Shown in pieces: positions 1 through 64,000 of a stretch of DNA of 64,000 nt. The stretch covers positions 4,224,001 to 4,288,000 of the forward strand of contig CATQHZ020000001.1 in assembly GCA_958296135.2 (NCBI GenBank), in the 5' to 3' direction. The stretch's first letter is position 1. Every line of letters begins with the position of its first letter. A program made the translations under genes and the position numbers. The DNA comes from an uncultured Poribacteria bacterium. GTDB lineage: Bacteria; Poribacteria; WGA-4E; WGA-3G. The notes under the pieces were generated by a model. The model was given only the letters and a program-made list of their open reading frames with translations, ran no database searches and was not told the DNA's origin.

Positions 1-461
1 TCGACGTTGAAAACTTTGCCGATAACGCCGGAATGAACCAGCTCGCGGAGCGTCCAAAAATCTGCATCCCAACGCCGGTTGTGATGCACGGATAACATGA
101 CACCGTTTTCCTCGGCGGCGGTAATCATCTCGGTGGCTTCCGCAATCGTGATGCACATCGGTTTCTCGACGACAGCGTGCTTGCCGGCATTGAGGCACGC
201 CACCGTCGGTGCGCAGTGCAGACTGTGCGGGAGAACGTTCGCAACCAGATCGACCTCGGTGTCGGCGATGAGTTCTTCAACGGTGTTATAGGTTCGGATG
301 CCGGGGAAATCCTGTTTCGCCGCATCGGTGCGTGATGCGTCAATGTCGCACACGGCGACGCAGTGGATGCCATCGGTGCGCTCCATCATATTCGCGTGTG
401 CCTTGCCCATATTAAAGGCTGCGCCGTAACCAAGCACAGCACCTCTAATCGTATCTGCCAT
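1..461 (-). CDS. Gfo/Idh/MocA family oxidoreductase (5' part; runs off window)
   Basis: Manual translation MADTIRGAVLGYGAAFNMGKAHA...HAVVEKPM...HHNRRWD shows a Rossmann start and EKP motif. Not in the ORF track because it has no stop in the window. Confidence 0.85.
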   Translation of the reverse strand, partial: MADTIRGAVLGYGAAFNMGKAHANMMERTDGIHCVAVCDIDASRTDAAKQDFPGIRTYNTVEELIADTEVDLVANVLPHSLHCAPTVACLNAGKHAVVEKPMCITIAEATEMITAAEENGVMLSVHHNRRWDADFWTLRELVHSGVIGKVFNV

Positions 462-778
462 TAATTGTGGCTCCTTCTTTCAAATCTGAATACGTTAATT
501 ATAACATAAAAGTCGGAATAATGGATAGATTTTTTGACAATTCGGCAGAAAGATGCAAAAATATCGATTTTCTTGAAAAAACTGCATTTTTTATGGTACC
601 TTTTGCCGCAAAACAACGTCTACGTTTTTAAAAGCGTTCATTGCGCATTCCGGAAATTACGTTTACTATGACGAAATCGGGCCCGGCGATTCAGAACTCT
701 GGCAGGGGTGGACGTATCTGCAAGTAACCGATAGTGACACACCCTTAGGTTCTCTCCGACATCAAAAGGAGCGAAACT

Positions 779-1654
779 ATGCGAATGCTTGTTTTCACGA
801 CGATGCTCGCTCTGTGCCTACTTGGCACGGGAGAGGCTGCGCCACCATCTCCAGCCGGTGGCGAATACCTCCGCATCTACGAGCAAGGCGACTATGCCGC
901 TGTCCCAGACCACGACGACTTTGACGTTAACTTGCAAAAAAATGGATTCACCATTGAAATGTGGGTGTATCTGGAGCGGCCCTTGAAGGAACGCGACGAC
1001 GCAAGGGCCCAACCCTTGGAAGTCTGGTCCCTCCTTTACAAAAACGAGAGTTACAGATGGGATATGTTTCCGCCCGGCTCTCCGAGTTTTCACTTTACCT
1101 TCCGAGAAGGATTCCACGCAGGAGGCCTCCCCGGTTTGAAGGCAAAGTTGCCGCTGGAGCAGTGGCACTACATTGCTGTCACCTTCACAGAACAGTATCG
1201 GCAGCGCTGCGTCAACAACCGGCTGCGAGGGACGCGTGGCAGCCTGCTGAGATTTGATAACACCGATGGGCCCCTCCGCATTGGCGGCGGCCGCAAGCCC
1301 TTACTCGGGATCGACCCCGGGCCCTTCCTCGGAAAACCGGTTTGGGTGGACTTCACCGGGGGCCTGATTGACGAAGTCCGCATCTCAAATGTCGTCCGAT
1401 ATCCCGCAGAGGGTATAGCGGAAAAAAAATGGAACGAAGTCTGGGAGAAAACCATAGAAGTGCCGAAAGGCCGGTTTGAACCCGATGAACACACGATTGC
1501 TCTCTGGCATTTTGATTTTGAGGGCGCACCGGAGTCAAAGTGGCGGGATGCCGCCGGAAACGGACATCACCTCACCTACAATGGCACCTACTTGCATGTC
1601 AACCCCCATGGCAAACTAGCCACGACATGGGCAGACTTCAAGATGCGTCGCTAG
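779..1654 (+). CDS. Secreted LamG-like jelly-roll domain protein with Poribacteria-type C-terminal motif
   Basis: Signal peptide; FTIEMWV, WHYIAVT, GLIDEVRISN, ALWHFD motifs; ends VNPHGKLATTWADFK; RBS AAGGAG. Confidence 0.8.
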   Translation: MRMLVFTTMLALCLLGTGEAAPPSPAGGEYLRIYEQGDYAAVPDHDDFDVNLQKNGFTIEMWVYLERPLKERDDARAQPLEVWSLLYKNESYRWDMFPPGSPSFHFTFREGFHAGGLPGLKAKLPLEQWHYIAVTFTEQYRQRCVNNRLRGTRGSLLRFDNTDGPLRIGGGRKPLLGIDPGPFLGKPVWVDFTGGLIDEVRISNVVRYPAEGIAEKKWNEVWEKTIEVPKGRFEPDEHTIALWHFDFEGAPESKWRDAAGNGHHLTYNGTYLHVNPHGKLATTWADFKMRR

Positions 1655-1794
1655 CGCGTAGACACCCAGATTCAAGCCCAGGGCTGCTAAAGCAGAAAAA
1701 TGCAAAAATGCAGGGATAACGCATGCAGGAACGAATGTCCCGTTTTTACGCTAATTTTTTGGCGGACGAAAGTCGTGGGCTTAGCCCAATCTTT

Positions 1795-2140
1795 TATTGC
1801 ACGCGTCTTGTAGGAGAGACCTCCTGGTCTCGATTAGGAGGGACATCCCTGTCCCGATATTGCACGCGTCTTGTAGGAAAGACATCCTGGTCTCGATATC
1901 GCACGCGTCTTGTAGGAGGGACATCCTGGTCCCGACACCGCACGCCTCTTGTAGGAGGGACATCCCTGTCCCGATTAGGGGGGACATCCTGGTCTCGATA
2001 TTGCACGCGTCTTGTAGGAGAGACCTCCTGGTCCCGACACCCCACGCCTTCTTGTAGGAGGGACATCCCTGTCCCGATTAGGAGGGACATCCTGGTCCCG
2101 ATATCGCACGCATCGAGACGCGGGAGGTCTCTCCTACGGG
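1795..2140. repeat. Tandem cluster of GTAG-type REP palindromes
   Basis: Repeated (G)TAGGAG(A/G)GAC(C/A)TCC(T/C)(G/T)GTC(T/C)CGA units with CACGCGTCTT linkers, closed by an inverted copy near 2112-2138. Confidence 0.85.
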
Positions 2141-2244
2141 GGCGCGCCGCTGCCAGCGCGCTAGCCCGCGAGGAAAGACTGATGAATTCAGGCGAGCCCG
2201 AACTACTGAAATACCGTATGGTGCCATACGGTGCAAAGGCACAC

Positions 2245-5200
2245 CTACCGCGCTTTCAATTCACCCCAACGCGTCGTGAACTTGCCGCGCGCACCGACAT
2301 GCCCCTTCAGGCGCGTCGTCGCCAAGGGCAAACGCACACCACCAAAAGATACCTCTTCCAGCCGATAATACGAGACAACCCCCGGCTCCGCCGCAGTATC
2401 CGTGAACGTGTAAATATGCTCCTCACCAGACGTGCCAGCACCCAGAATCAACGCCGGGTTGATAATGCGAAACGGCCCCTGTCGACTCGCGCCGCGCAAG
2501 ATGTTGAAACCCGCCAAGTCTACCTCTGACTCGGTAGTCCAACGGATAACAACGCCCGCCTCCGTTTGAAGCGCGTGGAACTGCGACAAGACAACCGGCA
2601 ACGCACCGCCTCGCCGATAACCAGGGGTACCGAGGTCTGTCTCACGTCCGAAATAGGTGATACCCACGAGTTTCACCTGTGACGCGCTCACCCAACTCGC
2701 CGCCTCCGTACCCGGCAGCGGCGCGCCATCGGCATACTTGCGCAGCAGCGAGACACGCACGCCATCGGCCGTCTCAAAGGGCGGAACTTGCCACACCGGT
2801 GCGTCTTTCGTCCGAGCCACACCATCTAAATTCCCAACCCTGTCAACCAGAACACCCGCCGCATCCAAGAGCTGCACCGAGAAACCCAGCGGATTCAACA
2901 TGTCGTTCCGCCGCTCACGTAGGTTAAAAGCCCGCTTATGACGGAAACCAAGGTGGTACACCCGACTCTCCGGAAAATGCCCAGAATGCTCATCATGCCA
3001 CGTCGTGAGTAGGAGAGTCTGGTTGGGCAACACGGTGAACGGCGAGAAAGAAATCCCCTCATGCCGATGCCGCCGCGCATTCTCTACATCCAGATATTCC
3101 ACTACCAACCGCCAGCCTTCCAGCGCCACCGGCGCTGTCAAGGACGGATTGTAGAGCTCTATCCACTGCGGACCGGCACGGGCACCGCCAGTCGTGAGCA
3201 TCAATTCGCTCACACTCAGCTGCGCCGTAGGAGTTGCCGCGGTCACAGCCGGCACGTCATACCCGGGTGTGCCGAGGCTCGTCGCCGCATCCGCAGCACG
3301 ACGATACCCAAGCCCGCCGTGATACCCACTCGCGCGCCAAGCAGCAGCGACATAACCGCGTTTCTCCGTGGAGACCCGCTGCCAGGCCTCTCCTTCTGTC
3401 AATGGCGGCGCATCGCCCGGAAGCTCGGTGCCTTGCAGCGGCCACACTTGCGTGCCCCCCTCTGCAGCGAAATAGCCGGTCTCGCGGAAGTAATTCCCCG
3501 CCACATCCTCCAGTGCCTCCGAGGTGCCATTCTTATCAATAGCACTGCGCAGCAACAACAGGTAGCGCGTCGCCGGCAATTTCAACCCCGATGCGACGAA
3601 ATAGCGATGCGTCGCACCTTTTTTGCCAGCACCTGTCGCAATGTTCACCCCACTAGCCAAGGCTGTCTCGCCCGGCGCGGTGTTTGTGATGAGCAACACC
3701 TCCCCCGCCGGCAACGTGTAGGCCGGGAACGTGACGAGAACCACATCCCGATTCGCCGCATCGCCTGATGGCGCAACGATACTGAGCTCCCAGCCCGAAA
3801 GCGAAAGTGACGCATCGCTGATGTTTTTCACCTCTACCCAATCGTCTCGGGCTGCCGAAGCATTCCGAATCTCGTTGAAAACAAGCCGATCCAAGGCGAC
3901 AGGCGCAGGCTCCTTCACCAGCACGGGCACATACCCCGTGGTGCCGAAACCGGATGGAGACCAGGGGCTGAAGCCCGCCTCAGTCTTCGCCCGCACTTGC
4001 AACTCATAAGTGGTACCCGGGATTAAGTCGGTGAGCGTGAGGCGCGTCTCTGTCCCCTTATGGCCTGCATCTGTCCACGCCTCGCTGTCCTCTACCCGAT
4101 AGCGCAGCTCATAGCCTCGCACGGCATACGACGGCGCGGCCCACCCTACCGGTAGACTGGTAGGCAGGAGGGGGGGGGTAACTGTTGTTACCATCGGTGC
4201 CGCGATCCTCGTGGTGCCGAAACCGGATGGAGACCAGGGGCTGAAGCCCGCCTCAGTCTTCGCCCGCACTTGCAACTCATAAGTGGTACCCGGGATTAAG
4301 TCGGTGAGCGTGAGGCGCGTCTCTGTCCCCTCGTGGCCTGCATCTGTCCACGCCTCGCTGTCCTTTACCCGATAGCGCAGTTCATAGCCTTGCAAGGCAT
4401 ACGACGGCGCGATCCACCTTACCGGCAGACTGGTAAGCAGGGGGGCACCTGTTGCTATCGTGGGTGCCGCGAGGGCACCGGGGACCACGTTAATAGTGAA
4501 GGTAGCCTGGAGCGTCGTTTCCTCGTGTGTCACCGTCGCCACCACGGTTCGCTGCCCGAGGGGTTTGCCCGGCGTGAAGGTAGTCTGTACCTCTCCTTCC
4601 TCCGCGTCGCGCAGGTTATACGTGGGGTCCAACGCCGTTGTTTCCGCCGGATCCACGGTGCCCTCTCCCTCTGTCACTGCAAACGTCACCGGCACGCCAG
4701 CAAACCGTTCGCCGTTTTCATCCAGCACCTTCACGACGAGTGCTTCCGGCAGTGCCTCGCCCGGCCCGACGGCTTGCCCATCACCAGAGACTATCTCAAG
4801 CGTTGTGGGAACGCGAGAGGCAAAGGAGATTCCCCAGATCCAGTCAGGGCGGTAAATAATAACCTCATTTCTTTCTACAATAATGGGAATATGCGTGTAG
4901 AGTGAAGGGTAACTCAGCGGGTTAGTAAGGTGCAAGGTCGTGGGTACGTTTCCCATGAAAATTAAGTTAATTAATGCCGTGAACTCCGTGAGCGGTGAAA
5001 CATCACGAATCTCATTGCCCTCAAGCCAAATTTCTTTTAACGCTGTGGCACCTCGGAGCGGTGAGATATCGCGGATTTCATTGCCCCTAAGCCATAACTG
5101 CTCCAAATTTGTCAAATCCCCGAGCGGCGAGATGTCAGTGATTAGGTTGTTCATGGCATATAGCGATTCCAAATTCGTCAGTGCTTGAAGCGGCTGAAGG

Positions 5201-5766
5201 TCCCGGACACCGATAGAAGCGATCTGTAACTCTGTCAGTGCCGTCAGGGTGCTGAGTCCCTCAATGTTATCGCCAAGATTCCGGTTAGCCGAGATTCTTA
5301 ACGTCTTTAACAGTGTCAGGTTTCCGAGCGACGGGATGGATTGAATGTCATTAAGGCTGACATCTAATGTCTCCAAACTCGTCAGGTTTTGGAGAGGCGT
5401 GAGGTCGCGAACGTTATTACCTAGGACGTTAATGGTCGTCAAAAGCGGTAGATTTCCGACCGGTGTGAGGTCGCTAACGTCATGATGCCAGACAGTTAAT
5501 GTCGTCAAATTCCTCGCATGCTCTAGCCCGACTAAGTTTTTTATAGGCGTCGCTGGTTCTCTCAGATCCGATGCACCGATAGTCAGCGTTTGCAGGCCGT
5601 TCATCCAGATCACGGGAATGGGATTGTCATGCATTATAGAGAGTTCTGCCCTCACCGTAGCTTCCAACGCTGAATCAGTGAAAACAACATTCTGTGCAGA
5701 AGCCACGGGGATCCAACAACTGAGAAACACCAGTAGCATGACAAAAAGTGAGATAAAACGCCTCAT
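2245..5766 (-). CDS. Large secreted protein: internalin-type LRR, Ig-like, 2x FN3, 2x lamin-tail-like domains, Poribacteria-type C-terminal motif
   Basis: Signal peptide; LxxLxLxxNxIxDIxPL repeats; IVSGDGQ..LVVKV Ig domain; two GYELRYR..YELQVRA FN3; LVFNEI..DWVEVKN and VSELM..QWIELYN; ends GKFTTRWGELKAR. Confidence 0.85.
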   Translation of the reverse strand: MRRFISLFVMLLVFLSCWIPVASAQNVVFTDSALEATVRAELSIMHDNPIPVIWMNGLQTLTIGASDLREPATPIKNLVGLEHARNLTTLTVWHHDVSDLTPVGNLPLLTTINVLGNNVRDLTPLQNLTSLETLDVSLNDIQSIPSLGNLTLLKTLRISANRNLGDNIEGLSTLTALTELQIASIGVRDLQPLQALTNLESLYAMNNLITDISPLGDLTNLEQLWLRGNEIRDISPLRGATALKEIWLEGNEIRDVSPLTEFTALINLIFMGNVPTTLHLTNPLSYPSLYTHIPIIVERNEVIIYRPDWIWGISFASRVPTTLEIVSGDGQAVGPGEALPEALVVKVLDENGERFAGVPVTFAVTEGEGTVDPAETTALDPTYNLRDAEEGEVQTTFTPGKPLGQRTVVATVTHEETTLQATFTINVVPGALAAPTIATGAPLLTSLPVRWIAPSYALQGYELRYRVKDSEAWTDAGHEGTETRLTLTDLIPGTTYELQVRAKTEAGFSPWSPSGFGTTRIAAPMVTTVTPPLLPTSLPVGWAAPSYAVRGYELRYRVEDSEAWTDAGHKGTETRLTLTDLIPGTTYELQVRAKTEAGFSPWSPSGFGTTGYVPVLVKEPAPVALDRLVFNEIRNASAARDDWVEVKNISDASLSLSGWELSIVAPSGDAANRDVVLVTFPAYTLPAGEVLLITNTAPGETALASGVNIATGAGKKGATHRYFVASGLKLPATRYLLLLRSAIDKNGTSEALEDVAGNYFRETGYFAAEGGTQVWPLQGTELPGDAPPLTEGEAWQRVSTEKRGYVAAAWRASGYHGGLGYRRAADAATSLGTPGYDVPAVTAATPTAQLSVSELMLTTGGARAGPQWIELYNPSLTAPVALEGWRLVVEYLDVENARRHRHEGISFSPFTVLPNQTLLLTTWHDEHSGHFPESRVYHLGFRHKRAFNLRERRNDMLNPLGFSVQLLDAAGVLVDRVGNLDGVARTKDAPVWQVPPFETADGVRVSLLRKYADGAPLPGTEAASWVSASQVKLVGITYFGRETDLGTPGYRRGGALPVVLSQFHALQTEAGVVIRWTTESEVDLAGFNILRGASRQGPFRIINPALILGAGTSGEEHIYTFTDTAAEPGVVSYYRLEEVSFGGVRLPLATTRLKGHVGARGKFTTRWGELKAR
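3937..4438 (-). repeat. Near-identical tandem duplication (273-bp period) encoding two FN3 domains
   Basis: CGTGGTGCCGAAACCGGATGG... starts at both 3937 and 4210. Confidence 0.85.
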
Positions 5767-5960
5767 GGTCTGTCTTCTCCTTTTCGGTGTAAGGTATGCG
5801 AGGAAGCAAGCGGTGCTTGCGCCGCATACGCAATAGGTTTGAGTTGTCTCCCTAGGGCCAGATTTCCGTATCTCGTCCTACAGAGACGCTGCAAATCAAA
5901 TAGATTATATCTAATTTGCGGAAAAAAAGCCAGTTTTTTGCAAAAACTCCTCCTCTAACC

Positions 5961-6090
5961 CGTAGGGCGAGGGCCGTCACGGTCACGCCTACAGAAAATG
6001 TGCGTGTGTCGCCCCGCGTAAACACGCTACCTTACTTTAACTTTGTCATCTCTGCAGCCTCGCTGCAGAGATGTCCACTGCCCCTCGCCA
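5961..6090 (+). repeat. REP hairpin with internal cargo (one 45-bp unit)
   Basis: GTAGGGCGAGGGCC-[GT CACGGTCACG...GCGTAAA CACGCTACC...CTGCAGCCTCGCTGCAG...]-TGCCCCTCGCC; same element at 12717, 39631 and 44645. Confidence 0.8.
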
Positions 6091-6135
6091 GGCTGTCTGC
6101 GTCAAACGCACAATCGCGGGGGCCACGTCCCCGAA

Positions 6136-7599
6136 CTACAGCGTTGTGCGCGTCAACCCCAGCGGCCGCCGCCGAATCTCATGCCACGGCCCCGTAATCG
6201 CAAGCGTAATCCCCTGATTCTGGATGTTTATGAACAGCGTCGTCCCATCCGGTGAAAAGGTTGCGCCTGCTAATTCGGACGTATTCCCGGCGTTACGCGC
6301 GAATCGGTAGAGATGCCCGTCTGGCGTTACGCCTACCAAAAACTGCTCCCTCGGTCCGTCTTCACAGAGGATCAGGTCTCCCCACGGTGTCACCGTCAGG
6401 TTATCGGCGTTTTCGAGGAGATTACTGTTGTTCGGTTCAATGAAGAGTGCCAGCGTGCCGGGCTGTTTGTCTTCGTCGGTTGTGCCTTCGTAGGGGCTCG
6501 GCGTGTATCGCCAGATTTGCCCTTTTCGCTTGATACCGCCGTTCGTGCAGGCGATATAGAAGTCGGTGCCGCTGAACCATATCCCTTCACCGCGCGCGAA
6601 CTTTGCCGCGGCCTTTCCGTCAACGCCTTGTTTGCGAAGATCATCCTTCGGCGACTCCACGTTCTCAATATCCACCCATGCTACATCCAAAACTTCGCCT
6701 ACCGGGAGAGGTTTGTATGTCCAGGGGAAGAACTTTTGTGTGCCGCTTTTCCAATTGCGGGTATCCGCGCCTTTCACATCACGAATTTGCAATGCCTGCA
6801 GGCGGCCACCCTTAGCAAGTTCACCTTGTTGTTCAGGAATAAACCGATAGATGAGCCCATCGTTTCTATCCTCGGTCTGGTAGACAATGCCGGTTCGCGA
6901 GTCCACAGCGATAGCCTCATGGTTGAACCGTCCCATCGCCTTGAGCGGCACGGGCGGGGCAAGTCCCACCGTAGCGGAGACAGGCACCTCAAAGTTGTAA
7001 CCGTGGTCCCGTTCGTAAGTTTTCTCCGCCTTTTGGACGGTTTCCTCGCAGGTTACCCAGGTCTGCCACGGAGTCGGCCCGCCGGCACAATTACGGATAG
7101 TGCCAGCCAAACTCAGGAAATGTTTGTCCAGCGTCCCCGTGCGGGTGTCATAGACGAGCGTCGTCGTGCCCCCAAGCCCTGGTGTCTCCCCTGAGCCTGC
7201 CTCGTAGAATTTGCCGATTTCTGCCCGCTCAATCTTCTCGTTATTCCACCCAAAGGCACCGAGAGTCTTGTCGGTTGCGTTCAATTCGTGATTGCGGACG
7301 AGGAGTGTCTTTCCATTTGGGCCGGGGAAGGCGGCCATGCCATCGTGTTTGCCCGGCACCCACAGCCCATCGTCCATCATCTCCCCGGTTCGTGAGATAC
7401 CGATGGCGGTGAAGCCTTCCGGCAGGTCGAGGAGCCGATTTGCGCTCGGCATAAACTGATAGGGCAGCTCAGGTTTGAAGCAAGGGATGTTGTTGAGTAA
7501 GGCGCGGTTACATCCTAGAAAACCGAGGCTGACTGCGACAGATGCACTGGCGAGCGCGCCCGTGCGTAGAAACTGCCGACGCGATAATTTGCTCTTCAT
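6136..7599 (-). CDS. PhoX-family (DUF839) Tat-exported alkaline phosphatase
   Basis: SRRQFL Tat motif; HDGMAAF, LVRNHE, RNCAGGPTPW..TCEE, GRFNHEA, RGEG, ADNL, CEDG, ELAGATFSPDG. Confidence 0.88.
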   Translation of the reverse strand: MKSKLSRRQFLRTGALASASVAVSLGFLGCNRALLNNIPCFKPELPYQFMPSANRLLDLPEGFTAIGISRTGEMMDDGLWVPGKHDGMAAFPGPNGKTLLVRNHELNATDKTLGAFGWNNEKIERAEIGKFYEAGSGETPGLGGTTTLVYDTRTGTLDKHFLSLAGTIRNCAGGPTPWQTWVTCEETVQKAEKTYERDHGYNFEVPVSATVGLAPPVPLKAMGRFNHEAIAVDSRTGIVYQTEDRNDGLIYRFIPEQQGELAKGGRLQALQIRDVKGADTRNWKSGTQKFFPWTYKPLPVGEVLDVAWVDIENVESPKDDLRKQGVDGKAAAKFARGEGIWFSGTDFYIACTNGGIKRKGQIWRYTPSPYEGTTDEDKQPGTLALFIEPNNSNLLENADNLTVTPWGDLILCEDGPREQFLVGVTPDGHLYRFARNAGNTSELAGATFSPDGTTLFINIQNQGITLAITGPWHEIRRRPLGLTRTTL

Positions 7600-7651
7600 T
7601 TGTTTTTTCTGCCTAGTGGTGGTTCAGCTGCGGCTGTGAATAGGAAAAGCC

Positions 7652-7690
7652 ACATGCCTTTGAAACCCCTCTACGGGGTGCAATGTTTAT
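7652..7690. repeat. Dispersed repeat with short hairpin; second copy at 43866-43904
   Basis: ACAT(G/A)CCTTTGAAACCCC-N5-GGGGTGCAATGTTTAT occurs at both positions. Confidence 0.65.
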
Positions 7691-8144
7691 GGACAGCGTC
7701 CACCTACCAGGCCCTCCATGTTGAAGTGCTGTGTCATCCTGCGCGCTGCAAAAGCGCGACATTTGCATCCTCCAATTCATTCGTAACTTAACTATAGCGT
7801 AATTGTTTTGAAAAATTGATAAAAATTTATGACAAATTCAATTTATTAGGGCCCCCGCGAACTCCCGCCCTGCACGAAAAACGCCCAAGGCTTTCTCTCT
7901 TGGCATCAGTATACCTTCAAACGTTTAACGTGTCAAACAATCTTTTAAAATAGCATAGGTATCCCGTCTTCAGTTTTTAATTTTGAAAAGCAACAACAGG
8001 CCCTTTCCTTAATGGGACAACTAAATGCCGCTGTGGGCTCACCCTAGGAGCACGTCCCAAAATCGCCATGCCTAAGAATTTTCTTGCATTAACCTTGCAC
8101 AATATGTTTTAATACGATAAACGCTTAAGGAGAACCTGAAACGA

Positions 8145-10751
8145 ATGGAAAATCATGGATATGCCCCCGCGGAAATCGAACCGCACTGGCAGGCAGTGTG
8201 GCGCGAACGCGAGGCATTCAAAGTGCCAAACGACATTCACATACTGAAACAGAAGCCCAAATTTTACGTGCTAGGCATGTTCCCTTATGCTTCCGGCGAA
8301 GGACTGCACATGGGGCACCCTAAAAACTATGTCCCCACCGATGTCTTCGCCAATTTCCGGCGCATGCAGGGGTATCACGTCATGCACCCGATGGGATGGG
8401 ATGCCTTCGGGCTGCCCACCGAACGAACCGCCGTGCGTGAAGATATACACCCCGCACACATCACTCAACGGAACACCGATACGTTCCGACAGCAAATACA
8501 ACGACTCGGCTTCTCATACGACTGGGCACGGGAAATCGATACCTCCGCGCCTGACTATTATAAATGGACGCAGTGGATGTTCCTCCGCCTTTACGAAAAA
8601 GGGTTGGCATACCTCGCTGATGTCCCTGTCAATTGGTGCCCCGCCCTCGGCACCGTCCTTTCTAACGAGGAAGTCAAAGACGGAAAATACGTCGACACCG
8701 GTGACCCGGTGGAACGCCGACTCATGCGCCAGTGGATGCTTAAAATCACCGCCTATGCCGAACGGCTCCTCGAAGCACTCGAAGCACTCGACTGGCCCGA
8801 TGGCCTCAAGGAAATGCAACGCCACTGGATCGGCAAGTCCGAGGGCGCGGATGTTCAATTTCGTGTTGTAGGAGAGACCTCGGGGCCCGACACTGATAAA
8901 ACCTTCACCGTCTTCACGACGCGGCCCGATACGCTCTTCGGTGCAACCTATTGCGTGCTGGCACCAGAGCATCCACTCGTCCCCGAAATCACATCGCCGG
9001 AACAGGAAGCCGCTGTCACCGCCTATGTCCAGGAAGCAGTCAACAAATCCGACTTGCAACGCACAGACCTGGCGACAGAGAAAACCGGCGTTTTCACGGG
9101 GGCTTATGCCATCAACCCGGCGAACGATGAACCTATCCCCATCTGGGTGGCGGACTATGTGCTGCTTACCTACGGCACGGGGGCCATCATGGCAGTGCCC
9201 GGCCATGACGAACGCGACCACGAGTTCGCCACAACGTTCGGTATACCCATCGTTGAGGTGATTCAGCCGCTCGAAGATGAAACGTCTCCCGGAGACGCGG
9301 TTTCCAAACGCGCGCCCTCGGCGGACTTACCCTTCGTCGGCGACGGCACCTGCGTCAACAGCGGTTTCCTCAACGGACTGCGCGTCGCTGATGCTAAGGA
9401 GAAGATGATTGCATGGCTAGAAAGGGACAAGAAAGGCGCGCGGCAAGTCCAATATCGCCTACGGGATTGGCTCTTCTCCCGGCAACGTTATTGGGGCGAA
9501 CCGTTTCCGCTGGCACACTGTGAAGATGGCAGCATCGTCCCACTATCCGATGAAGAACTGCCAGTCGAACTGCCGCCTGTCGATGCCTATAAACCGACAG
9601 CAGATGGCGAACCACCCCTCGCGCGCGCCGCAGACGAGTGGCTGAATATAACGCTCCCAGATGGACGGAAAGCGCGCAGGGAAACCAATATTATGCCGCA
9701 ATGGGCCGGTTCCTGCTGGTATTATCTCCGCTATCTGGACGCGCACAACACGGAGACACCGTGCGACAGCGAATTGGAACGCTACTGGATGCCGGTAGAT
9801 CTCTACATGGGCGGCACCGAACACGCCGTTCTACACCTACTTTACGCACGGTTTTGGCACAAAGTGCTTTACGACTGCGGACTCGTCTCAACGGAGGAAC
9901 CGTTCCAAGGCCTGGTAAATCAAGGGCTAATTCTCGCTGAATCTTATCAAGACGAGGCCGGCAAATACTACTACCCGCACCAAGTTGAGGAGAACGACGG
10001 CACGTTCATCGCGAAAGCCACCGGGACACCGCTCCTCGCGCAAATGGAGAAAATGTCCAAGTCAAAGTTAAACGGCATCAACCCCAACGATGTCATCGAT
10101 ACCTATGGCGCGGATGCCATCCGGCTCTACCTCCTGTTCATCGGACCGGTCACGGCGAGCACGCCGTGGCAAACCGCGGGGGTAGAAGGTGTCCATCGGT
10201 TCCTCCAGCGCATCTGGCGGCTCATCGTCAACGAAGAAAACGGCGAACTCAGCACGCGGCTCACCGATGCACCCGGCGAAAGCAACCCCGAACTCTGGCG
10301 CACACTGCACCAGACTATCAAGCAAGTCACCGAGGATACCGAGTCCATTGACAAGATGAACACCGCCGTGAGCGCGATGATGGTCTTCGTTAATAATGCA
10401 ACTCAAGCGGCGACACTCCCGAAGGAGACGCTCAAAGTCTTCCTGCGGCTCCTCGCGCCGTACGCGCCGCACATCGCGCAGGAATTGTGGCACCGCCTCG
10501 GCGAAGCGGAGCTCCTCGCGCATCAAACCTGGCCGAGACACGACGAACAGGTCCTCGCAGCGGCCACCGTGACGATTGTCGCACAAGTGAACGGCAAACT
10601 CCGCAACCGGCTCCAACTGCCTGTGGATGCTACCGACAAAGAGGTCCAAGAAGCCGCCCTCGCTGACGAACGCGTCCAGCGGTTTGTCGCAGGCAAGCCG
10701 ATCCGGAAGACCATCGTTGTGCGGAATCGGCTCATCAACATCGTCGTGTAG
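8145..10751 (+). CDS. leuS: Leucine--tRNA ligase
   Basis: MFPYASGEGLHMGH (HIGH), GWDAFGLP, FTTRPDT editing domain, FSRQRYWG, KMSKS. Confidence 0.97.
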   Translation: MENHGYAPAEIEPHWQAVWREREAFKVPNDIHILKQKPKFYVLGMFPYASGEGLHMGHPKNYVPTDVFANFRRMQGYHVMHPMGWDAFGLPTERTAVREDIHPAHITQRNTDTFRQQIQRLGFSYDWAREIDTSAPDYYKWTQWMFLRLYEKGLAYLADVPVNWCPALGTVLSNEEVKDGKYVDTGDPVERRLMRQWMLKITAYAERLLEALEALDWPDGLKEMQRHWIGKSEGADVQFRVVGETSGPDTDKTFTVFTTRPDTLFGATYCVLAPEHPLVPEITSPEQEAAVTAYVQEAVNKSDLQRTDLATEKTGVFTGAYAINPANDEPIPIWVADYVLLTYGTGAIMAVPGHDERDHEFATTFGIPIVEVIQPLEDETSPGDAVSKRAPSADLPFVGDGTCVNSGFLNGLRVADAKEKMIAWLERDKKGARQVQYRLRDWLFSRQRYWGEPFPLAHCEDGSIVPLSDEELPVELPPVDAYKPTADGEPPLARAADEWLNITLPDGRKARRETNIMPQWAGSCWYYLRYLDAHNTETPCDSELERYWMPVDLYMGGTEHAVLHLLYARFWHKVLYDCGLVSTEEPFQGLVNQGLILAESYQDEAGKYYYPHQVEENDGTFIAKATGTPLLAQMEKMSKSKLNGINPNDVIDTYGADAIRLYLLFIGPVTASTPWQTAGVEGVHRFLQRIWRLIVNEENGELSTRLTDAPGESNPELWRTLHQTIKQVTEDTESIDKMNTAVSAMMVFVNNATQAATLPKETLKVFLRLLAPYAPHIAQELWHRLGEAELLAHQTWPRHDEQVLAAATVTIVAQVNGKLRNRLQLPVDATDKEVQEAALADERVQRFVAGKPIRKTIVVRNRLINIVV

Positions 10752-10845
10752 GCTCGCAAGAACGTAGGGCGAGGGGCTGCCCTCGCCGTGCCATAGCACC
10801 CCGTAGGCGCGGCTTCAAACCGCGCCTCCGGCAAGGCGAAAATAT

Positions 10846-12603
10846 ATGAATCATAACATCGAAAACGTAGTCATCAACAACATCGATAACGGCACTGGTA
10901 GCGAGGTGTCAAACTACCAAAGAACGGATCTGAACACATTGCGAAATACAGAAATCTCTATCATCCCCTTGGGCGGGCTCGGCGAATTCGGTTTGAACAT
11001 GATGGTGTATGAAACCGACAACGACATCATCGTCATTGATACCGGGTTCATGTTACCAAGTTCCGATATGCCCGGGGTCGATCTGATTTTCCCGGACATC
11101 GGTTACCTCGTGGAACGCCGTGACAAAGTGCGCGGCATCCTCCTCACGCACGGCCACGAAGACCACATCGGCGCGTTAGCCTACGTGTTGCAGCAATTAG
11201 ATGTGCCTGTCTACGGCACGCAATTGACGCTCTCCATCGCCAGCGGCCGCCTGCGAGAATACGGCGTGTTCGGGAAAGCCCAACTGAATAGCATCGCCCC
11301 CGGCGATACGGTAACCCTCGGTGACTTTACCGCCGAGTTCATTCACGTCACGCACAGCATTCCGGACGCAGTCGCCATTGCACTGCGCACGCCCGCGGGG
11401 ATTATCGTCCACACCGGCGATTTCAAATTCGATACGACACCGGTTGATGGGAAGTTAACGGATATCCATACGCTCGCACGCCTCGGGGAGGAAGGCGTTC
11501 AACTGCTTGTTTCCGACAGCACTAACGCCAACTGGCCGGGACACACGGCATCGGAACGGAGCATCTACGACGCGATAGACACCATCTTCCAGAAAACGGA
11601 GCAGAAACTCTTCCTCTGCACCTTCTCTTCAAGCTTGCATCGCATTCAGCAGTTCATCGATTTGGCGGACACACATCGGCGGCTCATCGCTGTCACAGGA
11701 CGTTCGCTCATCAACAATGTCCGCACCGCCTCCGAGCTCGGCTACTTGAAAATTAACCCGGACTATCTGATAGATGCCCGCGATGCCTCGATGTTCAAAC
11801 CGCACGAAGTCGTCATTTTGAGCACCGGCAGCCAAGGCGAACCGCGCTCGGCGATGGCGTTGATGGCCCTCGATAATCACCCCTTTTTGAAGGTGGAACC
11901 CGGCGATACCGTCGTCATCTCCGCACGGATTATCCCCGGTAACGAAAAGTCCATCGGCCATGTCATCAACCACCTGCTCAAGCGCGGCGCGAAGATATTC
12001 CACGAACGGAACGCAAACGTGCATGTATCAGGACACGGGGCTAGCGAAGACCTGAAGTTGATGCTCAACCTGCTGCACCCCAAGTTTTTTATTCCGATGC
12101 ATGGCGAGTATCAGAACCTCGTGCGGCACGCCGAACACGCCGAATCTGTCGGAATCCCACACGAAAACATTAAAATCGCGGAAGACGGAGAACTCATTCG
12201 GTTGACGCGCGATACGTGTGAAGTATTCGGCAGAAAAGGACGCTCAGGACGCGTGCTGGTTGATGGCAAACCTGAAATTGAGTTGGAGGACATCGTCCTC
12301 CGCGACCGGATTACGCTCTCGCAAGATGGCATGGTAATCCCGATTATTGTCCTGCACAGCGACGCAGGCGCGGTTGCCACCGAACCGGAAATCGTATCCC
12401 GCGGCTTTGTCTACATGGACAAATCGGAGGAGTTGATCGATGAGGCGAAACAGATTACGCTGCGCGTCATCCAGAACCTGAGTGACGAACAGAAGGCCGA
12501 AACAGAGACAGTCCAAGACGAAATTCGGGGCGCGCTCCGCCGCTTTTTCGCAAAGCAAATGCAACGGAGCCCCCTTGTGCTCCCCGTTGTCATGCGCGTG
12601 TGA
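10846..12603 (+). CDS. rnj: Ribonuclease J
   Basis: PLGGLGEFGLNM, LTHGHEDHIGA, HTGDFK, TGSQGEP, HVSGH, PMHGE. Confidence 0.95.
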   Translation: MNHNIENVVINNIDNGTGSEVSNYQRTDLNTLRNTEISIIPLGGLGEFGLNMMVYETDNDIIVIDTGFMLPSSDMPGVDLIFPDIGYLVERRDKVRGILLTHGHEDHIGALAYVLQQLDVPVYGTQLTLSIASGRLREYGVFGKAQLNSIAPGDTVTLGDFTAEFIHVTHSIPDAVAIALRTPAGIIVHTGDFKFDTTPVDGKLTDIHTLARLGEEGVQLLVSDSTNANWPGHTASERSIYDAIDTIFQKTEQKLFLCTFSSSLHRIQQFIDLADTHRRLIAVTGRSLINNVRTASELGYLKINPDYLIDARDASMFKPHEVVILSTGSQGEPRSAMALMALDNHPFLKVEPGDTVVISARIIPGNEKSIGHVINHLLKRGAKIFHERNANVHVSGHGASEDLKLMLNLLHPKFFIPMHGEYQNLVRHAEHAESVGIPHENIKIAEDGELIRLTRDTCEVFGRKGRSGRVLVDGKPEIELEDIVLRDRITLSQDGMVIPIIVLHSDAGAVATEPEIVSRGFVYMDKSEELIDEAKQITLRVIQNLSDEQKAETETVQDEIRGALRRFFAKQMQRSPLVLPVVMRV

Positions 12604-12609
12604 TTTACT

Positions 12610-12940
12610 GCCCCGGTAGGCGCGCCCCCTGGTCTCGATGCGTGCATCATTTACCACGCACCCCGTAGCGCGAGGGCCTGTCCCTCGCGATGCGTGCATC
12701 ATTTACCACACGCCCCGTAGCACGAGGGCCGTCACGGTCACGCCTACAGAAAATGTGCGTGTGTCGCCCCGCGTAAACACGGTCACGTCTACAGAAAATG
12801 TGCGTGTGTCGCCCCGCGTAAACACGGTCACGTCTACAGAAAATGTGCGTGTGTCGCCCCGCGTAAACACGCTACCTTACTTACTTTAACTTTGTCATCT
12901 CTGCAGCCTCGCTGCAGAGATGTCCACTGTCCCTCGCGAG
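12610..12940 (+). repeat. REP cluster including cargo-bearing REP with three 45-bp tandem units
   Basis: CACGGTCACG(C/T)CTACAGAAAATGTGCGTGTGTCGCCCCGCGTAAA starts at 12733, 12778 and 12823. Confidence 0.85.
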
Positions 12941-12961
12941 GCTACATCCTGGAAGAAATCT

Positions 12962-14365
12962 ATGCAATTAAAAACAATGTATGAAAAAATATGGGATGCG
13001 CATCTCGTGCGTGCAGACGCAGGCGAGGTGCCAATCCTCTATATTGACACGCACCTCGTGCACGAAGTCACATCACCACAGGCGTTTGAGGGATTGCGGC
13101 TCGCCAACCGAAAAGTGCGCCGCCCGGAACGCACCTTCGCCACGATGGATCACAACGTCCCGACGACAGACAGAACCTTGCCGGTCGCGGACCAGATTGC
13201 CGCCAAGCAGATGGAGACGCTCGCGGAAAACTGCGCCGAGTTTGACATCCCGCTCTACGACATCAATAGTCCCGACCAGGGTATCGTGCATGTCATCGGC
13301 CCGGAACTTGGCATCACGCAACCCGGCAAAACCATTGTGTGCGGGGATAGCCACACCTCAACACACGGCGCGTTAGGCGCGCTCGCCTTCGGTATCGGCA
13401 CCAGCGAAATCGAACACGTGCTTGCAACGCAGTGCCTATTGCAACAGAAATCGGAGACTTTTGAAATTCGCATCGATGGCACACTCCCCTACGGCGTAAC
13501 AGCCAAAGACATCATCCTCGCCATCATCGGACACATCGGGATTGATGGCGGCACCGGCGCAGTGGTTGAGTACACCGGGGAGGCCATCCGGGCACTCAGC
13601 ATCGAAGAACGGATGACGATTTGCAACATGTCCATTGAGGCAGGCGCGCGCGCCGGGATGATAGCCCCCGATGACAGCACCTATGAATACCTTGCAGGGA
13701 AACGCTTCGCACCGAAAGGCGCAGACTTCGATGCCGCCGTGGAACGCTGGAAACAACTCCCTACAGACGAGGCGGCAACTTACGACAAGACTTTGCAACT
13801 TGACGCAGCCGCCATCGCACCGCAGGTGACGTGGGGCACAAACCCAGGGATGGTAACCGATGTGACAGGACGCGTACCAGCTCCTGCAGAGATGTCCACC
13901 GACGACGAGAAGCGCGCTACCGAACATGCACTGGAATACATGGCACTCACCCCCGGCACGCCGATGACAGACATCGCCGTGGACAGAGTATTCATCGGCA
14001 GTTGCACGAATTCTCGCATCAGCGATTTGCGCGCCGCCGCCGAAGTCGCGAAAGGCAGAAAAGTCGCCGATACCGTCAGTGCGATGGTAGTCCCCGGGTC
14101 GCAGGCAGTCAAACGGCAAGCGGAGACGGAGGGCCTTGACGACATCTTCCGCGCAGCAGGTTTTGAATGGCGTGAGGCGGGTTGTAGCATGTGTCTCGGC
14201 ATGAACCCGGATACTCTCACGCCGGGCCAACGCTGTGCCAGCACATCGAATCGGAATTTTGAGGGACGGCAAGGCAAAGGCGGCCGCACGCATCTCGTCA
14301 GTCCACAGATGGCGGCAGCGACAGCCATCGCAGGCCACTTCGTCGACATCCGCACATTCCGGTAG
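12962..14365 (+). CDS. leuC: 3-isopropylmalate dehydratase large subunit
   Basis: [48 protein letters not shown]; start moved from 12920, which lies within a REP. Confidence 0.96.
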
Positions 14366-14585
14366 GAGAGCCCTCCCGCGTCTCGATTCTCTCCCGAGTA
14401 GATGCTCGCGGAATTGGCATCTGAAAAACGGTGGGCGCAGCTGTTTGCGGACTCCCAATGAGGAACATCGGCGCGGCGAAACGCAACCCCTGATTCCTTA
14501 ATCGTAGGGCGAGGGAAAACCCGGCGAGCGCGAATCGCCGAGGGTTCCCCTCGCCACGTTTATTTAATAGGAGGATACTAGAAAA

Positions 14586-15170
14586 ATGGAAGCATTCAAA
14601 GAACACGTGGGGCTCGTTGTCCCCCTTGACAGAATCAACGTTGACACCGATCAGATTATCCCGAAGCAATTCCTGAAACGCATCGAGCGGACCGGCTTCG
14701 GCGACTTCCTCTTTTACGACTGGCGGTATCTCGAAAACGGCGAACCGAACCCGGCGTTCGTGCTGAATCATTCGCGCTACCAACGCGCGAGCATCCTCAT
14801 CGCCGGTGTGAACTTCGGCTGCGGCAGTTCGCGCGAGCATGCGCCGTGGGCGTTGCAGCAATACGGATTCAAGGCGATTCTCGCGCCTTCGTTCGCCGAT
14901 ATCTTCCGCAATAACTGCTATAAGAACGGCATTCTGCCGATAACCCTCCCTGCCGAGGTCATCGCGGATTTGAGTGATGCGGCGCAAGTTACGGAGAGTT
15001 ACCGTTTGATGGTAGACTTGGAGGCGCAATCGGTTATCTGTCCCGATGGCACCGCGCACCCGTTTGAGATAGGCACTTTTGAGAAGCACTGCCTCCTCAA
15101 CGGGCTTGATGAAATCGGCTGGACGCTCCAGTTTGAGGCAGATATCGCCGCATTTGAAGCGGCAGAATAA
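14586..15170 (+). CDS. leuD: 3-isopropylmalate dehydratase small subunit
   Basis: [26 protein letters not shown]; RBS AGGAGG. Confidence 0.96.
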
Positions 15171-15400
15171 ATAAAAACGGGCAATGTTCCGGGAGGTCCC
15201 GCCTACCGAAATCAGATGCATCTGGTATGACTTCAAACCGACAAACCCGTCGTTTTCCAAGCCATCAGTGCGCCCCGGTAGGCGCGTCCTCCCGCGTCTC
15301 GATTTTTGTCGGCTCTCCCCGGTAGGAGGGACCTCCCGGTCCCGATGCCGAGAAAACGGCGTTCTCGTCAAAAACAGAATGCCTCTGACAAATCCGCGCA

Positions 15401-15430
15401 TTGACATTTATTATACTTTAGAGTATAATA
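15401..15430 (+). promoter_or_regulatory. Consensus sigma70 promoter overlapped by a palindromic operator
   Basis: TTGACA(15401)-N17-TATAAT(15424); inverted repeat TATTATACT-ttag-AGTATAATA at 15409-15430. Confidence 0.75.
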
Positions 15431-15551
15431 CTTTAGCGTATAATAAAACGGACGCGGAACACCCGGTAGACGCGCTTTCCAAGCCCGCCCGCTAGGAAGA
15501 ACGGAGTGACAAACCGCGCCTACCGGTAGGGCCAGCTATAGAGACAAACCC

Positions 15552-15990
15552 ATGTTCATCAACCGCGAACAAGAATTAACCTCCCTCGACCAAATGTGGC
15601 ACTCGGATGCCGCCGAATTCTTCGTCCTCTACGGCAGAAGACGCGTCGGGAAAACCGAGCTCCTCACCCAATTTTGCAAAGGCAAAAGGAGCATCTATTT
15701 TCTTGCCAGCCAACTGAAAGAACGGGACCAGCTGCGGCAGCTCACCGAAGCCGCACGATACGTCATCGAGGACGCGCTGCTCCACAGCCTCATTTGCGGA
15801 ATGCAAATGGTGGCATGCCCCGGTCGGCGAAAACGTGCTCAACCGTCTCATCGAAAATTCGCAGAAAGTCCCCGGTGCATGGCGGCAGCATCCCCGATAT
15901 CTACTATTTTCCCTCAGCGGTTGGACAGATGCTCTCAAACAGCGAGCGGCGAAAGAGGGAGTCTGCCTCATTGACGCAAACGCTTTATAG
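15552..15990 (+). pseudogene. Archaeal-type ATPase/DUF234 gene with large internal deletion and frameshift
   Basis: Frame 1: FINREQEL..YGRRRVGKT, about 80 aa. From 15793 another frame reads FAECKWW...YLLFSLSGWTDALKQRAAKEGVCLIDANAL*, a DUF234-type C-terminus. Confidence 0.8.
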
Positions 15991-15999
15991 GAACAAAAA

Positions 16000-17361
16000 A
16001 TGCCAAAACTGATTGTCAAAAATTTCATTCATATCCGCGAGGCGGAAATCGACATGGACAAAAAGCTCGTCGTTTTTATCGGTGAACAGGCGAGCGGCAA
16101 AAGCACCCTTGCGCGGCTGCTCTACTTTTTCCGCCACGTCACCTACGCCCTCCGCAAATGGGTCTGGATGGTGAATTGGGAAGGCGAGCAGCGGCTCAGT
16201 TCAGCGTTCTATCACCACCTCGCGCAGCAATTCCGCCTCTTTTTTGGCGAACTAACGCGCCTCGGGCCGTTTGAGATGACGTATCACTATACCGAGGAGA
16301 GTTCCGTCACCATCGCTTTAACGGACGATGGGCAACTCAACATCACGCTACCCGCGCCTATGGACGAGATGAACGAACTTTACGGGGAGTATCAAGAAGA
16401 ACTGCGCGACGCGAAGGCGAAGTCTCTCAAGGAGGGCGATGCCCGAGAAACTACGTTTACCCCCGGCGAACGGATGCTCATTGAAATCTTCCTCGGGGCA
16501 GGGATTAGCAGCATCTCCGAACGGCTCTTCGGCACGTATCTCAGCAGCCTCTATATCCCGGCAGACCGGCAGATTGTCTCAAACTATCCCGATGCCTTCA
16601 AACGTGTCTTCTACGGCGGCATCAAAAGGGATATCTTTGAACGCGACATAGAACGCAACCCCGCACCCGCCGCGCAGAGCTACTTACTGTCGCGGCTCCT
16701 GGAGAAAAACGAGGAGTTCTTGCAAACCTTTAACGAGCAAGACTACCATGCCCTCCTTGCCGAACGAACAAGCGATGAGGATGACGATGTTGATGCCGCA
16801 CCGGTAGAATTCCTCATGGAGAAGATGGCGCGCATCCTCAAAGGCACTTACGGACCGGCGGACGACAAAAAATCGATGTTCAATCAGCCTACCGGCGAAG
16901 GCTCGGTGCCGTTACAGGCAGCTTCAGCCGGTGAACAGAACGCGCTCCGCCTCCTCCAAGACATCTTCTTCACCGTGCTATATGATGAAGGCACATTTCG
17001 CGTCATCGAAGAACCGGAGGCAAGCCTCTATCCAACCGCGCAGAAGGAGCTGATCGAGATTATCGCGTTGATGCTGAACACGGCGAAATGCCAAGTGGTG
17101 CTGACAACGCATAGTCCGTATGTGTTGTCCGTGCTTCAAACCCTGCTGCGTGCGAAGCAAGCAATACAAAATCAGCCTACCGCAGCAGACCGGATAGCCG
17201 CACTTGCACCTGAACGCTGTTGGCTCTCTGCGGAAGATATTGCTGTCTATCAGTTGAAAGAGGGCGCGTGTCATTCCTTGATAGATGCCGAGAGCGAAGA
17301 GATTCTCCGCAATCCGCTAGCGGCGTTATTGACAGCATTTTCGCTTGACATTTCGGCGTGA
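16000..17361 (+). CDS. ABC-like AAA_15/AAA_21 family ATPase
   Basis: KLIVKNF, GEQASGKST Walker A, ASAGEQ signature, VIEEPEASLYP Walker B/D-loop, LTTHSPY. Confidence 0.85.
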   Translation: MPKLIVKNFIHIREAEIDMDKKLVVFIGEQASGKSTLARLLYFFRHVTYALRKWVWMVNWEGEQRLSSAFYHHLAQQFRLFFGELTRLGPFEMTYHYTEESSVTIALTDDGQLNITLPAPMDEMNELYGEYQEELRDAKAKSLKEGDARETTFTPGERMLIEIFLGAGISSISERLFGTYLSSLYIPADRQIVSNYPDAFKRVFYGGIKRDIFERDIERNPAPAAQSYLLSRLLEKNEEFLQTFNEQDYHALLAERTSDEDDDVDAAPVEFLMEKMARILKGTYGPADDKKSMFNQPTGEGSVPLQAASAGEQNALRLLQDIFFTVLYDEGTFRVIEEPEASLYPTAQKELIEIIALMLNTAKCQVVLTTHSPYVLSVLQTLLRAKQAIQNQPTAADRIAALAPERCWLSAEDIAVYQLKEGACHSLIDAESEEILRNPLAALLTAFSLDISA

Positions 17362-17373
17362 ATTGGGTATCAT
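17345..17373 (+). promoter_or_regulatory. Putative sigma70 promoter for the lipoprotein cluster
   Basis: TTGACA-N17-TATCAT. Confidence 0.55.
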
Positions 17374-17510
17374 TTTATGCGTAAGGAACAAAGCGATTTT
17401 CGCGGTGGAAGCACATCTGCCTTCGCCGCTAACTTAACAGGATTGACGCAGAACGTCCCCAGTCGGCGCGATTTCAAACCGCGCCTACCGATTAAAAAAG
17501 GAACCGCATT

Positions 17511-18140
17511 ATGAACAAAACCGTTTTCAATTTCATGACTCTCCTCTGCATCGGGGCACTCGTGTGCCTCATGGGTTGCGGAAGTAAGCGCACTTCGCCG
17601 CTTGCACAACAATCACCACCGCCGCCACTGCCCGATCTGCCCGACTGGGTAGATAGCCCACCGCAGGATGACGACGAATTTCTTTACGTTGTCGAATCCG
17701 GCGCATCCCGCGACCTGGGCCGCGCGCAACGAAAAGCGATCCAAAACGCGAGAGCCGCCCTCGCACTGAAAATCGAGGCAGCTGTCACCGTCCTCGTCAA
17801 AAGTTTTGAGGAAGAAGTGGGCGGCGACGCGGCGAGCGCGGAGGCCAATGGGCTCTTCGCCCAAATCTCGAAGACCGTGGCGGATCAGCGGCTCGTCGGC
17901 TCGAGCCCTGCCAAAGTCCATCGGCTTCAGAACGCAGATGGACTTAGCAACACCGTTTACGTCTTGATGGAACTGCCGACCGGCATGCTCGGGGCTCAGG
18001 CTGTTGACACTATCAGCCGGGATAGGGCGTTATACAACCGCTGGCGCGCTTCAGAGGGGTTCAAGGAACTTGAGCACGCTGTCAAGGAAAAACGTGCACA
18101 AGATGGCGAGGAACAACCAGAAACCGGGGCAACGCCGTAA
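17511..18140 (+). CDS. LPP20-like lipoprotein
   Basis: Lipobox LMGC; PDWV..P; A..KAIQNARAALA; VYVLM. Confidence 0.7.
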   Translation: MNKTVFNFMTLLCIGALVCLMGCGSKRTSPLAQQSPPPPLPDLPDWVDSPPQDDDEFLYVVESGASRDLGRAQRKAIQNARAALALKIEAAVTVLVKSFEEEVGGDAASAEANGLFAQISKTVADQRLVGSSPAKVHRLQNADGLSNTVYVLMELPTGMLGAQAVDTISRDRALYNRWRASEGFKELEHAVKEKRAQDGEEQPETGATP

Positions 18141-18192
18141 CTCCTGCTAGGCGCGGGCACCGACCCGCGCCTCTCCGGCCCCAACGATAGCA

Positions 18193-18963
18193 ATGGAGAA
18201 AATGCAACGCCTTTGCCTCCTTTTTATCCTCACGTTTCTGCATGTCGGATGTCAGCAGGCGAAAGTGAAAGCACCTTTTACTGCTACCGTGAAAAGGGCA
18301 AAAATCGCCTATCCGCAGTGGTTTTGGGCACCGCCACCCCGTCTTCCGTTTCCGACCGCGGTGGGTTACTCGGCTGTCTCACACTTCCATCCCGACAAGG
18401 CATTAGAAAATGCAACAGAAGACGGTATTGAGAGGCTAGCGAAATCTATCCATGTTCGCATCCGCGGCGAACGGAGCACTATCAACGGCAAACTGGTGCA
18501 ACAGTTTCAGGAAGAGACTGAGACCCGGGTCAAGGAAAACGTCCGGGAGGCACATGAAATCTTGGCAATCTATCAGGAAGAAGGATTGACGATGGTGCTG
18601 GTAGGAGCAAGCACCCAATCTCGACAACTATCCGCAAGCGTTACCGAGCCCAATGCCACTGTACCCGACTGGATAGGTGAACTTCCTCGGCATCGCGGCT
18701 ATTTCTATGCGCGCGGGCAAAGCGTCCTGAAAAATCGTCCGAAAACGGCGTGGGCGCAGGCAGAATATCAAGCGCGCATCGCGCTCGCCTTGACGGTAAC
18801 CGCCAGCGTCTCGCACCTCGAAAGATCCGCGCGGGGGCAAATTGACAAAGTCACTCGGACGTGCGTAGATTTAACGTTGAGGGGAATCCAGATCGTTGCG
18901 CGGTGGTATGATGCGGCGGAGCGTATCTGCTATGTCCTTGTCCGCGTCCCAATTAACGCATAG
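18193..18963 (+). CDS. Lipoprotein with two LPP20-like domains
   Basis: Lipobox HVGC; PQWF and PDWI..P..GYFYARG; AEYQARIALA; YVLV. Confidence 0.65.
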   Translation: MEKMQRLCLLFILTFLHVGCQQAKVKAPFTATVKRAKIAYPQWFWAPPPRLPFPTAVGYSAVSHFHPDKALENATEDGIERLAKSIHVRIRGERSTINGKLVQQFQEETETRVKENVREAHEILAIYQEEGLTMVLVGASTQSRQLSASVTEPNATVPDWIGELPRHRGYFYARGQSVLKNRPKTAWAQAEYQARIALALTVTASVSHLERSARGQIDKVTRTCVDLTLRGIQIVARWYDAAERICYVLVRVPINA

Positions 18964-18969
18964 CAAACC

Positions 18970-19230
18970 ACCCTTGTCGGCGCGCCCTCTGGTCTCAATG
19001 CTCTTCCGGTAGGAGAGACCTCTGGTCTCGATTTTTCCCTGTCGGCGTGCCCTTTGGTCTCGATTCTTGTAGGCGCGCCCTCCCGGGCCCGATACAACGC
19101 TGCGGGTAGGAGGGACCTCCCGGGCCCGATATCGCACGCATCGAGACCAGGAGGTCTCTCCTACGGGTGGTGTTCGTCTGCACCCGAAGTCCCCGATCAA
19201 AATCGGGAGAACTGGTTTCCCTACGGAGAC
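18970..19230. repeat. REP cluster
   Basis: Several GTAGGAGAGACCTCTGGTCTCGAT / GTAGGCGCGCCCTCCCGGGCCCGAT units, including inverted copies. Confidence 0.75.
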
Positions 19231-19330
19231 AAGACAAATCAACGTCATTTGGTATAAGTCAGCTGCACAGTAGCGCGGAAGCGTCTGCCTATGCGGTGTA
19301 TTAACCACTAGGTCAAAAACGAGAAACTCT

Positions 19331-21310
19331 ATGAAAACCTTTCTCATCTCACTTTTTGTCGTTTTACTTTGCGGTGCCCTCATCTTCCTCGGCACCACAG
19401 CCCTGTTCTCCCAAACCCGCCGCGGCATGAAAATCAGCGTCCGCACGAACACCGGCGAAGACATCGCCCTCTACAACGCCTCCTACGCGCTCGTCATTGG
19501 AAACGGAAATTACCGAAACGGCTGGGACCCGCTCCCCGGTGCCCTACAAGACGTGAAAGAAGTCGCCGAGGCACTCAAAACACACGGCTTCAACGTCACA
19601 CTCAAAACAGATCTCACCGCAGATGAATTTATGGACGCGTTACTGACGTTCGGGTTAGAGCACGGCGAAGACGAAAACAACCGTCTCCTCTTTTACTACG
19701 CCGGACACGGCTACACCCTGCCGCTCGCCAACGACCAGGAGCGCGGCTACCTCGTGATGATCGACGCGCCAGACCCGGACAGCGACAAACGCGGCTTTGT
19801 GCGAGCGAGCGTCAACATGGAGACGATCGTCGGGGAATCCAAGGCGATTCTCGCACGGCACGTGCTATTTCTGTTTGATTCCTGCTTCTCCGGCACCATT
19901 CTCAACGCCCGCGACCGGGTGAGACCCGAGAGCATTTCAGATAACATTCGGTACCCCGTGCGGCAATTCATCACCGCCGGCCGCGCGAACGAACCCGTGC
20001 CGGACCGGAGCGTTTTCAAGACAGCGTTCCTGGACCTCATTGAAGGCCGCGCCACCGATCCGTTCCGTGATGGTTACATTACCGGTACGGAGTTAGGAGT
20101 GTATCTGGTGAATCAGGTGCCGATATACAACCCGGCACAACATCCACAACACGGCAAAATCCGAGATCCGAAGTTAGATAAAGGCGATTTTGTGTTTGTG
20201 CTACCGCGGCGAAACACTGCCGAACTGCCTACCCTCGCAACCTTGAGCGTGACGAGCACGCCGAGCGGCGCGACCGTCTACGTTGCCGGTACCGCTATCG
20301 GCAAAACGCCCTTACGCGCCTATGCAATTGACACGGGGGTGCGGCGCGAGAAGCAGGTAGACATCGGCTTAGAACTTGCCGGTTACAAAAGCCGTGTGAA
20401 AAGCGTTACATTGACAGGTGGACAAACCCTCCCCTGGGATGTCCCCTTGGAACCTATGATTGCGCCGACGATTATTGGACAAGATGGCGCGGAGATGGTG
20501 CTGATTCCCGCCGGCGACTTTCAGATGGGCAGCAACGACAGCGAGGCAGAAGACTATGAAAAACCGGTGCATACCGTCTACGTGGATGCGTTCTACATGG
20601 ATAAATACGAAGTGACGAATGCGCAGTTCAAGGCGTTTGTCGATGCCAACCCGCAGTGGCAGAAGGACAAAATCCCTGACAAATACCACGATGGAAACTA
20701 TTTGGGTCACTGGGATGATAGTACTCTCAAGAGTTTCTTGGGGGAAGGGAACCAGCCAGTGGTGTATGTGAGTTGGTATGCGGCGATGGCGTATGCACAG
20801 TGGGCCGGCAAACGGCTGCCGACAGAGGCGGAGTGGGAGAAAGCCGCCCGCGGCGGGTTAGTGGGCCAGAAATATCCCTGGGGCAATCGTCCGCCGGATG
20901 GCACACAGTGTAACTTCGCTGATATCCACCTAGCCAACTTGAATTTCGAGGGGCTAGATTGGGCAGATGAAAGTGTGGACGATGGTTCCGCGCTGACTGC
21001 CCCTATCGGCCGTTATCCGGTCAACGGCTACGGCCTACATGACATGGCTGGCAATGTGTGGGAGTGGTGTCTTGATGAATATGATGAGACTTTCTATAGG
21101 CGTTCGCCGCGTCGGAATCCGCTCGCGGGGGAGATGCCCCGAAGGGAAGTGATTACTAATTACAGAAACGTTACAACCTCCCGCGTGTTGCGGGGTGGCA
21201 GTTGGTACAATACCGCGCAGAACCTGCGCGTCGCCAATCGCCTCAGCAATACGCCCTCGTACACGTTCAACGGCATCGGTTTTCGTTGTGCGAGGGCTGT
21301 TACCCCTTAG
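19331..21310 (+). CDS. Exported caspase-like (peptidase C14)-PEGA-FGE/CLec protein; putative DGR target 1
   Basis: Hydrophobic N-terminus; YALVIGN, YYAGHG, FDSCFSG (His-Cys dyad); SVTSTPSGATVY PEGA; IPAGDFQMG, RLPTEAEWEKAARGG, DMAGNVWEW, RGGSW, GFRCA. Confidence 0.9.
   Translation: MKTFLISLFVVLLCGALIFLGTTALFSQTRRGMKISVRTNTGEDIALYNASYALVIGNGNYRNGWDPLPGALQDVKEVAEALKTHGFNVTLKTDLTADEFMDALLTFGLEHGEDENNRLLFYYAGHGYTLPLANDQERGYLVMIDAPDPDSDKRGFVRASVNMETIVGESKAILARHVLFLFDSCFSGTILNARDRVRPESISDNIRYPVRQFITAGRANEPVPDRSVFKTAFLDLIEGRATDPFRDGYITGTELGVYLVNQVPIYNPAQHPQHGKIRDPKLDKGDFVFVLPRRNTAELPTLATLSVTSTPSGATVYVAGTAIGKTPLRAYAIDTGVRREKQVDIGLELAGYKSRVKSVTLTGGQTLPWDVPLEPMIAPTIIGQDGAEMVLIPAGDFQMGSNDSEAEDYEKPVHTVYVDAFYMDKYEVTNAQFKAFVDANPQWQKDKIPDKYHDGNYLGHWDDSTLKSFLGEGNQPVVYVSWYAAMAYAQWAGKRLPTEAEWEKAARGGLVGQKYPWGNRPPDGTQCNFADIHLANLNFEGLDWADESVDDGSALTAPIGRYPVNGYGLHDMAGNVWEWCLDEYDETFYRRSPRRNPLAGEMPRREVITNYRNVTTSRVLRGGSWYNTAQNLRVANRLSNTPSYTFNGIGFRCARAVTP
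21182..21310 (+). other. DGR-type variable region VR1
   Basis: 129 nt, gap-free alignment to 25253-25381 with 27 mismatches; 25 are at codon positions 1/2 and 20 have A in one copy. Confidence 0.8.
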
Positions 21311-21330
21311 TCCTTTACCTCTTTACCCCT

Positions 21331-21353
21331 TCTGATCTGCCTTGCAGATCAGA
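21331..21353 (+). promoter_or_regulatory. Perfect hairpin downstream of VR1 (candidate DGR target-recognition stem-loop)
   Basis: TCTGATCTGC-CTT-GCAGATCAGA, 20 nt after the stop; no U-tract follows. Confidence 0.65.
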
Positions 21354-21466
21354 CCGGTATGGAGGGGGTACTTAATAAGACCTAACGGCCGGCCCGGCAC
21401 CTATTTTTCTGCGATAACCCCGCTTACTATGCGGTTTCGTCCTGCGAAGTTTTTTTAAGGATTGCT

Positions 21467-23095
21467 ATGAAAACCACGCGCCTCTCTCTATTTCTCATAT
21501 TCCTCATCTCCCTCACAACAACCGCGCACGCCGCCAAACCGGATTGGGTCAGCAATTTCGGCGTGTCCAAAAGGCATCCAGCACACAGTTATCTCGTCGG
21601 GTTCGGGAGCGCGCGGGGGAACGGTGCCGAATCACGCCAGATCGCCGCAGATAACGCACGCGCAGAGGTGTCTCGCCACATTGTCACAAATATCAAAAGC
21701 GTGATTTCCACGGGCGAGGCAGAGACAAGGCACGGTGTCTCCGAACATTTCAGCGCAACCACTCAAAGTTCCACTGCACTGCAACTGATGGGACTTTCGC
21801 TTGAGCACTACGCTGACCAGCATGCCACGTATGTCCTGGCATGGATTTCCCGCGCCGAGCTCAAGCGGCTCTATACGCAACGTGCCGTGGAGTTCCGCGA
21901 GAAAATCCGGCGGATCATAGCGGATGCCCACGCCGCAGAAAACGACGAAAAGCCCTCCCTTGCCGTGGAGAAATACCTGAGCACCGCGCCGCTCTACGAA
22001 GCGTTGAAAGAGGCGGAGACCATCTTGACGGTGGCAAAACTCTCCAGTAGGCGCGATTTGCAACTTGCAAGCGATGCCTTCGCCGAATTAGAAAAAGCCA
22101 CAAAGGGCGATTCCGGCGTGGGAGATACCCCCCTGATGTCGCACACCGAGGTGATGAACCGCGTCGAGAAACTTGTCTCAACCGCCGCAATCACTTCCGT
22201 TGATGACATCGCGCGGGCTGTCGTCTTTCAACTCTCAAAACAGATGAGTCACCTCACAGGCAAAGTGTTGCTGGTAGCCCCTACCTATCAGGATACGCAG
22301 ATGAATAGCCGTTTTTCGCGTGAATTCCGCGCCGCGCTGGAGACACAATTCGGACAAATCGGCAAGTGGCATACCGTGACTGAAAAGCATCGTTCCCGCG
22401 GAAACGTTCGTCCCCGTTCCGCGCAATTGATGCGCGATTGGACCAGAAGTGCGGGCGCGACGTTGCTGCTCTCCGGCACCTATTGGGAAAGCAGCGATGC
22501 AATCACCCTCCGGACGACGCTGCGCGATGTGAATACCGGTGCAGTCAAGGCAGGCACCGCAGTCACCTTCTCGCGTCTTACGGATATGGACTTCAAACCG
22601 CAAAATTGGCAGTCTGCCCTCATATCACAAAAAGCGTTCGCCGAAGGCGAATTCGTCAGTGGCGCGCTGCGGGTGGAAGTCTGGACAAACAGGCCGAGTG
22701 AGCATCCGCTTTATACCGAAGGCGAGACGATGACAGTCTCTGTCCGCGTCAATCAAGAGGCTTACATCCGCCTCCTCTATATCCTTGCCGATGGCCGGTA
22801 CACGCTCCTCTACGATAACTACTACATTGACGGGTCGAAGGTTAATCGCGTCGTTGAGATTCCGGAAGAGTTTGAGTGTGCAGAGCCGTTTGGCGCAGAA
22901 TTGCTTATCGTCGCGGCGCGCACCGATAAGTTCCCTGCCATCGATACCTACGAAAGCGATGGGTATTCATTCTTGAAGGCAGAAGATGCCGAACAAGCAG
23001 CTCGCGCTTTTCGCGGCATGAAAAAGAAGCAGCAACGTCCCGAGGCCCAACAGAGTGAAGCGCGCCTTGTGATTACAACCCTCAGCAAAAAGTAG
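21467..23095 (+). CDS. Exported protein: LPP20-like N-terminus, FlgO/CsgG-like middle, C-terminal DUF4384-like domain
   Basis: Signal peptide ending AHA; KPDWV..YLVGFG..ARAEVS; LLSGTYW..ITLRTTLRDVNTG; VEVWTNR..YTEGE..VRVNQEAYIRL..EPFGAE. Confidence 0.65.
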   Translation: MKTTRLSLFLIFLISLTTTAHAAKPDWVSNFGVSKRHPAHSYLVGFGSARGNGAESRQIAADNARAEVSRHIVTNIKSVISTGEAETRHGVSEHFSATTQSSTALQLMGLSLEHYADQHATYVLAWISRAELKRLYTQRAVEFREKIRRIIADAHAAENDEKPSLAVEKYLSTAPLYEALKEAETILTVAKLSSRRDLQLASDAFAELEKATKGDSGVGDTPLMSHTEVMNRVEKLVSTAAITSVDDIARAVVFQLSKQMSHLTGKVLLVAPTYQDTQMNSRFSREFRAALETQFGQIGKWHTVTEKHRSRGNVRPRSAQLMRDWTRSAGATLLLSGTYWESSDAITLRTTLRDVNTGAVKAGTAVTFSRLTDMDFKPQNWQSALISQKAFAEGEFVSGALRVEVWTNRPSEHPLYTEGETMTVSVRVNQEAYIRLLYILADGRYTLLYDNYYIDGSKVNRVVEIPEEFECAEPFGAELLIVAARTDKFPAIDTYESDGYSFLKAEDAEQAARAFRGMKKKQQRPEAQQSEARLVITTLSKK

Positions 23096-23197
23096 AAAAC
23101 GCCGAACAACCACAGCGCGAGGGCCTGTCTCTCACGATCGTCCCTCAAGACAAAAACTGAAGGAAAAAACACAACGTTCATCCGGTATCGAAAAACC

Positions 23198-23226
23198 TTG
23201 CTTTTTAACACGCAACATGCTAGAAT
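23198..23226 (+). promoter_or_regulatory. Putative promoter, similar to the one at 25470-25498
   Basis: TTGCTT-TTTAACACGCAACATGC-TAGAAT versus TTGCTT-TTTAACGCACAACATGT-TAAACT. Confidence 0.55.
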
Positions 23227-23236
23227 ACACGTCATC

Positions 23237-25381
23237 ATGAAGCCCTTCTTCATCTCTCTCATTATCATAGCCCTCTGTAGTGCCGCGATTTTCATCGGCG
23301 CGCCAGACCTGTTCCCCCAAACCCGCCGCGGCATGAAAATCACCGTCCGCACAAACACGGGCAAAGAAATCGAACTCTACAACGCCTCCTACGCGCTCGT
23401 CGTCGGAAACGGCAATTACACAAACGGCTGGGACCCGCTCCCCGGCGCAACTCGCGACGTGCAGGAAGTTGCAGCGGCTCTCAAAACACACGGCTTCAAC
23501 GTCACACTCAAAACCGACTTGACAAAGAACAGGTTTGAGGATGCGTTTGAGACGTTCGTCCAGAACGGAAAGAACAAGGATGCCCGACTCCTTTTCTACT
23601 ACGCGGGACACGGTTACACCGAGGAACTCGCCGATGGCGAAAACCTTGGATACCTCGTCATGGTAGACGCACCTTTGCCAAAAAGCGGCGGCATCGACGG
23701 TAGCAAAAGTGTGGACATGGAATCGCTGGTGACACAATCACGGCGGATGCAGTCACGGCATGTGCTGTTTGTGTTTGACAGTTGTTTCTCTGGCACGATT
23801 CTCAATACGCGCAGCCAGATTCTGCCGCCTTATGTCTCAAACAACGTCAAATATCCCGTGCGACAATTTATCACCGCCGGCCGCGCGGATGAAACCGTGC
23901 CGGATCACAGCGTTTTTAAGCAGGCGTTTCTGAACCTCCTTGAGGGCCGCGCGCCTGAACCTATTAAGGACGGTTACGTTACCGGCGAGGAGTTAGGGCT
24001 CTATCTAAAAACCGAAGTCCCGAAATATAACCGCGGGCAAAACCCGCAATATGGCAAAATCAACAACCCGAAACTGAACCAGGGCGATTTTGTGTTTGTG
24101 CTGCCCCAGGAGGCTCCACCACCCCCCGGCGAAGTCTTATCCACAACAGCAACGTTAAACGTAACAAGCACGCCCAGCGGCGCGACGCTCTATCTTGATG
24201 GAATCGTCATCGGGAAAACGCCGCTGCGCGGCCATCAGATTGACACGGGGGTGCGACGCGTCAAAAAGGTTCAGGGCCGCTTGGAATACGATGGTTACAA
24301 AAGTCGAACAACAACCTTGACACTGAAGGGTGGGCAAAGTGTGCCTTGGAGGGTTCGGTTAGAAAAGTTTGCCACCATCGCAACCTTGCAGGTAACCAGC
24401 ACACCGAGCGGGGCGAGTGTCTATATTGACGGGGCCGCCGTTGGGAACACACCGTTACGCGGCCATGAGGTTGACACGGGAACAAAGCGAGAAAAGCGGG
24501 TAGAACTTGGCATAGAACTTTCCGGTTACAAAAGCCAAGTGAGAGGTGTAACGCTGAAGGGAGGACAAGCGGTGCCGTGGGATGTCCAATTGGAAAAACA
24601 GGCAACTCCTCTGCAAGGCGCGCACACATCAACGATTATTGGGAAAGATGGCGCGGAGATGGTGCTGATTCCCGCCGGCGACTTCCAAATGGGCAGCAAC
24701 GACAGCGAGGCAGACGACGATGAAAAACCGGTGCATACCGTCTATGTGGACGCGTTCTACATGGATAAATACGAGGTGACGCATGCGCAGTTCAAGGCGT
24801 TTGTCGATGCCAACCCACAGTGGCGGAAAGACCGGCTCCCTGACAAATACCATGATGGAGACTACCTGTCTGAGACAGGGAACAGTTGGGAAGGCAACTA
24901 TCCGGTGGTGTCTGTGAGTTGGTATGCGGCGATGGCGTATGCGCAGTGGGCCGGCAAACGGCTGCCGACAGAGGCGGAGTGGGAGAAAGCGGCGCGCGGT
25001 GGCTTGGTAGGCAAGAAATACCCGTGGGGGAATACAAAGGCAAACTACAGCATGGGTGGTCGCTACACCAAGCCGGTTGGCCGTTATACACCGAATGGTT
25101 ACGGTTTATACGACATGGCTGGTAACGTGCAGGAGTGGTGTCTGGATGCGTATGATAGCGATTTCTATAGGCGTTCGCCGCGTCGGAATCCGCTCGCGGG
25201 GGAGATGACCCGAAGGGAAGTGATTACTAATTACAGAAACGTTACAACCTCCCGCGTGTGGCGGGGTGGCGGTTGGGCCAATCCCGCGCTGTACCTGCGC
25301 GTCGCCGATCGCGACGACGGTGCGCCGCCGGACGCGAACGGCTACGTCGGTTTTCGTTGTGCGAGGGCTGTTACACCTTAG
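23237..25381 (+). CDS. Exported caspase-like (C14)-2xPEGA-FGE/CLec protein; putative DGR target 2
   Basis: Paralog of 19331-21310; YYAGHG and FDSCFSG intact; two PEGA domains; start set at MKPFFISL by alignment with the paralog. Confidence 0.9.
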   Translation: MKPFFISLIIIALCSAAIFIGAPDLFPQTRRGMKITVRTNTGKEIELYNASYALVVGNGNYTNGWDPLPGATRDVQEVAAALKTHGFNVTLKTDLTKNRFEDAFETFVQNGKNKDARLLFYYAGHGYTEELADGENLGYLVMVDAPLPKSGGIDGSKSVDMESLVTQSRRMQSRHVLFVFDSCFSGTILNTRSQILPPYVSNNVKYPVRQFITAGRADETVPDHSVFKQAFLNLLEGRAPEPIKDGYVTGEELGLYLKTEVPKYNRGQNPQYGKINNPKLNQGDFVFVLPQEAPPPPGEVLSTTATLNVTSTPSGATLYLDGIVIGKTPLRGHQIDTGVRRVKKVQGRLEYDGYKSRTTTLTLKGGQSVPWRVRLEKFATIATLQVTSTPSGASVYIDGAAVGNTPLRGHEVDTGTKREKRVELGIELSGYKSQVRGVTLKGGQAVPWDVQLEKQATPLQGAHTSTIIGKDGAEMVLIPAGDFQMGSNDSEADDDEKPVHTVYVDAFYMDKYEVTHAQFKAFVDANPQWRKDRLPDKYHDGDYLSETGNSWEGNYPVVSVSWYAAMAYAQWAGKRLPTEAEWEKAARGGLVGKKYPWGNTKANYSMGGRYTKPVGRYTPNGYGLYDMAGNVQEWCLDAYDSDFYRRSPRRNPLAGEMTRREVITNYRNVTTSRVWRGGGWANPALYLRVADRDDGAPPDANGYVGFRCARAVTP
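25253..25381 (+). other. DGR-type variable region VR2
   Basis: See VR1; about 35 nt of 3' non-coding sequence is also conserved, but the hairpin is degenerate. Confidence 0.78.
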
Positions 25382-25532
25382 TCCCTTACTCCTTTACCCC
25401 TTCTGATTTGCTGTGCAGGTAGTGGCATGACATACAATGGCATTTCCAAAATCGGAGATGAAAATGCCCTTGCTTTTTAACGCACAACATGTTAAACTTT
25501 CCTCATCACAACACAATAACGGAGTCAACCTT

Positions 25533-27797
25533 ATGTCCCCAAAAACCCTATCCCTCATCGTCACCTTCACCTTAATCGCGATGGTATCGCCAGGCCCAAC
25601 TCCTGCCGCGCCAGACGCGGACTATTTCAACCACATCACCCTCTTTTCAGATGGCAGAATCACGCGCTTCACGGAAATGCCCATCCGTGTCTACATCTCA
25701 CCCATCCTCAAGGAGAGCCCCTATCTCGCCGAACTCCGCTACGCGATGAACGAATGGGAAACCGCCGCCCCCGAAACCATCCGTTTTGAAGAAACAGCGG
25801 TGCCAGAACAGGCTGACATCCGCGTCAGCTGGGGACACAGCAGCCTCATGGACATTCAGGATACGCGGCTCGGAAGCGCGGAATTGACGCGCTTGAACGC
25901 CGCGCAAGGGTTTAAGGTGGAGGTTATCCTGATGCTGGAGGGAAATGGCACTATTGGGGAACTGTCGCAGGAAGAAATGCGCACAGTCTGTCTGCACGAA
26001 TTCGGACACGCTATCGGGCTCTGGGGACACAGCCCCCACCCCGCCGATATCAACTACCCCACGGCGACAGCGCAGCATCCTACCGGGCGCGACATCGCAA
26101 CCTTGCTGAAACTTTACGCCACGCCGCTCGATACGCCTCAGCACGACATCGCAATAGAGCTGTTGAAAGCGGAGGTTGCGCGGAAACCGAGAAATCTGCG
26201 GGAACACTATCTGCTAGGCGCAGTCTATTTTGATAAAGGCGATATGGCAGCGGCGATTGATTGTTTCCAGACGTGTCGCAAACTTGATGCCAACTTTCAA
26301 CCGGCGATAGAGAGACTCCTGCAGGCATACCAAGAGACAGGACAGGCACCGGCGGCGATTACGTTGCTTGAAAAACGCATCTCGCAAAAGCCGTCGCCGG
26401 CCGGCTATAACACCCTCGGCATTTTCTATTACGGGCAAAAAGAGAACGAGCGCGCAATGCGTGCGTTTGAGAACGCGTTAGAGATGGCACCGCATCATAA
26501 AGCCGCAAGGCGGAACCTGCATCAACTCCTCCGAGAAAAAGCGTTCAGTGCACTGGCTGACAAAAATTTCGCGGCGGCGACAGCGGCGTTTGAGAAGGCG
26601 CTGCGGATTAAGCCGCTTGATACCACCACGTATCACCTGATGGGAAACGGCTACGCGCAAGTCGGCGAGTTTGAGAAGGCAATTGCGTATTATGAGAAGG
26701 CACGAGAAATGAACCCTATTGACGCAGTCATGCGCCGAGATCTGGCGCAATGCTACAACAACTACGGTGTCGCCTTGAGAAACCGAAAGCAATGGGACGC
26801 GGCAATTCGTGCTTATCGGAATGCCTTGAACGTCATGCCAACGTTCGGGCTCGCGCGCTCAAACCTCATCGATGCGTTATGGCAAAAGGGGCGTGCCTAT
26901 CGGGAAGCGGGGGAATTGGACACGGCGATTAACGCGTATCAAGAGGTGTTGAAGCTCCAGCCGAACGATATGCAGGGACGCAGCCTACTTGGCGAACTCT
27001 ATCTCAAAAAAGGGGACTATACAGCGGCACTAGCAGCATTTCGCCAGGTTTACACCGCGATGCCGAACGCCGAATGGGTGCAACACAACCTCATCGCCGC
27101 CTATCATCACGCCGCCCGAAGTTGCATCCAGCAGGAACGTTACGATGTGGCCATTCAACACCTTACGGCGGCACTCCGCATCGTTCCAACAGACCTGAAC
27201 CTCCGTTTAAGTCTCGTGCATGCGTATCAGGGCGCAGGCGATGACAAACGTGCCGACGCAGAACTCTCGCGCGTTCTCGCGCAAGAACCGCATAATCCTC
27301 AGGCGAAAGCGGCACTGATGAACCTGCACATCCGACGCGGCAACAAACTGATGCAGCAACGGAACTACGCCGCCGCCCTCAACGAATTTGAGGCGATTCT
27401 CGAAGACGACAGAGACATTCATATTGACAATACCATCGCCTATCTCTATCTGATGCAGGGAGAGTTTATGAAAGCATTGACAGGGTTTGAGAAGGTTTTT
27501 CAGCGCGACCGGCTCAATATGCCCGCGTTTCGGAATCTGCTATCGCTTGAATCGCAACTCGTGCGGCGGTCTGACAAATCGAAGGCAGACACCTTGGTCC
27601 GCGTGCGGTGTGCAGTCGCAATCTGTTTGATGCACCGGAAGCAGCTGGACGCAGCGATGAAAAAATATGCATTGGCGTTGAAAGGGAAACGCGAGCCTTT
27701 GCACGCGCTTCTGATTGAAACGGGTAGGGAATTAGCTCAGCACGATGCGCGCAATCGGGAAGAGATTTTGCAGTGGGTAGAAACCCTGAAGCCCTGA
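25533..27797 (+). CDS. Exported matrixin-like zinc metalloprotease with long TPR array
   Basis: Signal peptide; ADIRVSW, HEFGHAIGLWGHS metzincin motif; many TPRs (YNNYGVAL, LGELYL, AIAYYEKA). Confidence 0.85.
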   Translation: MSPKTLSLIVTFTLIAMVSPGPTPAAPDADYFNHITLFSDGRITRFTEMPIRVYISPILKESPYLAELRYAMNEWETAAPETIRFEETAVPEQADIRVSWGHSSLMDIQDTRLGSAELTRLNAAQGFKVEVILMLEGNGTIGELSQEEMRTVCLHEFGHAIGLWGHSPHPADINYPTATAQHPTGRDIATLLKLYATPLDTPQHDIAIELLKAEVARKPRNLREHYLLGAVYFDKGDMAAAIDCFQTCRKLDANFQPAIERLLQAYQETGQAPAAITLLEKRISQKPSPAGYNTLGIFYYGQKENERAMRAFENALEMAPHHKAARRNLHQLLREKAFSALADKNFAAATAAFEKALRIKPLDTTTYHLMGNGYAQVGEFEKAIAYYEKAREMNPIDAVMRRDLAQCYNNYGVALRNRKQWDAAIRAYRNALNVMPTFGLARSNLIDALWQKGRAYREAGELDTAINAYQEVLKLQPNDMQGRSLLGELYLKKGDYTAALAAFRQVYTAMPNAEWVQHNLIAAYHHAARSCIQQERYDVAIQHLTAALRIVPTDLNLRLSLVHAYQGAGDDKRADAELSRVLAQEPHNPQAKAALMNLHIRRGNKLMQQRNYAAALNEFEAILEDDRDIHIDNTIAYLYLMQGEFMKALTGFEKVFQRDRLNMPAFRNLLSLESQLVRRSDKSKADTLVRVRCAVAICLMHRKQLDAAMKKYALALKGKREPLHALLIETGRELAQHDARNREEILQWVETLKP

Positions 27798-27814
27798 TAC
27801 CGTAGTGCGCGGGC

Positions 27815-28175
27815 CCGGCGAGCGCGAATCGCCGAGGGTTACCCTCACCATGCAGCCACCCTCGCTAAACCGCCCCTGATACCGTAGGGCGAGGGCCCGG
27901 CGATCACGAATCGCCGAGGGTTACCCTCGCCATGCAGCCCACCCCTTTAACCGTAGGGCGAGGGCCCGGCGATCACGAATCGCCGAGGGTTACCCTCGCG
28001 AAACCGCCGCCCTCTACCGTAGCGCGAGGGCCTGTCCCTCGCGATCTCCCGACCGTAGGGCGAGGGCAGTTCCGCCTACATGGAAGCCAGCCTGCATTGC
28101 ACCGCATAAGCAGGATGACCTCCGCCCGCGCCATGCAGCGATCGCGGGGGACAGGCCCCCGCGCTACCGGCCCGG
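27815..28175. repeat. REP/REPIN-like cluster left of the RM gene
   Basis: GTAG(G/C)GCGAGGG..CCCTCGC units; 27993-28167 is directly repeated at 31340-31513. Confidence 0.8.
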
Positions 28176-28215
28176 GATAATTTTCTCAACATGACTACCG
28201 AAAGGAAATCTTAAC

Positions 28216-31200
28216 ATGGCAAAACAGACAGAAAACCCGGTGACAAGTCAAATTGTTCCGTTATTACGCGAGATGTGTCCCGAATGGAAATTTGAAGAAC
28301 AGCAGCAACCGTTAAAAGGTAGCCGCCGGCAGCCCGATATCCTAGCGATGCGCAGAGGACATGAGACGGTTGCCATCGAGGCGAAGTGGAGCGATGCCAC
28401 CGCGCGTAACGGCGTAGCCCAAGTCCGCGAACGGTATCTGGGACGCACGTTGCTGCCCGAATTCGTCGGCGCGAGCCTGAAACTGAAATCGGCCATGGTA
28501 ATTAGATACCCGACACGCCTAAAGAAAAAGCCGGGTGCGGAGATACCAGCGGCTCTGCGGGCAGCGGATGACATTGAATCACTGCTCATCGGCGAAAGCC
28601 GGGGCGAATACTACGAATTCCCAAACCTCGGCTATGCCCGCGGCACCCTCGCCGACATGGCAAACGCCCTGAAAGTGGGCGCAGTGCCAAGCCAACACAT
28701 CGCCGAAGCAGCCGAGAAAATGGAGGCAGAAATTCAGGTTGCCGCGAAGTGGTTGAACGATGCTACCGAAGACAAGTCTATCATCGGCAACAAATTGGAT
28801 AACATCTTGGATCAGCACTACTGCGAGCAGACCGCGCGGATGGCATGCCTCATTATCACCAACGCGTTCGTCTTCCAGCACGCTGTCGCTGGAAAACCGC
28901 AAATGGAGTCAGTGCGGCCGCCTGCCCACTACAAGGTGAACGGCATCAAGTTGACAGAAGTGGTGGAAGATTGGGCGGCGATTCTCAAGGTGAACTACCA
29001 ACCCATTTTTAAGGATGCCCGCCGAATGCTGTCCGAAGCGTTCGTATACGATGAAGCGATGGCGAACAAGGTGCTTGAACAACTTTGCGATGCCGCATGC
29101 ACGCTAGTGGCATCCCACCTCCCCCAGATTCACGAGCTCGCCGGTGAGGTATTCCAGAGCCTGCTGATAGACAGGAAATACGTCAAGGCGAATTACACGC
29201 TCCCGACAAGCGCAACCTTGCTGGCCGCCTTGGTATGTCCGAACCTCCCAGACGATGGACGGTTACCGAAAGTAGCCGACTTCGCATGCGGAACAGGCGC
29301 GCTACTGAACGGTGTCTATAAGCGCATCCAACGCCTGTACGAAGAACGCACCGGCGAGAGCAGCATCGCTATCCATCGTGAAATGCTCGAAAACAATCTC
29401 GCAGGCTCGGACATCTACTCCCACTGCACCCACCTCACCTTCGCCGTAATGGCGAGCGCGCATCCAGAAGTAACACTCGGCGCGACCCGGGTCATCACCG
29501 CCCCATGTGGACAGCAAGCCGATGGGACATACAAAACCGGTTCGTTGGAATTGTTGGATAGCCAACTGCTGTTCGCCAATTTCGAGGCAGAGGCGGAGAT
29601 AGCGGGGGGCGACAGCGAGGCAACGGCGGAACTGAAGCGGACATTCCCACACGGCGAAATGGACATCGTCATCCAGAATCCGCCGTTTTTAACGTCTGGG
29701 GCGGATCCTAACTCTAGCGATCCGAAGCGCGTATTTGCGTCGGAAGGACGCAGTGATGCTGAACAGAAAGCGATGCTGAAGGAACTCGCATCAAAGGATA
29801 CTCGTGTTTCAAACGGTCAGGTTGCATATTCCTACTTCGTGGAACTTGCAGAACTGAAGTTACGGGATGGCGGCCGGATGGGAGTAATTCTTCCGGCGAC
29901 AATTTTAACGAGTGCTCTCTTCAGTAAGGTTCGTGAGATGTGGGCAACAGAGTACCACAACGTCGTCGTAATCACAATCGCCCAGAACGATGGACACGAC
30001 AGCGCATTTTCAGCCGACACGAGCATGGCGGAGTGCATGGTTATTGCCGACAAAGGCATCGGGAGAAACACGGGCAGAGCGACATTCGTCTGTTTATCCC
30101 AACGTCCCGATAGCACCCTAGCCGCACAAGCAGTATCCGATAGCATCCAGCGTCAACCGCTCTCTCGTCAGTTGGAGGATGACGCGCTGGGCGGTGATAA
30201 TTTGAAAGTTGGGGATGTCAGCATGGCGCAGGTGTTAGAATGTCCCATCGGTGCAGGCGAATGGGGCGTGTCCCGTGTGAAGTCCATGTCGTTGGCGCAA
30301 ATTGCCTACCAGTTACGTCAGGGACGCTTGCTGTTGCCGCAATTGATGGACGGAATTGACATCCCAATGTGTCCGTTGGGCGAGATTGGACAAGTCGGTG
30401 CAAGCCATCGCGACATCAAGGATAAGGATAAACGTGGTGCATTTGAGATGCACAGGTGCGAATCCAACGTGCAAGAAGGATATGATGCCCTGTGGAACTT
30501 GCAATACATAACGCCGCAACGTTCGATGCAAGTCGTGCCAGACCATAAGGCACAGATTAAGCCGCAGAACGTAGAAAAGGCACACAGAATTTTGCGTCAG
30601 CACAACAGCCGAACGCATTATCACCTGTATCTGGGATTTAATGCCAATTCGGTGTTGGCGCATTGGACCGAGGTTCCAGCGTTAGGAGTCAATCTCGTTA
30701 CCAATGTGAAGTTGGAAGACGTTCGTTACGACGCTGCGTGGACGCTGTGGACAAATTCGACGTTGGGAATGCTATGTCATTGGACGACAGCGGGGAAGCA
30801 ACATCCTGGACGTGGGACGTTGACGTTAATGACTCTCCCGAATGTTCCGACGCTGGATGTGCGTCAGTTATCCGCCGAGCAGTTACAAGCCGCCGAAGTG
30901 GTGTTCGCCGATGTGAAAGCCTATCGGATGAAGCCCTACAACGAGTGCGCGGACGATGCCTGGAGAGCGGTTCTTGATGCGCGGTTGCTGTCAGAGGTGC
31001 TAGGTATTACCGATGCAGCGACGCATCAGGCGATGCAACGGTTGCGTGAGATGCTGTCTGCTGAGCCGAGCATTGCTGGCACGAAGAAGGAACGGTGTTG
31101 CTACGCGAAAGATCGGAAAAAGGCGGTGCGCAGCGGTGTGCCTTACGCCTACGACGACGATGTGGAGGAGCGGGCGTTAGCAGCGGCGCAGGCTGAGTTA

Positions 31201-31227
31201 GCAGGGCGGGGCATCTATCTTCCCTGA
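28216..31227 (+). CDS. Type IIG-like fused restriction endonuclease / N6-adenine methyltransferase
   Basis: N-terminal PDI..VAIEAK nuclease motif; DFACGTG SAM motif; IQNPPF motif IV; C-terminal specificity-like region. Confidence 0.82.
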   Translation: MAKQTENPVTSQIVPLLREMCPEWKFEEQQQPLKGSRRQPDILAMRRGHETVAIEAKWSDATARNGVAQVRERYLGRTLLPEFVGASLKLKSAMVIRYPTRLKKKPGAEIPAALRAADDIESLLIGESRGEYYEFPNLGYARGTLADMANALKVGAVPSQHIAEAAEKMEAEIQVAAKWLNDATEDKSIIGNKLDNILDQHYCEQTARMACLIITNAFVFQHAVAGKPQMESVRPPAHYKVNGIKLTEVVEDWAAILKVNYQPIFKDARRMLSEAFVYDEAMANKVLEQLCDAACTLVASHLPQIHELAGEVFQSLLIDRKYVKANYTLPTSATLLAALVCPNLPDDGRLPKVADFACGTGALLNGVYKRIQRLYEERTGESSIAIHREMLENNLAGSDIYSHCTHLTFAVMASAHPEVTLGATRVITAPCGQQADGTYKTGSLELLDSQLLFANFEAEAEIAGGDSEATAELKRTFPHGEMDIVIQNPPFLTSGADPNSSDPKRVFASEGRSDAEQKAMLKELASKDTRVSNGQVAYSYFVELAELKLRDGGRMGVILPATILTSALFSKVREMWATEYHNVVVITIAQNDGHDSAFSADTSMAECMVIADKGIGRNTGRATFVCLSQRPDSTLAAQAVSDSIQRQPLSRQLEDDALGGDNLKVGDVSMAQVLECPIGAGEWGVSRVKSMSLAQIAYQLRQGRLLLPQLMDGIDIPMCPLGEIGQVGASHRDIKDKDKRGAFEMHRCESNVQEGYDALWNLQYITPQRSMQVVPDHKAQIKPQNVEKAHRILRQHNSRTHYHLYLGFNANSVLAHWTEVPALGVNLVTNVKLEDVRYDAAWTLWTNSTLGMLCHWTTAGKQHPGRGTLTLMTLPNVPTLDVRQLSAEQLQAAEVVFADVKAYRMKPYNECADDAWRAVLDARLLSEVLGITDAATHQAMQRLREMLSAEPSIAGTKKERCCYAKDRKKAVRSGVPYAYDDDVEERALAAAQAELAGRGIYLP

Positions 31228-31237
31228 GCCCTTCCTC

Positions 31238-31705
31238 CCGTAGGGTGAGGGCCTATCCCTCGCGAAACCGTCCCCTTCTACCGTAGCGCGAGGGCCTGTC
31301 CCTCGCGAATCGCCGAGGGAAACCCTCGCCATGCCGCCACCCTCGCGAAACCGCCACCCTCTACCGTAGCGCGAGGGCCTGTCCCTCGCGATCTCCCGAC
31401 CGTACCGCGCGGACCGTCACGCCTACATGGAAGCCAGCCTGCATTGCAGCGCAAAAGCAGGATAACCCCGCCCTCGCCATGCAGCGATCGCGGGGGACAG
31501 GCCCCCGCGCTACGGGCTCAGGCGCGTTTACTCCGCGCGACAACTCGCGGGGGACAGGCCCCCGCGCTACGGGCTCAGGCGCGTTTACTCCGCGCGACAA
31601 CTCGCGGGGGACAGGCCCCCGCGCTACAGGCTGGGGCGCGTTTACTCCGCGCAACGCATCGCGGGGGACAGGCCCCCGCGCTACGGGCTCAGGCGCGTTT
31701 ACTTC
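31238..31705. repeat. REP/REPIN-like cluster with 57-bp tandem repeat (about 4 units)
   Basis: TCGCGGGGGACAGGCCCCCGCGCTACGGGCTCAGGCGCGTTTACTCCGCGCGACAAC repeated at 31488-31703. Confidence 0.8.
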
Positions 31706-31733
31706 TGCGTAGGGTGCGGGTTGGTATTAGCAC

Positions 31734-31774
31734 AAAGCCCCTGTCCCCCAAACAGATTGGGGGACAGGGGCTTT
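31734..31774 (-). terminator. Rho-independent terminator-like hairpin
   Basis: AAAGCCCCTGTCCCCCAA-acaga-TTGGGGGACAGGGGCTTT downstream of the 31820-32329 gene. Confidence 0.7.
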
Positions 31775-31819
31775 CAGGAACTTTCGGGGTTGCCTTGTTG
31801 GGCAGTCGTTCGCTTCGCG

Positions 31820-32329
31820 CTAACGGCCGCCGCCACCACCGCCGCGGCGGTTGCCACCGCCACCCCAGCGGTTCATGCGTTGTGCTTGTTCCGTCTGGCG
31901 TTTCTTCGTCATGGCGTTGAGCTTCGTCATCTGTTCTTCTGACAAAACCTCTTTAAGTGCCATCTGGAATTCGCCACCGACTTTTCCAGCGATAGCCATC
32001 ATGCTTTGCCGCATCTGCTGCCGGTCGCCGGATGCCTGTAACTTCTTGAGCTCCGCGCCAAATTCATCACGGGCGTTCTGATAGACAGGGCGCGCCTTCA
32101 GGAGCGTCTCATCGTCCACCTTCAGGATGAACGTCAAGTCTGTCCAAGAGTTATCAACGATGGAGGTGGGGTTCATCATTCCCCCCATCATGCCGCGTCC
32201 GCCGCGTTCGCCGCGTTCACCGCGTTCGCTTCTCTCCGGCCGCTGTGCCGAAGTGGCGAAGTCAAAAACAAACATACCGACGATTGCGATGACAGCAATC
32301 GCGCCAAGTGTCAACCATTTCTGCTTCAT
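31820..32329 (-). CDS. Exported helical protein with Gly/Arg-rich tails (Spy/CpxP-like)
   Basis: Signal peptide; ERG repeats; VLSEEQ motif resembling LTxxQ. Confidence 0.6.
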   Translation of the reverse strand: MKQKWLTLGAIAVIAIVGMFVFDFATSAQRPERSERGERGERGGRGMMGGMMNPTSIVDNSWTDLTFILKVDDETLLKARPVYQNARDEFGAELKKLQASGDRQQMRQSMMAIAGKVGGEFQMALKEVLSEEQMTKLNAMTKKRQTEQAQRMNRWGGGGNRRGGGGGGR

Positions 32330-32597
32330 TTTCTTCTCTCCTTACTTGTTATTATGAACGCCTGCCGAGTTGCAAAAGAACGGATGCCGAACAAACCCCG
32401 TGGGCTCGCTTTTAACCGCGCCTACCGACCCGGCGTTTTCGGCATTTGCGTTCATCCTGTGCAAATGAACTTCCTCGCATAGGCGTTCCGATTTGGGTTT
32501 CGTCTCTTTAGATAGATATGTTAGGAAAAGGTTCGTCTTTTTTTATTTAGACAGACTCGGCACGCCTACGGGAAATGGGGCGCGCAAACTAGAAAAA

Positions 32598-32626
32598 TTG
32601 ACATCCCATAATTTTTATAGTATAAT
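32598..32626 (+). promoter_or_regulatory. Consensus sigma70 promoter upstream of murB
   Basis: TTGACA-N17-TATAAT. Confidence 0.7.
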
Positions 32627-32795
32627 TTTCCCCAAAATGCTAAAATTGTTTGTCACGCTTATGTCACGCCTACCACAGCTACAAGGAGATTGCTGTAAAA
32701 ACCGCGCTTATATGACTTAGGAAAAGTGGATAGCACGTGAGACGTAATCTTGGAAATCCTGATTAACGTCTTAAAAGGAGGCAACAAACATCCAG

Positions 32796-33716
32796 ATGGA
32801 AAACAGAACGGAAAATTGGAAAGACGCACTCGCACACATCCTCCAGAGTCCAAGTTCACGACTCCGATTGGCGGAACCGTTATCCAAACATACCCACTTC
32901 GGCATCGGCGGCGAAGCAGATGCCTACTTTGAGGTGAGCACACTCGCAGAATTGGTAGCCCTAGCACGGTTTCATCGCCAGTGGCGTATCCCTGTCGCCG
33001 TCATCGGGCGCGGTTCCAATCTACTCGTGAGTGACGCAGGATTCAACGGCATCGGCATCCGCCTCATCGGCGCACTCGCGCAATTAACAGTTGATGGAAA
33101 CACCGTGTCAGTCGGCGCGGGCGTGTCGCTGCCGCGGCTCTCAAAAGCGATGTCACGCCGCGGGTTGAGCGGCGTTGAATTCGCCCTCGGCATCCCCGGC
33201 TCCGTCGGCGGCGCGCTCATTATGAACGCCGGCGCATGGGGCAGCAGCTTCGGCGACATCGTCACGAACGTCACCGTCATGCACGACACCGGCGAACTCA
33301 CCGAACTCTCTCACGCCCAAGCACGATTTGAATACCGGCACAGCGGATTAACCGAATATTTCTGTGTGACAGGCGCGACGCTCGCCCTTGAACCGGGGGA
33401 TGCTGAAACGATAACCGAACGGATGCAAGCCTTCTACAAACAAAAGGTCGCGACGCAACCCTTCGCCGAAGAGAATGCAGGGTGTATGTTCAAAAACCCA
33501 CCCGGCGATTCGGCGGGAAGACTGATCGACGCATGCGGATTGAAAGGCCACCGCATCGGCGGAGCGGAGGTATCAACGGTTCACGGGAATTTCATCCTCA
33601 ACAGTGACAACGCAACGGCGGCGGATGTGCTCAATCTCGTCGCGCACATCCAACAACAGGTAAAGGAAAAGACCGGTGTCTCCCTCCAAACCGAGGTGAA
33701 ACGGTTAGGTTTTTAG
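32796..33716 (+). CDS. murB: UDP-N-acetylmuramate dehydrogenase
   Basis: HTHFGIGG, GRGSNLLVSD, GIPGSVGGALIMNAGA, FKNP, HGNFI. Confidence 0.95.
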   Translation: MENRTENWKDALAHILQSPSSRLRLAEPLSKHTHFGIGGEADAYFEVSTLAELVALARFHRQWRIPVAVIGRGSNLLVSDAGFNGIGIRLIGALAQLTVDGNTVSVGAGVSLPRLSKAMSRRGLSGVEFALGIPGSVGGALIMNAGAWGSSFGDIVTNVTVMHDTGELTELSHAQARFEYRHSGLTEYFCVTGATLALEPGDAETITERMQAFYKQKVATQPFAEENAGCMFKNPPGDSAGRLIDACGLKGHRIGGAEVSTVHGNFILNSDNATAADVLNLVAHIQQQVKEKTGVSLQTEVKRLGF

Positions 33717-34127
33717 TATTGGCGCAAGGCGTTCGTTTAGCATCCCTATTTGAACGACGTTTGTCTTACGTCATCCGCATGCGCCGTTGTTGCATGCTGC
33801 GTTTCATGTTTTTCGTCCGTAGGCAGTGCTTTAGCAAAGCCAGTTGTCATCCCAGCCCCCCGTAGGAGAGACCTCCTGGTCTCGATGCCTTCTCCCTGTC
33901 TCGATGCTTTTCCCCGTAGGTTTTTAGTATTGGCGCAAGGCGTTCGTTTAGCATCCCTATTTGGACGACGTTTGGCTTACGTCATCCGCATGCGCCGTTG
34001 TTGCATGCTGCGTTTCATGTTTTTCGTCCGTAGGCAGTGCTTTAGCAAAGCCAGTTGTCATCCCAGCCCCCCGTAGGAGAGACCTCCTGGTCTCGATGCC
34101 TTCTCCCTGTCTCGATGCTTTTCCCCG
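33706..34127 (+). repeat. 211-bp tandem duplication (murB 3' end plus REP)
   Basis: TAGGTTTTTAGTATTGGCGCAAGG... starts at 33706 and 33917. Confidence 0.85.
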
Positions 34128-34202
34128 TAGGAGAAACCTCTGGTCTCGATGCTCCCTGTCTCGCCTGTCCCCGCTTGCATATCTGGGAAACATTAAAAAA
34201 AC

Positions 34203-34232
34203 TTGACATTAACCCAGCATTGCGTGTATAAT
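34203..34232 (+). promoter_or_regulatory. Near-consensus sigma70 promoter
   Basis: TTGACA-N18-TATAAT. Confidence 0.6.
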
Positions 34233-34324
34233 TATTTATTGTTCCTAAGTAGTGATTTGACTCAAGAACAGTTAACTTAACAGGCCTTTATGGTTCTGTT
34301 ACTAACTAACACGAGGTGTGAATT

Positions 34325-34996
34325 ATGAATAAAGAAGACCTTATTCTCCAAAAACTTGAGGAGATGGCGGCGCAGCAACAGGAGATGGCGGCGCAGCAAC
34401 AGGAGATGGTGGCGCAGCAACAGGCTCGGGATGCTGCGGAGGCTGCACGGATAGCAAACTTAGAGTCTGAGGTGAAGGAAACCCGCGCGGAGGTAACGGA
34501 AACCCGCGGCGAGGTAAAGGAAACCCAGGCGGAGGTAAAGGAAACTCGCGGCGAGGTAAAGGAAACTCGCGAGGAACTCCACGAAACCCGCAACGTAGTC
34601 ACGGAGACGCAGGCGGAGGTAAAGGAAACCCGCGACGTAGTCACGGAGACGCAGTACGAGGTGAAGACTGTCCAAAAAGACCTGGGAACTACCCACGATG
34701 CGTTGAACCAAACCCGCGGCGAGGTGAAGCGAAACCAGTCTAGCCTCCAGGCAGTCTTGGAAGACACCGGAAACATGAAGGTTAACGACGCGGAACTCAA
34801 GGGCGAGCTGCATGCACTAGATACCAAACTGACAGGCATGGTAGAGGCCTTGGAGCAACGAGTCAGTACCTTTATCGCTAACCTGCGCGAGCGGAAACTT
34901 GACACCGACGAACGCTGGAAAATCGGTGGACTTGTCGCCACCGCCTGCATCGCTGCCGCCTCTATGGTTCTCTCTCTTATCACCTTTTTCAAGTGA
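34325..34996 (+). CDS. Heptad-repeat coiled-coil protein with C-terminal membrane anchor
   Basis: (EMAAQQQ)x3 and (EVKETRG)n from 21-nt repeats; hydrophobic C-terminus; RBS GAGGTG. Confidence 0.75.
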   Translation: MNKEDLILQKLEEMAAQQQEMAAQQQEMVAQQQARDAAEAARIANLESEVKETRAEVTETRGEVKETQAEVKETRGEVKETREELHETRNVVTETQAEVKETRDVVTETQYEVKTVQKDLGTTHDALNQTRGEVKRNQSSLQAVLEDTGNMKVNDAELKGELHALDTKLTGMVEALEQRVSTFIANLRERKLDTDERWKIGGLVATACIAAASMVLSLITFFK

Positions 34997-35147
34997 CCGG
35001 CACCGGCACGCGGTGCCATTAGGACGGACACCGAACCAACCCCGTAGGCGCGCTTAAAAAGCGCGCCTACCGAACGGGCGTTTTCGGAATTTGCGTCCGT
35101 CCTGTTCATTAGCCGCTCTATCGGAATCGGTGCTTTTCCTTCGCTCG

Positions 35148-36335
35148 CTAGGGCCGGATAACCGTTCCATCTCTCCGGCGCACAGGAGCCCAGCCACCGT
35201 TGAGCGGATGTTCCGGGAACGGGAATCGCGCTGCGAGTGCCTCATCAAGATCCATGCCAAGCCCAGGGGCCTCTGTCGCCCAATAACAGCCATCGCGAAT
35301 TTCGGGGCAGCCGGGAAAGACTGCTTTCGTCTTTTCCCCGAAAACGTGCTGCTCCTGAATGCCAAAATTATAGCACGCTAAATCCAAAGCGACGTTCGCA
35401 GCATGTCCCACAGGCGACACATCCCCCGGGCCGTGCCACGCCGTGCGCACACCGAAAAACTCGCAGAACGCCGCCAACTTCCGTGCCGGACTGATGCCGC
35501 CTATTTGCGAAATATGCACGCGGATGAAATCGATGAGCCGGTCTTTGATAAGGTGGACGTATTCGTTCGGATTGTTGAACAACTCACCCATCGCAATCGG
35601 TGTGCTAGTCTGCTGACGCATCAGTTGAAAGTAGTCGACATCCTCTGGCGCAAACGGATCTTCAAGGAAAAAGAGGTGATACGGCTCCAATGCTTTCGCC
35701 AGATTAATCGCCTGAATCGGCGGAATTCGTTCGTGGACATCGTGGAGGAGCTCCACTTCGTCGCCTAACCGCTCACGCAAATGTGCGAACAACTTGATAA
35801 CGGTATTGACATAAGGTGTCGGTTCAAAGGCAGGCGTGCCGCCGCCAGCTGCACCGTAAGTGGCATAGCCGGGGATTGCCACCTGCGAGCGAACGTAGCG
35901 ATACCCCTGCGCCATATAACGCCGAATGTTCTCCTCAACTTCCTGGAAATCGCTACCCCCGGCGTGCGCATAGAGGGGAACTGCCTCCCGGCACTTCCCA
36001 CCGAGCAGTTGATAGACAGGCATCCCCGCGCGTTTGCCCATGATGTCCCACAACGCGATATCTACACCGCTGAGCGCGTTGTTTAACACAGGGCCATTGC
36101 GCCAATAGGAACTGACAAAGCTGGTCTGGAAGATATCCTCGATGTTACTCGGGTCTTTCCCGATTAGGAACGGTTTGAGGTATTCATCAACAGCGGTTGC
36201 GACAGCGAGCGGACGTTGCGTAAACGTCGCGCACCCGAGCCCGTATAACCCCGGTTCACTTGTCTCAACTTTGACAACCACGAGGCGGATGCCATCGGGT
36301 GCCGTCAAAATGGTTTTCACGTTCGTGATTTTCAA
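35148..36335 (-). CDS. Enolase-superfamily dehydratase (RspA/ManD mannonate dehydratase-like)
   Basis: GLGCATFTQR, YWRNGP, LLHDVHER, FFLEDP, MGELF, WHGPGDVSP, NFGIQE. Confidence 0.9.
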   Translation of the reverse strand: MKITNVKTILTAPDGIRLVVVKVETSEPGLYGLGCATFTQRPLAVATAVDEYLKPFLIGKDPSNIEDIFQTSFVSSYWRNGPVLNNALSGVDIALWDIMGKRAGMPVYQLLGGKCREAVPLYAHAGGSDFQEVEENIRRYMAQGYRYVRSQVAIPGYATYGAAGGGTPAFEPTPYVNTVIKLFAHLRERLGDEVELLHDVHERIPPIQAINLAKALEPYHLFFLEDPFAPEDVDYFQLMRQQTSTPIAMGELFNNPNEYVHLIKDRLIDFIRVHISQIGGISPARKLAAFCEFFGVRTAWHGPGDVSPVGHAANVALDLACYNFGIQEQHVFGEKTKAVFPGCPEIRDGCYWATEAPGLGMDLDEALAARFPFPEHPLNGGWAPVRRRDGTVIRP

Positions 36336-36375
36336 AATAGCTATTCTCCTGAAGTGTAGCGAACCTAATTTGCGG

Positions 36376-37323
36376 CTATGAGGTAAGCAGCTCCGCCGCT
36401 TCTCTCAGCCTCTCGGGGAAACCAAACGGAAACGCTTGGGGTGCTAAGATGAGTGCCGCTTTTCCCAAGGGGGTTATCTCACAAAAGCCATCGTCGGTTG
36501 ACGTTACCAGTTTGCACCTTTCTAACCGAGTCATTTGCCGGCCGCAGTTTTTGCGCCACGGTATCGCGCCGCTGGGATAGACATCCGTTCTGAGGCGGGT
36601 CACAAGCGTATCTATCACAACCTGCTTGGGCACACTCGCCCTGTCAGCGATATGCTGCAGTAGCACACGCTCCATTTCACCCCGGGGCAATTGAAACGTA
36701 TCCAAGAAAGCAGCGTCAATCGCCGCGGGTGGATCGTGCAGAACTTCCCGTCCAAGGGCTGTGATTTGGTAAACCCCGGCTTCGGTGTTATCAATGAAAT
36801 CCACACCGATGAGAGCCTTGCGGGCATCTCCCCAACGTCGGTTCCACCTGAGCCCACAACTCGGCAAGGTAGCGCGTTGTTGCGCCGGCGTAATTGCAAA
36901 GCGCGCCGTTACCGCTGCGCGCAACGCAAGGTAGTGATAGCTCTCCCCATCTGCAACATGCAGAAGGAGCACAGGAAGAATTGCATCAACACTAGGCAGC
37001 TTAAACTGCCGCCAAAAAGCGGAATTGATTGCCGCCGGCGGTCGGCTTAAAACATAAAGCCCGCGTTCGGTGATGTGATAAGTCCCATACCTCTTTGACG
37101 GGGTGAACGCCACTAACCCTTCCTCATGGAGCGTGTGCAAAATTGTCAATAGGCGCGCGCCAAACTTATTCACACCGTTCGGCTTTAATGCATTCTTATC
37201 GGCATCTGTTAGCGAAAAGTGCTGCGTTAATCCACTTTTCACTTCAGACTGGAGATATTCTCGCCCATCAGCAATGTGTTGAAGGAGCGGAAGTCTCATT
37301 TCTCGACAACTAGGTATGGCCAT
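36376..37323 (-). CDS. Protein of three tandem Mrr_N-like winged-helix domains, no nuclease domain seen
   Basis: Repeats IPS..MRLPLLQHIADG..YHITERG / LPS..LPVLLLHVADG..YQITALG / ..VLLQHIADR..CEITPLG. Confidence 0.7.
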   Translation of the reverse strand: MAIPSCREMRLPLLQHIADGREYLQSEVKSGLTQHFSLTDADKNALKPNGVNKFGARLLTILHTLHEEGLVAFTPSKRYGTYHITERGLYVLSRPPAAINSAFWRQFKLPSVDAILPVLLLHVADGESYHYLALRAAVTARFAITPAQQRATLPSCGLRWNRRWGDARKALIGVDFIDNTEAGVYQITALGREVLHDPPAAIDAAFLDTFQLPRGEMERVLLQHIADRASVPKQVVIDTLVTRLRTDVYPSGAIPWRKNCGRQMTRLERCKLVTSTDDGFCEITPLGKAALILAPQAFPFGFPERLREAAELLTS

Positions 37324-37502
37324 TTTGCATAGTCTCCTCGTCCATAAGGACATTTTTTACAGTCTACCAACTCGGACGTGACATGTCAAACGAAACCGAA
37401 AGTGAAAAATAATTTGATTTTCCGCGAGATATGCTGTATAATTGCTTAAACGCATCGATACAAACGTTCTTAACAAAAAACATAAACTCGGAGGTATGCC
37501 TC

Positions 37503-38198
37503 ATGTTTTTCGGTTTTTTCGACCCGCTCTATTTCGTCTTCCTCGCGCCAGGGCTCGCCTTATCCCTATATGCGACATTCAAAACGAAGCGGACGTTCTC
37601 AAAATACTCGCAAGTTGGCTCGCGAAGCGGCATGACCGGGGCGCAAGCCGCCGCACTCATGCTACAACGAAACGGCATCCACGGAGTCAGCATTGAACGC
37701 ACAAGCGGATGGCTGAGCGACCACTACGACCCGGGCCCCAAAGCCCTCCGTTTGTCGGAAGATGTCTATTCAAGTCAGTCGTTATCCGCAATAGGTGTCG
37801 CCTGCCACGAAGCGGGACACGCAATTCAGGACAAGAGCAACTACGGTATGCTGAGCCTCCGCACCGCCCTCGTCCCCGCGACAAACTTCAGCTCAATGGC
37901 ATCTTATATCCTCATCATGATAGGCTTTTTCATCCAACCTTTTTTGTTGCTAGGCGTAGGGTTGTTTGCAGTCGGTGTGGTGTTTTCGCTGATAACGCTC
38001 CCCGTCGAATGGGATGCCAGCAAACGCGCCAAAATCGCCATGGATGAGGCAGGACTGCTCTCACCCACAGAAAGTCGAGATGCCGGCAAAGTGCTGAACG
38101 CTGCCTTCTTAACCTATCTGGCGGCCGCCGTGACGAGTCTGCTCACCTTGGTCTATTATCTGTTCCGGCTCGGCATCTTGGGCGGTGGCGATGAATAA
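37503..38198 (+). CDS. YugP-like membrane zinc metallopeptidase
   Basis: LSDHYDP, VACHEAGHAIQ, TLPVEWDASKRA, VLNAAFLTY. Confidence 0.9.
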   Translation: MFFGFFDPLYFVFLAPGLALSLYATFKTKRTFSKYSQVGSRSGMTGAQAAALMLQRNGIHGVSIERTSGWLSDHYDPGPKALRLSEDVYSSQSLSAIGVACHEAGHAIQDKSNYGMLSLRTALVPATNFSSMASYILIMIGFFIQPFLLLGVGLFAVGVVFSLITLPVEWDASKRAKIAMDEAGLLSPTESRDAGKVLNAAFLTYLAAAVTSLLTLVYYLFRLGILGGGDE

Positions 38199-38275
38199 CG
38201 TTCGCTTTTCTTAAACGCCCAGTGGCCCATAGGGCGGGGGCCTGTCCCCCGCCCTACGTTCTTGACATGCAACGA

Positions 38276-38704
38276 TTACGCGCGACTCTGAAGAGCCACC
38301 CCGGGCCACTGATTATCCTGCTCGGTAATGTCGACGACGATGCCATCCGGGTCTTCAACTTTGAAGGCTTGGGAGGGAAGTTCGCCGGGGTTTGCATCGT
38401 AAGGCTTGCTGCCATCTAAGCCTTCCCACGTAATCTGGAAGCCGAGTTCCTCGCACCGTTGCGCCGCTTCCTTCAAATCCGGAACACGGACACCAATGTG
38501 CAGATAGTCCAACATCCCGCCGACGTGCCCGGGACGCGCCGGGCCACGGTGTTGGAAAACGCGGAAATTGTGATAACCATCGGTGAGGTCATAGCACCCG
38601 TTCATCGTTGAGAAAACGCGTAAACCGAGTGCATCGCGCCAGAAACGGATGCTTTTTTCCAGATCCGTCGTGCGCACGCCAATGTGGACAAGTGTTGTAG
38701 ACAT
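38276..38704 (-). CDS. VOC/glyoxalase family protein
   Basis: HIGVRTTDLEKSIRFW..LGL; HIGVRV; DPDG. Confidence 0.85.
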   Translation of the reverse strand: MSTTLVHIGVRTTDLEKSIRFWRDALGLRVFSTMNGCYDLTDGYHNFRVFQHRGPARPGHVGGMLDYLHIGVRVPDLKEAAQRCEELGFQITWEGLDGSKPYDANPGELPSQAFKVEDPDGIVVDITEQDNQWPGVALQSRA

Positions 38705-38764
38705 GAAAATGCCTCCTATAAACATAGCTGTCCTAACGGACAGTGATTCGGAATGACCGGTTCG

Positions 38765-39541
38765 TTAAACCCAGACGGTAGGTTCGCGACCAGCGGCGCG
38801 GTGTTCATAAAGCAGCTTGACATCATCGGGCAGCTTATCAAACACTTCGCCGGGAATAGTTGCAGTATTGACACCGAAGAGCTCCAAATTCAGCCACCAC
38901 GGCGCGTATCGAACAACGACCGCGGTGCGTTTGCCAGCACTCGGATTCTCGGCGTTGGAATGCCAAATCCGGCTATCCATGATAAGCACACTACCGGCAC
39001 TCCCGGTAGCTTGCAATTCGCCGGACAGCGGGTTTCTGTCGCCGATACCGTCTTCTTTGCCGCGCGGGTTACGAAGATCGACATGCGTCTTCGGGACTAC
39101 CCACGTGCCGCCGTTCTCTGCCGTAAACTCGGAGAGCATCCACAGCGTGGTAATACCGATGACAGCATTCGGGAACGGCTGCCCGATGTGCCATTTCTGG
39201 TTCAAGTCATACGGGAAATCGGAGTGATACGCGCGCACCAATTCATAGTGCGGCGGCCGAATCTTATACTCCGTTTGTGAGATGCGGACTTGCGGCCCCA
39301 ATAATTCGCGGATAACCGCGAGGAGCCGTTCATTTGCCAAATGCGCCGCAAAGCGCGGCATAAAACTGACAACGTTGCGCTCCCAGCGGCCGTGCTCTTT
39401 CGAGAAGTCGTTGTAGTCCGCCTCCGAGGTCTCAACCTCTTCGCGAACCGCATCCACCACATCGGCAGGGATGACGTTCTCCACGACGCACCAACCTTCT
39501 TCACGTAGTTGCGTCACATAAGGTTTAATTGTTTCTGCCAT
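38765..39541 (-). CDS. Phytanoyl-CoA dioxygenase (PhyH) family protein
   Basis: EEGWCVVENV, HSD, NGGTWVVPKTH, GSVLIMDSRIWH. Confidence 0.88.
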   Translation of the reverse strand: MAETIKPYVTQLREEGWCVVENVIPADVVDAVREEVETSEADYNDFSKEHGRWERNVVSFMPRFAAHLANERLLAVIRELLGPQVRISQTEYKIRPPHYELVRAYHSDFPYDLNQKWHIGQPFPNAVIGITTLWMLSEFTAENGGTWVVPKTHVDLRNPRGKEDGIGDRNPLSGELQATGSAGSVLIMDSRIWHSNAENPSAGKRTAVVVRYAPWWLNLELFGVNTATIPGEVFDKLPDDVKLLYEHRAAGREPTVWV

Positions 39542-39630
39542 AGTAGCCTCCTTTGGGAAGAGAAGTTGCACGATGGCTTGATGATACTATTTCGCGTTAA
39601 AAATTGCAAGCGAAAAACCGCCCCTTGGAG

Positions 39631-39852
39631 CGTAGCGCGAGGGCCGTTACGGTCACGTCTACAGTAAACGTGCGTGTGTCGCCCCGCGTAAACACGGTCA
39701 CGTCTACAGTAAACGTGCGTGTGTCGCCTCGCGAAAGCACGGTCACGTCTACAGAAAATGTGCGTGTGTCGCCCCGCGTAAACACGCTACCTTACTTACT
39801 TTAACTTTGTCATCTCTGCAGCCTCGCTGCAGAGATGTCCACTGTCCCTCGC
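39631..39852 (+). repeat. Cargo-bearing REP with three 45-bp units
   Basis: Same element as at 5961, 12717 and 44645. Confidence 0.85.
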
Positions 39853-39869
39853 AATCCTGGGGTGACAGG

Positions 39870-40250
39870 TTACGCGCCCTCGCGGTTATAGCGAATCGCC
39901 TGTTTAATCAGCGGCGTAAGCCGCATGATTTTGCCAAGCGAACCGCTAACGCCGATTTCACGCTGGGTAATCGCTGCCATCACATTAAGTTCGCCCATCC
40001 AGAATCGGTGCGCGACATTGCCTGTCATCGTCAGTTCGACATCGGGAATCGCATCGCAGGGCCCGCAGACGATGGCGTATGCCCCATCCGCGGCGGTTAA
40101 CGTCATCGTAGCGTCCGGCTCGGTGTAGTGAAACCGCACGCACAGCCGCAAGGATTTCAGTGCCTCTTGGACTTCCGGTTCTGTGGCGATGCGTTCAAAC
40201 AGCCCGCCGATTTCGGTATAGAGTTGTTGGGGGTTTTCAAATCGCGTCAT
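39870..40250 (-). CDS. SCP2 sterol-binding domain protein
   Basis: PDVELTM..FWMGELNVMAAI..IGVSG. Confidence 0.75.
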   Translation of the reverse strand: MTRFENPQQLYTEIGGLFERIATEPEVQEALKSLRLCVRFHYTEPDATMTLTAADGAYAIVCGPCDAIPDVELTMTGNVAHRFWMGELNVMAAITQREIGVSGSLGKIMRLTPLIKQAIRYNREGA

Positions 40251-40289
40251 GGTGTGCAGTATAACATACGATGCACCCAAGGTCAAGAA

Positions 40290-40862
40290 ATGAGTTTAAA
40301 ACAACCAGACGAATTTGTAGAGAATGCGCAGCTAGCTGGCAAATTTCCAGCACCGGCGGTTTTGCGCAATGCGCGTGGCATTCCGAGTTTCTGCTTTAAT
40401 TCTCCTATCGGGTGGCTCCAGGTCATCGGTGAAGGAGCCAGCGTTTCGCGGCTTGACTTTGACGGCATCCCGCCGCGCAGTATCCCCGAAATTCCGAATG
40501 TCCCGATTTTAAGGGTTGTGTTTGATATCCTCACGCGCTATTTTGCCGGAGAAAAAGTCGATTTTTATCACGTGCCGCTCACGCTCATCGGCGGAACCGA
40601 GTTTCAGATAGCCGTCTGGCACACTATCCGGGAGATTCCCTACGGTGAAACGCGCTCCTACAAATGGCTCGCCGAACAGATTGGCAGGCCGAAAGCGGTG
40701 CGTGCCGTAGGCGGCGCAGTCGGCGCGAATCCCATTTCCATCATCATCCCGTGTCACCGAGTCATCGGCAGCAACGGCAGATTGGGCGGGTATGGCGGCG
40801 GCATCAAACGGAAACGCCAATTGTTGGAACTCGAAGGGTATCCGGTTGAAACGTTGAAGTAG
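40290..40862 (+). CDS. ogt: Methylated-DNA--protein-cysteine methyltransferase
   Basis: GTEFQIAVW, IPYGETRSY, RAVG, IPCHRVI. Confidence 0.92.
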   Translation: MSLKQPDEFVENAQLAGKFPAPAVLRNARGIPSFCFNSPIGWLQVIGEGASVSRLDFDGIPPRSIPEIPNVPILRVVFDILTRYFAGEKVDFYHVPLTLIGGTEFQIAVWHTIREIPYGETRSYKWLAEQIGRPKAVRAVGGAVGANPISIIIPCHRVIGSNGRLGGYGGGIKRKRQLLELEGYPVETLK

Positions 40863-41106
40863 GAGAGCCCTCCCGGTCTCGATGCCTGGTTGTAGGAGAG
40901 ACCTCCTGGTCTCGATGCCTGCCTCCCGGTCTCGATGCCTGCCTCCCGCGTCTCGATGCCTTGTCAATTTCGGGACCAGGGGAACCCTCCTACTGGTGAG
41001 AATAGGCGCGCCCTCCCGGTCTTGATATTCTTGACTTTACTGGAAGGCACCACCGATAGCTCTATCAACCACGATGTCTATGAATAGGATACCCTCAAGG
41101 AGAAAA

Positions 41107-42294
41107 ATGAAAACACTCGGTAAAGCCACCCAAGCGATACACGCGGGCGAAGACCCGCTTGCGCGCCCAAACGAAAAAAGCGGCACACCTTTGATGCCGC
41201 CCATCTATCAAAACAGCACCTTCCGCTTTACAACCGCGGCGGAATGCGCTGAAGCATGTACCAATGAAGAAAGCGGCTACGTCTACACCCGATGGGGTAA
41301 CCCGACACAGCAGCTTCTGGAACAGAAACTCGCCGTTTTAGAAAGCGGCGAAGCAGCACTTGCAACCGCCTCCGGCATGGGCGCGGTGAGCACCGCACTC
41401 CTCACCGCGCTCGCCGAGGGCGGCCATGTCATCGCGATGGAGACGCTCTACTCCGCCACGCACCACCTACTCAACGAAGACTTGGTGTCGCTAGGCATTG
41501 AGACAACCTTTGTCGATGCCACTGATGTGAATCAGATTGAACGCGCACTTCGCCCGGACACAAAGGTTATCTACCTTGAAAGCCCAACAAACCCGCTTCT
41601 CAAATTGGTAGACCTCGGGGCATGCGCGGAGATAGCCAAAGCGCACGGCGCAATCACAATCATTGACAACACGTTCGCCACACCTTGCGGACAGCAACCC
41701 ATTGCACTCGGCATCGACGTGGTGCTCCACAGCATGACGAAATACCTGAGCGGCAACGGGGCAGTCATCGCCGGGGCGATTGTCGGCAATAAGCAGTTCA
41801 TTGCGCGCGCGAAAACCGGGGCACTCCGCAACTTCGGCGCGGTAATCAGCCCGTTCAATGCGTGGTTAACGCTCCATGGGATAGCCACTTTGCCGCTCCG
41901 ATGGACGCAACACTGCAAGAACGCGTTGCGCATCGCGGCGTTTCTGGAAACACATCCCGCTGTCGCATGGGCGCGCTACCCTGGGTTGCGCAGCCACCCA
42001 CAGCACGAACTTGCTAAACGCCAGATGAACGGGTTCGGCGGGATGATAACTTTGGAACTCAAAGGCGGCCTAAGCGCGGGCGAACGGCTCGTCAATCGGC
42101 TGAAACTCTGCGCATTAGCCGTGAGTCTCGGCGATGTCCGCACCCTCATCTGCCACCCGGCTTCTACAACGCACTCGCTCGTGCCAACCGAAATTCGGCG
42201 GCAGACCGGCATTACAGACGGCATCGTCCGAATTTCGGTTGGCTTAGAGGATGCCGAGGATATCATCGATGACCTGGGACAAGCATTTTCGTAA
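41107..42294 (+). CDS. Cys/Met metabolism PLP enzyme (methionine gamma-lyase / cystathionine gamma-synthase family)
   Basis: YTRWGNPT, SGMGA, ESPTNP, DNTFA, HSMTKYL, AVSLG, HPASTTH. Confidence 0.92.
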   Translation: MKTLGKATQAIHAGEDPLARPNEKSGTPLMPPIYQNSTFRFTTAAECAEACTNEESGYVYTRWGNPTQQLLEQKLAVLESGEAALATASGMGAVSTALLTALAEGGHVIAMETLYSATHHLLNEDLVSLGIETTFVDATDVNQIERALRPDTKVIYLESPTNPLLKLVDLGACAEIAKAHGAITIIDNTFATPCGQQPIALGIDVVLHSMTKYLSGNGAVIAGAIVGNKQFIARAKTGALRNFGAVISPFNAWLTLHGIATLPLRWTQHCKNALRIAAFLETHPAVAWARYPGLRSHPQHELAKRQMNGFGGMITLELKGGLSAGERLVNRLKLCALAVSLGDVRTLICHPASTTHSLVPTEIRRQTGITDGIVRISVGLEDAEDIIDDLGQAFS

Positions 42295-42368
42295 GTCCCC
42301 ATGCGTTGTTTCAGTAGGCGCGCTTTCAGAGCGCCTACCGGCTAAATTCCGCGTCTCGCCTACTAACA

Positions 42369-43634
42369 TTACCTATCAATCACACCGGGCAGCTCGTTCA
42401 AGCGATTGGATTGTAAATTCTGGATATAATTCTCGTTGACATTGTTCGAGGGATGCGTCGCCTCTTTGTGCGGTTCCGGAAAATCCTTAATCAGTTTCCG
42501 ATAGACATCGTCCGCCAGTTCAAAATCGCCGATGTCCTCATAAATTTTCCCTACCCAGTATTGGGCTTGGCGGCGGTTATCGTAATCGTAGGTAGCGTTA
42601 TCCGCGACTTTTTGATACGCCTCAATGGCATGCGCGGTATCTTTATTCGCGTAAGCAATTTGCCCGATGTAAATCTGCGAGTTTGCGGCGTTCTCGTTGC
42701 GCGGATACCGGTCGATCGCCGCCTCCAGCTGCGCGATAGCCTCGTCATACTTTCCGAGTTTTTCATACGCCCAGCCGATGTAGAAGTGTGCATCTTGTCC
42801 AACCGAGGCATCTGGATAGAGGTCGATCACTTTTTGGTAACCAGCGATTGCCTCCTCGTATTCCCCTTCTGCGAGGTAGGTTTGCGCGACCCCGAAACTG
42901 GCAAGCGGGGCTAATCCCGGGTCGCCGGCATCAACGACGTTTGTAAACTCAACCCGTGCTTTCTCGTATAGTTGTCGCTTGAAGTAAATTTCGCCGGAGA
43001 CGTATAAAATCTGATAAAGCAGCGGGTTATCGCGGAATACCTCTCCGAGGTTATCAAACTGCGCCAACGCCAGGTCAAAATCCCCCTTGCCGTAGTGGCA
43101 CATTGCGATATTAAACTGCGCTTGCGCGACTAAGCCGCTGCCGGGGTATGTCCCGATTAACTCGGTGAAAAGCGCGATGGCTCTGTTGTAGTAGGCATCA
43201 GTTGATTCAAGCGTGCCGGTCTTTTTCAACTGCTCGCCGATCTGGTAAGAAGCGAAGGCGATGGCATACATGGAGTCATCGGCCCACTCGCTGTCAGGAT
43301 AATTGTTAATTAATCGGCGAAACAGCGCGAACGCCTCCTCATCCGTGCGAGTGATGCGGGAAGCGAGCTGATAGATGGCATCGTCCGCCCACAAACTATC
43401 GGGATAGTTATCGAAGACTGCCCGGTAACCGGCCCGCACTTTGCGTAAGCGGTTTTTATCCGGTTCGTCAAGATCAACGGGGGGATTGTCCAATTTTTGG
43501 ACGTCGGCCCATGCCTTGTCTGCGTTGTTGTAATAGTGCGCGTAACTGGTATCGGTGCTTGTGACGCGCCCGAGCCAGAACCCACCAGCGAGCGCGACAA
43601 TGACGCAAATTTCTGCGATGATGAACTTTTTCAT
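42369..43634 (-). CDS. Exported or membrane-anchored TPR protein (BamD/CpoB-like repeats)
   Basis: N-terminal TM; repeated YPDS.WADDA.Y and A..YQKVI..YP. Confidence 0.8.
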   Translation of the reverse strand: MKKFIIAEICVIVALAGGFWLGRVTSTDTSYAHYYNNADKAWADVQKLDNPPVDLDEPDKNRLRKVRAGYRAVFDNYPDSLWADDAIYQLASRITRTDEEAFALFRRLINNYPDSEWADDSMYAIAFASYQIGEQLKKTGTLESTDAYYNRAIALFTELIGTYPGSGLVAQAQFNIAMCHYGKGDFDLALAQFDNLGEVFRDNPLLYQILYVSGEIYFKRQLYEKARVEFTNVVDAGDPGLAPLASFGVAQTYLAEGEYEEAIAGYQKVIDLYPDASVGQDAHFYIGWAYEKLGKYDEAIAQLEAAIDRYPRNENAANSQIYIGQIAYANKDTAHAIEAYQKVADNATYDYDNRRQAQYWVGKIYEDIGDFELADDVYRKLIKDFPEPHKEATHPSNNVNENYIQNLQSNRLNELPGVIDR

Positions 43635-43914
43635 CGGTATTTCCTCCAAAACGTGTGTTAGTGACTATGATAGCACAATTTTCAAAAGATGTCAAATCTT
43701 GTTTTTAACAGGCGGAGAACCGGTCCCTACGCCTGTTAGGGCCGTAAGAGCTAAAGAGTCGTCTCTCGCGAGCGGGCCCTCATCCTAAAATTCTGATTCA
43801 GACATTGCAAATTACCGCTAAACGTGGTATCATATCCCAATTGGAAAGGAATGAATCAAAAGTCGACATACCTTTGAAACCCCGTTTAGGGGTGCAATGT
43901 TTATAGGAAGATTT

Positions 43915-44649
43915 ATGCAAACCCAACGTATCTGCCTCTGGTCTGGGCCGCGAAACGTTTCTACAGCATTGATGTATGCCTTTGCACAGCGGCGTGATAC
44001 ACGCGTCATTGACGAACCACTCTACGGATACTACCTCTATGCTACTGGCGCGTCGCACCCTGGCAGTGCGGAAGTCATCTCGGCGATGCGGACAGATAGC
44101 GAACAGGTAATCCGTGAGGTTATCCTCGGCCCGTGCGAGAAGCCGGTGCTTTTCATGAAACAGATGGCGCACCACCTCGTGGACATCGACCTCGGTTTTC
44201 TGCGCGAGACGGTGAACGTGCTGCTCATCCGCGACCCGAGAGAAATGCTCCCATCGCTGGAGAAAGTTATCGGGAAACCGACATTAGCAGATACCGGATT
44301 GAAGAGACAGGCGGAGTTGCTGCAGTTTTTGAAAGAGTTAGGGCAGTCGCCACCAGTATTAGATTCGCGTGAGTTGTTGCGCCATCCGGCGAGTGTGCTG
44401 CGTCAGTTATGCGAACGGCTTGGGCTCCCTTTTGAGCATGCGATGTTATCGTGGCCGCGCGGGCCACATCCTGATGACGGGGTCTGGGCGAAACATTGGT
44501 ATCGTAACGTCCATCAGTCGACGGGTTTCGCGCCCTATCGGCCCAAGACAGGTCTGTTTCCGTCAGCGTTGTGCGATATCTTAGAGGTGTGCGCGCCCTA
44601 TTACGAGGTGCTGCGCGCCGATGCGCTCGTTGCCCCCGCTGGGACGTAG
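43915..44649 (+). CDS. Sulfotransferase-like P-loop protein (partner of class IV aminotransferase)
   Basis: WSGPRNVSTALMYAF, DEPLY, KQMAHH, LIRDP, WAKHWY. Confidence 0.8.
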   Translation: MQTQRICLWSGPRNVSTALMYAFAQRRDTRVIDEPLYGYYLYATGASHPGSAEVISAMRTDSEQVIREVILGPCEKPVLFMKQMAHHLVDIDLGFLRETVNVLLIRDPREMLPSLEKVIGKPTLADTGLKRQAELLQFLKELGQSPPVLDSRELLRHPASVLRQLCERLGLPFEHAMLSWPRGPHPDDGVWAKHWYRNVHQSTGFAPYRPKTGLFPSALCDILEVCAPYYEVLRADALVAPAGT

Positions 44650-44820
44650 GGCGAGGGCCGTCACAGTCACGCCTACAGAAAACGTGCGTGTGTCGCCCCG
44701 CGAAAGGATGCTACCTTTAACCTTGTCTTCCCTGCAGCCTCGCTGCAGAGATGGCCACTGTCCCTCGCCGTGTGCTGTTGCGCTTGAGGGTTTGCGAGGG
44801 ACAGGCCCTCGCACTACGGT
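44645..44820 (+). repeat. Cargo-bearing REP (one diverged unit) plus inverted REP
   Basis: GTAGGGCGAGGGCCGTCACAGTCACGCCTACAG...CTGCAGCCTCGCTGCAG...TGTCCCTCGCC. Confidence 0.8.
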
Positions 44821-44907
44821 TAAAAATGCTGTTTTCGCGGCTTGCGAGCCCCGGGTCTTCGCGCGATAGTTGAAGGCGTGAGCGGTTTGATGAAGAGAGG
44901 AAAAACT

Positions 44908-45816
44908 ATGTCCCCACAATTACCTGATGCCAGAAACGAAAACATTTTGATTGCTATCAACGGCGAATTGTTCCACCGCGAAGATGCGAAGCTCTCCGTG
45001 TTTGACAGCCTCGTTCAAGGCGGCGATGGCGTGTGGGAGGGATTGCGTGTCTATAACGGCAAGATTTTCGCATTGGATGCGCACTTGGACCGGCTGTTAG
45101 ATTCGGCGCACGCAATGGCCTTCGCTGGCATTCCGACGCGCGGCGCAATCAAAGCGGCGATTTTTGAGACGCTCCGCGCCAACGGGATGCGCGATGGCAT
45201 CCATATCCGCTTGACGCTCAGCCGTGGCAAAAAGGTTACGTCTAGCATGGACGCGCGCGTCAATCAATACGGGACAACGTTGATTGTCCTCGCGGAGTGG
45301 AAGCCGCCTATCTATGCGAGTAGCGGCATCCGCTTGATTACCTCGGCGATTCGGCGGAATCCACCGCAGTGCATTGACTCCAAGATCCACCATAACAACC
45401 TGATTAACAACATCCTTGCCAAACTTGAGGCGAACGTCGCAGGCGTGGACGATGCGATTATGCTTGACATCCACGGCTACGTTTCTGAAACGAACGCGAC
45501 GAATATCTTTATCATCAAACGGGGTGAGGTACTGACACCGCATGCGGATAGTTGTCTACCGGGGATTACGCGCGGGGTTGTCATCCGCATCGCCCGCGAG
45601 GCTGGCGTGCCGCTGACAGAGCGGAACGTCTCCTTAACCGAGGTCTGGACAGCGGATGAGGTGTTTACGACGGGGACTGTCGGGGAATTGAGCCCGGTGC
45701 TAGAAGTCGATGGCAGGCAGATTGGCGCGGAGGCTCCTGGGCCGGTAACAGCGCGGTTGCAAGAATTGTATGCGGCGTTAACGGCGCGGGAAGGGGAGCC
45801 GTTGCCGCCGCGATAG
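44908..45816 (+). CDS. Aminotransferase class IV (branched-chain/D-amino acid type)
   Basis: GDGVWEGLRVY, HLDRL, KIHHNN, ETNATNIF, LPGITR, ADEVFTTGT. Confidence 0.9.
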   Translation: MSPQLPDARNENILIAINGELFHREDAKLSVFDSLVQGGDGVWEGLRVYNGKIFALDAHLDRLLDSAHAMAFAGIPTRGAIKAAIFETLRANGMRDGIHIRLTLSRGKKVTSSMDARVNQYGTTLIVLAEWKPPIYASSGIRLITSAIRRNPPQCIDSKIHHNNLINNILAKLEANVAGVDDAIMLDIHGYVSETNATNIFIIKRGEVLTPHADSCLPGITRGVVIRIAREAGVPLTERNVSLTEVWTADEVFTTGTVGELSPVLEVDGRQIGAEAPGPVTARLQELYAALTAREGEPLPPR

Positions 45817-45867
45817 TGGTAAGTTCCGTAGGCGCGGTTTGTAACCGCGCCTACGGCGAGTGCCGGT

Positions 45868-46359
45868 TTACTGCGGTGGCGGCGGTGGCGGCTCGTGAAA
45901 GGGTTGTCCGTTCGCTGCCGCGTCTAAGCGGCGCGTATTCCAAGCGTTCCACTGCCGATACGTTTCAGCGGTGCCTTCGGCTCTACCTTCAACTCTACCT
46001 TCGGCTTTACCTTCGGCTCTACCTTCGGCTTTACCTTTGGTTCTGGCTTCCGCTCTGGCTTGCTCGACGCGCTTCTCTCGTTGCGCGCGAAAATAGTCTC
46101 TCAGAATCATCATGATATCGATACCTCCAAAAATGAAGACGACAGACCCGAGGGCAACGCCCATGAAATCCCCCATGTAGGAAATTATCGATTGCGTTGT
46201 CTCCATCGGTGGTTTGCCTTTTGAAACCTCGTGTCGAATGAGAAAACAGGCGTATACGCCAACTTCCAGCGCGTAAACAATGAACGCCGCCACCACCCAT
46301 CTCAGGCGAACCGTCAGCAGCGACACGCGCGCCTCTGTTCTCTCCGAATCTTTTTTCAT
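45868..46359 (-). CDS. Two-TM hypothetical protein with (K/R)AEG repeats and Pro-rich tail
   Basis: RBS GGAGG; two hydrophobic segments; GKAEGRAEGKAEGRVEGRAEG; WNAWNTRR..PFHEPPP. Confidence 0.65.
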   Translation of the reverse strand: MKKDSERTEARVSLLTVRLRWVVAAFIVYALEVGVYACFLIRHEVSKGKPPMETTQSIISYMGDFMGVALGSVVFIFGGIDIMMILRDYFRAQREKRVEQARAEARTKGKAEGRAEGKAEGRVEGRAEGTAETYRQWNAWNTRRLDAAANGQPFHEPPPPPPQ

Positions 46360-46496
46360 TAGGAATGCCTCCGTATTAAAATACCCTATCTCGCGCTGCA
46401 GATGCAACAAAAAACGCGCGGTTAGGAACATTTGTATAGTATACACTACCTAATAACCTATTGTCAACCTTTTTTCAAAAGACTTTGGAAGGCTAC

Positions 46497-47690
46497 CTAA
46501 ATCTTATAGAGAGATAGACTCGCGAGAATGTCGCTGTCCGTAACGACGAGTGCCACAGCCAAAACTGTTATCGGCAACTCCCCGGCAAACCGCGCCAATT
46601 TTTGCTCATCTTTCTGCGTCGTCACGACGCATTCCGCACCCGTCTGTTTCAACTTGCGTCGGATGCGCTGACAGTCCGCTTCTGTGTAAGCGTGATGGTC
46701 TGGGAATGCGAGTAAATCAACGGTTGCCGGCGTATATTGGGTGAGCGTTGTAACGAAAGCGTTCGGGTTACCGATGCCACACACGGCGAGCAGTCGCTTT
46801 CCGCTGAGCCAACTGAGGGATAATTGTTCCGAATCCCTAGCAGCACGCAGGCGATAGAGCTGCATGGGACGGTGAACACTCTCCATAATTGGCGTATTCG
46901 GTGCTAATCTGCCGAGTTTTTCCTTAATGTCAGAAAGGACAGCTTGCCGCTCTTCTTCCGGTAGAAGAGCCCTCCCGGTCTTGACGTTGACGGGTTTCGC
47001 GCCCCTACCGGGGAGAGCGAAATCGGTCCGAGTCAATAAGATGATGTCGGCGCGGTGGAGGGCTGTGAGGGGTTCACGCAGCGTGCCAGCAGGTAAGAGC
47101 TGCCCTGTGCCGAAAGGGCGTGTCGCATCGACGGTGACGATGTCAACATCTCGGTGGAGTTGACGATGTTGGAAGCCATCGTCAAGGAGGAGCACCTCGC
47201 TTTTAAAGCGAGCCATGGCGAGTTGTCCCGCTGCGTAACGATGCCTGCCGACAAGGATAGGAATGCCGGGGAGGAGGCGCGCCATCATCGCTGCCTCATC
47301 GCCGCTCTCCGCGAGGGAGCAGCGGCATCTCTCGCCATCTGAGACAATCGTAACGTTTTTTGCGCGCTTGAAAAGCGCGCCTCCCGGTCGGGAGGAGTGG
47401 CGTTTGTAACCGCGCAGAAGGACAGCGACGCGCACGCCATCTGTTTGGAGCTGCTTTGCAATGGCGATGACTGCCGGTGTTTTGCCTGTGCCGCCAACGA
47501 CGATGTTGCCGACGCTGATAACGGGGCATGGTAAACGGCGCGTCTGAAAAATGCCGCGCGTATAGAGTATGTCTCGCAGCGATACGACTGCGGCGTAGGC
47601 GCGCTTTAAAAGCGCGCCTACTGGCCAGAGAAGTATGCGGAGAAGTCCTGGCCGGTCGCTTGTAATGAGGGGATAGAGCGCGGATTTCAT
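46497..47690 (-). CDS. lpxK: Tetraacyldisaccharide 4'-kinase
   Basis: VISVGNIVVGGTGKTP, RGY, GDEA, LDDGFQH, LPAGTLRE, GIGNP, FPDHH, TTQKD. Confidence 0.95.
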   Translation of the reverse strand: MKSALYPLITSDRPGLLRILLWPVGALLKRAYAAVVSLRDILYTRGIFQTRRLPCPVISVGNIVVGGTGKTPAVIAIAKQLQTDGVRVAVLLRGYKRHSSRPGGALFKRAKNVTIVSDGERCRCSLAESGDEAAMMARLLPGIPILVGRHRYAAGQLAMARFKSEVLLLDDGFQHRQLHRDVDIVTVDATRPFGTGQLLPAGTLREPLTALHRADIILLTRTDFALPGRGAKPVNVKTGRALLPEEERQAVLSDIKEKLGRLAPNTPIMESVHRPMQLYRLRAARDSEQLSLSWLSGKRLLAVCGIGNPNAFVTTLTQYTPATVDLLAFPDHHAYTEADCQRIRRKLKQTGAECVVTTQKDEQKLARFAGELPITVLAVALVVTDSDILASLSLYKI

Positions 47691-48823
47691 TTGAGATGTT
47701 CTGTCACCAGTTGCGCGGTGCGTTCGGCCGCGCCGGTTGAACCGAGCTGCGCGTAAACGGCACGCAACTCCTCACGCTGCGCCTCTCGTCTGTGCGGGTG
47801 TTGGAGGAGCTCAAGAGTGTGTTCCGTGATTGCCCCTGGCGTGAGTTCTGTCTGCAGCAATTCGGGCACAATATCTCTCCCGGCGATGAGATTCGGCAAG
47901 CCGCTCCGCTCCAAGGGGCTCAGCGTCTTGATGATGCGCCAATTAAGCGATGAAGTGCAGAAGAGGATTATCATCGGTGTGCCGATGCACGCCGCCTCCA
48001 GCGTCGCTGTGCCGGAGGTGATGAGCATCAAGGTTGCCGCGCGCATCGCCGAATATGTCGCGTCTTCAATAATGTGAATTGGAGGGATGTCTGAAATCCC
48101 ACGGCGACATTCAGCGAGGAAATCTCGCGAAATCCCCGGTGCTAACGGGAGGAACCACTGCGCGTTCGGATAGATACGCGCGATGTTCGCAACCCCTTTT
48201 AGCACCGGCGGCAGGATGTGTCGGATTTCGGAACGACGGCTCCCCGGCATCAACCCGATGACAAGACTGTCCCTGCTTATCCCAAGTTTTTCACGCGCTG
48301 CTTCAGGAGTGAGAGCTGTCCGTGCAAAATCGACGAGTGGGTGCCCCACAAACTCGGCGTTTGCACCGGCGTTTCGGTAAAACTCTGCCTCAAAGGGGAA
48401 GATGGCGGCGATGACGTTCGCCCACTTTGCCAGTCTCTTCGCACGGCCGGCACGCCACGCCCACGCCTTCGGGGGGATGTAGTAGACAACAGGCACTTGG
48501 TGCTGCCACGCAACTTTCGCCAACGGCATGTTAAACTCGGCGAAATCGACGAGCAGCAGCGCATCGGGACGTTGCTGGCGGATGCGCCGTTTTAGATGCC
48601 GCTGCTTCCGCAGGAACATGGGCAGCGCGCCGATGACATTCGCGAAGCCCATAATAGCGGAATCGCCGATGTGAAGGTCCAACGTTACACCTGCCTTTTC
48701 CATCAAATCGCCGCCCATACCGAAGAGCGTCATGTTGGGGCAGAGTGTTTTGAGGTGTTTTGCGACGTACGAAGCGTGCAGGTCTGCCGAGGGTTCCCCC
48801 GCGACAATCATCACGTTTGGCAT
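47687..48823 (-). CDS. lpxB: Lipid-A-disaccharide synthase
   Basis: AGEPSADL, YIPPKAWAWR, VGHP, PGSRRSE, SGTATLE, LPN..VPELLQ. Confidence 0.95.
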   Translation of the reverse strand: MPNVMIVAGEPSADLHASYVAKHLKTLCPNMTLFGMGGDLMEKAGVTLDLHIGDSAIMGFANVIGALPMFLRKQRHLKRRIRQQRPDALLLVDFAEFNMPLAKVAWQHQVPVVYYIPPKAWAWRAGRAKRLAKWANVIAAIFPFEAEFYRNAGANAEFVGHPLVDFARTALTPEAAREKLGISRDSLVIGLMPGSRRSEIRHILPPVLKGVANIARIYPNAQWFLPLAPGISRDFLAECRRGISDIPPIHIIEDATYSAMRAATLMLITSGTATLEAACIGTPMIILFCTSSLNWRIIKTLSPLERSGLPNLIAGRDIVPELLQTELTPGAITEHTLELLQHPHRREAQREELRAVYAQLGSTGAAERTAQLVTEHLK

Positions 48824-48991
48824 TTTTTGTCTTTCGCAAGGCGTTTGATGGATACCCAACTAGCGGACACCGTTGTCTTACCAGGGCCGTCATCGATGTT
48901 GTCAATAACTACGTTCCTGGCTCCCATCCTTAACACTGTTAACGATGGAAAAACTTGTGATAGAAAGCGATACAAAAAACGGACGATGCGG

Positions 48992-50035
48992 TTAAGGCAT
49001 CAACCCCGGCACTTGAAGCCCTTCCGTTTCAGGTAAACCGAACATGAGATTCAGGTTCTGAACGACGGCACCTGCTGCGCCCTTGCCCAAATTGTCAATT
49101 GCGGCCATGACAACCACGCGGTTAGTTCGCGCGTCCATCTCAAGTCCAATATCGCAATAGTTACTACCGAGGACTGCCTTCGTTTGTGGGTATTCGCCAG
49201 CAGGTAGCACGCGCACGAACGGTTCGTTCGCGTAGAACGCCGCATAGCGTTCAAGCACAGCCTCCGTGGACATCTCCTGCTTCAGGCGCAGATAGACGGT
49301 GCTGAGAATGCCGCGCGTCATCGGGACAAGATGCGGGGTAAAGGTGACGCAGACCGGTTCAGCCGCAACGGCACTCAATTCCTGCTCAATTTCCGGCGTG
49401 TGCCGATGGACACCGATATTGTAGGCTACGACGTTGGACTCACGATTCGGATAGTGCGTATTGTCGCGAGGCTTCGGGCCCGCACCAGAAATACCGGACT
49501 TGGAATCAACGATGATAGAATCGCGAGCCACCGCGCAGCTGTCAAGCAACGGCATCGCTGCAAGGATGGCACTCGTGGGATAGCACCCCGGATTTGCCAC
49601 TAACCTTGCAGTGCGGATGTCCTCACGATAGCGTTCGGGCAATCCGTATACCGCTTGCGAGATAAGTGCCGGGCTGGTATGCAGCACGTGATACCACGCT
49701 TCGTAGGTATCGACATCCCTCAGCCGATAATCCGCACTGAAATCGACAACACGTAACCCCTGCGCCAGAAGCGGTGGCACGAACTCCATGGCGACTTTAT
49801 GCGGGACCGCCAACACCACGACATCGACCTTCGCCTTGAGGGAGTTGATGTCCAACGCTTCAAAATCAAGGGATAGGAACCCCCGGAGATGTGGCAGGAC
49901 GCTGTCAACGCGCTGCCCGGCGTAAGTTTCAGAGGTGCACAAGGCTACCTGGAGTTCCCCCGGATGGTTGGCGAGGAACCGCAACAACTCGCTTCCGCTG
50001 TATCCCGATGCTCCAACAATGCCAATTTTTGTCAT
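48992..50035 (-). CDS. argC: N-acetyl-gamma-glutamyl-phosphate reductase
   Basis: GASGYSG, NPGCYPT, SGISGAG, HRHTPEI, DNLGKGAAG. Confidence 0.96.
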   Translation of the reverse strand: MTKIGIVGASGYSGSELLRFLANHPGELQVALCTSETYAGQRVDSVLPHLRGFLSLDFEALDINSLKAKVDVVVLAVPHKVAMEFVPPLLAQGLRVVDFSADYRLRDVDTYEAWYHVLHTSPALISQAVYGLPERYREDIRTARLVANPGCYPTSAILAAMPLLDSCAVARDSIIVDSKSGISGAGPKPRDNTHYPNRESNVVAYNIGVHRHTPEIEQELSAVAAEPVCVTFTPHLVPMTRGILSTVYLRLKQEMSTEAVLERYAAFYANEPFVRVLPAGEYPQTKAVLGSNYCDIGLEMDARTNRVVVMAAIDNLGKGAAGAVVQNLNLMFGLPETEGLQVPGLMP

Positions 50036-50071
50036 ATTTTCACCCTACAGACGATGTGAGGTCCTGTGGTA

Positions 50072-50905
50072 TTATTGCGAAGTCCAACATCCCTCCGTGT
50101 ATGCCTCGCGGTTGAACAATTTTTGACGTTCCGGCGTGGCGCGTGCCATCCATTCCGCGGGAATCTCCTGCGTGTAACGATGCGGCGGCCCCGCTTCCTT
50201 GAAGATGTCGATGGCGAAGATACGGTAAGGTTGCGGGGAATCTACCGGCTTCGCTTCGACAGCGTGGAAGATGCGCGCGTCTATGTAAACCATGCTTCCC
50301 GGCGGCAAGGCGAGGCGTTTCTCTTCTAATTTGCGGCCAGCCTCCGAATCAAAATCGCCTGCCAACATCCGGTCCGGGGTCGCGTCGGCTGTCGGCGCGA
50401 CGCGATGGCTGCCGGGGATAACCTTCAGGTTCCGGTCGCCGTGCGTAAACCCGTTCGGATAGTAGAGAATCTGCACGTAATACTTGTCGCGCTCGGCGAG
50501 GTTGACCGGGTTCTCATGCTTCCAGTGATGATGGTCCTGATGATACGGGATGGCACCGATGCCGCGGGGCGCGATGTTGAGCGCGGAGTGACAGAAGTGG
50601 TAATCCGCGCCGATAGTCGCAGTGACGAGTGCCGAAATGAACAGGTCATCGATGAGCCGGTCGCTGTAGTGTTTACGTTCGTTCCACGGACGCACGAAAT
50701 AGGTTCTCAATTCGCCGCTGTCCTTTTCTAACGACTCAATGTATCGGTTCACGGGTTCAAGGTGCGTGATTTCGTCAGTGAGTCCTTCGCGCGCCTTGTC
50801 CGTAAGCACGTCCGGATAGGCGATATATCCGTCGTGATGAAAGGCATCGATATCGGCCGGTGAGGGGCCAGCTAAGCGGAAAAGTGAATCCAATTGGGTT
50901 GTCAT
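50072..50905 (-). CDS. PhyH family dioxygenase
   Basis: FHHDGY, YHQD, LKVIPGSH, PGSMVYIDARIFH. Confidence 0.85.
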   Translation of the reverse strand: MTTQLDSLFRLAGPSPADIDAFHHDGYIAYPDVLTDKAREGLTDEITHLEPVNRYIESLEKDSGELRTYFVRPWNERKHYSDRLIDDLFISALVTATIGADYHFCHSALNIAPRGIGAIPYHQDHHHWKHENPVNLAERDKYYVQILYYPNGFTHGDRNLKVIPGSHRVAPTADATPDRMLAGDFDSEAGRKLEEKRLALPPGSMVYIDARIFHAVEAKPVDSPQPYRIFAIDIFKEAGPPHRYTQEIPAEWMARATPERQKLFNREAYTEGCWTSQ

Positions 50906-50930
50906 AATCGTTGCTCCTTGCGCGTTCAGC

Positions 50931-51593
50931 CTACAACTGCTTCGCGACGATAGCTTTCAAAATCTGCACGACGGCTTCGGCTTCAAAAATGCCGTTGTAG
51001 ACGCGCGAAAACGCCGCGGTGAACGTCGGTTTTTCAGTGTCAATGTCGCCGACGATACCGCGCACAAAAGTCCAACTGCCAGAGACAGCGTAGCAACCAA
51101 AAATTTCTTGCTCCGCATTCGGCGGCTCCGACTCGCCTTCCCAATTCAGTCGTGCGGCGGCGAGCATCTGGCCGTAGAGTTGCACCTGCGGGTCTGGTGC
51201 ATTCACGCCGCGCTTTGCCTCATGCACGATGAAATAAGGCTGGCGAGGCTTCCCGGCGGCAGCGGGGGCGAGGGCCCCATCTGCCGCTCCCTCTAATTGA
51301 AAGGTAGCATAGGCGGCTTTCAAGGGAACGCTTGTCCAGGCCCGAATGTAGGCTTGTTCTGCGAGGACTAACAGCGGATAGATGGCGCGCGCCCAAAGTG
51401 TGCCTTCATTCAAGACGACGAGGTTGAGATGACGTAAGATGGATTTGAGATAGTCAATTTGGGCGACTTCCGCGGAGGTTAGGCCTTCTTGCTGCACGTT
51501 ATCCCAGTTATCAGACGTATCTATCTGGATATGGAGTGCCACAAGTTCCCTGAGCGTCTCTTCAGACAACTCTGAAAAATTGTAGGTTTTCAT
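50931..51593 (-). CDS. PD-(D/E)XK-like hypothetical protein, tandem paralog A
   Basis: G.ADG..YFIVHEAKRG..QLYGQMLAA..FGCY..G.W.F. Confidence 0.7.
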   Translation of the reverse strand: MKTYNFSELSEETLRELVALHIQIDTSDNWDNVQQEGLTSAEVAQIDYLKSILRHLNLVVLNEGTLWARAIYPLLVLAEQAYIRAWTSVPLKAAYATFQLEGAADGALAPAAAGKPRQPYFIVHEAKRGVNAPDPQVQLYGQMLAAARLNWEGESEPPNAEQEIFGCYAVSGSWTFVRGIVGDIDTEKPTFTAAFSRVYNGIFEAEAVVQILKAIVAKQL

Positions 51594-51725
51594 CGTTCAT
51601 ATTCTCCCCTTTTCAGTGCAGCGTGAGCCCGCGAGGGATCAGGTTTCCCCTCGCGCTACGGACGGGACGGCCTCAAGCACATGCGCCGACTCCATTGAAC
51701 CCGAAGTGCCAGGCCCTCGCACTGT

Positions 51726-52388
51726 CTACAATTGCTTCGCGACGATAGCTTTCAAAATCTGCACGACGGCTTCGGCTTCAAAAATGCCGTTGTAGACGCG
51801 CGAAAACGCCGCGGTGAACGTCGGTTTTTCGGTGTCAATGTCGCCGACGATACCGCGCACAAAAGTCCAACTGCCAGAGACAGCGTAGCAACCAAAAATC
51901 TCTTGCTCCGCATTCGGCGGCTCCGACTCGCCTTCCCAATTCAGTCGTGCGGCGGCGAGCATCTGGCCGTAGAGTTGCACCTGCGGGTCTGGTGCATTCA
52001 CGCCGCGCTTTGCCTCATGCACGATGAAATAAGGCTGGCGAGGCTTCCCGGCGGCAGCGGGGGCGAGGGCCCCATCTGCCGCTCCCTCTAATTGAAAGGT
52101 AGCATAGGCGGCTTTCAAGGGAACACCTGCCCACGCTTGAACGTCGTCTTGTGCCGCAAACACCAGCATCGGATAAATGGCGAGGGCCCAGAGTGTCGCT
52201 TCGTTCATGACGACGAGATCGCGTTCACGCCAGATAGATATGAGGTAGTCAAGGTATCCGAGCTCTGGCGGTGTTAAACCTTCTCCCTGCATCTTCTCCC
52301 ATTCGCCAGAAACGCCTCTCTGTATATCAAGCATCACGAGTTCCCTGAGCGTTTCTTCAGACAACTCTGAAAAACTGTAGGTTTTCAT
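51726..52388 (-). CDS. PD-(D/E)XK-like hypothetical protein, tandem paralog B
   Basis: C-terminal ~130 aa identical to paralog A. Confidence 0.7.
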   Translation of the reverse strand: MKTYSFSELSEETLRELVMLDIQRGVSGEWEKMQGEGLTPPELGYLDYLISIWRERDLVVMNEATLWALAIYPMLVFAAQDDVQAWAGVPLKAAYATFQLEGAADGALAPAAAGKPRQPYFIVHEAKRGVNAPDPQVQLYGQMLAAARLNWEGESEPPNAEQEIFGCYAVSGSWTFVRGIVGDIDTEKPTFTAAFSRVYNGIFEAEAVVQILKAIVAKQL

Positions 52389-52573
52389 CGTTCATATCCT
52401 CCCCTTTTCAGGGCAGCGTGAGCCCGCGAGGGACAGGCCCTCGCGCTACGGATGAGGGGGGCTCTAGTGTTCCATCGGGCGAGGGACAGGCCCTCGCACT
52501 ACGGATGAGAGGGGCTCTAGTTTGATGTCGGGCTAAGGACAGCCCCTCGCCGCGCAGCAGGTGCTCGCGCTGT

Positions 52574-53233
52574 CTACAATTGCTTCGCGACGATAGCTTT
52601 CAAAATCTGCACGATGGCTTCGGCTTCAAAAATGCTGTGATATTCGCGCGAACATGCCGCGGTGAACGTCGGTTTCTCGGTGTCAATGTCGCCGACGATA
52701 CCGCGAACGAAATTCCAACTGCCAGAGATAGCGTAGCAGCCAAAAATTTCTTGCTCCGCGGGCGGTTCTGTCTCGTCTTTCCAATTCAACCATGCGGCAG
52801 CGAGCATCTGGCCGTAGAGTTGGACACGCGGATCGGGTGCATTCACGCCGCGCTTTGCCTCATACACAACGAAATAAGGCGGTTGTGCATCCCCTGCGGC
52901 AGCGGGGGCGAGGGCCCCATCTGCGATTCCTTCCAACTGAAAGGTAGCATAGGTGGCTTTCAAGGGAACGCTTGCCCATGCCTGAACGTAGTCTTGTGCC
53001 GCAAGCACCAACATCGGATAAATGGCGAGGGCCCAGAGTGTTGCCTCGTTCATGACTACCAAGTTCCGTTCGCGCCAGATGCCTCTGAGGTAGTTAAGGT
53101 ATCCGAGCTCTGCTGGGGTTAAGTCTTCTCCCTGCAAGTCCTCCCAATTGCCAGACGTATCTATCTGGATATGGAGTGCCACAAGCTCCCTGAGCGTCTC
53201 TTCAGACAACTCTGAAAAACTGTAGGTTTTCAT
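52574..53233 (-). CDS. PD-(D/E)XK-like hypothetical protein, tandem paralog C
   Basis: Same motifs (VVYEAKRG, QLYGQMLAA). Confidence 0.7.
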   Translation of the reverse strand: MKTYSFSELSEETLRELVALHIQIDTSGNWEDLQGEDLTPAELGYLNYLRGIWRERNLVVMNEATLWALAIYPMLVLAAQDYVQAWASVPLKATYATFQLEGIADGALAPAAAGDAQPPYFVVYEAKRGVNAPDPRVQLYGQMLAAAWLNWKDETEPPAEQEIFGCYAISGSWNFVRGIVGDIDTEKPTFTAACSREYHSIFEAEAIVQILKAIVAKQL

Positions 53234-53267
53234 CGTTCATATCCTCCTCTTTTCAGGGCATCGTGAG

Positions 53268-53500
53268 CCCGCGAGGGACAGGCCCTCGCGCTACGGACGA
53301 GAGGGGCTCTAGTTTGACATCGGGCGAGGGACAGGCCCTCGCGCTACGGACGAGAGGGGCTCTAGTTTGACATCGGGCGAGAGACAGGTTTCCCCTCGCG
53401 CTACGGACGAGAGGGGCTCTAGTTTGACATCGGGCGAGAGACAGGTTTCCCCTCGCGCTACGGACGAGAGGGCTAGTGTTCCACTGTCCCTCGCCCCGCG
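53268..53500 (-). repeat. Tandem REP array (53-57-bp units, about 4)
   Basis: CCCTCGCGCTACGGACGAGAGGGGCTCTAGTTTGACATCGGGCGAG repeated. Confidence 0.8.
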
Positions 53501-53518
53501 CCCCGCGCACACCCCGGT

Positions 53519-55006
53519 TTACGTGGGACGAAATGCTCTACTGTGTCCCTGCTCCTTATATGTTTCTAACAACGCTGTCAACCGTTGGACAATCTCCGGC
53601 CGCGCCTCCCACAGATTGCGCGTTTCACCCGGGTCATCGTAGATATGATAGAGTTGTCCCGGTGTTCCCGATTTCGGCCCACCGTCACGCGGGGGAGGCC
53701 AGCCGCCTGAACCTTGTGTCCCCAGAATCAATTTCCACTCGCGGTGTCGGATGGAAAAAACACCGGTGCTGGAATGATGCACGATGGACTCGCGCAGTGG
53801 GTGTTCGGTTTTTTCGCCTAACAACGCGGGCAAGATATTGCAACTGTCCTGTCCGGCATCGTCAGGGACTTCCGTGCCGACGATAGCGGCGCAAGTCGCC
53901 ATCAAATCAGTGAGGCATGCGAGCGCATCGGTTGACGTGTTCGGTGCGATGACACCGGGCCAGCGCGCAATCAACGGTTCGCGGTGGCCGCCTTCCCAGA
54001 TATGCGCCTTGTAACCGCGCCAATCCCCGCATGACTTGTGGTTGTAGAGATGATAGGGCATTGGAGTGGTATCGCCTTGAATTCTGTCGCCGGGCAGCGC
54101 GCCGTTATCACTCGTGACGCAGATGAGCGTGTCGGCAGTTTTGCCCGTGCGTTCCAAGGCATCCATGACTTGTCCCACCATCCAATCGACGAGCCATACC
54201 AGATCGCCGCGGGGGCCGGCCCGGCTCTGTCCCCGCGCGAAGTCTGGCACGACTGCCTCCGTGCACGGCTCATGCGGCGCGGAAGGCGTAAGATAGAGGA
54301 AGAACGGTGCATCCGCATCGGCTTGTGCTTCAATATATGCCACCGCTTTTTGCGCGATAAGCACATCGGCGTTTTTATGTTCCCAGCTCGGTGCCATCCT
54401 GCCCGGCCGACTCGTAAACTCAGGGACTTCGTGATAGACGCTGGGGATTTCCACGAACGCGTCGTTCTCAATGAAGCCGTAGGGCGGCTGGCAGGTGGGG
54501 CACCCTGCGTTGCCGTAGAAATAGTCAAACCCTAAGTCAACAGGGCCACCTGTCAGCGGCGCGGTGAAGTCAATATGTTCCTCCAATTCGCGGCCCGCAT
54601 TCTGCCAGGGTAGCGGCGCGTTGAAATCGTAATCGTAACCCGGCACCGTTGAAAAGCCGAGCCCCAAATGCCATTTGCCGACACATGCGGTGTTGTAACC
54701 GGCACCTTGCAGCAGACTCGCTACCGTCATGCGTTCCGGCTCAATGAGGGGTGGTTCGTAGCCGTAAAGCACACCGTGTTTGAGGCGGCTCCGCCAGCAG
54801 TATCTGCCGGTGAGGACACCGTATCGAGTCGGCGTGCAGACAGCAGAAGGAGAGTGCGCATCGGTGAAGCGAATTCCCGCCCCCGCGAGTTTGTCCATAT
54901 TCGGCGTTGGGATTTGCGAGTCAGGGTTATAGCATCCGACATCGCCGTATCCCATATCGTCTGCCATGATAAAGACGATGTTTGGTGATGAAGCCTGTTT
55001 TTGCAT
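53519..55006 (-). CDS. Arylsulfatase (formylglycine-dependent sulfatase)
   Basis: PNIVFIMADDMG, CTPTR, GKWHLG, TSDNG, WEGGHR. Confidence 0.93.
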   Translation of the reverse strand: MQKQASSPNIVFIMADDMGYGDVGCYNPDSQIPTPNMDKLAGAGIRFTDAHSPSAVCTPTRYGVLTGRYCWRSRLKHGVLYGYEPPLIEPERMTVASLLQGAGYNTACVGKWHLGLGFSTVPGYDYDFNAPLPWQNAGRELEEHIDFTAPLTGGPVDLGFDYFYGNAGCPTCQPPYGFIENDAFVEIPSVYHEVPEFTSRPGRMAPSWEHKNADVLIAQKAVAYIEAQADADAPFFLYLTPSAPHEPCTEAVVPDFARGQSRAGPRGDLVWLVDWMVGQVMDALERTGKTADTLICVTSDNGALPGDRIQGDTTPMPYHLYNHKSCGDWRGYKAHIWEGGHREPLIARWPGVIAPNTSTDALACLTDLMATCAAIVGTEVPDDAGQDSCNILPALLGEKTEHPLRESIVHHSSTGVFSIRHREWKLILGTQGSGGWPPPRDGGPKSGTPGQLYHIYDDPGETRNLWEARPEIVQRLTALLETYKEQGHSRAFRPT

Positions 55007-55049
55007 AGTATACCTGCCTGAATGGAGCGGTTTCTTGCGTTTCTCATGC

Positions 55050-55145
55050 TTATTCAAAAGCGGCCCGCAGCTCGGCAACGGAGTCCCAGTGAAACCCGAC
55101 GATGTCGATGATTCCCGCAAGATGGCCGATAAAGCAGCCATCTTC
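55050..55145 (-). pseudogene. HicB-type antitoxin remnant
   Basis: Manual translation EDGCFIGHLAGIIDIVGFHWDSVAELRAAFE* resembles the HicB N-domain; premature TAA and no start codon. Confidence 0.65.
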
Positions 55146-55225
55146 AGTGTTTGCCTGACGTTTATTTACTGGCAGTTATGATAACGGCATCCGCTATTAA
55201 GCGCAAGTTGTTCCGTTTTCAGGTG

Positions 55226-56299
55226 TTACTTTTGGACTTTCGCCTTCAATTCAGCCAGGTCATTCTCAATTGCCGCTTCTTCGGCATAACTGGCAAATTC
55301 CCGTTCTCGCGTTGCATCCGTGAGCTCAACATCCGCTTCCGCCGCCGCCTTTGCCAAGGTGGAGGCCTCATTGGTATCGCGCTCCATTTGGCTCAGCATC
55401 TCCACGGCCTGGCTGCCCTGGAGCTCTTCCAGCATCTGCTGGAGATGTTCGTGCGCGTCAACGTTCCTATGCTGCGCGATGACGACATCGCGCTTTTGCC
55501 GCGTCTCCGCCGTTTTCTGTTGCAGTGTCTCCAAGAGCGCGGTGAGTTGCGCGACGATTTGTTGTTGCTCCTCCCACTGCGCTTTGTATCGGTTCGCGAG
55601 TTGCCGGTAGTCGTTGCGGTGCCCGAGGTCTTCGCGAGCCAAGTCCTCGCGCCCGGCTTGGATAGCGATAGCGGCGCGTTCTTCACACCGTTCGGCTTGT
55701 GCCAGCGCGCCTTCATAAGCGTCCCGCAGCTGTTTTTCTATGCCGACAGAGGCATCCACTTTCTGGCGCGCCTCGACGAGCCGGTTCGTCATCTCAAGGA
55801 TGGCATCGTCTAACACCTTTTCTGCATCCTCGGTTTCCGGCACTTCTACTGCCTCAGGTTCAGATTCTGGTTCCGCATCCACAACAACCGTGCGAGCCAA
55901 CTTATCCCCCAATCTTTGCCGCTTTTTCCCGAAACCCCAAACCAGATCGAGCGGTTGGAGGACCAGGCCGGTAAAACGGCGCACGAACGAATCTTTGAAG
56001 GTGCCCGGTTTGCCGTCTTTGAGTCGGACTACCCGCAGCGACATCACCCTTTTGCCGAGGCCCTGTCCGTTTCTGAGTCCATCAATGAAGAGTGCTCCGA
56101 ATGTCCACAACGCAAAAGATAGAGCCATAAAAACAGCAATTGCCGGGTCTGACGGCGAATGGTGCGACAGCAGCGTGAATATCACGGTCAAAATCACTTG
56201 GACAACAGATAAAAACGCCCCATCAATGAATAACGCAACCGTGCGTGCCATTCGGGAAGCCAATGTGAACTTTTTTCCGGCGATTTTAAGAGTCTGCAT
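55226..56299 (-). CDS. RDD domain-PspA/IM30 fusion protein
   Basis: R..ALFID, GQGLGKRVMSLRVV, RQRLGDKLARTVVV; then AEKVLDDAILEM..A.IAIQAGREDLARE..IENDLAELKAK. Confidence 0.8.
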   Translation of the reverse strand: MQTLKIAGKKFTLASRMARTVALFIDGAFLSVVQVILTVIFTLLSHHSPSDPAIAVFMALSFALWTFGALFIDGLRNGQGLGKRVMSLRVVRLKDGKPGTFKDSFVRRFTGLVLQPLDLVWGFGKKRQRLGDKLARTVVVDAEPESEPEAVEVPETEDAEKVLDDAILEMTNRLVEARQKVDASVGIEKQLRDAYEGALAQAERCEERAAIAIQAGREDLAREDLGHRNDYRQLANRYKAQWEEQQQIVAQLTALLETLQQKTAETRQKRDVVIAQHRNVDAHEHLQQMLEELQGSQAVEMLSQMERDTNEASTLAKAAAEADVELTDATREREFASYAEEAAIENDLAELKAKVQK

Positions 56300-56353
56300 A
56301 AGCCATCTCCTCCGAAAGGGATGCGAGAGCCCGCTCCGCGTCGGGCAAAGGGG

Positions 56354-57574
56354 TTAGCGCGTTCGCTCGGGCTCAGCGTCCGCGCGGACCGGTTTATGCT
56401 GAAATTTCGTCTTTAACTCGGTGAGCTCTTCGTCAATCGATGCTTCTTCGGCATAACTGGCAAATTCCCGTTCTCGCGTTGCATCCGTGAGCTCAACATC
56501 CACGCCCGCCGCTGCCTTTGCCAAGGTGGAGGCCTCTGTCACGTCTTGCTCCATCTTCTCAAGCAGTTCAAAAGCTTGGCTATCCTGAACTTCTTCCAGC
56601 ATCTGCTGGAGATGTTCGTGCGCGTCAACGTTTCTGTGCTGCGCGATGACGACATCGCGCTTTCGCTGCGTCTCCGCCGTTTTCTGCTGCAGTGTCTCCA
56701 AGAGCGCGGTGAGTTGCGCGACGATTTGTTGTTGCTCCTCCCACTGCGCTTTGTATCGGTTCGCGAGTTGCCGGTAGCTGTTGCGGTGCCCGAGGTCTTC
56801 GCGAGCCAAGTCCTCGCGCCCGGCTTGGACAGCGATAGCGGCGCGTTCTTCACACCGTTCGGCTTGCACTAGCGCGCCTTCGTAAGCGTCCCGCAGCTGC
56901 TTTTCTATGCCGATGGATGCATCCACTTTTTGTCGCGCCTCGGCGAGCCGGTTCGTCATCTCAAGAATGGCATCGTCTAAGATTTTTTCGGGTGCCTCCG
57001 TTTCGGTGGGCTCGATTTCCTCAACTTCCGATGCTAAATTGACTACCACCGTTTCAGCAAACTTATCACCCATCCGTTGCCGCTTTTTGCCGAAGGACCA
57101 GAAAAAGTCCAACGGTTGGAAGATGCCCGCGAAACGGCGAACAAAGGAATCCTTGAAGGTGACCGGTTTTCCATCCTTTACACGGATAACCTGGAGCGAC
57201 AGCAGTTTTTTCCCAAGCCCTTGCCCGTTTTTGAAGCCATCCATGAAAACCATACCGAAGGCCCATAAGGTAGGCGCAAGCCAAGGAAACGGATGAAAAT
57301 GGCCTTGCCTCAAGGAGAACGGCAACAGCAGGAAAACCATAGCTAACTGCGTGATAACCAGCGTGTTAGAACGCAAATTGCTTTTGCGTCCAAATATCCA
57401 CAAGGCGGCACTGAGGAACGCGAAAAATAGCACAGGATGAACTGCTGATTGAAGAAGAAGGAGCAGCAGGATGGAAGCAGCTAAGAGCGTCCCCTCTACA
57501 AAGAACGCGAACAACCGGGATAACCGGGAAGCCAATTGGAACGTTTGCCCTGCGATTTTAATAGATTTCATCAT
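56354..57574 (-). CDS. RDD domain-PspA/IM30 fusion protein (paralog with extra TM segments)
   Basis: GQGLGKKLL, RQRMGDKFAETVVV; PspA part near-identical to 55226-56299. Confidence 0.8.
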   Translation of the reverse strand: MMKSIKIAGQTFQLASRLSRLFAFFVEGTLLAASILLLLLLQSAVHPVLFFAFLSAALWIFGRKSNLRSNTLVITQLAMVFLLLPFSLRQGHFHPFPWLAPTLWAFGMVFMDGFKNGQGLGKKLLSLQVIRVKDGKPVTFKDSFVRRFAGIFQPLDFFWSFGKKRQRMGDKFAETVVVNLASEVEEIEPTETEAPEKILDDAILEMTNRLAEARQKVDASIGIEKQLRDAYEGALVQAERCEERAAIAVQAGREDLAREDLGHRNSYRQLANRYKAQWEEQQQIVAQLTALLETLQQKTAETQRKRDVVIAQHRNVDAHEHLQQMLEEVQDSQAFELLEKMEQDVTEASTLAKAAAGVDVELTDATREREFASYAEEASIDEELTELKTKFQHKPVRADAEPERTR

Positions 57575-57777
57575 GCACATCCTTCGTTTGCGTTTGAGAA
57601 ACGTCGCGCGTTGAGATGGTTCACTAAGTGTATAGAGACAACCACCGCTAAAAAGGATAGTGAAATTTTGCAACAAGATTAGCGGACATTTGCACTTCGT
57701 CCCTCTAATCCTGAAGAACTTGATTCAGCGGAAAAAAGCATCGCTGAGGTGCACAGTGCCGTCCAATTCAATCTCCA

Positions 57778-58836
57778 TTACAGCGTCGGCACCGTCACTG
57801 CCACCTCGCGGCCTCCGTTTTCAGACGAATCGATAACTCCCTGAATGATAACGTTGGTGAGCATCACGCCGTAAGCATCGATTGGTGACGGTTTGCCCTC
57901 GCGGACAGCATCAATAAACGCGGTATCTTCCGCGCGGAACACGTCAACCGCCTCAAATTCAGTGAACGCCTCGTCGTGGATTTCGCCCGCTTTGTCGCCG
58001 TAGACGCGCACGCCGTCCTGCGGCCCGCGCACCTCGCCGACACCGAGCCGGAGCCCCGCCTTTTTACCGAGGAAAATCGTGCCGCCGAGGGAGTCCATGT
58101 TCATGCACCAGCAAGTCTTGAATACCATCCGCGCACCATTCTCAAAAACCACCCAACCGATGCCGAAATCTTCCACCTCTGTCTCGCGCAGCGCAGGATT
58201 CCACGTGTTGTGCCGGCTGAGGTAGTTGGAGGTTATCCCCGAAACCGCGACCGGCTTGGGATGCCCCATCAGATAGAGTGCCGTATCCAACGCATAAACG
58301 CCGATGTCAGCCGATGCGCCCAGGCCGGCTGTCGCCTTGCGGATGAAACTGCCGCCCGGGTTGCCGCGTCGCCGGTCCGCCACGGTTTCGACGTAGTAGA
58401 TATCGCCGAGTGTGCCAGCGTCAACGATTTCCTTCGCCTTGATTACCTGCGCCGAATAGCGGAGTTTGAGTCCTACCATCAAGATTTTATCGTTTTCCTG
58501 AGCGGCACGCCACATCGCAGCGGCTGCGTCCAGCGTCGCCTCCATCGGCTTCTCACAGAAGACATGTTTGCCAGCGTTCAGCGCGGCGACGGTAGGTGGC
58601 GCATGCACGCCTGTCGGGGTGCAGACGTAGACTGCCTCGATCTCGTCCATTTTGAGCATTTCGTTGTAATCGCGAAAAGTTTGCTTAATGCCCCACCGTT
58701 CTTTCGCGCGCTCCAAGTTTGCAGGAACAAGATCTGCCGCGGCGATAATCTCCGCGCCATCAATGTTCGCGAGCGTTCCGCAGTGTGCCTGCGCGATGCC
58801 GCCCGCACCAATCAGCCCTAGTTTCACTGTTCTCAT
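57778..58836 (-). CDS. Gfo/Idh/MocA family oxidoreductase
   Basis: GLIGAGGIA, HVFCEKPM, DIGVY. Confidence 0.92.
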   Translation of the reverse strand: MRTVKLGLIGAGGIAQAHCGTLANIDGAEIIAAADLVPANLERAKERWGIKQTFRDYNEMLKMDEIEAVYVCTPTGVHAPPTVAALNAGKHVFCEKPMEATLDAAAAMWRAAQENDKILMVGLKLRYSAQVIKAKEIVDAGTLGDIYYVETVADRRRGNPGGSFIRKATAGLGASADIGVYALDTALYLMGHPKPVAVSGITSNYLSRHNTWNPALRETEVEDFGIGWVVFENGARMVFKTCWCMNMDSLGGTIFLGKKAGLRLGVGEVRGPQDGVRVYGDKAGEIHDEAFTEFEAVDVFRAEDTAFIDAVREGKPSPIDAYGVMLTNVIIQGVIDSSENGGREVAVTVPTL

Positions 58837-59013
58837 TTCATCTCCTCATTTTGGGCCAGGGGCCCTTCTACAAGTTCTGTTTTATTATTTCCGTCCATCT
58901 TATTAGTGCATTTTAACGAATTCTGCTTTGGAAGTCAAGGAAAATTGTTTGAAATAATTCTCAGTGTGGGGTATAGTGCAACCATACGACTACATTCGCG
59001 GAGGAAAACTGTT

Positions 59014-60060
59014 GTGAAAGCGGCACAATTCTATGGCGGAAAAGACATCAGGGTAGAAACCGTCCCAGACCCGAGGCCACAAGCCGGACAAGTGCTCGTG
59101 CAAGTCGAAGCAACCGGCATCTGTGGCAGTGACCTGCACGGGTATCACCATTCACCGGAAAAGCCTTTGTCACCGCGCATTGGGGGGCATGAATTAACGG
59201 GACAGATTATTGATACAGGCAGGGAAACGAGCGACTCTCCCTCGCATATCAAGCGCGGCGGACGGGTTGCGATTGAACCGATTGTCCCGTGCAATACCTG
59301 CCCGGAATGCCTCAATGGTTATTATAACATCTGTGCCAAGTTGCGGCATGGCGGTGGCGGGTTCGCGGAGTTCATGGTTGCTCCCATTTCCAACGCGTAT
59401 GCATTGCCGGATAGCGTTTCTGCTGAGGGCGGTGCGTTGGCAGAGGTGTACGCTGTCGCCGTTCACGCTGTCAACCGGGCGATGGTTTCTCCCGGCGACC
59501 GGGTTGCGATTATCGGCAGCGGGCCTGTCGGGCTGACGATTGCGCAGGTAGCGGACATTGCAGGGGCCACCTCTATCGCTATGTTGGGGAAGCCGGATGG
59601 CCCCCTCCAAATCGCCCACGAAGCGGTAGCAGCTGTGCCAATCAACGTTGATAAAACGGATGCCGTTGCGGCGATTCAGGAGTGGAGCGATGGCAGGGGC
59701 GCGGATGTCGTCTTTGAAGCTGTCGGCGGCACGGCGAATACGCTGGAACAGGCAACGGAGATAGCGGCGAAACGGGGGAGAGTCTGCATGGTAGGCGGCC
59801 ATCGCACGCCGCTCACCTTTTCCGAGCGGTTCGCGCGGAGCCGAGAGCTTACCATCACCTGGTCCTTCTGTTACGGCAGGCGCGGCGGGAAAACAGAATT
59901 CCAAATCGCCATCGATTTGCTCGCCGCTGGCAAACTCGATCCGAATCCCTTGGTAACGCATCGGTTCGGTTTGGACGATATTACCGAAGCATTCGCTGTT
60001 GCCGCCGGACGAGATGAACACGGTTCAGTCAAAGTGCTCGTTTTCCCGCAATCGGCTTGA
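59014..60060 (+). CDS. Zinc-dependent alcohol dehydrogenase (MDR family)
   Basis: GICGSDLH, GHE, C..C..C..C, GSGPVG; RBS GGAGG before GTG. Confidence 0.92.
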   Translation: MKAAQFYGGKDIRVETVPDPRPQAGQVLVQVEATGICGSDLHGYHHSPEKPLSPRIGGHELTGQIIDTGRETSDSPSHIKRGGRVAIEPIVPCNTCPECLNGYYNICAKLRHGGGGFAEFMVAPISNAYALPDSVSAEGGALAEVYAVAVHAVNRAMVSPGDRVAIIGSGPVGLTIAQVADIAGATSIAMLGKPDGPLQIAHEAVAAVPINVDKTDAVAAIQEWSDGRGADVVFEAVGGTANTLEQATEIAAKRGRVCMVGGHRTPLTFSERFARSRELTITWSFCYGRRGGKTEFQIAIDLLAAGKLDPNPLVTHRFGLDDITEAFAVAAGRDEHGSVKVLVFPQSA

Positions 60061-60102
60061 TAGCGTAGGGCGATGCCCTGGGCCACGCCATGGAGTCAAA
60101 AA

Positions 60103-60738
60103 ATGGAATCTCTTAATCTACTTGTTTTTGTTGGAACGGAAGGTATCTACCACGCTCATGCAGAGAACGGGCAGTTCCTCACGGCACTGCTCAACGAATC
60201 TGACGCTATTACCGCCACCTTTTCGCAAGACGACGATGTGCTTGCGGATGGGCTCGGCGCGTATCACGTCGCGCTTTTCTACACCGATGTCGGAGAACTG
60301 ACAGCGGCACAAGAGGCAGGGCTGCTGCGCTTTATCAAAGCAGGCGGCGGCTTTTTCGGCTTACACACCGCCGCTGCATCCTTCCGAGAATCTGAGGGAT
60401 ACCACGGCATGCTCAACGGATTTTTCAACGGGCACAGTCCCTACATGGACTTCACCGTCACCGTGAGCGATGCCGCGCATCCGATTACGGAACGGTTATC
60501 CGATTTTGATGTCACGGATGAGCTCTATTATCTGAGGCATGACGCTGGTGCCTCGCACCACCTCATGCACGCGTATGATAAGACGAAGGACGAGACGCAC
60601 GTCATGGCGTTTCACCATGCGTATGGCGCGGGGCGAGTCTTCTACTTCGCGCTGGGGCACGACATGGCAGTGCTTGAGAATCCGAGTTTTCAGGAAGTCA
60701 TCCGCCGGGGGGCGTTGTGGGCGGGCCGGCGGATTTAG
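60103..60738 (+). CDS. ThuA-like domain protein
   Basis: GGGFFGLH, HPIT, DELY, YGAGRVFYFALGH. Confidence 0.88.
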   Translation: MESLNLLVFVGTEGIYHAHAENGQFLTALLNESDAITATFSQDDDVLADGLGAYHVALFYTDVGELTAAQEAGLLRFIKAGGGFFGLHTAAASFRESEGYHGMLNGFFNGHSPYMDFTVTVSDAAHPITERLSDFDVTDELYYLRHDAGASHHLMHAYDKTKDETHVMAFHHAYGAGRVFYFALGHDMAVLENPSFQEVIRRGALWAGRRI

Positions 60739-60788
60739 GGGGTGTCACCGGCTGCAGCTCCATTGGTATAATGAGGCGCGGCACTGCC

Positions 60789-62147
60789 CTAGAAATCCTC
60801 ATGCCGGCTAGAAGGATATAACACCTCATCCGCCGGATAACGCCTATCCCCCGGTGACTCAGCCCACGGCAAGTTTAGCACAGCCGCTTCCGGTGTCTCC
60901 ATAAGCTGCCCCTCATGGGTAACCGGGTCTGCCGTTTCCGCGCGCCATGCATCTAGGCGAGAACGCATTTCTACCAAAACATCCCAATACGCCGGATTTC
61001 CTGCAAGGTTATTCGCCTCCGACGAATCGAATACCATATCGTAGAGCCGATGTGTTTCAGTCTGCAGCTCTCGCCACCCCTGCTCCATCATGAACGTCTT
61101 GCTGATGCTGTCGTCGCAGTTCGGCATTGCCCACCGCTTCATGCTGTCATATCGGCGGATGTATTTCCACCGATTAGTGCGGATGGCGCGTTGCGGTTCA
61201 TAACAACAGTGGTAATTCACTTCGGCGAAGATGGCATCGCGCACTTCGTCAGCTTCGCCGCGCACTAGCGGGAGAATGGAGGTGCCTTGCAACCACGGCG
61301 GTGCTTCAATCCCTGCCAAGTCGCAGAGCGTTGGGAACAGATCGATCTGGCTCACTAACCCATCCACGACTTGTCCGCCGCTGAACCCCCCCGGGCCGCG
61401 CACAATAAGCATCACGCCGATACCGTGGTCGGTGAGGTGACACTTCATTCGAGGGAAAGCGAGTCCGTGGTCGGTGGTGCATATCACCAGTGTGTTGTCC
61501 GCGAGCCCATTTTCCTCCAGCGCGTCAAAAACGACACCCATCTTCCTATCTAGCGTTCGCGCCGAATCGATGTATTCCGCCATGTCCTGCCGAGTGACAG
61601 GCGTATCCGGGAACGGCGCGGGCGGCTTGACATACCTCGGGTCGGTTTTCAGTTCGCCCTCTGGCTGCGGGTCGAACCCTTTCTGTCGGCGGTGCGTCTC
61701 ACCGAACCCGACATCTAAAAAGAAGGGGGCATCCGGTTTTTCTGCTATGAACGCGCGGGCCCGTTCTTCTGCACCGGCGCGGACGCTCCCATCGGATAAA
61801 ATCCGCTGGTAGCCGGTATCCTTGATATCTTGAACGACGTGCTGAAACCCTGCCAAGGCGGTGACGTATCCGGCTTGATTGAGGGTATGCGGGATGAGCT
61901 GCGCCGGCACCGGGAGGCTCCAGCCTCGGTTGGCTAAGCCGCCCATGCCGCAGCTATGCGCCCATTGCCCGGTGAGCAGTGCAGCTCGCGAAGGCGAACA
62001 CGTCGGATTGGCGCAAAAGGCGTTCCGAAACAGCACGCCTTCTTCGGCGAGTTTTTGAATATTCGGAGTCGGAATGGCGTGGCCATAGGGTTGCACATAC
62101 CGCCCCGTGTCATGAGAATGAATGTAAACGATATTTGGTTTGTTCAT
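60789..62147 (-). CDS. Sulfatase (sulfamidase-like)
   Basis: PNIVYIHSHD, CSPSRAALLTG, TTDHG, PRMK. Confidence 0.92.
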   Translation of the reverse strand: MNKPNIVYIHSHDTGRYVQPYGHAIPTPNIQKLAEEGVLFRNAFCANPTCSPSRAALLTGQWAHSCGMGGLANRGWSLPVPAQLIPHTLNQAGYVTALAGFQHVVQDIKDTGYQRILSDGSVRAGAEERARAFIAEKPDAPFFLDVGFGETHRRQKGFDPQPEGELKTDPRYVKPPAPFPDTPVTRQDMAEYIDSARTLDRKMGVVFDALEENGLADNTLVICTTDHGLAFPRMKCHLTDHGIGVMLIVRGPGGFSGGQVVDGLVSQIDLFPTLCDLAGIEAPPWLQGTSILPLVRGEADEVRDAIFAEVNYHCCYEPQRAIRTNRWKYIRRYDSMKRWAMPNCDDSISKTFMMEQGWRELQTETHRLYDMVFDSSEANNLAGNPAYWDVLVEMRSRLDAWRAETADPVTHEGQLMETPEAAVLNLPWAESPGDRRYPADEVLYPSSRHEDF

Positions 62148-62168
62148 ATTTCTCGTGTGTTTGGGCAT

Positions 62169-62513
62169 TTAGAGAGTCAGACTTGCCCGGAGAATGTCAA
62201 TAACCACCTCAACAATCTCCGTGAACACCTCTGCTTCCAAAACGCCGAGTTGCCTCACTATGAGATTCTGGTGGGCAGTGAACAACTTAGCTGGAAGAGC
62301 ATAACTCACCAGACTTAACGAACCCGTAGCAAAACTAGCCGAGGTTAGCCGGATAGTTCGGTATCCCCTCACCGGATTACTCGTAATTTGGATGATAGCC
62401 CAATCCTGGTGTCCTGCTTCTGCGAGAACCACAGCAGGCCTGAACTTTGATGCCGACAGGTCTGAAAATGGAAAACGGACTAAGACGACGGATCCGGCTG
62501 CAAGTGGGCCCAT
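62169..62513 (-). CDS. PemK/MazF family toxin
   Basis: GSVVLVRFPFSD..KFRPAVVL..QITS. Confidence 0.88.
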   Translation of the reverse strand: MGPLAAGSVVLVRFPFSDLSASKFRPAVVLAEAGHQDWAIIQITSNPVRGYRTIRLTSASFATGSLSLVSYALPAKLFTAHQNLIVRQLGVLEAEVFTEIVEVVIDILRASLTL

Positions 62514-62701
62514 GCAGCATCCTCCTCTGGGCGGAGCCAGTGCTCAGCAAGCGCAGCTTCGCTTAGCAAGGCGGTGTCAGAGACACAAGATTCCTCGCTG
62601 AATATTGTGACGAACGCGCGTGCCGGTTTTGGCAACTGCAGCGGTTCAAGCAATGTCACATTGCCTTGTTCGTCAACGGTTGCTTCAACAACTTTTAACA
62701 T
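62480..62701 (-). CDS. Putative antitoxin of the PemK/MazF pair
   Basis: Small acidic ORF overlapping the toxin start; ALLSEAALAEHWLRPEEDAAWAHL. Confidence 0.8.
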   Translation of the reverse strand: MLKVVEATVDEQGNVTLLEPLQLPKPARAFVTIFSEESCVSDTALLSEAALAEHWLRPEEDAAWAHLQPDPSS

Positions 62702-62741
62702 TGGTTTATCTCCATTCTTTTTGTTATGATTTGAAAATCCA

Positions 62742-62859
62742 TAGGACTTAGACAGAAGCGACAGCGGGCGGTAGGTGCGCTTTGGAAGCGCGCATTCAAC
62801 GCCAGCGCGGCTGCAAACCGCGCCTACCGGCAGGAAGAAATTGAATTGCGCAAGTCCTA
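62742..62859. mobile_element. MITE-like element carrying two REP hairpins
   Basis: Termini TAGGACTT...AAGTCCTA; flanking direct repeat ATCCA (AATCCAT if the ends are read one base inward). Confidence 0.65.
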
Positions 62860-62875
62860 ATCCATAACAATAGGT

Positions 62876-63103
62876 TCAACCAGCATCGCTTTCAGACGAT
62901 GGATCTGGCTGCAAGTATGCCCATGCGGCCACCTCTTCCGGGCGATTCCAGAGAGAGACTCCATTTAGCAAGGTGGTATCCGGAACATTAAGTTCCTCGC
63001 TGAAGATAACTACGAACGCGCGAGCAGGTTTCTGCAACTCAATTGGTTCAAGCAACTTCACAGTGCCTTTTTCATCAATTGTCGCTTCAACAACTTTTAA
63101 CAT
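62876..63103 (-). CDS. Second antitoxin paralog; overlapping toxin frame truncated after 10 codons
   Basis: MLKVVEATIDEKG..WNRPEEVAAWAYLQPDPSS; overlapping frame MGILAARSIV*. Confidence 0.7.
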   Translation of the reverse strand: MLKVVEATIDEKGTVKLLEPIELQKPARAFVVIFSEELNVPDTTLLNGVSLWNRPEEVAAWAYLQPDPSSESDAG

Positions 63104-63106
63104 AAG

Positions 63107-63135
63107 AGTATACCTCACAAGCGTCAGAATGTCAA
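63107..63135 (-). promoter_or_regulatory. Sigma70-like promoter of the TA locus
   Basis: TTGACA-N17-TATACT on the minus strand. Confidence 0.55.
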
Positions 63136-63147
63136 GGAAATATATTA

Positions 63148-64000
63148 TCAACGGGACAAAGCGTCCCTAAGTGCCTCACACAGATTATCGGGCGGGTCGA
63201 ACGGGATATCAATCGGTTGGTGCGAGAGGGCACTCGCATAAATGCCTAAAACGGCGTTCCACTGATGCAATGCGCGCTTGAGATGCGTGCCGACAGGTTT
63301 CGCGTCGTCTTCGAGCCAACCGAACATCGCATTGGTGAGCCCGGCTTGCGCCCGCTCATTATTCCTCACGCGGTCTGCCTCGGAAGTCAGCATGCTGTAT
63401 TCGCTCATTTTTCGAGTTTCAACACCGCAGTCACCAAATTCTTCAAAGAAAGCGATGCCTTCTTCGCCGTAAGCGGCGACGCGGCAATGCTTGTAAATCC
63501 CCGGGTCTTCGCTAACGCGCCGGGATGCAGAACCCGTAGTCCACTGCCCGTGGACACCATTTTCAAATAGCACCTGACACGTCGTTGTATCCGGCCCAGG
63601 GTAAGTGCTGTTGAAAGCCGCCGCACCGCTAGCATTGCCGAAGACTTGGACAATAGGTGCATCCGCGTTGAGGCACATTGCCCAATCGATGATATGCGTG
63701 CCTTGCGCGGCGATATTCATACCACACGAGAACGCTAAAAACAGGATTTCGCCCAAGTAGCCACCCGCCACTGCTCGTTGACAGTTTGTCAGATAAGAAT
63801 GCCAGCGGAACTGCTTGCCTACGCCGAATTTAGTCGAAGTCTGGCGCTCCAATTCGGACAGCAACCGCCAATCTGCCACGCCGCAAGCTATCGGCTTTTC
63901 AACGATACATGCAGGCACACCGAGTTCGGATACCATCGACATCAGTTCGCACACCTGGTCTGGCATAGTGACGAGATGCACCAAGTCTGGTTTCTCGGCG
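63148..64000 (-). CDS. Gfo/Idh/MocA family oxidoreductase (3' part; start outside window)
   Basis: PDLVHLVT, IVEKPIA, QGTHIID. Confidence 0.8.
   Translation of the reverse strand, partial: AEKPDLVHLVTMPDQVCELMSMVSELGVPACIVEKPIACGVADWRLLSELERQTSTKFGVGKQFRWHSYLTNCQRAVAGGYLGEILFLAFSCGMNIAAQGTHIIDWAMCLNADAPIVQVFGNASGAAAFNSTYPGPDTTTCQVLFENGVHGQWTTGSASRRVSEDPGIYKHCRVAAYGEEGIAFFEEFGDCGVETRKMSEYSMLTSEADRVRNNERAQAGLTNAMFGWLEDDAKPVGTHLKRALHQWNAVLGIYASALSHQPIDIPFDPPDNLCEALRDALSR

What the first reader, a model, noticed from the sequence alone, without database searches (positions are those of the whole stretch)
19331..25381. Two exported caspase-like proteases with DGR-diversified C-terminal ligand-binding regions
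Seen: the last 129 nt of both genes (21182-21310 and 25253-25381) align without gaps and have 27 mismatches. Of these, 25 are at codon positions 1/2 and 20 have A in one copy. Paired codons such as TAC/GCC, CTC/GAC, AGC/GAC, AAT/GGT, TTC/AAC, AAC/GGC and GGC/TAC keep the third base and all collapse to AAC/AAT. The 91 nt just upstream, which include many adenines, differ at only one site. Known: this is the footprint of DGR adenine-specific mutagenic retrohoming. FGE-type C-type-lectin folds between RGGSW and GFR are established DGR targets (e.g. Treponema TvpA), and cyanobacterial targets can carry caspase-like N-termini. Here the His-Cys dyad is intact (YYAGHG/FDSCF), the proteins have export signals, and the catalytic FGE cysteines are absent. 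Inference: a diversifying extracytoplasmic receptor-protease system, driven in trans by a DGR elsewhere. Predicted template approximately CGGGGTGGCAGTTGGAACAATACCGCGCAGAACCTGCGCGTCGCCAATCGCAACAACAATACGCCAACGAACACGAACAACAACATCGGTTTTCGTTGTGCG.
Basis: partly seen in the sequence, partly recalled or inferred. Interest (0 to 1): 0.93.

Follow-up and report, generated by a model that had tools for sequence, protein, structure and literature searches.

The report
Orphaned DGR variable regions in caspase-lectin genes
Two neighbouring caspase-lectin genes end in binding-site regions that were clearly rewritten by a mutagenic retroelement (DGR), but this genome no longer carries the retroelement, so the two variants now look frozen; this is a known kind of thing in a new bacterial lineage.

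Summary
The last 129 nt of both genes differ at 27 sites: 25 at codon positions 1/2, 20 with A in one copy. The 91 nt upstream differ once.

The DGR footprint is real. Same-family relatives, whose records are titled Candidatus Poribacteria, carry canonical cassettes (FGE target, Avd, RT, TR). Their nine TRs have adenine at 22-24 of the 26 sites in the 122-nt TR-homologous span where the two genes differ. Both genes keep a VR-type 3' boundary. Gene A keeps a strong downstream hairpin; gene B has lost it.

"Driven in trans by a DGR elsewhere" is not supported. The genome has no RT, Avd or TR. It has 4 contigs and 94.7% completeness, the same score as closed relatives. A same-genus relative keeps only an Avd beside a target, and further decayed cassettes occur in the family.

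Non-adenine sites are species-specific, so homing continued after the two species split.

Best reading: recently orphaned, now frozen DGR targets. The caspase plus FGE-lectin target class and leftover targets after cassette loss are both published. Export is plausible but untested.

The parts
19331..21310 (+). Gene A, 659 aa. N-terminal hydrophobic segment (aa 1-26), Peptidase_C14 (aa 52-196), PEGA (aa 303-375), FGE-sulfatase/CLec (aa 387-655).
   Evidence: ORF; Pfam (FGE 230 bits, C14 65.5, PEGA 43.1); YYAGHG at aa 122 and DSCFSG at aa 183; MALT1 paracaspase alignment across YYAGHGY.
21176..21297 (+). VR_A, the 122-nt span homologous to relatives' template repeats. It retains A at 18 of 33 template-adenine sites.
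21278..21303 (+). VR-type 3' boundary (IMH-like). It contains GCGAGGGC where all nine relatives' TRs have GCGAAGAC.
   Evidence: Genome scan: 9 VR-type ends and 0 TR-type ends in G000.
21331..21353 (+). Perfect 10-bp hairpin with a 3-nt loop, 21 nt after gene A's stop. It is homologous in position to hairpins after relatives' VRs.
   Evidence: sequence. DNA fold -13.9 kcal/mol, z -7.0, 0 of 200 shuffles fold as well. for the homologous hairpins.
21467..23095 (+). Intervening gene, 542 aa, with LPP20-like and DUF4384 regions and a canonical-looking signal peptide. Syntenic in G002 at 89.7% nt identity.
23237..25381 (+). Gene B, 714 aa. N-terminal hydrophobic segment, Peptidase_C14 (aa 52-194), 2 PEGA domains, FGE-sulfatase/CLec (aa 473-710).
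25247..25368 (+). VR_B. It retains A at 10 of 33 template-adenine sites and differs from VR_A at 22 of 33 adenine sites but only 1 of 79 strict non-adenine sites.
25349..25374 (+). VR-type 3' boundary of gene B (contains GCGAGGGC).
25402..25424 (+). Degraded remnant of the downstream hairpin.
   Evidence: sequence.: -0.9 kcal/mol, z +1.5, 197 of 200 shuffles fold at least as well.
17511..18963 (+). Two LPP20-like lipoprotein genes upstream (17511-18140 and 18193-18963). The first is syntenic in G002.
   Evidence: The lipobox-like N-termini were read (rule recalled, not predicted by a tool).

Best explanation
Genes A and B are genuine remote target genes of a diversity-generating retroelement. 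In each, about 120 nt encode the ligand-binding face of a non-catalytic FGE-type C-type-lectin domain. That stretch was repeatedly overwritten by adenine-mutagenised cDNA copied from one lineage-specific template repeat, which produced two different binding sites on otherwise near-identical 3' ends. The machinery (Avd, RT, TR) has since been lost from this genome, as it has decayed in a same-genus relative and in other family members. The two variable regions are therefore now orphaned and frozen.

Shown: the adenine-restricted footprint, the homologous TRs and cassettes in relatives, the VR-type boundary, gene A's hairpin, the absence of RT/Avd/TR here, and the species-specific non-adenine backbone.

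Inferred: that loss was recent and that diversification has stopped. It is also inferred that the proteins are membrane-anchored or exported caspase-type proteases whose variable lectin domain selects the ligand that positions or triggers the protease.
For: 1. Footprint. Of 26 A/B mismatches in the 122-nt span, 22 lie at sites where at least 2 of 3 relatives' TRs have A; 11 such adenine sites are unchanged. 4 mismatches fall among the other 89 sites, and 3 of those are at sites where 1 of the 3 TRs has A (Fisher p=2e-12). One of the two third-position mismatches (21256) also sits on a TR adenine.

2. Nine TRs lying just downstream of RT genes in Poribacteria-titled records have A at 22-24 of the 26 variable sites. 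Coding copies in the same loci have 9-14.

3. The relatives' cassettes are canonical. In G004: a dockerin-FGE target, Avd (Pfam bAvd 71.8 bits; NCBIfam DGR Avd 111.5 bits against a cut-off of 80), an RT (RVT_1 82 bits) and a TR.

4. All VR copies end in GCGAGGGC where TRs have GCGAAGAC. Gene A is followed by a hairpin with z -7.0.

5. Over 17 VR-like copies in G000 and G002, mean column entropy is 1.53 bits at adenine sites and 0.31 at non-adenine sites.

6. Absence. RVT_1 scores at best 16.1 bits in G000 against a cut-off of 29.6, and that hit lies inside an unrelated 458-aa ORF. tblastn with relatives' RT and Avd gives nothing better than E=0.48. There is no bAvd. There are 0 TR-type ends against 9 VR-type ends. 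TR queries with their flanks hit only the known coding copies.

8. Decay elsewhere. G002 has target, VR, hairpin and an intact Avd (118 bits), then only REP-like repeats. L223 has an Avd plus an RT fragment covering residues 9-80. G007 has a truncated Avd between two VR-like hits, and G024 has a second Avd with an in-frame stop.

9. Timing. Strict non-adenine mismatches are 1-4 of 79 among VR_A, VR_B, h3 and h6 within G000, across loci 2.8 Mb apart. They are 2-4 among the closest G002 copies, and at least 7 between the species.
Against: The cognate TR was never seen, so the adenine map is borrowed from relatives whose TR backbones differ from G000's at 13-23 of 96 sites. Relatives are kin, not independent samples.

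The very low non-adenine divergence between VR_A and VR_B (1 of 79), together with gene A's intact hairpin and both intact boundaries, is also what a still-active system would show.

The assembly is not proven closed (4 contigs). Only contigs, not raw reads, could be laid, so rare A-site variants would be invisible.

The near-identity of the 91 nt upstream, with 22 unmutated adenines, is not explained by homing and needs an added gene-conversion event.

Two separate losses (G000 and G002) after continued activity is somewhat unparsimonious.
Confidence: 0.72

Rival explanations
1. The DGR is still active and acts in trans from a replicon or region missing from the assembly (plasmid, phage or collapsed repeat). 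On this view genes A and B are live, diversifying targets.
For: VR_A and VR_B differ at only 1 of 79 strict non-adenine sites. Boundaries are intact in both genes and gene A's hairpin is perfect. The assembly has 4 contigs and 94.7% completeness. Trans diversification of remote targets is documented elsewhere (PMC10907252 and PMC7517822, passages read).
Against: None of the 4 contigs holds an RT, Avd or TR. In relatives the cassette is chromosomal, next to cohesin/dockerin-FGE targets. G000's counterpart cluster ends in REP-like repeats instead. Closed relatives have the same completeness score. An exact contig at single-copy depth (119.8, against 113.2 for the neighbouring contig) spans VR_B with 0 differences in two runs of the source-like sample. 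Gene B's hairpin is lost. No viral contig encoded a relative of the RT with the patterns used.
Confidence: 0.13
2. The footprint is ancient. The cassette was lost before the G000/G002 split, and the VRs have only drifted since.
For: None of the three same-genus genomes has an RT. G002's cassette is decayed.
Against: Non-adenine backbones are species-specific and homogeneous within each genome across distant loci: 1-4 of 79 within G000, 2-4 among the closest G002 copies, and at least 7 between the species. Drift after an ancestral loss would not produce that. Gene conversion alone would also erase the adenine-site differences. G002's Avd ORF is still intact and above the equivalog cut-off.
Confidence: 0.1
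3. No DGR was involved. The pattern comes from diversifying selection on binding residues, with gene conversion homogenising the rest of the paralogues.
For: The A/B genes are mosaics of high- and low-identity tracts, which shows that recombination between paralogues does occur.
Against: Conversion tracts cannot skip single nucleotides. The variable sites coincide with adenines of real TRs in relatives, including one third-position site. The TR-versus-VR end distinction and the downstream hairpin are DGR-specific features.
Confidence: 0.03

Closest known systems
Leftover DGR target genes in Treponema denticola isolates lacking RT and TR (Nimkulrat et al. 2016, PMC4891356; passages read)
   Same: The target genes have VRs that differ from other strains' TRs mostly at adenines, in genomes with no RT or TR. 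The authors interpret them as leftovers of cassette loss, including partial losses.
   Different: The lineage differs (relatives here are titled Candidatus Poribacteria). The targets carry caspase-PEGA or cohesin-dockerin N-terminal parts. The comparison here is across genera rather than strains, so the cognate TR itself is not available.
[quoted passage not shown] 2020, PMC7517822; passages read); metacaspase-FGE-sulfatase architecture in 33 sequences (Asplund-Samuelsson et al. 2012, PMC3501461; passages read)
   Same: A caspase-type peptidase is fused to a C-terminal FGE-type lectin whose 3' end is the VR. The targets are remote, lying far from the cassette.
   Different: A PEGA spacer (1-2 copies) and a single N-terminal hydrophobic segment are present here. 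That paper predicts most cyanobacterial variable proteins to be cytosolic. No cassette exists in this genome.
TvpA of Treponema denticola (PDB 2y3c) and the CLec1 / FGE-sulfatase target class, 19% (71 of 372) of DGRs in Wu et al. 2018 (PMC5758913; passages read)
   Same: The fold family is FGE-type C-type lectin without formylglycine-generating cysteines, with the VR at the C-terminus. 2y3c is hit at E=1.3e-11. A tandem multi-FGE target, as in the G002 orthologues, is also reported there.
   Different: By sequence this domain is much closer to true FGEs (E=4e-44) than to TvpA. The protein is multi-domain, with a protease.
Bordetella phage BPP-1 DGR
   Same: A short fixed sequence difference at the 3' end distinguishes VR from TR. 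A stem-loop lies shortly downstream of the VR.
   Different: The sequences are unrelated. The function of the boundary and hairpin is untested here. Gene B and the cohesin-dockerin targets lack the hairpin.

Membership tests
DGR variable region (target of mutagenic retrohoming) | Differences confined to positions that are adenine in the template repeat | tested here: met
   Tested against heterologous TRs of relatives. 22 of 26 mismatches lie at majority-adenine sites. Nine TRs have A at 22-24 of the 26 sites.
DGR variable region (target of mutagenic retrohoming) | Cognate TR in the same genome | tested here: not met
   All 13 related copies in G000 are VR-type; the 9 closest were placed in coding frames. 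TR queries with flanks hit only those copies. There are 0 TR-type ends.
DGR variable region (target of mutagenic retrohoming) | DGR reverse transcriptase in the genome | tested here: not met
   RVT_1 scores at best 16.1 bits against a cut-off of 29.6. tblastn and HMM searches with relatives' RT give nothing better than E=0.43.
DGR variable region (target of mutagenic retrohoming) | Avd accessory gene | tested here: not met
   PF22296 gives 0 matches in G000. tblastn gives E of 0.48 or worse. It is present in G002, G004 and G009.
DGR variable region (target of mutagenic retrohoming) | VR at the 3' end of the ORF, in a C-type-lectin fold | tested here: met
   The FGE-sulfatase domain runs to aa 655 of 659 in gene A and 710 of 714 in gene B. 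TvpA and FGE structures are hit.
DGR variable region (target of mutagenic retrohoming) | IMH-like boundary that differs between VR and TR | tested here: met
   GCGAGGGC in VRs against GCGAAGAC in 9 of 9 relatives' TRs. Its role in homing is not testable here.
DGR variable region (target of mutagenic retrohoming) | Stem-loop downstream of the VR | tested here: inconclusive
   Gene A: -13.9 kcal/mol, z -7.0. Gene B: lost, z +1.5.
DGR variable region (target of mutagenic retrohoming) | Ongoing hypervariation in a population | tested here: inconclusive
   Only contigs could be laid. VR_B is covered by one exact contig at single-copy depth. VR_A is not covered by any listed exact piece.
Formylglycine-generating enzyme (catalytic) | Catalytic cysteine pair after the RGGS motif | tested here: not met
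   In the alignment to 6muj and 2q17, the Cys-bearing stretch is a 3-residue gap plus non-Cys residues in gene A.
Peptidase C14 (caspase / orthocaspase) | Domain match over the curated cut-off, and His-Cys dyad motifs | tested here: met
   PF00656 scores 65.5 and 68.1 bits against a cut-off of 21.4. YYAGHG aligns to the MALT1 YYAGHGY motif. D[SC]CFSG is conserved in 5 of 5 G000/G002 proteins. Proteolytic activity is not testable here.
NCBIfam caspase, EACC1-associated type (NF047832) | Score over the curated cut-off | tested here: not met
   52.1 and 57.1 bits against a cut-off of 140.
Exported / extracytoplasmic protein | Cleavable signal peptide or signal anchor with the C-terminus outside | tested here: inconclusive
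   A single N-terminal hydrophobic segment is conserved in 5 of 5 proteins, with no other such segment apart from one marginal 19-mer window in each of G002 A1 and A2. It is followed by basic residues (QTRRGMK), which is atypical for a Sec signal (rule recalled). No signal-peptide predictor was available.

The most novel reading that the evidence does not exclude
In this sponge-associated lineage a conserved chromosomal DGR (RTs 79-83% identical across genera) acts as a hit-and-run repertoire builder. It diversifies a dozen or more dispersed FGE-lectin domains per genome, including membrane-anchored or exported caspase proteases and cohesin-dockerin scaffold proteins. The cassette is then repeatedly lost, leaving each species with a fixed, species-specific panel of lectin receptors. 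Alternatively, the cassette persists at low frequency in the population and is supplied in trans.
Probability: 0.15. Interest if true: 0.6.

Novelty: new member of a known kind. Interest (0 to 1): 0.38.

Why it matters
The case shows that a DGR footprint can be recognised and validated from two paralogous variable regions alone, even when the genome has lost the retroelement. RT-centred DGR surveys therefore miss such frozen targets.

It also documents an undescribed DGR family. Two literature searches for Poribacteria with DGR or related terms found no paper on it. The family has many remote targets and recurrent cassette decay, in a lineage known from sponge metagenomes.

For the biology of the two genes, the binding specificities of these two caspase-lectin proteins are products of past hypermutation. 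They are probably fixed now, so they can be studied as two defined variants.

Tried and rejected
- Laying reads. Only Logan contigs were available. They break at the paralogous repeats, so they cannot show rare variants. No listed exact piece covers 21120-21274. The result is therefore neither evidence for nor against ongoing diversification. The one exact contig across VR_B is mentioned only as weak context.
- Sponge-metagenome runs X1 and X2 hold pieces with roughly 5-18% other letters (table 8). These come from relatives, not this strain, and were not usable for strain-level VR comparison.
- G002 locus L092 matched only through FGE domains and is not the orthologue. The true orthologous locus is L109.
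- The metagenome scan with the RT alignment returned only RTs of 62% identity or less in the 80 loci kept out of 374 relatives. No close cassette was found there.
- In the viral-contig scan, 93 stretches matched a pattern but none was confirmed. The scan is limited by its patterns.
- The weak RVT_1 hit at G000:C1:1896350-1896487 (16.1 bits) lies inside a 458-aa ORF that looks like a glycosyltransferase (that family name is recalled from motifs, not scanned). It was rejected as a chance match.
- The 1-kb stretch downstream of the last cohesin-dockerin-FGE gene (L031, about 5200-6229) was searched for avd, RT and TR remnants. Only REP-like repeats were found.
- Structure prediction and complex prediction were not run. 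Sequence matches to solved FGEs and to TvpA already fix the fold.
It is a constructed sequence, so I used real TRs from relatives instead.
- Supplementary tables of the DGR surveys (PMC5758913, PMC7517822) were not available. They may already list Poribacteria DGRs or caspase-PEGA-FGE targets.

Full report
**Observation**

The window lies at G000:C1:4224001-4288000 of a 5.19-Mb assembly in 4 contigs.

Gene A (19331-21310, 659 aa) and gene B (23237-25381, 714 aa from the ATG that matches gene A's start) both carry Peptidase_C14, PEGA (one and two copies) and FGE-sulfatase domains. Their 3' ends align without gaps.

- 27 of 129 positions differ.
- 16, 9 and 2 of these are at codon positions 1, 2 and 3.
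- 20 have A in one copy.
- Only 1 of the 91 upstream positions differs, although that stretch holds 22 adenines.
- P for 25 or more of 27 at positions 1/2 is 0.0018.

In other parts of the same domains the A/B mismatches are mostly third-position (11 of 19, and 11 of 23), so the pattern is local and is not ordinary paralogue divergence.

**Search for the machinery in this genome**

A sensitive DNA search of the whole genome with gene A's 3' end found 13 related copies. The nine closest are 3' ends or internal domain ends of FGE-domain ORFs. None of the 13 is adenine-rich or has a TR-type end.

- No RVT_1 match reaches the Pfam cut-off. The best is 16.1 bits against 29.6, and that hit sits inside an unrelated 458-aa ORF.
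- tblastn and HMM searches with relatives' RT and Avd gave nothing better than E=0.43.
- The bAvd family has no match.
- A motif scan found 0 TR-type ends and 9 VR-type ends.
- The 94.7% completeness is the same as that of single-contig relatives (94-96%).
- The runs that hold 97% of the locus words have depth of about 100-128.

**Relatives supply the missing template**

Of 41 genomes searched (G000 plus 40 relatives), 16 have VR-like DNA. Three same-family genomes (G004, G009, G024) have an RT of about 360 aa directly flanked by such hits.

G004's locus is a canonical cassette:
- a dockerin-FGE target;
- an Avd (NCBIfam DGR Avd 111.5 bits, cut-off 80);
- an RT (RVT_1 82 bits);
- a non-coding, AAC-rich copy of the VR.

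In the 122-nt homologous span, 22 of the 26 A/B mismatches lie where at least two of the three TRs have adenine. 11 such adenine sites are unchanged. Only 4 mismatches fall among the other 89 sites, and 3 of those are at sites where one TR has A (Fisher p=2e-12). One of the two third-position mismatches (21256) also falls on a TR adenine. This argues for adenine mutagenesis rather than codon-position selection.

A scan of the species-representative genome collection with the RT alignment found further cassettes in records titled Candidatus Poribacteria. All nine TRs with the TR-type end have A at 22-24 of the 26 variable sites, against 9-14 in coding copies from the same loci.

None of these is G000's own template. 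Their non-variable positions differ from the A/B consensus at 13-23 of 96 sites.

**Cis elements**

Every VR-type copy ends in GCGAGGGC where the TRs have GCGAAGAC. This is the kind of fixed difference that marks the recipient in the Bordetella phage paradigm (recalled, not read here).

- Gene A: a perfect 10-bp hairpin lies 21 nt after the stop (-13.9 kcal/mol, z -7.0).
- Gene B: the homologous position no longer folds (z +1.5).
- G002's relic target keeps a hairpin with a different stem sequence (z -5.2).
- Homologous hairpins follow VRs in G004 and G009.

**Decay of the cassette**

The same-genus genome G002 has an FGE target with VR and hairpin, then an intact Avd ORF (82 bits Pfam, 118 bits NCBIfam). 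After that come only REP-like repeats where RT and TR should be.

G000's counterpart of that gene cluster is four cohesin-dockerin-FGE genes at C1:1414230-1426095. It ends in about 1 kb of the same kind of repeats, with no remnant of the cassette.

Other decayed cassettes in the family:
- an Avd plus an RT fragment covering residues 9-80 (L223);
- a truncated Avd between two VR-like hits in G007, which lacks a DGR-type RT;
- a second Avd with an in-frame stop in G024.

**Timing**

At the 79 positions where no relative's TR has adenine:
- VR_A and VR_B differ once.
- VR_A and the VR at 1.417 Mb (h6) differ once.
- Pairs among VR_A, VR_B, h3 and h6 in G000 differ at 1-4 sites.
- The closest G002 copies differ at 2-4 sites.
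- No G000/G002 pair differs at fewer than 7.

At the 33 adenine sites the same pairs differ at 14-26 positions. Homogeneity restricted to non-adenine sites, across loci 2.8 Mb apart and specific to each species, is what repeated homing from one species-specific TR produces. Gene conversion alone would erase the adenine-site differences too. Homing therefore continued after the two species split, and loss in G000 is comparatively recent.

The 99% identity of the 91 nt upstream, with unmutated adenines, lies outside the relatives' TR span. It needs an extra explanation, most simply a recent conversion tract between A and B.

**Population test**

Only contigs could be laid. They break at paralogous repeats. 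One exact contig at single-copy depth spans VR_B in two runs of one sample. No listed exact piece spans VR_A. This cannot show or exclude rare variants.

**The proteins**

The C14 domain aligns to the MALT1 paracaspase across YYAGHGY. The D[SC]CFSG motif is conserved in all five G000/G002 proteins.

The FGE domain hits solved FGEs (E=4e-44) and TvpA (E=1.3e-11). It lacks the Cys-bearing stretch, which is replaced by variable residues. It is therefore a binding module, not an enzyme.

A single N-terminal hydrophobic segment is conserved. PEGA domains, LPP20-like lipoprotein neighbours and a signal-peptide-bearing DUF4384 neighbour point to the cell envelope. However, the basic residues right after the hydrophobic segment are atypical for a Sec signal (recalled rule). 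Topology is therefore open.

G002's orthologues carry two or three tandem FGE domains, each with a VR-like end.

**Comparison with what is known**

- FGE-type CLec VRs are the largest DGR target class, and a tandem three-FGE target is reported (PMC5758913, passages).
- Orthocaspase-type N-termini and remote targets are described in cyanobacteria (PMC7517822, passages).
- The metacaspase-FGE-sulfatase architecture was counted in 33 sequences (PMC3501461, passages).
- Leftover targets in genomes that lost RT and TR are described for Treponema denticola (PMC4891356, passages).
- Two earlier notes of this scan describe similar orphaned VRs in other genomes (not tested here).
- Two searches for Poribacteria with DGR or related terms found no paper on this DGR family. 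Supplements of the large surveys could not be seen.

**Verdict**

The claim of a DGR acting in trans elsewhere in this genome is not supported. The best reading is a pair of recently orphaned, now frozen DGR targets. That makes this a new member of a known kind, of moderate interest.

Noticed in passing
window 16000-17361 (+): A 453-aa ATPase matches the PADLOC AriA model (PARIS defence system) over its full length (114.5 bits, model positions 5-372 of 373), and Pfam AAA_15/AAA_21. A partner nuclease gene was not looked for.
   Followed up: no
window 5961-6094, 12716-12943, 39631-39858, 44645-44774; also 1799-2150, 19107-19147, 27792-28025, 52426-53452: Several families of REP/MITE-like interspersed repeats occur in the window. 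Similar REP-like repeats fill the places where cassette genes are missing in G000 and G002.
   Followed up: partly
L109 (G002:C1:3996001-4014000): The G002 orthologues of genes A and B are 948, 986 and 1280 aa, with two or three tandem FGE domains. Each domain ends in a VR-like segment, but only the last is followed by a stop. G000's single-FGE genes may be deletion derivatives, or G002's may be expansions.
   Followed up: partly
L199 (a Poribacteria-titled chromosome), 2681-4286: This cassette has an intact Avd and a full-length RT (79% identity). However, the copy at the TR position has only 22 adenines and no TR-type end, unlike the nine other cassettes. This is unexplained.
   Followed up: no
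L190-L201 (genome collection): RTs of this DGR family are 79-83% identical across at least four genera, and the closest metagenome RTs are 62% or less. This is either unusually strong conservation or horizontal spread within the lineage. It was not tested with a tree.
   Followed up: no
window 34448-34738: A run of 21-nt tandem repeats lies inside a coding-looking region, giving a 7-residue protein repeat (families D3/D6).
   Followed up: no
window 50931-53060: There are three copies of a unit of about 800 nt, 86-99% identical over 300-nt reference stretches (families D1/D2).
   Followed up: no
window 25437-27797 (+): The gene downstream of gene B encodes a 786-aa protein with a matrixin-like (Peptidase_M10, 33.4 bits) N-terminal part and many TPR repeats. 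It is syntenic in G002.
   Followed up: no
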